Below the pieces are notes generated by a model, which did no database searches, had not been told where the DNA came from, and saw only the letters and a program-made list of their open reading frames with translations. A program made the translations under genes and the position numbers. This document shows, piece after piece, positions 1 through 14,480 of a stretch of DNA of 14,480 nucleotides (positions are counted from its first letter, which is position 1; the number at the start of each line of letters is the position of its first letter). Where the stretch lies: IMG/VR virus record IMGVR_UViG_2579778968_000005; one strand, written 5' to 3'. The DNA comes from a virus (taxonomy: Duplodnaviria > Heunggongvirae > Uroviricota > Caudoviricetes).

Positions 1-220
1 GCGTGATGATGTTGCCGCTGGTCGTCGTCGGTTGCACATCAAAGCAGTCTGTCAGTCAGTGCGTGAAGCCACCACCGCCTCCGGCGTGGATAATGCAGCC
101 TCCCCCCGACTGGCAGACACCGCTGAACGGGATTATTTCACCCTCCGGGAACGACTGGTAATGATGCAGGCCCAACTTGAAGGTGCTCAGCAATACATAA
201 CCGAGCAGTGTTTAAAGTAA
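1..220 (+). CDS. Rz: Rz-like i-spanin, C-terminal part (5' end lies upstream of the window)
   Basis: Reading frame is open from position 2 to the TAA at 218-220. The C-terminus (LADTAERDYFTLRERLVMMQAQLEGAQQYITEQCLK) closely resembles the lambda Rz C-terminus as I recall it, and a proline-rich Rz1-like ORF is nested in another frame. Confidence 0.8.
   Translation, partial: RDDVAAGRRRLHIKAVCQSVREATTASGVDNAASPRLADTAERDYFTLRERLVMMQAQLEGAQQYITEQCLK
6..161 (+). CDS. Rz1: Rz1-like o-spanin lipoprotein nested inside Rz (true start may lie upstream of the window)
   Basis: Frame 3 reads MMLPLVVVGCTSKQSVSQCVKPPPPPAWIMQPPPDWQTPLNGIISPSGNDW and ends at TAA 159-161. It has a lipobox-like VVGC and a proline-rich tail typical of Rz1, fully embedded in the Rz frame. 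Confidence 0.75.
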   Translation: MMLPLVVVGCTSKQSVSQCVKPPPPPAWIMQPPPDWQTPLNGIISPSGNDW

Positions 221-299
221 AATCTTAACTACAATATGATTCATTTTGATGATTGTTTCATAAGGAACAGTGAAGTAAGATCTAAGAGGAGTTAAATTT

Positions 300-357
300 T
301 ATACAGTATAATCATAATATTGCAGCAAGGTGGTTATAATTGAAAGAATATTTAGAT
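300..357 (+). promoter_or_regulatory. AT-rich putative promoter/leader region upstream of trkG
   Basis: Intergenic AT-rich stretch with TATAAT hexamers at 307-312 and 335-340. No convincing -35 at canonical spacing, so this is tentative. Confidence 0.2.
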
Positions 358-1815
358 ATGAATACATCTCATGTAAGAGTTGTTACTCATATGTGTGGGT
401 TCCTGGTTTGGCTCTATAGTCTTTCAATGTTGCCACCAATGGTTGTAGCATTGTTTTATAAAGAAAAAAGCCTGTTCGTTTTCTTTATAACTTTCGTTAT
501 ATTTTTTTGCATTGGTGGCGGAGCGTGGTATACAACTAAGAAATCTGGCATTCAATTACGTACCCGTGATGGGTTTATTATAATTGTAATGTTTTGGATT
601 TTGTTTTCTGTTATTAGTGCATTCCCTTTATGGATTGACTCAGAACTTAATTTAACGTTCATTGATGCTCTGTTTGAAGGGGTTTCTGGAATAACAACAA
701 CAGGAGCAACTGTAATTGATGATGTTAGTTCATTACCTCGGGCATATTTGTACTATCGGTCACAGTTAAATTTTATAGGTGGTTTAGGAGTTATTGTTCT
801 GGCGGTTGCTGTATTGCCATTATTGGGTATTGGTGGTGCAAAGCTTTATCAGTCAGAAATGCCGGGGCCATTTAAGGATGACAAACTCACTCCCCGCCTG
901 GCCGATACGTCACGGACACTGTGGATAACTTATTCTTTATTAGGTATTGCTTGTATTGTCTGTTATAGACTTGCAGGAATGCCTTTGTTTGATGCTATTT
1001 GTCACGGGATTTCCACAGTTTCGCTTGGTGGTTTCTCAACTCATAGCGAGAGTATCGGATATTTTAATAACTATTTGGTTGAGCTGGTGGCTGGTTCTTT
1101 TTCCCTGCTATCGGCTTTCAACTTCACTCTTTGGTATATTGTTATTAGCAGAAAAACGATAAAACCTTTAATCAGAGATATTGAACTTCGTTTCTTTCTG
1201 TTAATAGCCTTAGGGGTGATCATTGTTACCTCTTTCCAGGTCTGGCATATAGGTATGTATGACTTGCATGGAAGTTTTATTCATTCGTTTTTTCTTGCCA
1301 GCTCCATGCTCACTGATAATGGTTTAGCTACGCAGGATTATGCAAGTTGGCCCACGCACACGATAGTGTTTTTGCTGTTGTCAAGTTTCTTTGGGGGATG
1401 TATAGGTTCAACTTGTGGTGGAATTAAGTCACTTCGATTTCTTATACTTTTCAAACAAAGCAAACACGAGATAAATCAGCTTTCTCATCCCAGAGCGTTG
1501 TTGAGTGTAAATGTAGGAGGGAAGATAGTTACAGATCGTGTAATGAGGTCTGTATGGAGTTTCTTTTTTCTTTATACTCTCTTCACGGTGTTTTTTATAC
1601 TGGTGTTAAATGGTATGGGATATGATTTTCTTACATCATTTGCAACAGTGGCTGCATGTATTAATAATATGGGATTAGGTTTTGGGGCTACTGCATCGTC
1701 ATTCGGAGTGCTTAATGACATTGCAAAATGTTTAATGTGCATAGCTATGATTCTTGGTCGCCTTGAAATTTATCCTGTTATTATATTGTTTTCAGGTTTT
1801 TTTTGGCGCTCCTAA
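358..1815 (+). CDS. trkG: Trk-system potassium uptake membrane protein TrkG (TrkH/TrkG family)
   Basis: Polytopic membrane protein of about 485 aa from ATG 358 (the ORF track starts at TTG 340), ending at TAA 1813-1815. The translation matches my memory of E. coli TrkG (MNTSHVRVVTHMCGFLVWLYSL...), which sits right after rzpR/rzoR in the Rac prophage. The gene is strongly AT-rich compared with its neighbours. Confidence 0.9.
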   Translation: MNTSHVRVVTHMCGFLVWLYSLSMLPPMVVALFYKEKSLFVFFITFVIFFCIGGGAWYTTKKSGIQLRTRDGFIIIVMFWILFSVISAFPLWIDSELNLTFIDALFEGVSGITTTGATVIDDVSSLPRAYLYYRSQLNFIGGLGVIVLAVAVLPLLGIGGAKLYQSEMPGPFKDDKLTPRLADTSRTLWITYSLLGIACIVCYRLAGMPLFDAICHGISTVSLGGFSTHSESIGYFNNYLVELVAGSFSLLSAFNFTLWYIVISRKTIKPLIRDIELRFFLLIALGVIIVTSFQVWHIGMYDLHGSFIHSFFLASSMLTDNGLATQDYASWPTHTIVFLLLSSFFGGCIGSTCGGIKSLRFLILFKQSKHEINQLSHPRALLSVNVGGKIVTDRVMRSVWSFFFLYTLFTVFFILVLNGMGYDFLTSFATVAACINNMGLGFGATASSFGVLNDIAKCLMCIAMILGRLEIYPVIILFSGFFWRS

Positions 1816-1952
1816 TATATGGCTGATTTATAATTGTGAGTTTAATATTATGTTGACTCACTCATTGATCCAATACCTAACTTTACCAGCAACACCTCCG
1901 TCCCCAGTAGCACTGGCTGCTGGGGTGCGTTTTATTCATAAAGCAAGGCTGT

Positions 1953-2744
1953 ATGAGCGAGAAATTAAAGATAGTCTATCGCCCATTACAAGAATTGTCA
2001 CCGTATGCGCACAACGCCAGGACGCACAGTACTGAGCAGGTGGCACAACTGGTAGAAAGTATTAAGCAATTCGGCTGGACTAATCCGGTGCTGATTGACG
2101 AAAAGGGCGAAATTATTGCGGGTCACGGTCGTGTTATGGCGGCTGAAATGCTCAAAATGGATTCTGTTCCGGTCATTGTTCTGTCTGGCCTGACGGATGA
2201 GCAGAAAAAGGCGTACCGCCTGGCAGATAATCGCCTGCCGATGAATGCTGGCTGGGATGAAGATCTGTTGCGGATGGAGCTGTCGGACCTAATCAATGCT
2301 GATTTTGATGTCTCCCTGACAGGCTTCATCCCGACAGAAATTGATGAACTGTTGACGGATGTTTTGCCCGGTACAGGAAATGAGGAGGAGCCGTATACGA
2401 CGAAAATTGATACGCCTGTTTATGAGCCGTCGGGCGGTAAACCGGATATCAGTGAACTGTACGACGATACGAAAACTCAGGAGCTGATCAGCCGGATACG
2501 TTCGGCGTCCCTTGAGCCTGATATTGAGAAATTCCTCCTGTGTGCGGCAGAACGTCACACGGTGTTTAATTTCAGCAGAATTGCGGACTATTACGCTCAC
2601 GCCCCCGCTGAAATTCAGTGTTTTTTCGAGGAGTCGGCGCTGGTGATCATTGATTATCAGCAGGCTATTGAAAATGGATTTGTCCGGATGACGCAGCGCA
2701 TGGTGGAGATCATGCATGGTGGTGAGGAGGAGGAATATGCGTGA
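1953..2744 (+). CDS. ParB/Srx-like (ParB N-terminal nuclease-like domain) protein with an acidic C-terminal region of unknown function
   Basis: The N-terminal ~95 aa (KIVYRPLQELSPYAHNARTH...IIAGHGRVMAA...YRLADNRL) look like the ParB N-terminal/sulfiredoxin fold. Position matches ynaK of the Rac prophage. The stop TGA 2742-2744 overlaps the next start. Confidence 0.7.
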   Translation: MSEKLKIVYRPLQELSPYAHNARTHSTEQVAQLVESIKQFGWTNPVLIDEKGEIIAGHGRVMAAEMLKMDSVPVIVLSGLTDEQKKAYRLADNRLPMNAGWDEDLLRMELSDLINADFDVSLTGFIPTEIDELLTDVLPGTGNEEEPYTTKIDTPVYEPSGGKPDISELYDDTKTQELISRIRSASLEPDIEKFLLCAAERHTVFNFSRIADYYAHAPAEIQCFFEESALVIIDYQQAIENGFVRMTQRMVEIMHGGEEEEYA

Positions 2745-3669
2745 TGATTTTTGCGCCTTTATTCTGACTCACGGGCGACCGGACAAAGTTCTGACTTACC
2801 GGACGTTGCGTCGTGCTGGCTATACCGGGAAAATTTTTATCGTTGTTGATGATGAAGATAAGACACGGCATCAGTACATGGCTGAATTTGGTGAACAGGT
2901 GCTGGTGTTTTCCAAAGCCGATATCGCCAGTCGTTTTGACGAAGCCGATAATTTCTGTGACCGCCGCTCAATTTTTTACGCCCGTAATGCCTGTTTCGAC
3001 CAGGCAAAACTGGTCGGGTGTAAATACTTCATTCAGCTCGATGATGATTATCACGAGTTCCAGTTTCGGGTGGATCGCAACTATGACCAGGCCTATTTTC
3101 CGATAAGGAAACTGGATGCGATCCTTTCTGAAATGCTGGCGTACTACGAATCAATACCTGCTCTTTCCATCGCTATGTCGCAGGGCGGGGATTTTCTTGG
3201 TGACAATGGCGGCCATGCTTCGTGGGTGAAACGCAAGGCAATGAACAGCTTTATCTGTTCGGTTGATCGACCGTTCTCATTCATGGGGCGCATTAACGAG
3301 GATGTGAATACGTACACGAATCTCGGTCGCTGTGGTGAATTGTTTATGACGATCGGTGCTGTCCAGTTAGGGCAGAAACAGACGCAGAAAAACAGCGGCG
3401 GAATGACCGAGCTGTATCTGGATTCCGGAACCTACGTTAAAAGTTTTTACTCCGTCATGTATGCGCCGTCGTGCGTAAAAATCTCACTGATGGGTGCCAG
3501 CCATAAACGCATTCACCATCAGGTCACTTGGAACAACGCTGCAGTAAAAATCCTTCACGAAAAATACAGGAAGAAGACACCCTGCATATCAATGGGGGTG
3601 ACAAATGATTCCGTATTCGAAAGTCGAGTCTCTGGCAGCGTGCCGGATGACTGCACAACAAATCGCTGA
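2737..3669 (+). CDS. Hypothetical protein with GT-A-like (nucleotide-diphospho-sugar transferase-like) features, translationally coupled to the ParB-like gene
   Basis: ATG 2737 follows a GAGGAGGAGG Shine-Dalgarno run at 2724-2733 (the ORF track starts at ATG 2716, upstream of that run). The N-terminus (FILTHGRPDKVL...IFIVVDDED) and a later QLDDDYHEF resemble the GT-A beta-alpha-beta start and DxD motif. The 8-nt overlap ATGCGTGA with the upstream stop indicates coupling. Function is inferred from motifs only. Confidence 0.55.
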   Translation: MRDDFCAFILTHGRPDKVLTYRTLRRAGYTGKIFIVVDDEDKTRHQYMAEFGEQVLVFSKADIASRFDEADNFCDRRSIFYARNACFDQAKLVGCKYFIQLDDDYHEFQFRVDRNYDQAYFPIRKLDAILSEMLAYYESIPALSIAMSQGGDFLGDNGGHASWVKRKAMNSFICSVDRPFSFMGRINEDVNTYTNLGRCGELFMTIGAVQLGQKQTQKNSGGMTELYLDSGTYVKSFYSVMYAPSCVKISLMGASHKRIHHQVTWNNAAVKILHEKYRKKTPCISMGVTNDSVFESRVSGSVPDDCTTNR

Positions 3670-3856
3670 CGTTCTGGATGTTGATCTGAACCGACTGAAA
3701 GAAAATCGGGAAGCAATGACAGATTTTTATGCGGCCATCCGTAAGGGCAGAGCGAAAGGTGAAGCCGAGTTACGAGCGGCATTGTTTAAGCTTGCCAGAA
3801 AAGGGGATGCCTTTGCTCTGCGCGAACTACTCAGGGTGGATAAAAATCAGGACTAA
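3605..3856 (+). CDS. Small helix-turn-helix protein upstream of the small terminase (possible packaging or regulatory DNA-binding protein)
   Basis: 83-aa ORF with a GGGGG Shine-Dalgarno at 3594-3598. It carries an HTH-like segment (MTAQQIADVLDVDLNRL) and overlaps the 3' end of the upstream gene; an alternative start is ATG 3647. Confidence 0.5.
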   Translation: MIPYSKVESLAACRMTAQQIADVLDVDLNRLKENREAMTDFYAAIRKGRAKGEAELRAALFKLARKGDAFALRELLRVDKNQD

Positions 3857-3859
3857 CTG

Positions 3860-4954
3860 ATGAGCAGACCGGACTGGGGGGCGTTGCAGCAGGAGTATAT
3901 TGCTGAATACACCCGCTCCGGTATATCTCCGGTGGCATGGTGTGAAGCAAGGGGACTGAATTACGCAACAGCCCGTCGTTACATCAAAAAAACTCCGAAA
4001 AATGCGCAGACAGAAATGTGCAAAACTGCGCAAAAAAGTGCGCAGAAAAAATCTGCGCAGACTGCACAAAAGCGGAACGAAAAATCTCAGGAAAAAAAGC
4101 CAGTATTCGATGCGGGCCTGAATGAGGGCGACGCGGAGGAATTTTCGTTCTGTCCCGATGAATTCGGCATTTCTGACCAGCAGGCTAAGTTTGCGATGCT
4201 TGTTGCTCAGGGTAAAAAGCCGACAGAGGCGTACCGACTAGCCGGTTATGAGGGGCAAGGTGCGACAGCTAACAGCAACGCCAGTCGTATGCTTAGAAAT
4301 GCCAGGGTTTTTCGCGCTATCAGCTACTTCCGCAATCAGTACCAGAAACGCTATACCGCAGACCTGGATTTACTAGTGAGTCAGTTGATGGCTATTGTCC
4401 TGGCCGACCCCAATCAGCTTGCACAATTTCGCCGTGTTAACTGCCGTTATTGCTGGGGCGAGAATCATCTCTACCAGTGGCGCGATATAGCAGAATTCGA
4501 CAAGGCAGCGGCGCAGGCTTCCAGAGATGGCAAACCCGAACCGGAATATGGAGGCCTCGGCTTTGTTGATAACGCCATACCCAATCCGGACTGCCCGAAG
4601 TGCTGCGGTGAGGGAACGGGACAGCTTTATATGGCTGATACCACTCTGCTTGATGGGGATGCGCGGCAATTATATGCAGGGGCAAAATTCGGAAAATTCG
4701 GCGTTGAGATCCTGCTGGAGGATAAGGCTGCCGCCCGGCGTGAATTGTTGCGTTTGTTTTCTGCTGGCGGGGCTTTATGTGCAGATAAGCGGCTACAGGA
4801 ACTGGAAATTGAACGGCGCAGAATGGAAAACCAGAAGCTGCGCAAAGAGATCGAAACGGTGGAAGATAATGAACATCCCCAGCCTGTGGCGATCAATATT
4901 AATGTGGTTGATGCCAGAGTAAGGAGTGATGAAGATGATCTCTCCGACGCTTAA
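3860..4954 (+). CDS. Terminase small subunit (Terminase_2-like), unusually long, with a low-complexity insert and a Cys4 zinc-ribbon-like motif
   Basis: N-terminal HTH (ISPVAWCEARGLNYATARRYI) and the segment KFAMLVAQGKKPTEAYRLAGYEGQGATANSNASRMLRNARVFRAI look like the small-terminase signature. It sits directly upstream of the large terminase. Contains CRYCWGENH...CPKCCGEG. Confidence 0.7.
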   Translation: MSRPDWGALQQEYIAEYTRSGISPVAWCEARGLNYATARRYIKKTPKNAQTEMCKTAQKSAQKKSAQTAQKRNEKSQEKKPVFDAGLNEGDAEEFSFCPDEFGISDQQAKFAMLVAQGKKPTEAYRLAGYEGQGATANSNASRMLRNARVFRAISYFRNQYQKRYTADLDLLVSQLMAIVLADPNQLAQFRRVNCRYCWGENHLYQWRDIAEFDKAAAQASRDGKPEPEYGGLGFVDNAIPNPDCPKCCGEGTGQLYMADTTLLDGDARQLYAGAKFGKFGVEILLEDKAAARRELLRLFSAGGALCADKRLQELEIERRRMENQKLRKEIETVEDNEHPQPVAININVVDARVRSDEDDLSDA

Positions 4955-6236
4955 TGTGCCTCAGGCGCGATTTCTTTCAATGCCCCATAAATTTAAAGCC
5001 TATATTGCTGGTTTTGGCTCGGGCAAAACATGGGTTGGGTGTGGCGGCATATGCAAGGGGATTTGGGAGCATCCAGGTATAAATCAGGGATATTTTGCGC
5101 CAACGTATCCCCAAATTCGCGATATTTTTTACCCTACAGTGGAAGAAGTTGCTGCTGACTGGGGATTGAACGTAAAAATTAATGAGGGAAATAAAGAGGT
5201 TCACTTTTATTACGGACGCCAGTATCGGGGAACCACTATCTGCAGATCGATGGAGAAGCCACAAACGATCGTCGGTTTCAAAATTGGTAATGCGTTGGTG
5301 GATGAACTGGACATTTTGCCGAAGGAAAAAGCCAGAACGGCGTGGCGCAAGATAATTGCACGTATGCGTTATAAGATTGATGGACTTCGCAACGGTATTG
5401 ACGTTACAACCACGCCGGAAGGATTCAAATTTGTCTACGAGCAGTTTGTTAAAGCCGTGCGTGAAAAAACAGAGCTGGCCTCACTGTATGGTCTGGTGCA
5501 GGCATCTACTTTCGATAATGAAAAGAACCTGCCAGCAGATTACATTCCTTCGCTTCTTGAATCATACCCTCCAGAGCTGATTAAAGCCTATCTTCGAGGA
5601 CAGTTTACTAACCTGACAAGTGGTACTGTTTACCATCAGTTTGACCGGAAACTGAATAATTGCGAAGAAGTGGAGCAGCCAGGGGAGCCGATTTATATTG
5701 GGATGGATTTTAACGTTGGAAAGATGGCGGGAATCGTCCATGTGCTGCGTTTGGGGCTTCCATGTGCGGTAACTGAAATCATCAATGCCTACGATACGCC
5801 GGATATGATCCGCATCATTAAAGAACGCTTCTGGCTGTATGATGGGAATGATTACCGGAAAGTGAGGGAAATTTATATTTATCCAGATGCTTCCGGGGAT
5901 TCCAGAAAATCAAGTAACGCAAGTACGACGGATATAGCCCAGCTTAAGCAGGCTGGTTTTAACGTTGTGGTGAACAGCTCGAACCCGCCAGTAAAAGATC
6001 GCGTTAACTCAATGAATGCAATGTTCTGCAATGCCAATGGTGAGCGTCGCTATAAAGTTAATGTGAAGCGTTGCCCGTTATATGCCGAATCTCTGGAGCA
6101 ACAGGTCTGGGATGAGAAGGGGGAGCCTGATAAAAAATCTGGCAATGATCACCCGAATGATGCCGGAGGTTATTTCATCGTTAAGCAATTCCCTATTGTC
6201 AAACCGACCGGAAGAGTCACATCACTTCGGATTTAA
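4935..6236 (+). CDS. Terminase large subunit
   Basis: Walker A-like AGFGSGKTWVG near the N-terminus, with size and position (after the small terminase, before the portal) as expected. AAGGAG at 4921-4926 sits 8 nt before ATG 4935; alternative starts are GTG 4926 and ATG 4929. Stop is TAA 6234-6236. Confidence 0.8.
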   Translation: MISPTLNVPQARFLSMPHKFKAYIAGFGSGKTWVGCGGICKGIWEHPGINQGYFAPTYPQIRDIFYPTVEEVAADWGLNVKINEGNKEVHFYYGRQYRGTTICRSMEKPQTIVGFKIGNALVDELDILPKEKARTAWRKIIARMRYKIDGLRNGIDVTTTPEGFKFVYEQFVKAVREKTELASLYGLVQASTFDNEKNLPADYIPSLLESYPPELIKAYLRGQFTNLTSGTVYHQFDRKLNNCEEVEQPGEPIYIGMDFNVGKMAGIVHVLRLGLPCAVTEIINAYDTPDMIRIIKERFWLYDGNDYRKVREIYIYPDASGDSRKSSNASTTDIAQLKQAGFNVVVNSSNPPVKDRVNSMNAMFCNANGERRYKVNVKRCPLYAESLEQQVWDEKGEPDKKSGNDHPNDAGGYFIVKQFPIVKPTGRVTSLRI

Positions 6237-6238
6237 TT

Positions 6239-7645
6239 ATGGCTGATATATCAACACCCAACCTCGACTATAACGATATGCTGGAGGCGTGGGATATTAA
6301 CGACGCACTGATGGGCGGTACGCTTGAAATGCGCAGGCAGGGGGAAAATTATCTCCCAAAATGGCCTAACGAAGATGAAGACGCTTATAAAAAACGCCTG
6401 TCTGTGGCTACGCTACTTCCTGTGTATGAAGAAAGCATCAAGCAAAATATTGGGCGCATATTTGCAGAGCCGACAGTATTGAGTGAGGAAACGCCGGCAA
6501 AAATCAGGGAATATGCAGAAAATATCGACATGGAGGGGAGCCGACTGGATGTGTGGGCGCAGCAATTTTTCAGCCTCGCATTTCAGTATGGTGTGGCACA
6601 TGCGCTGGTGGACTATCCACGAACGGATATGAAAGAGATTCGGACAAAAGCCGATGAAAACGCGACCGGTGGTCGTCCGTACGTTACGATGCTGAATCCA
6701 CGCCAGGTTATTGGATGGAAATCGAAAGTTGAAAAAGGGAAAGTTGTTCTCACTGATTTGCGTATAAAAGAGGTCATCATTATTGATGGTGATGATTTCG
6801 GGCAGAAGAAGGTGGAGCAGATCCGCCATATTATGCCCCGTCGAGTTGAAATTTATCGACGTAGCGAAGGCACTAATGGCGAATCTGTCTGGACGCTTCA
6901 TGAGTCATGGAATACCAGCCGTGATGATATTCCTCTGGTAACACTGTACACGAAGAAAACAGGATTTATGCGTGGTACACCGCCATTGCTTAATCTTGGC
7001 TTGCTGAATATCAAGCACTGGCAAAGCCAGAGCGAGCAGGACAATATTCTTCATGTTGCCCGCGTTCCATTGCTGGTGGCCTACGGGCTGGACAGGAATG
7101 AAGAACTGACGGTTGGTGCATCCACCGCTACGATTTTTGAGGACAGAACAAAAAATGGCCTCGAATATGTTGAACATAGTGGCGCAGCGATAGAATCTGG
7201 CGAAACATCACTTGAGAAGCTGGAAAATCAGATGCGTCATGCCGGCGCTAAACTTCTGCGTGCTGAAAATACATCCACCAAATCTGTTGATCAGACTAAT
7301 GAAGAGCGAATGCAGGAAAACTCGCCGCTTTATACAATGGCGAACTCCCTCGAAGATGCCCTCGATAATATTCTCCAGATAATGGCGGAATGGATCGGAG
7401 AGAGTTGCGGTGGCAATGTGGATGTGCGCACTGAACTGGATGTATCTGCCCAGGTGTTTGACTCATCCTCCGCGCTGGCTGTTCAGTCATTGCGTCAGGG
7501 CGGTGATATACGTCAGATTGATGCGGTTCGGGTGTTGCAGGCGTTGAAATTTATCGATCAGGATTCCCGTCCAGAGGAAGTGATCGATGAATTAAAAAAT
7601 CAGAGTGTAATGCTGATGGAAATCAATGATGCAAACCGTGAATGA
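6239..7645 (+). CDS. Portal protein (putative)
   Basis: 468-aa ORF starting 2 nt after the terminase stop and followed by a Mu F-like gene, the canonical order in SPP1-like head modules. Assignment rests on synteny and size. Confidence 0.6.
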   Translation: MADISTPNLDYNDMLEAWDINDALMGGTLEMRRQGENYLPKWPNEDEDAYKKRLSVATLLPVYEESIKQNIGRIFAEPTVLSEETPAKIREYAENIDMEGSRLDVWAQQFFSLAFQYGVAHALVDYPRTDMKEIRTKADENATGGRPYVTMLNPRQVIGWKSKVEKGKVVLTDLRIKEVIIIDGDDFGQKKVEQIRHIMPRRVEIYRRSEGTNGESVWTLHESWNTSRDDIPLVTLYTKKTGFMRGTPPLLNLGLLNIKHWQSQSEQDNILHVARVPLLVAYGLDRNEELTVGASTATIFEDRTKNGLEYVEHSGAAIESGETSLEKLENQMRHAGAKLLRAENTSTKSVDQTNEERMQENSPLYTMANSLEDALDNILQIMAEWIGESCGGNVDVRTELDVSAQVFDSSSALAVQSLRQGGDIRQIDAVRVLQALKFIDQDSRPEEVIDELKNQSVMLMEINDANRE

Positions 7646-8741
7646 ACGGCTGCGTGATGAATCAATTGCTCATGCAGTCTGGATATCCCGCTATAGCACT
7701 GGCGTGGCTGCCAGAATGGTGAAAATACTGAATGACAGCGATGCGGAACTTACTGCTCGCCTGCTGATAGCACTGGACAGCCTCGATCCAGGTAGTTTTA
7801 CCGTTAAGCGCCTGGAGTCACTTCTGGCGAGCGTCAGAGAGGTTAACCGCACTGCTATTAACAGCATGTTTACCAGTCTCTCCGGAGAGCTGAACGAGCT
7901 GGCAATTTATGAGGCTGGTTATCAGTTAAGTCTGTTTGATTCTATGCTACCTGATTTTGTTGCTGATGTTCACCCTCTGGTTGGTATCTCTCCTGATGCA
8001 CTTTATGCCGCTGCAATGGCGCGACCATTCCAGGGACGACTGCTCAGTGAGTGGGCCTCAGATCTTGAGGCGGATCGGCTCAGACGCATAACAAATACAG
8101 TGCGTCAGGGTTTTTTGCTGGGGGATACCAATGAGCAGATCGCAAGAAAAATTCGGGGACATGTCAGTAAGGGATTTCAGGATGGTGCATTGCAGATGAG
8201 CCGGGCTAATGCGGCCAGCATTGCAAAAACAGCGGTTGGACATCTTGCTGCTACTGCCCGTGAGAGTTTTGCCAGCGCGAATAATGATTTGATTAAGGGT
8301 AAGCAATGGTTATCAACGCTTGATAATCGTACTACGCCACAATGTCGAATCAGGGATCGCCTCAAATATACGCTGAATAATAAACCTGTAGGTCACAGCG
8401 TGCCTTATTTGCAGGGGCCGGGAAAAATTCATTTCTGCTGCCGCTCAACGGAAACGTTCATTCTGAAATCAGCGAAGGAACTGGGTATTGATGTTCGCGA
8501 TATTTCCCCGGCTGAGCGGGCCAGCATGGATGGCGTGGTGGCCGGAGATACAACCTACAGGGAATGGTTTTTGCGTCAGCCTTACACCAGACAAAAACAG
8601 ATTGTGGGGGAAAGCCGAGCAAAGCTGATTCGGGATGGTGGTATGTCGCCAGATGAATTTTACACCGATAAAGGCGAATGGCTGACGCTGAAGCAGCTCC
8701 GTGAGCGTGATGCACAGGTATTCAGAAAAGCAGGGATTTAA
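7626..8741 (+). CDS. Phage Mu F-like / SPP1 gp7-like minor head (head morphogenesis) protein
   Basis: C-terminal signature WLSTLDNRTTPQCRIRDRL...GHSVPYLQGPGKIHFCCRST is typical of the Mu F family. It overlaps the portal 3' end by 20 nt, consistent with coupling. Confidence 0.85.
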   Translation: MMQTVNERLRDESIAHAVWISRYSTGVAARMVKILNDSDAELTARLLIALDSLDPGSFTVKRLESLLASVREVNRTAINSMFTSLSGELNELAIYEAGYQLSLFDSMLPDFVADVHPLVGISPDALYAAAMARPFQGRLLSEWASDLEADRLRRITNTVRQGFLLGDTNEQIARKIRGHVSKGFQDGALQMSRANAASIAKTAVGHLAATARESFASANNDLIKGKQWLSTLDNRTTPQCRIRDRLKYTLNNKPVGHSVPYLQGPGKIHFCCRSTETFILKSAKELGIDVRDISPAERASMDGVVAGDTTYREWFLRQPYTRQKQIVGESRAKLIRDGGMSPDEFYTDKGEWLTLKQLRERDAQVFRKAGI

Positions 8742-8760
8742 ATAAATCATTTATTACAAC

Positions 8761-8788
8761 AGGCTACCTTCGGGTGGCCTTTTTTATT
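8761..8788 (+). terminator. Rho-independent terminator-like hairpin (8-bp stem, UUCG tetraloop, T-run)
   Basis: AGGCTACC-TTCG-GGTGGCCT, with one G-U pair in the stem, followed by TTTTTTATT. It lies just downstream of the Mu F-like stop. Confidence 0.6.
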
Positions 8789-8845
8789 GCTGCGATCCGG
8801 ATGGTGAGCAGCGTAACTGTCGGAAGACTTAAACCAGGTACTAAT

Positions 8846-9610
8846 ATGAAACTGAAAACGGTCGAGATTAACGGAAAACAATACGCAGAAATTGATACTG
8901 CTGGCCTGCCAGTTTATGTGCACGACGATGGTAAAGAAATTGGCTTCGATGCACCGCTGGCGACAAAAAAAATTACAGAGCTTAATGGCGAGGCAAAAAA
9001 TCATCGCCTGGCTAAAGAAGCTGCAGAGGAAAAACTGGCTAAGTTTGCCGCTATCGAAGACCCGAAGAAGGCGATCGAGGCACTGGAAATGCTGTCAAAA
9101 ATCGACCAGAAAAAGCTGCTCGATGCGGGACAGGTTGACCAGGTTAAGGCAGAAATTACGAAAAATTTTCAGCAGCAATTAGATGAAGAAAAGCAACGCT
9201 CTCAGATGCTGGAGAAGCAGCTTTACGATTCTATGATTGGCGGTAGTTTTGCGGGTTCAAAATATATTGCCGATAAAATTGCGATCCCGGCAGATTTATT
9301 ACAAGCCCGCTTCGGGCAGGCATTCAAAGTGGAAGAAGGGAGGATCGTTGCTTATGACGCTTCCGGCAACAAAATTTATTCCCGCGCGAAGCCTGGCGAA
9401 CTGGCGCAGTTTGATGAGGCGCTGGAGTTCCTTGTCGAAAATTACCCTCAGAAAGACTACATCCTGAAAGCCAGTGGCAACAATGGCGGCGGCTCCCGTC
9501 CGACACAGCATGATATTGGTCAGAAAACGATGAAACGCTCTGCTTTTGATGCACTGGATGTTGCAGGTAAGCAAAACGCATTGAAAGACGGTATCACAAT
9601 CGTTGATTAA
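8846..9610 (+). CDS. Scaffolding-like head protein (putative)
   Basis: K/E/A-rich, apparently coiled-coil protein placed between the Mu F-like gene and the capsid gene. ATG 8846 is preferred because the longer ORF starts (8774, 8801) overlap or abut the terminator hairpin; the Shine-Dalgarno is weak. Confidence 0.5.
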   Translation: MKLKTVEINGKQYAEIDTAGLPVYVHDDGKEIGFDAPLATKKITELNGEAKNHRLAKEAAEEKLAKFAAIEDPKKAIEALEMLSKIDQKKLLDAGQVDQVKAEITKNFQQQLDEEKQRSQMLEKQLYDSMIGGSFAGSKYIADKIAIPADLLQARFGQAFKVEEGRIVAYDASGNKIYSRAKPGELAQFDEALEFLVENYPQKDYILKASGNNGGGSRPTQHDIGQKTMKRSAFDALDVAGKQNALKDGITIVD

Positions 9611-9708
9611 CACATTTGTCAGCTTCCGGATGGGAGCTGGTGTCAGGGCTGGATAGCTCATTACTCCATCTATTCACAATTACGCAAATTTTTAAGGAAT
9701 ATTTAATT

Positions 9709-10848
9709 ATGGCTGGAAATACCCTGACCGGGTTGATCCCGACTATTTATACCGCCCTGGATGTTGTATCCCGTGAGCAGGTAGGTTTTATCCCTGCGGT
9801 AGCAAAAAACGCAAAAGCTGACGCCGCAGCAAAAGATCAGACGGTAACCGCGCCAGTTGCGCCTGAGGCGAAAACCGAAGATATCGTACCGGGGCCGTCA
9901 GCTCCGAATACCGGTGATCAAAATATTGGCACTGTTGATGTAAAAATTACTAAATCCAAAATGGCACCGGTTAAATGGAATGGTGAAGAACAACTGGCTC
10001 TTGGCCCTTCAGGGACTTACAACACCATTCTGGCTGATCAGTTCAAGCAGGCTTTTCGCGCCCTTGCAAACGAGGTTGAGGCTGATCTTGGTGCGTTGTA
10101 TTTCGGTGCTTCCCGCGCCGTGGGAACCGCAGGGACAACGCCGTTTGGTGTTAAAGATGATCTTTCTGATGCTGCTCTGGCTCGTCAGGTTCTGGAGGAT
10201 AACGGCGCACCGACAACCGATCTGCAGATGGTGCTTGGCTCCACTGCCATTGCTAATTTGCGCGGAAAACAGTCTGTATTGTTTAAAGTGAATGAATCCG
10301 GCACTGAACAGCTACTGCGTGAGGGCGTGTTGGGGCGTCTGGAGGGATTCAATATTCACAGTTCGGCAGGTGTGAAACGAGCGCCAAAGGTTGCTGCAAC
10401 TGGTTATCTCGTGAATGGAGAGAAAAAAGAAGGCGATGTTCTTATTTCCATTGATACTGGTTCGGGGAGTATTTCTGCAGGTCAGATTGTTACGTTCGCT
10501 GGTGATCCGAATCAGTATGTTGTGGCAGCAGCGACCAGCAATCTGATTACTCTTGCAGCGCCCGGACTGCGTCAGGATCTGGCCGATGATACTGCCATCA
10601 CAGTTGTTGGGGCCTTTACTGCAAATATGGCGTTTGATCGCAACGCGTTTCTGCTGGCATCCCGTACTCCGGCAATGCCGGAAGGTGGCGATAATGCTGA
10701 TGATGTAATGAATGTTACGGACCCGATTTCAGGGATTACGTTCCAGATTGCACTGTATCGTCAGTATCGCCAGGTGCGCTATGAAGTTGGACTGGCATGG
10801 GGTGTTTCATCAGTGAAGCCGGCACATGGTTGTCTGATTCTTGGTTAA
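9709..10848 (+). CDS. Major capsid (coat) protein (putative)
   Basis: 379-aa ORF with AAGGA at 9694-9698 about 10 nt before ATG 9709. It follows the scaffold-like gene and is followed by a terminator-like hairpin, as expected for a highly expressed coat gene. Assignment is by synteny and size. Confidence 0.6.
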   Translation: MAGNTLTGLIPTIYTALDVVSREQVGFIPAVAKNAKADAAAKDQTVTAPVAPEAKTEDIVPGPSAPNTGDQNIGTVDVKITKSKMAPVKWNGEEQLALGPSGTYNTILADQFKQAFRALANEVEADLGALYFGASRAVGTAGTTPFGVKDDLSDAALARQVLEDNGAPTTDLQMVLGSTAIANLRGKQSVLFKVNESGTEQLLREGVLGRLEGFNIHSSAGVKRAPKVAATGYLVNGEKKEGDVLISIDTGSGSISAGQIVTFAGDPNQYVVAAATSNLITLAAPGLRQDLADDTAITVVGAFTANMAFDRNAFLLASRTPAMPEGGDNADDVMNVTDPISGITFQIALYRQYRQVRYEVGLAWGVSSVKPAHGCLILG

Positions 10849-10858
10849 ACATTCAAAC

Positions 10859-10879
10859 GGGGCTTCGGCCCCATTTTTA
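10859..10879 (+). terminator. Terminator-like GC hairpin with UUCG loop and T-run downstream of the capsid gene
   Basis: GGGGC-TTCG-GCCCC followed by ATTTTTA. The stem is only 5 bp, so it may act as a partial terminator or a transcript-stabilising hairpin. Confidence 0.4.
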
Positions 10880-10890
10880 ATGGGGGGCAT

Positions 10891-11067
10891 ATGGCCGGAT
10901 TAACTAAAGAGCAAAGAGCACAGCGTGAAGCCGCACAAAAAACGCAAATTGAGTTAGTGGTTATGGTGACCGATTATCAGATGTTTCCCGGCGCACCAAC
11001 TATCGCTAATGTTCATCCTGATGAAGTTGACAACTGGAAGGCTATGGGCTGGAAAACTCAGGAGTAA
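10891..11067 (+). CDS. Small hypothetical protein (58 aa), absent from the ORF track (58 aa, under the apparent length cutoff)
   Basis: Hand translation gives MAGLTKEQRAQREAAQKTQIELVVMVTDYQMFPGAPTIANVHPDEVDNWKAMGWKTQE, ending at TAA 11065-11067. A G-run at 10882-10887 precedes the ATG, and the ORF exactly fills the gap between the capsid terminator and the next gene. Confidence 0.35.
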   Translation: MAGLTKEQRAQREAAQKTQIELVVMVTDYQMFPGAPTIANVHPDEVDNWKAMGWKTQE

Positions 11068-11070
11068 CAC

Positions 11071-11466
11071 ATGATCACTTACGTGACCTGTGATGACGTT
11101 GATAATGCGTTTGGGAACGCCTGGACGAGTGAGAACGCTAAAAATAAAGCTGTTTTAATGGCTAATGCCTGGCTTAATGGCTTCAACCTGAAAATTAACC
11201 CATCCCGTATTCCGGAAGAGGTAAAACTTGCGGGAGCATATGCAGCCAGAATTGCCTCATTCGGTAAGTTGTTTCAGCAGAAAAATGATTCTGGCGTTGT
11301 TATCAGTAAAGCCGTGTCGGCTGACGGGGTCAGTGTATCGAAATCATTTTCTGAGTTGCCAGCAAACAGCACTGCATTGCTTGAACCCGATTTACAGCTT
11401 GCGATAGCACTGCTGAAACCGTACGGACTTAGTCGCTCACAAGTCAGGGTTGTGAGGGGGGGATAA
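11071..11466 (+). CDS. Head-tail connector / head completion protein (putative)
   Basis: 131-aa ORF with GGAG 6 nt upstream of ATG 11071. It is the first of four tightly packed small genes between capsid and major tail. Function is from synteny only. Confidence 0.45.
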   Translation: MITYVTCDDVDNAFGNAWTSENAKNKAVLMANAWLNGFNLKINPSRIPEEVKLAGAYAARIASFGKLFQQKNDSGVVISKAVSADGVSVSKSFSELPANSTALLEPDLQLAIALLKPYGLSRSQVRVVRGG

Positions 11467-11849
11467 TGGGGCTTCGTGAAGAGATTCAGTCAGAGGTTGC
11501 CGCTGCTTTTGATGAGGATTTAGCGGACGCCGTGAGTGATTTTTCTGGTTCTTACGTTACGCACCGGCACTGGGATCCTGTGACGGAAACTGGCGGCGAA
11601 TCCACCGCAATCTATACCGGGCGAGGCGTGTTGACACGTTATAAGCTGGGCAGAATTGATGGGATTAATATTTTGCATGGTGACCTTAAATTAACCGCTC
11701 TGGTATGCGAGGTTACGGATAAACCAGCTGTCGACCATATTATTGAGATTTATGATCCTGTATCAAGGCAGTTACAACGATACGAGGTAATTACAGCAAG
11801 TGTAGATCCTTCCGCATCAGTTTACTCTATCCAGTTAAGGAGAGCGTAA
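11466..11849 (+). CDS. Head closure / head-tail joining protein (putative)
   Basis: 127-aa ORF whose ATG overlaps the upstream stop (TAATG) and follows a G-rich Shine-Dalgarno. Function is from synteny only. Confidence 0.4.
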   Translation: MGLREEIQSEVAAAFDEDLADAVSDFSGSYVTHRHWDPVTETGGESTAIYTGRGVLTRYKLGRIDGINILHGDLKLTALVCEVTDKPAVDHIIEIYDPVSRQLQRYEVITASVDPSASVYSIQLRRA

Positions 11850-12230
11850 ATGGCAAAGGCATGGGATATAGAACCGTCAATATTTGCCGGGATGATTGAG
11901 GAAGATGTAGGACTGAAGATTCGCTACATCGCTATTCAGATTCTTACTGCTATTGATATTGCTGCTCCGGTTGATACCGGACGTTTCAGAAATAACAACC
12001 TGGTGTCGTTACAGCATCCCGATTTTGGTATATCTGATAACGTGGATCCGAACGGTACGATTGCTGTTCAGCGTGGGATCGGGGTTATTTCGAAAGCTGC
12101 AAATTACGGAGTTATTTATATCCAGAATAACCTTCCTTATGCAGAGGCTCTTGAAAACGGTCATTCACAACAAGCGCCAACTGGCGTGTATGCCAACGCT
12201 TTTCATGGTGTTTTACAGGTTTACAAATGA
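11850..12230 (+). CDS. HK97 gp10-like neck / tail-component protein (putative)
   Basis: 126-aa ORF with AAGGAG just upstream and a start abutting the previous stop. The segment PVDTGRFRNN is reminiscent of the HK97 gp10 family. Assignment is tentative. Confidence 0.45.
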   Translation: MAKAWDIEPSIFAGMIEEDVGLKIRYIAIQILTAIDIAAPVDTGRFRNNNLVSLQHPDFGISDNVDPNGTIAVQRGIGVISKAANYGVIYIQNNLPYAEALENGHSQQAPTGVYANAFHGVLQVYK

Positions 12231-12619
12231 CGTTTACTGAAATCAGAAATACGGTTATTTCCAGAATGACGGCACAGACGATTATTGATGGAAAAGACGT
12301 ATTGTATCCGAACGCGCCAACGTTCGATCCTTCCGGTAAGTTAATCTGGGCGCGGTTAAGTAATATTCCCGGGCAGGCTGGAGTTAATGAAATTGGCGCG
12401 GGGCCGATTGTTTATCGCACGGGGATAATCATTATTCAGTTATTTGTCCCCGCAGGTTCTGGTTCAAAACTCATTACTGAGACAGCCGATAAATTGCGGG
12501 AACTGTTTGAGTTTCAGGATGACGATTGTCTCAGTTACCAGGCTGTTTCCTCAATAGCCGTTGGCGAAAAGAATGGCTGGTTCCAGCTTAATCTTCAAAT
12601 TCCATATCGCGCGCTCTAG
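12227..12619 (+). CDS. Tail completion / tail terminator protein (putative)
   Basis: 130-aa ORF overlapping the upstream gene by ATGA and sitting immediately before the major tail gene. Function is from synteny only. Confidence 0.4.
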   Translation: MTFTEIRNTVISRMTAQTIIDGKDVLYPNAPTFDPSGKLIWARLSNIPGQAGVNEIGAGPIVYRTGIIIIQLFVPAGSGSKLITETADKLRELFEFQDDDCLSYQAVSSIAVGEKNGWFQLNLQIPYRAL

Positions 12620-12645
12620 CGCAATTAATGACATAGGAGGCTCCT

Positions 12646-13575
12646 GTGAGTTCAGGTGCAAAGGTTATCTCGGCATTTATCCGGGAGACGGTTGCAGGCA
12701 CTACGCCAGCAAGTGGTGACTGGAGTTTATTAAAACGCACAAGCTGGGGAGTAAAACCCACCCAGAATAAAGGCGAAAATAATGAGATTGGTGGCTCCCG
12801 GATGGCTCAGGGGGCGACGCCTGGCACTGTGGATGTCGGCGGTGATGTTGGTACCAAATTTCGCTGGGGTCAACATGATGATTTTCTTGCATCCTGTTTC
12901 GGCGCGGAATGGTCAGGCGATTCTCTGACAATGGGGAATGAGCGAATAACATTTTCTCTGGCGACCTATGCGTCCGATGTCGGAATTGCCTCTGTCGTCA
13001 GAGGAGCGCAGGTTGGCTCATGGAAAATGCAGATCCCTAACGACGGCGATATTACAGCGACCGTAACCTTTGCCGGACTGGACTGGGAATCAAAGGCCGA
13101 TGATACGAATTTTATCAAAGGCGAACCTGTGGATAGTGCAGGAAAGCTACGTTATTCGTTTAAGGAGGTTTCTGCAGTAAGCCTGAATGGTGTTGCCGGA
13201 GGTAACGGTTTTTGTATCGACAGTTTTGATATTCAGTTCGATAACAAACTCCAGACACAGCGTTGTATCGGGACTGGCTCGCCTTATGCAGGAGCAAATA
13301 TTCCGACTACTTTTACACCGTCCGGTACGGTGACGCTTTCATGGTCTAAAGCCGCGTGGGAAATCTGGAGTAAAACACTGACTGGAGAAACAGTTCCGTT
13401 CAGCTTCACGCTTTCGAATGGAGAGGGGGCATACACTTTCAGTTTCCCGAAGGTTCAGGTGTCAGGTGAATGGCCTGATGGGGGTAATAGCGACATTATC
13501 CAGGTTCAATTGAGCATTACCGCAGCAGATGAAGCACCTACGATAACCAGAAAAAAAATTCCCCGGCTGCCGTGA
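12646..13575 (+). CDS. Major tail (tail tube) protein (putative)
   Basis: 309-aa ORF from GTG 12646 with AGGAGG at 12635-12640. It lies directly upstream of the G/GT chaperone pair. Stop is TGA 13573-13575. Confidence 0.6.
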   Translation: MSSGAKVISAFIRETVAGTTPASGDWSLLKRTSWGVKPTQNKGENNEIGGSRMAQGATPGTVDVGGDVGTKFRWGQHDDFLASCFGAEWSGDSLTMGNERITFSLATYASDVGIASVVRGAQVGSWKMQIPNDGDITATVTFAGLDWESKADDTNFIKGEPVDSAGKLRYSFKEVSAVSLNGVAGGNGFCIDSFDIQFDNKLQTQRCIGTGSPYAGANIPTTFTPSGTVTLSWSKAAWEIWSKTLTGETVPFSFTLSNGEGAYTFSFPKVQVSGEWPDGGNSDIIQVQLSITAADEAPTITRKKIPRLP

Positions 13576-13655
13576 TCGCAAAAGCCAGTGCTGAGGCGAT
13601 TAGTTGATTTTCCGTTATTCCTCCTGTGGTACTGCCCTACAGGGGGACGCATTGA

Positions 13656-14117
13656 ATGAGGTTATGGATGTTTATTCTTAATCAGAAAATTATCATTGGT
13701 GGAGAACGCTGGTTTACGCCAATGAAGGACTTAAAACCTGTAGACGGGTTAAAACTGTTGGTGGCAAGCAGCGATAACGATCAGTATCGCTCCCGTAATG
13801 CATTAATCCGTCGCCACATTGAGAAAATGGATGCCAGTTTGCACGTCGGAACGAAGGAGTTTGATATTTCAAAGGTTTCCGAGGTGGATTCTGTTGATGA
13901 TTTACTCATTGATAATGCCGCTCGTTATCTGCTGAAAGACTGGAAAGGGGTTGGTGAACTGGTTAATGGTGTTGAGGTTGCACTGGAATATACGGCAGAA
14001 CGAGGGATCGCGCTGCTTAAGCAGAATCCAGAGTTGTACTGGCAGATCCTTGCAGAAGCAGCCAGCATCGCCCAGGGTAAAGAGCAGCAGAAGCAGGATA
14101 CGATAAAAAAGCCATAG
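13656..14117 (+). CDS. Tail assembly chaperone (lambda gpG-like), zero-frame product
   Basis: 153-aa ORF with AGGGGGA about 8 nt before ATG 13656. It ends ...ATA AAA AAG CCA TAG, so the slippery heptamer A_AAA_AAG sits right before the stop. Confidence 0.7.
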   Translation: MRLWMFILNQKIIIGGERWFTPMKDLKPVDGLKLLVASSDNDQYRSRNALIRRHIEKMDASLHVGTKEFDISKVSEVDSVDDLLIDNAARYLLKDWKGVGELVNGVEVALEYTAERGIALLKQNPELYWQILAEAASIAQGKEQQKQDTIKKP

Positions 14118-14434
14118 CTGCCCAGCGGTGGTTATCGGAGTTCGGGGGAGAAAGGGGGGAAAAGGCAAGATGGAAGCGAGAAAAACTCAGGTTGCCACCG
14201 ATACCGGAACCAGAAATAGACCCGGTGCTTAAGGAGTTGTTGTACGCCTATTCGGTAATATCCCGTGCCCGACGTTATGCTGGAATGGCTGGGGTGCCTT
14301 TGCCTTTATCTCTGACAGAGATAAATGAATATTTAGCCACTCATCCGGTATTGATTGAGCGCGATGAATTTGAAGCAGTGATCTTTGCACTGGATGACCA
14401 GTATTTTCAGGAGCAGTGTGGCTTTGTTGAATAA
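13656..14434 (+). CDS. Tail assembly chaperone frameshift fusion (lambda gpGT-like), made by -1 frameshifting at A_AAA_AAG (14105-14111)
   Basis: The -1 frame is open from 14111 (GCC ATA GCT...) with no stop through the 14192..14434 ORF, ending at TAA 14432-14434. Slippery site position and geometry match the conserved G/GT arrangement of long-tailed phages. Confidence 0.6.
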
Positions 14435-14480
14435 ATCGAACTTTTGCTGAGTTGAAGGATCAGATCACGTATCTTCCCGA

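Follow-up and report, generated by a model that had tools for sequence, protein, structure and literature searches.

Introduction

What do two overlapping genes do that lie just upstream of the DNA-packaging genes of an intact Rac-type E. coli prophage? The pair was noticed in a 14,480-nucleotide stretch of DNA (the window; IMG/VR record IMGVR_UViG_2579778968_000005, Caudoviricetes). A preliminary description made from the sequence alone read the first gene as a ParB N-terminal/sulfiredoxin-like domain with an uncharacterised acidic C-terminal half and the second as a GT-A-like glycosyltransferase. It placed the pair where lambdoid phages usually carry accessory cargo, and offered DNA or protein glycosylation, anti-restriction, superinfection exclusion or a packaging accessory as plausible roles. 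Here, we asked whether the observation holds, what the proteins are, how widely the pair is distributed, and what the complex, if there is one, may act on.

Results

The observation was confirmed. The features of the locus, all on the plus strand, are as follows.

1902..1925 (+), terminator-like hairpin (10-bp stem, T-rich tail) ending the low-G+C trkG moron and marking the upstream boundary of the module
1953..2744 (+), partner gene (gene 1, 263 aa), with TGA stop at 2742-2744
1953..2357 (+), ParB/Srx-fold N-domain of the partner (aa 1-135)
2394..2432 (+), invariant linear motif Y148-T-x-K-I-x-x-P155-x-Y157-x-P-S inside the predicted disordered acidic linker (aa 136-165)
2448..2741 (+), helical C-terminal domain (CTD; aa 166-263)
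2724..2733 (+), Shine-Dalgarno sequence GAGGAGGAGG for the glycosyltransferase (GT) gene, inside the end of the partner gene
2737..2744 (+), 8-nt overlap ATGCGTGA of GT start and partner stop
2737..3669 (+), GT gene (gene 2, 310 aa), predicted GT-A fold, Pfam TAGT; named 'GREB1-related protein' in RefSeq
2776..2778 (+), codon of R14, the invariant Arg of the R...DDD...ED motif set of JGT-like phage GT-A enzymes (motif definition from Pyle et al.)
3040..3048 (+), codons of D102-D103-D104, the DxD-type metal/nucleotide-sugar motif at the end of strand E97-102
3295..3303 (+), codons of N187-E188-D189, the invariant 'ED' motif
3605..3856 (+), small ORF (83 aa from 3605; 69 aa from 3647 in RefSeq) resembling part of a small terminase (phrog_309) and overlapping the GT 3' end; context, not shown to belong to the module
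3860..6236 (+), terS (3860-4954, Terminase_2) and terL (4926-6236, Terminase_6N/6C), the packaging genes that the pair precedes; context only

A longer open reading frame for gene 2 begins at ATG 2716. The start at ATG 2737 is supported because all 24 homologues aligned begin within a few residues of the MRDDF position and RefSeq annotates the same start.

The pair lies between trkG and the lysis genes on one side and terS/terL on the other. Its G+C content (47-51%) matches the late genes, while that of trkG is 32-41%. The true moron is trkG, and the pair is not random cargo dropped into a moron slot. The preliminary description also took K-12 ynaK and ydaY as the surviving fragments of this locus. 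We found that ynaK is the first 254 nt of gene 1, but that ydaY is not a GT fragment: it corresponds to the ORF at window 13656-14117, and K-12 simply lacks window 2207-13765, a deletion of 11.6 kb.

Gene 2 belongs to a named family that the preliminary description did not identify, TAGT (PF20691), the JGT/GREB1 family. The match scores 120.4 bits against a cut-off of 27.5 (E=1.2e-34) and covers residues 8-222 and profile positions 4-205 of 205; phrog_842 is hit at 5.6e-104. All homologues carry PF20691. The AF2 model has pLDDT above 90 for residues 1-150, and Foldseek searches of it returned GT-A enzymes in the PDB (SunS, ThuS, SpsA, ColGalT1 and glycogenin), although these are generic GT-A matches (TM 0.3-0.4); the top structural matches among viral proteins (BFVD) are all TAGT proteins. 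In an alignment of 25 sequences, R14 (in THGRPD), D38/D41 (in IVVDDED), D102-D103-D104-Y105 (in LDDDY) and N187-E188-D189 are invariant, so that the motifs singled out in the preliminary description are real. The third active-site motif reads EDV rather than EDY/F. A highly conserved C-terminal extension (aa 223-290) lies outside the Pfam model. Identity is 42-69% across phyla, with about 75 invariant columns.

Gene 1 hits Pfam ParB_N (PF02195) at residues 23-90 (29.3 bits, cut-off 26.3) and phrog_620 over its full length (1.3e-90). Foldseek searches with the N-domain gave ParB-CDP (6sdk), Noc (7nfu), PadC (6ryk), MxParB-CTPγS (7bnr) and KorB (8qa9) with probability 1.00. In 100 diverse homologues, N21 is conserved at 100%, and the NTP-binding motif positions (Box I, the GxxR P-motif of Box II and the Asn of Box III) are conserved at S36 (91%), G57 (99%), R60 (92%) and N93 (99%), with Box II reading GHGR (in AGHGR) rather than GERR; NTP binding itself is inferred. 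The same type of N-domain is otherwise mostly fused to phage DNA methyltransferases (phrog_498, 8.9e-51; PADLOC MTase_II PDLC03229, 1.7e-38; tblastn hits annotated as methylases), as the preliminary description had suggested.

The protein does not qualify as a canonical partition ParB. TIGR00180 scores 38 bits against a cut-off of 58.45, no HTH or ParB C-domain is hit in Pfam, no parA was found in the prophage or in the neighbourhoods examined, and the N-terminus lacks an LG(R/K)GL motif.

The C-terminal half of the partner is acidic (linker pI 4.1, CTD pI 4.5), and pI is 4.1-5.2 in 99 homologues. The linker motif is predicted to be disordered (pLDDT 31-36), yet Y148, P155 and Y157 are 100% conserved in the 100 diverse partners. 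In the CTD, R201, Y214, E226 and D234 are 100% conserved, H202 95% and G242 99%; the family has 1,188 representatives of 50%-identity clusters. The CTD gave no significant Pfam match. The only recurrent hit is a weak one to PF23887, 'L5 gene 47-like', in 7 of 28 members (best E=0.025). A profile search of the PDB gave only weak, unconvincing hits to unrelated repeat, starch-binding and adhesin proteins (best E 0.004-0.007), and PADLOC gave none. The AF2 model of the CTD has low confidence.

To see whether the two genes co-occur, we first scanned viral contigs with the window GT as first sequence, which returned only near-identical E. coli prophages; a distant-first alignment searched against species-level genomes was used instead. 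Of 80 species-level loci found through the GT, in more than ten phyla, 79 have the partner directly upstream, and the exception is cut by a contig end. Of 80 viral loci found through the CTD, all 80 carry the GT. All nine Pfam-annotated neighbourhoods show the pair, and neighbour clustering found no third conserved gene. Stop and start overlap in 112 of 123 loci (11 nt in 57, 8 nt in 34, 4 nt in 9 and 14 nt in 8), indicating translational coupling. Tandem GT paralogues are common, and one partner can serve two or three of them. Hosts range from E. coli to Haloarcula and include Proteobacteria, Bacteroidota, Firmicutes, Actinobacteria and candidate phyla; the pair occurs in lytic phages, in Gram-positive hosts and in a haloarchaeal virus. 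It is intact in 889 of 5,426 complete E. coli genomes.

Roughly 17-20% of the partners lack the ParB domain, so the invariant core is linker motif, CTD and GT, and the half called uncharacterised in the preliminary description is the part obligately linked to the GT. The linker motif is also present in the CTD-only partners. Their N-termini (for example MKQINLFG) look like a beta-clamp-binding motif, but we did not accept this reading, since the segment aligns with the conserved L(T/F)GF element that precedes the linker in full-length partners, including that of E. coli (SLTGF), and is more likely a shared interface element.

The pair almost always precedes terS/terL, and in most loci sits immediately upstream of them, across phyla and at least four unrelated terL families. 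In the complete 31.8-kb phage c5 it lies 90 nt from the cos site. In 191-kb Vibrio phages, however, it sits between exonuclease/primase and helicase genes, and a related E. coli phage with an 86%-identical terS lacks it. We looked in related E. coli phages for an exchange of the pair with a ParB-methyltransferase at this slot, but the one terS relative without the pair has unrelated small ORFs there. In one locus a UDP-galactopyranose mutase lies just downstream.

We then looked for a source of the hydroxymethylated base that the TAGT family is known to use. No Tet_JBP or thymidylate-synthase family was found in the whole Rac-like prophage, in phage c5, in the nine Pfam-annotated neighbourhoods, or among recurrent neighbour clusters of the 80 loci. 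Since detection outside the prophage and c5 relied on annotation and clustering, a very divergent enzyme cannot be fully excluded.

Literature searches for a characterised ParB and TAGT pair, for ynaK, for 'GREB1-related' and for PF20691 gave only related systems and no experimental characterisation of the pair, although the paper that defined TAGT (Iyer et al. 2013, NAR 41:7635), which reportedly discusses ParB in DNA-modification operons and is cited for that idea by O'Toole et al., may already have drawn ParB-TAGT neighbourhoods.

Discussion

Our results partly support the interpretation in the preliminary description. The domain assignments, the DxD-type motif, the translational coupling and the lack of a characterised function held, while the cargo-slot reading and the origin of ydaY did not. 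None of the conditions set beforehand that we could examine refuted it: gene 2 is a GT, the pair is not a characterised module, and co-occurrence is near-absolute.

We argue that the two genes encode a two-subunit, late-expressed phage glycosyltransferase system that most likely acts on DNA, with a probability of about 0.45. What the analysis establishes is that gene 2 is a GT-A enzyme of the TAGT family with its nucleotide-sugar and metal motifs intact; that gene 1 carries a ParB-type NTP-binding fold with conserved P-motif residues, a predicted disordered acidic linker with an invariant Y-x6-P-x-Y motif, and a new helical CTD; that the CTD-bearing protein and this GT subfamily are inseparable, with overlapping genes in almost all phages examined; and that the pair heads the packaging operon here and in most loci. 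The rest is inferred from sequence and by analogy, including sugar transfer to DNA itself. In this view, the linker motifs and CTD would bind the GT in a stoichiometric complex and be needed for its activity, and the GT would take a UDP-sugar through the DDD motif. The ParB N-domain would tether or switch the complex on double-stranded DNA, as the ParB-like activator does for phage thymine dioxygenase 5mYOX176. Replicated phage DNA would be glycosylated just before or during packaging, which would protect it from restriction-type defences in the next host, and tandem GT copies in some phages would extend the sugar.

Several lines of evidence favour DNA as the target. Characterised TAGT members act on DNA bases, namely JGT, the phage 5hmC GT-As and the T2/T6 beta-glucosyl-HMC-alpha-GT. 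The N-domain equals the N-terminus of phage DNA methyltransferases, ParB-like proteins with an NBD and CTD but no DNA-binding domain are proven activators of a DNA-modifying enzyme on dsDNA (PMC13229309), and 5mYOX clusters also co-occur with GTs, ParBs and terminases. The position among replication genes in the Vibrio phages is in line with a link to DNA, and the host range calls for a universal acceptor. The mutase gene and the tandem GTs point to sugar use, and late expression is suggested by G+C content and by the shared strand and contiguity with lysis and terminase genes.

On the other hand, no hydroxymethyl-pyrimidine source was found, so the acceptor would not be the one known for this enzyme family, and direct glycosylation of a canonical DNA base is not known to have a precedent. 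The partner is strongly acidic and has no recognisable DNA-binding domain, which is odd for a DNA-targeting subunit, and its ParB domain, absent from about one fifth of partners, cannot be essential to the chemistry. Moreover, one TAGT-domain protein, GREB1, is reported to glycosylate a protein (PMC7968844). It is conceivable, though on present evidence unlikely, that the complex glycosylates a canonical, non-hydroxymethylated position in DNA (a base or a DNA end) without any precursor pathway. That would be a previously unknown kind of DNA modification, carried by about a thousand 50%-identity lineages of phages and by prophages in roughly one in six complete E. coli genomes.

The main rival, which we consider unlikely, is that the partner is itself the acceptor. 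The GT, and tandem copies where present, would glycosylate the invariant Tyr or Thr residues of the linker motif to give a phage glycoprotein, for example an acidic decoy or DNA mimic, or a primer as in glycogenin. The partner is the only protein that always accompanies the GT, as expected for a dedicated substrate, and invariant residues in a predicted disordered segment are typical of a modification site. Its acidity without a DNA-binding domain, its serving several tandem GTs, the peptide and protein glycosyltransferases among the remote structural neighbours (SunS, ThuS, ColGalT1, glycogenin) and the report on GREB1 also agree with this reading. However, the fold hits are generic, and invariant residues in a disordered linker fit a binding peptide equally well. 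This reading explains neither why the partner usually carries the module that phages otherwise fuse to DNA methyltransferases nor the placement beside packaging or replication genes, and most characterised family members act on DNA.

Somewhat less likely still, the complex could glycosylate another universal cellular molecule (a conserved host protein, an RNA, or a nucleotide or signalling molecule) to take over the host or block a defence, with the ParB-fold domain as an NTP-binding regulator rather than a DNA clamp. The conservation from Enterobacteria to haloarchaeal viruses requires a universal target, ParB-fold proteins bind varied NTPs and have many non-segregation roles (PMC12704722), and the absence of the pair from the phage with the 86%-identical terS shows that it is accessory, like many counter-defence genes. 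Against this, there are no PADLOC hits apart from the methyltransferase-type N-domain, no candidate target emerges from the gene neighbourhoods, a gene in the late operon next to the terminase is poorly timed for host take-over, and the family precedent points to DNA.

That the pair is a packaging accessory, with the ParB-like protein as a nuclease or cos/pac-binding factor for the terminase and the GT incidental, is very unlikely. The position upstream of terS/terL and near cos in c5 would fit, and ParB-fold proteins of this type are often annotated 'ParB-like nuclease' at phage genome ends. But conservation across at least four unrelated terL families argues against a specific terminase partner, a phage with a close terS homologue lacks the pair, CTD-only partners have no ParB domain, the Vibrio phages carry the pair among replication genes, and the strict GT linkage is left unexplained. 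Seroconversion or cell-surface glycan modification, or decaying non-functional cargo, is the least likely: although prophage glycosyltransferases often modify O-antigen and Rac is decaying in K-12, the GT family is soluble and DNA-associated, no Gtr-type membrane partners are present, and the pair is very strongly conserved, intact in many E. coli genomes, and found in lytic phages, Gram-positive hosts and an archaeal virus.

Phage DNA glycosylation is understood only where a hydroxymethyl-pyrimidine is made first, and published surveys found that about 65% of the phage GT-containing (GT-A or GT-B) contigs retrieved have no such partner pathway, and set them aside. We show that a large, very conserved branch of those 'orphans' is not orphan at all, but is locked to a previously undescribed domain, usually carried on a ParB-fold protein, and sits at the head of the packaging operon in phages of bacteria and archaea. 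If the target is DNA, this is a new and simple route to DNA hypermodification that would bear on restriction and CRISPR evasion, on sequencing artefacts and on enzyme tools, and would be a second example of ParB-fold proteins controlling DNA-modifying enzymes. If the target is the partner, it is a new phage glycoprotein system. Either way it can be tested directly in E. coli, and the deletion in K-12 probably explains why the pair was never studied.

How does the pair compare with known systems? With the TAGT enzymes (trypanosome base-J glucosyltransferase JGT, the phage GT-A 5hmC glycosyltransferases of Pyle et al. 2024, T2/T6 beta-glucosyl-HMC-alpha-glucosyltransferase and the GREB1 GT domain), gene 2 shares the significant Pfam match, the predicted GT-A fold, the invariant R...DDD...ED motifs and, as a phage gene, tandem copies in some phages. 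It differs in that no TET/JBP (5mYOX) or dNMP hydroxymethylase was found to supply the known acceptors (5hmU, 5hmC, glucosyl-5hmC), in its conserved C-terminal extension, and in always coming with the CTD-bearing partner. The T2/T6 enzymes were not recovered at E<=1e-10, so this is a distinct branch.

The ParB176/5mYOX176 activator-enzyme pair (O'Toole et al., PNAS 2026, PMC13229309) has a phage ParB-like protein with an NTP-binding N-domain, conserved NTP-motif residues and a C-terminal domain but no DNA-binding domain, encoded next to a post-replicative DNA-modifying enzyme that needs it on dsDNA, in clusters often near terminases and GTs. Our partner has this architecture and strict adjacency, while the need of its enzyme for it on dsDNA is inferred by analogy; its enzyme is a glycosyltransferase rather than a dioxygenase, its CTD matched no Pfam ParB domain, and its ParB domain is dispensable in about one fifth of the loci.

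The phage ParB-DNA methyltransferase fusions (phrog_498; PADLOC MTase_II PDLC03229) have the same type of N-domain, with 30-55% identity to many phage methylase N-termini, and are phage or prophage genes often near the genome end or packaging genes. There the ParB domain is fused directly to the enzyme, whereas here it is fused to an adaptor-like CTD and the enzyme is a separate, translationally coupled GT. Finally, the canonical ParB/Noc/KorB CTP-gated DNA clamps share the N-domain fold and the Box I, GxxR and N93 motif positions, while the partner described here is acidic, has a different C-terminal domain, and lacks an HTH DNA-binding domain, a ParA-binding motif and a parA neighbour.

Organization of the locus

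The window is the late region of an intact Rac-type prophage, and the whole prophage is annotated in E. coli strain 5283. It holds the end of the lysis genes, followed by:

340-1815, trkG, a low-G+C (32-41%) insert
1902-1925, a strong terminator-like hairpin with a 10-bp stem, in which the trkG segment (340-1925) ends
1953-2744, gene 1, encoding protein 1 (263 aa), the ParB-like partner
2724-2733, GAGGAGGAGG, the Shine-Dalgarno sequence of gene 2
2737-2744, the 8-nt overlap ATGCGTGA
2737-3669, gene 2, encoding protein 2 (310 aa), the predicted glycosyltransferase (GT)
3605-3856, a small ORF (83 aa, or 69 aa from 3647 in RefSeq)
3860-4954, terS
4926-6236, terL, followed by portal, head and tail genes

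The observation of two overlapping genes made in the preliminary description held, with the overlap and the Shine-Dalgarno sequence as described. The start of gene 2 at 2737 is supported over the upstream ATG at 2716 by the alignment of homologues and by RefSeq. The pair has 47-51% G+C, like the structural genes, and so belongs compositionally to the late operon, while trkG looks like the real moron between the lysis genes and this operon. Late transcription would have to read through the hairpin to reach the pair and the terminase genes. The small ORF between the GT and terS overlaps the 3' end of the GT and matches the middle of a small-terminase PHROG (phrog_309, 8.3e-23). The E. coli GT has a C-terminal tail of 20-25 aa that covers this overlap and is absent from the closest homologues, although a few distant ones have tails of their own.

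The preliminary description also took K-12 ynaK and ydaY as the remaining fragments of this locus, which is correct only for ynaK. K-12 Rac matches window 1-2206 and then 13766-14420, and an 11,559-bp deletion (2207-13765) removed codon 86 onward of the partner gene, the GT gene, and the genes for terminase, portal, head and most tail proteins. The junction (2206/13766, or 2753-2754 in L251, the K-12 locus) joins codon 85 of the ParB-like gene to the ydaY-family ORF. ynaK is therefore the 5' stump of gene 1, whereas ydaY is the 3' part of the ORF at 13656-14117 and not a GT fragment. Other E. coli genomes keep only the first 231, 349, 412-438 or 529 nt of the gene, joined to different sequences (Lom, tail fibre, P22-type capsid, sitA), and hybrid proteins of this kind appear in the homologue lists. 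The 5' part of this gene seems to be a recurrent deletion or recombination endpoint. Full-length copies of the pair occur in 889 of 5,426 complete E. coli genomes. In a related E. coli prophage (L249, 7469-8905), RefSeq names the gene in the portal position after terL 'anti-CBASS protein Acb1 family protein', which looks like a naming oddity.

Identity of the two proteins

Protein 1 matches Pfam ParB_N just above threshold and phrog_620 over its full length. Its N-terminal 140 residues match the N-terminus of phage DNA methyltransferases very well (phrog_498 at 8.9e-51 and PADLOC MTase_II at 1.7e-38). A tblastn search finds 495 phage records at E<=1e-8, and among the sampled hits, which are 30-61% identical apart from the near-identical E. 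coli phages, many are annotated as methylases or as 'ParB-like nuclease' genes at genome ends. The AF2 model gives a reasonably confident N-domain, a disordered stretch at residues 136-163, and a helical C-terminal domain (CTD) of low confidence. Structural comparison by Foldseek places the predicted N-domain with ParB-CDP, Noc, PadC, MxParB-CTPgS, KorB and sulfiredoxin.

Protein 2 matches Pfam TAGT (PF20691) at 1.2e-34 and phrog_842 at 5.6e-104. The core of its AF2 model is confident and has a GT-A fold, and its closest viral structural matches are all TAGT proteins. The R...DDD...ED motif set that Pyle et al. describe for JGT-like phage GT-A enzymes is invariant here as R14, D102-104 and E188-D189. 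TAGT also includes the T2/T6 beta-glucosyl-HMC-alpha-glucosyltransferase.

The pair is an obligate module

The main new result of this study is that the two genes form an obligate module. Both proteins have thousands of database relatives. A scan of one genome per species with a distant-first GT alignment returned 80 loci, from Proteobacteria, Bacteroidota, Clostridia, Negativicutes, Bacilli, Actinobacteria, Acidobacteriota, Planctomycetota, Verrucomicrobiota/Kiritimatiellae, Saccharibacteria, Pelagibacterales-like genomes and others, in which GT identity is still 42-69%. In 79 of the 80, a homologue of protein 1 lies directly upstream on the same strand, and in the one exception the GT is cut by the contig end. 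To test the reverse association, we used an alignment of only the last 125 residues of protein 1, which returned 80 viral contigs. All 80 carry the GT: 75 directly downstream, 4 directly upstream and 1 about 560 nt away. All nine places with precomputed Pfam annotation show the same pair. The stop of the partner gene overlaps the GT start in 112 of 123 loci, mostly by 11 or 8 nt, and clustering of all neighbouring ORFs found no third gene shared by more than 16 of the 80 loci.

In some loci (L105, L133, L149, L152, L156, L173, L176, L186, L189, L199, L203, L211, L214, L222, L228 and L256), two or three tandem paralogues of the GT occur next to a single partner gene, and L156 has the order CTD-GT-CTD-GT. 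This suggests stepwise building of a di- or trisaccharide. In five loci, of which those named here (L148, L152, L155 and L158, for example L155 10866-11825) are all Clostridia-type, a radical-SAM gene (PF04055) directly follows the GT, in another locus the first large downstream ORF is a UDP-galactopyranose mutase (PF03275), and in three others it is a DNA polymerase III beta clamp gene. A metagenomic phage carrying the pair (L004 17837-20316 and L005 8659-11138) also has four consecutive GT2-family glycosyltransferase genes right after its major capsid gene, which is reminiscent of virion-glycosylation cassettes.

Anatomy of the partner

About 22-25 of 128 partners are only 130-150 aa long and lack the ParB domain, among them the 139-aa ORF before the GT in Vibrio phage pv27. 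All partners keep three elements, namely a short hydrophobic L(T/F)GF or LFG element, an acidic linker, and the motif Y-T-x-K-I-x-x-P-x-Y-x-P followed by the CTD. The N-termini of CTD-only partners, such as those at L230 1082-1474, L233 92-490 and L242 3580-3978, read MKQINLFG, MKQINMFS or QANMFG, which resembles the bacterial beta-clamp-binding motif QL[SD]LF. However, the segment aligns with the L(T/F)GF element of full-length partners, so the resemblance may be coincidental.

In 100 diverse full-length partners the CTD is more conserved than the ParB domain (mean 0.62 versus 0.51), and Y148, P155, Y157, R201, Y214, E226 and D234 are 100% conserved. The ParB NTP-motif positions are also highly conserved (N21 100%, G57 99%, R60 92%, N93 99%). 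All partners are acidic (pI 4.1-5.2), whereas the GT has a pI of 8.0. The CTD has no significant Pfam or PADLOC match, and its PDB sequence hits are weak and unconvincing. Seven of 28 CTD sequences (an alignment of CTDs from L086-L163) give a weak Pfam hit to PF23887, 'Phage L5 gene 47-like protein' (best E=0.025), which may be a distant relative of the CTD in mycobacteriophages. The CTD defines a family of 1,188 representatives of 50%-identity clusters, nearly always at the C-terminus of proteins of 130-310 aa.

Genomic position and the missing precursor pathway

In 63 loci with enough downstream sequence, the usual order is GT, a small terS-like ORF, a 400-600-aa ORF, then portal. Of 56 first large downstream ORFs, 21 match Terminase_6N, 15 Terminase_3, 3-4 GpA and 2 TerL_ATPase, and others match only terminase nuclease domains, Terminase_2 or portal families. 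The pair therefore heads the packaging module of at least four terminase families. In phage c5 the two genes are ORF1 and ORF2, starting 90 nt from the cos end, in phi jlb1 they precede terS, and in HHTV-2 they lie 3 kb before terL. A related E. coli phage with an 86%-identical terS lacks the pair, so it is accessory.

Characterised TAGT enzymes need 5hmU, 5hmC or glucosyl-5hmC. No TET/JBP or thymidylate-synthase-type gene was found in the complete Rac-like prophage, in the complete 31.8-kb genome of c5, where no unassigned ORF exceeds about 210 aa, in the nine Pfam-annotated neighbourhoods, or among the recurrent neighbour clusters, which turned out to be C5 and N6/N4 methylases, SSB, VRR-NUC, PcfJ/K, DnaC-like, radical SAM and DUF5131 proteins. 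Hosts range from E. coli to Haloarcula, and the only protein that always travels with the GT is its partner. The acceptor must therefore be a universal molecule, or the partner itself.

Discussion

The pairing of the two genes, their position, and the family membership of the two proteins are shown by the analysis, whereas the enzymatic activity, its acceptor and any activating role of the partner are inferred. We favour, tentatively (probability about 0.45), a two-subunit DNA glycosyltransferase. The family precedent is DNA, and the ParB module is the one that phages attach to DNA methyltransferases. Moreover, a ParB-like protein with an NBD and CTD but no DNA-binding domain has just been shown to be an obligatory activator of a phage DNA dioxygenase on dsDNA, in clusters that also co-occur with GTs and terminases (PMC13229309). 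The pair also sits by packaging or replication genes. Against this reading stand the unknown acceptor chemistry, the acidity of the partner and the dispensability of the ParB domain. That the pair represents a new DNA modification chemistry is possible, though less likely than not.

The strongest rival, which we consider less likely, is that the invariant Tyr/Thr motif of the partner is the acceptor. Other universal targets are somewhat less likely still. A packaging accessory role is improbable, and surface glycan modification or decay even more so. The interpretation in the preliminary description was partly supported, in that the ParB-like and GT-A assignments and the coupling of the genes held, but the assignment of ydaY did not.

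Pyle et al. noted that about 65% of the phage GT contigs they retrieved lack 5mYOX/ThyS neighbours, and left them aside. Kaljevic et al. surveyed ParB fusions using Pfam domains, which would not register this unannotated CTD. In the literature examined, which did not include the 2013 paper that defined TAGT, we found no description of the CTD or of its strict coupling to a TAGT branch. The GT is a member of TAGT by sequence, fold and motifs, but it fails the contextual hallmark of the family, association with TET/JBP. Similarly, the partner is a member of the ParB-fold superfamily but not of partition ParBs.

Follow-up and report, generated by a model that had tools for sequence, protein, structure and literature searches.

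Pac sites decide which DNA is packaged by a headful phage. The starting points of generalized and lateral transduction thereby depend on them, as does the choice of plasmids and satellites that can be mobilised. To our knowledge, only a handful of pac sites have been defined in enterobacterial phages (P22, Sf6 and P1). In lambda and P22, the small terminase reads DNA elements located in or near its own gene and positions the large terminase (TerL). These elements are the cosB R-elements, bound by the winged helix-turn-helix (HTH) of gpNu1, in lambda, and the pac site in gene 3 of P22. Lambda, a cos rather than a headful phage, combines IHF with three R elements of 16 bp each; the P22 site is single and asymmetric, with a length of about 22 bp. 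In SPP1/SF6, pac (pacL–pacC–pacR) is found within or beside the 5′ portion of the small terminase gene (terS) and, in the accepted model, is bound in a multivalent manner by the HTHs of the small terminase (TerS) ring; recognition of the SPP1 type is reportedly largely independent of sequence.

A different arrangement is found in phage P1, where pac comprises 161 bp with seven TGATCA/G hexamers, is dependent on Dam and is bound by the pacase, and where the hexamers are needed for efficient packaging, their synonymous recoding having cut the yield of phage about 9-fold (PMC10028697). The annotation of the P1 genome places both an IHF site and the sites of pac cleavage within pacA. Four TGATCA hexamers (HEX4) start at nt 194, 201, 213 and 228 of this gene (spanning nt 194–233) and three TGATCG/TGATCA hexamers (HEX3) at nt 324, 336 and 347 (nt 324–352), so that HEX4 and HEX3 flank the cuts.

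The window analysed here (the whole stretch of 14,480 bp) is part of a Rac-family prophage, which has near-identical counterparts among induced E. coli phages and a relative in phage Rac-SA53. Its terminase and head genes are arranged as follows.

3860..4954, plus strand: terS, small terminase, 364 aa (Pfam Terminase_2, PHROG 51, RefSeq annotation)
3860..3991, plus strand: N-terminal three-helix HTH domain of TerS, aa 1–44 (hhalign against P1 PacA, AlphaFold2 model)
3992..4159, plus strand: low-complexity linker, aa 45–100, between the HTH and the Terminase_2 body, holding the hexamer array (translation, alignment, pLDDT)
4003..4068, no strand: proposed pac recognition element, six palindromic hexamers (sequence, relatives, shuffles, conservation)
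4442..4603, plus strand: invariant CxxC ... CxxC pair, aa 195–198 and 245–248, in the TerS body (invariant alignment columns)
4926..6236, plus strand: terL, large terminase (Pfam Terminase_6N, E 3.7e-33; Terminase_6C, E 3.4e-10)
6239..7645, plus strand: portal protein gene (Pfam DUF4055, E 5.6e-45)
7626–8741: MuF-like head protein gene, after the portal gene (Pfam Phage_Mu_F, E 1.3e-8)

Upstream of terS lie a TrkH-family gene, a gene for a ParB_N protein and one for a TAGT glycosyltransferase, the last of these resembling DNA glycosyltransferases. The terS product matches Pfam Terminase_2 (PF03592) over aa 122–321 (E 3.7e-8; 34.5 bits against a gathering cut-off of 26.1) and the 'terminase small subunit' family PHROG 51 (E 1.7e-75). 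Matches to positions 3860–4300 occur in 915 of the 5426 complete E. coli genomes, and 'terminase small subunit' is the RefSeq name of the protein in 915 E. coli genomes. ETEC H10407 and strain ECCHD184 are both 100% identical to the window over these positions. From the N-terminus onward, the protein has a PacA-like HTH, a linker rich in K, Q and A, and a Terminase_2 body. The body holds a CxxC...CxxC insertion, which is probably a zinc ribbon. Judged by its body, the predicted TerS belongs to the SPP1/SF6 Terminase_2 family, with a putative extra specificity module in front. TerL is 40–50% identical to the TerL proteins of Jersey-, HK578- and Kaguna-like siphoviruses, which we take to be headful packagers, and the related TerL of PhiR12_3 was annotated by its depositors as 'T4-like headful'.

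The linker region of terS contains a dense array of palindromic hexamers. A pattern scan located TGCGCA at 4003, 4027, 4039 and 4054, and variants differing by one base at 4017 (TGTGCA) and 4063 (TGCACA), in agreement with the preliminary description of this DNA, whose reading of the encoded peptide, KTAQKSAQKKSAQTAQK, was likewise reproduced. The array occupies 66 bp (nt 144–209 of terS). Its start-to-start spacings are 14, 10, 12, 15 and 9 bp, with a mean of 12 bp. The same description had taken the spacing as roughly one helical turn; the intervals of 9–15 bp are not that clean, and we rejected a helical phasing of the hexamers because the spacing is irregular, as it is in P1.

It is the clustering of the hexamers, and not their overall number, that makes the array notable. 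TGCGCA occurs eight times in the 14,480-bp window against 5.85 expected, a count that is unremarkable and not significant. Four of the eight copies, however, sit inside 57 bp, and the next TGCGCA downstream of the array is at 4839; the array forms one uninterrupted cluster. The window was shuffled 400 times with its dinucleotides preserved, and not one shuffle had a 70-bp stretch with four non-overlapping copies of the same palindromic hexamer; when non-palindromic hexamers were included, four copies of any hexamer in 70 bp were found in 15 of the same 400 shuffles. Shuffling the local A-rich 301 nt gave at least four TGCGCA in 2 of 5000 cases and at least six TGYRCA in none of 5000.

Every array that we found is preceded by a domain of about 44 residues with the consensus MAKPDWGxLQQxFLxEHAKTGISPKDWCEAxGLNYxTARRYIKK. 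A profile built from 18 sequences of this domain aligned end to end with aa 2–41 of P1 PacA (hhalign probability 93%, E 3.4e-7). The homology to PacA is convincing through this profile comparison only, as pairwise BLASTP between the two was marginal (E 0.045). PacA itself matches Pfam HTH_23 weakly at aa 10–44. An AlphaFold2 model based on 32 sequences shows a three-helix bundle (helices at aa 6–20, 24–31 and 35–41; pLDDT ~85–88), and beyond aa 41 the pLDDT falls below 65. The putative recognition helix is Y35-ATARRY-41. A Foldseek search of the PDB returned HTH DNA-binding domains as best matches (DeoR/SorC and LuxR-type regulators, sigma region 4, Aca1 and IstA); all had E values of about 1 or more and no match of this small domain was significant, so the result is consistent with an HTH and is no proof of it. 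Searching Pfam with the N-terminal domain produced no meaningful match. The MBT-repeat proteins that alone were hit in a sequence search of the PDB were rejected as spurious, and NCBIfam gave an IS66 TnpA HTH match that fell below threshold. The domain is essentially confined to the N-termini of small terminases (PHROGs 51, 370, 2606 and 1711). Protein database searches with full-length TerS recovered close relatives only and added no diversity; a search with the domain profile recovered truncated fragments of 44–81 aa only, which were used for the structure alignment and are uninformative on domain architecture.

The known anatomy of P1 pac allows the same anatomy to be recognised here: a PacA-type HTH, about 20 codons of linker and irregularly spaced palindromic hexamers, all in one gene. 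In both phages, the N-terminal three-helix HTH is of the same family and is soon followed, within its own gene, by at least four palindromic hexamers (HEX4 from nt 194 in P1, the array from nt 144 here). The spacing is irregular in both, with 7, 12 and 15 bp in P1 and 14, 10, 12, 15 and 9 bp in the array.

There are also clear differences from P1. The hexamer is TGCGCA instead of TGATCA/G and lacks GATC, and with it Dam control. P1 has groups of four and three hexamers around the IHF and cut sites; here a single cluster of six is present, and a second cluster like that of P1 is absent in this clade. Some relatives (L030, L031, L038, PhiR12_3 and GER2) do have a second hexamer group 60–110 bp downstream. 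No IHF consensus with up to one mismatch was found between 3034 and 6439, that is, from about 1 kb upstream to 2.4 kb downstream of the array. Finally, the TerS body belongs to Terminase_2 and the TerL to Terminase_6N/6C, whereas PacA and PacB match neither (E<=0.01), and BLASTP detected no similarity between the TerS body of the window and that of PacA. The lack of GATC, the single cluster, the missing IHF consensus and the different body and TerL together indicate that, as judged from these sequences, the system as a whole is not a P1-type pacase, even though the array would act in the manner of P1 pac and its HTH is a predicted member of the same family.

The other described systems are more distant. 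With SPP1/SF6 G1P, the TerS shares a body of the same Pfam family (Terminase_2), and differs from it by the additional PacA-like HTH and linker ahead of this domain. The site differs as well: a hexamer array, which has no obvious known counterpart in SPP1, stands in place of the pacL/pacR boxes, and a sharply defined word in place of the largely sequence-independent recognition that SPP1 is said to use. Lambda and P22 share the general logic of a small terminase that reads elements in or near its own gene, and differ in protein fold, protein family and site architecture. P22 and SPP1, which the preliminary description had chosen for comparison, are thus less apt than P1, although the SPP1 parallel holds for the TerS body.

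We consider it likely, by homology and covariation, that the array acts as the recognition element within a pac site of the P1 type. Conservation of the array at the DNA level and the constant presence of a PacA-related domain upstream make a packaging start site its most likely function. The array had earlier been put forward as a candidate pac site, and the homology to PacA, the arrangement of P1 pac and the covariation of HTH and hexamer lend this proposal computational support. A non-Dam TGCGCA hexamer on an SPP1-type TerS is best read as a new form of P1-type pac array. In the searchable literature, we found no virion-end, EMSA or packaging reports for this phage or its close relatives. 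Nor did we find a description of TGCGCA or TGCGAATTCGCA arrays in terS or of the pac sites of Rac-like or Stx phages in that literature, whose coverage leaves out most subscription journals. Contig ends lie near the arrays in two loci (L239 and L270); both loci are stored in pieces, and these ends are hence uninterpretable.

Recognition could proceed as follows. TerS would assemble into a ring through its Terminase_2 body, as expected from its family, and the PacA-like HTHs, carried on flexible K/Q/A-rich linkers of about 55 residues, would each bind one hexamer. Avidity for the cluster could then confer specificity on a 6-bp word that occurs often in the host genome. The bound complex would recruit TerL (4926–6236) for cleavage nearby, and headful packaging would run from there, probably rightward via terL and the portal gene. 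TerS has another HTH within its Terminase_2 domain, and DNA could be bound by that one instead of the N-terminal domain.

We compared HTH and hexamers in 94 distinct intact sequences, in which the class of helix 3 and the class of hexamer were paired as follows, with P1 added.

Helix 3 ARR[YH]: TGCGCA (n = 70, median 5 copies; TGCGAA 0–1)
Helix 3 AKRY: TGCGAA/TTCGCA, often as the 12-bp palindrome TGCGAATTCGCA (n = 20, median 6; TGCGCA 0–1)
Helix 3 ARTR (Stx2a phages): [CT]GATCAT, four copies (L146)
Helix 3 ARRY (P1): TGATCA (distant member, outside the single-residue rule)

The AKRY class includes Klebsiella RothD and phages of Yersinia, Providencia and Pasteurella. Starting from the DNA instead, a scan of IMG/VR yielded at least 121 clusters of three TGCGCA, at least 77 of them within 450 nt of the domain; among the listed clusters adjoining the domain, all 76 that could be classified were ARR[YH]. 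Paired TGCGAATTCGCA was present in 103 IMG/VR contigs and adjoined the domain in 96 of these, with an AKRY helix in 94 and a disrupted, unclassifiable one in two. Whether the search ran from protein to DNA or from DNA to protein, no cross-class combination appeared (among the TGCGCA matches listed). HTH type and hexamer type are strictly co-inherited as one cassette.

This cassette is found in front of different TerS bodies. By BLASTP, these bodies fall into two families, both of which carry both HTH/hexamer classes, and P1 PacA is a third body. The Stx2a TerS bodies are 90–93% identical to those of GER2/PhiR12_3, yet they are combined with ARTR and GATCAT instead of ARRY and TGCGCA, which looks like a recent joint swap of HTH and site. 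The covarying classes correspond to few lineages, and despite the large number of sequences the independent evolutionary events behind the covariation are few. Within the PDWG subfamily, the residue at position 39 may help to read base 5 of the hexamer, with Arg39 for C and Lys39 for A. As P1 combines ARRY with TGATCA, this R/K-to-C/A 'code' is limited to the subfamily and is no general rule.

A broader proposal, in which our confidence is about even, is that HTH and hexamer array form a portable packaging-specificity cassette of about 210 bp. The site would double as coding sequence for the linker, and the cassette would have been exchanged among at least two BLASTP-dissimilar TerS bodies, with PacA as the third. 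It would come in at least four classes (TGCGCA, TGCGAA/TGCGAATTCGCA, GATCAT and TGATCA), with Arg39/Lys39 tracking base 5. The array of hexamers with a PacA HTH would then be a widespread, swappable module that extends beyond P1. The data provide a candidate pac site that can be read from sequence in a prophage family with members in 915 of the 5426 complete E. coli genomes, and the candidates also span many phages of Enterobacterales, Pasteurella and Aeromonas and more than 100 Stx2a phages. If the cassette proposal is true, pac specificity could be read from sequence, and cross-packaging, satellite hijacking and the starts of lateral transduction could become predictable for thousands of enterobacterial prophages, including those of Stx2a phages.

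Covariation and conservation demonstrate a functional coupling of HTH and hexamers and not its purpose. The TerS HTH could therefore bind the array for another reason, namely autoregulation of terS or the late operon, or loading and nucleation of TerS with the cut specified elsewhere. As the array lies within the terS frame, a protein sitting on it could stand in the way of transcription or translation. We regard these alternatives as unlikely. The homologous arrangement in P1 is a proven pac site, and the near-confinement of the domain to the N-termini of small terminases speaks against both. A position 140–210 nt inside the ORF implies no promoter-like context.

The hexamers might also be a by-product of the peptide, that is, of a [TS]AQK linker expanded by slippage, with shared ancestry and codon bias accounting for their conservation. 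The region does encode a K/Q/A-rich repeat, whole hexamer or repeat units have been gained and lost among relatives, and the A-runs are prone to slippage, with frameshifted copies in two loci (L002 and L102). The comparison covered relatives from 48 species-representative genomes and 80 IMG/VR contigs, plus named phages. The array is kept in 70 distinct ARR[YH]-type sequences, with 3–8 copies and at protein identities down to 35–40%, in Escherichia, Klebsiella, Citrobacter, Enterobacter, Raoultella, Leclercia, Yokenella, Kluyvera, Pantoea, Buttiauxella and Aeromonas. Apart from the hexamers, the linker varies among relatives in length and sequence. Both variants of the window, at 4017 and 4063, are TGCGCA in close relatives (89–96% DNA identity), so the consensus array has six perfect copies, and conservation among closely related terS genes, on which the pac proposal had been made to depend, is borne out.

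The peptide does not account for this pattern. In the window, five hexamers read x-Ala-Gln, and the copy at 4017 lies in another frame (Met-Cys-Lys). Among the relatives, the hexamer is read in three frames with unrelated peptides: 285 times as xAQ/xAH, 60 times as [MVL]R[KTNS] and 13 times as CA[EVKND]. In the linker, x-A-Q is spelt T/GCG/CA in 274 of 302 cases (91%) despite at least ten different amino acids preceding Ala-Gln; elsewhere in terS, this spelling is used in 50 of 222. Among 32 relatives at species level, identity is 92% in the hexamer columns, 83% in the spacers and 75% at third codon positions of the adjacent HTH domain, itself highly conserved, so that the hexamers are more conserved than the synonymous sites of the neighbouring domain. 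In Pasteurella phage Pmp11, TGCGAA is read both as Cys-Glu and as Ala-Asn, and the type of hexamer switches with the type of HTH on near-identical bodies. The use of three frames, the T/GCG/CA spelling and the column conservation show that a peptide repeat is insufficient and that selection acts on the DNA word, as the preliminary description had suspected when it asked for the hexamers to be compared with synonymous variation. An origin as a slippage by-product is very improbable and already largely refuted.

The terS of Rac-SA53 may illustrate the same constraint. It is an annotated deletion fusion without the HTH. Of the five hexamers left in it, three carry mutations, one of which is synonymous. 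This would fit relaxed constraint after loss of the HTH, as a single anecdote.

Very improbable, too, is that the array serves the upstream ParB-like protein, a host nucleoid protein or TGCGCA/GCGC restriction-modification or methylation, or that it is mainly a joint for recombination between HTH and body: ParB_N and DNA-glycosyltransferase-like proteins are encoded just upstream and mosaic breakpoints do fall at the array (the Rac-SA53 fusion and loci matching aa 1–80 only), but the array covaries with the TerS HTH, and recombination is a plausible consequence of the repeats that leaves the hexamer-specific conservation unexplained. The ParB-like protein was rejected as the binder, since the array is kept where lysis genes replace ParB/TAGT (L004 and L007). 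The array goes with terS, not with the upstream genes.

The pairing of a PacA-like helix-turn-helix (HTH) domain with an array of short repeats in the small terminase gene (terS) extends to Stx2a-converting phages. In Stx2_EH2086 (L146 1201-1530), which more than 100 other records resemble, the same N-terminal domain carries the helix NTARTRIKM and is followed by four [CT]GATCAT repeats, with two TGCGCA hexamers lying ~100 bp beyond them. These repeats include GATC, as do the P1 pac hexamers. This arrangement suggests a putative Dam-sensitive pac site in Stx2a phages. A second class of cassette was found at L138, L139, L141, L142, L126 and L130-L137, where the helix AKRYIK is followed, at nt ~130-220 of terS, by two to three perfect 12-bp palindromes, TGCGAATTCGCA, together with TGCGAA half-sites. 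Pasteurella phage Pmp11 has nine TGCGAA/TTCGCA hexamers, spread over two reading frames.

TGCGCA arrays also stand behind more divergent N-terminal HTH-like sequences, exemplified by '...DWxxIexDYraG..SlrqIA...', at L150 (~2121), L220 (~657), L237 (~6757) and L265 (~2307). These four were not detected by the domain profile, and the arrangement of HTH and array may reach additional small-terminase families. In six IMG/VR contigs (L285, L310, L317, L357, L367 and L370), no PacA-like domain was found near paired TGCGAATTCGCA; the setting there appears to be operator-like and outside terS, and the palindrome may also be used by an unrelated regulator.

The A-runs that separate the hexamers are prone to frameshift (L002 1501-2596; L102; profile-search proteins P0121-P0240), and one RefSeq terS carries a frameshift annotation within them. 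More than 200 truncated ORFs of 44-81 aa from the profile search terminate in the array, which could reflect sequencing errors, pseudogenes or slippage. The array is the position of a mosaic joint in phage Rac-SA53 and of several further ones elsewhere. In Rac-SA53, terS (L008 1412-2440) is annotated as a gpO-terS fusion that arose by deletion. The breakpoint coincides with the start of the array and the HTH is absent; three of the five leftover hexamers are mutated, to TTCGCA, TGCGCT and TGCCCA, which fits relaxed constraint.

Further features of the window lie in the Terminase_2 body of the small terminase and upstream of its gene:

4442-4603: invariant CxxC...CxxC pair (aa 195-198 and 245-248) within the Terminase_2 body
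340-1815: full-length TrkH-family K+ transporter (Pfam E 5e-145), within the prophage
1953-2744 and 2716-3669: adjacent genes shortly upstream of terS, one for a ParB_N-domain protein and one for a TET-associated glycosyltransferase (TAGT)
3605-3856: small ORF of 83 aa with a match (E 8e-23) to PHROG 309, 'terminase small subunit'

The cysteine pair is probably a zinc ribbon, which is not known as a feature of SPP1/SF6 G1P. The TrkH-family gene lies within the prophage as trkG does in K-12 Rac, and the window appears to preserve intact the morphogenetic region lost from K-12 Rac. The ParB_N and TAGT genes, the latter's product labelled 'GREB1-related' in RefSeq, may form a DNA-modification module; the pair is missing from some array-bearing relatives (L004, L007). 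The 83-aa ORF covers only positions 145-218 of 319 in PHROG 309. It may represent a piece of another TerS type, or else a small accessory protein, and relatives keep it beside terS.
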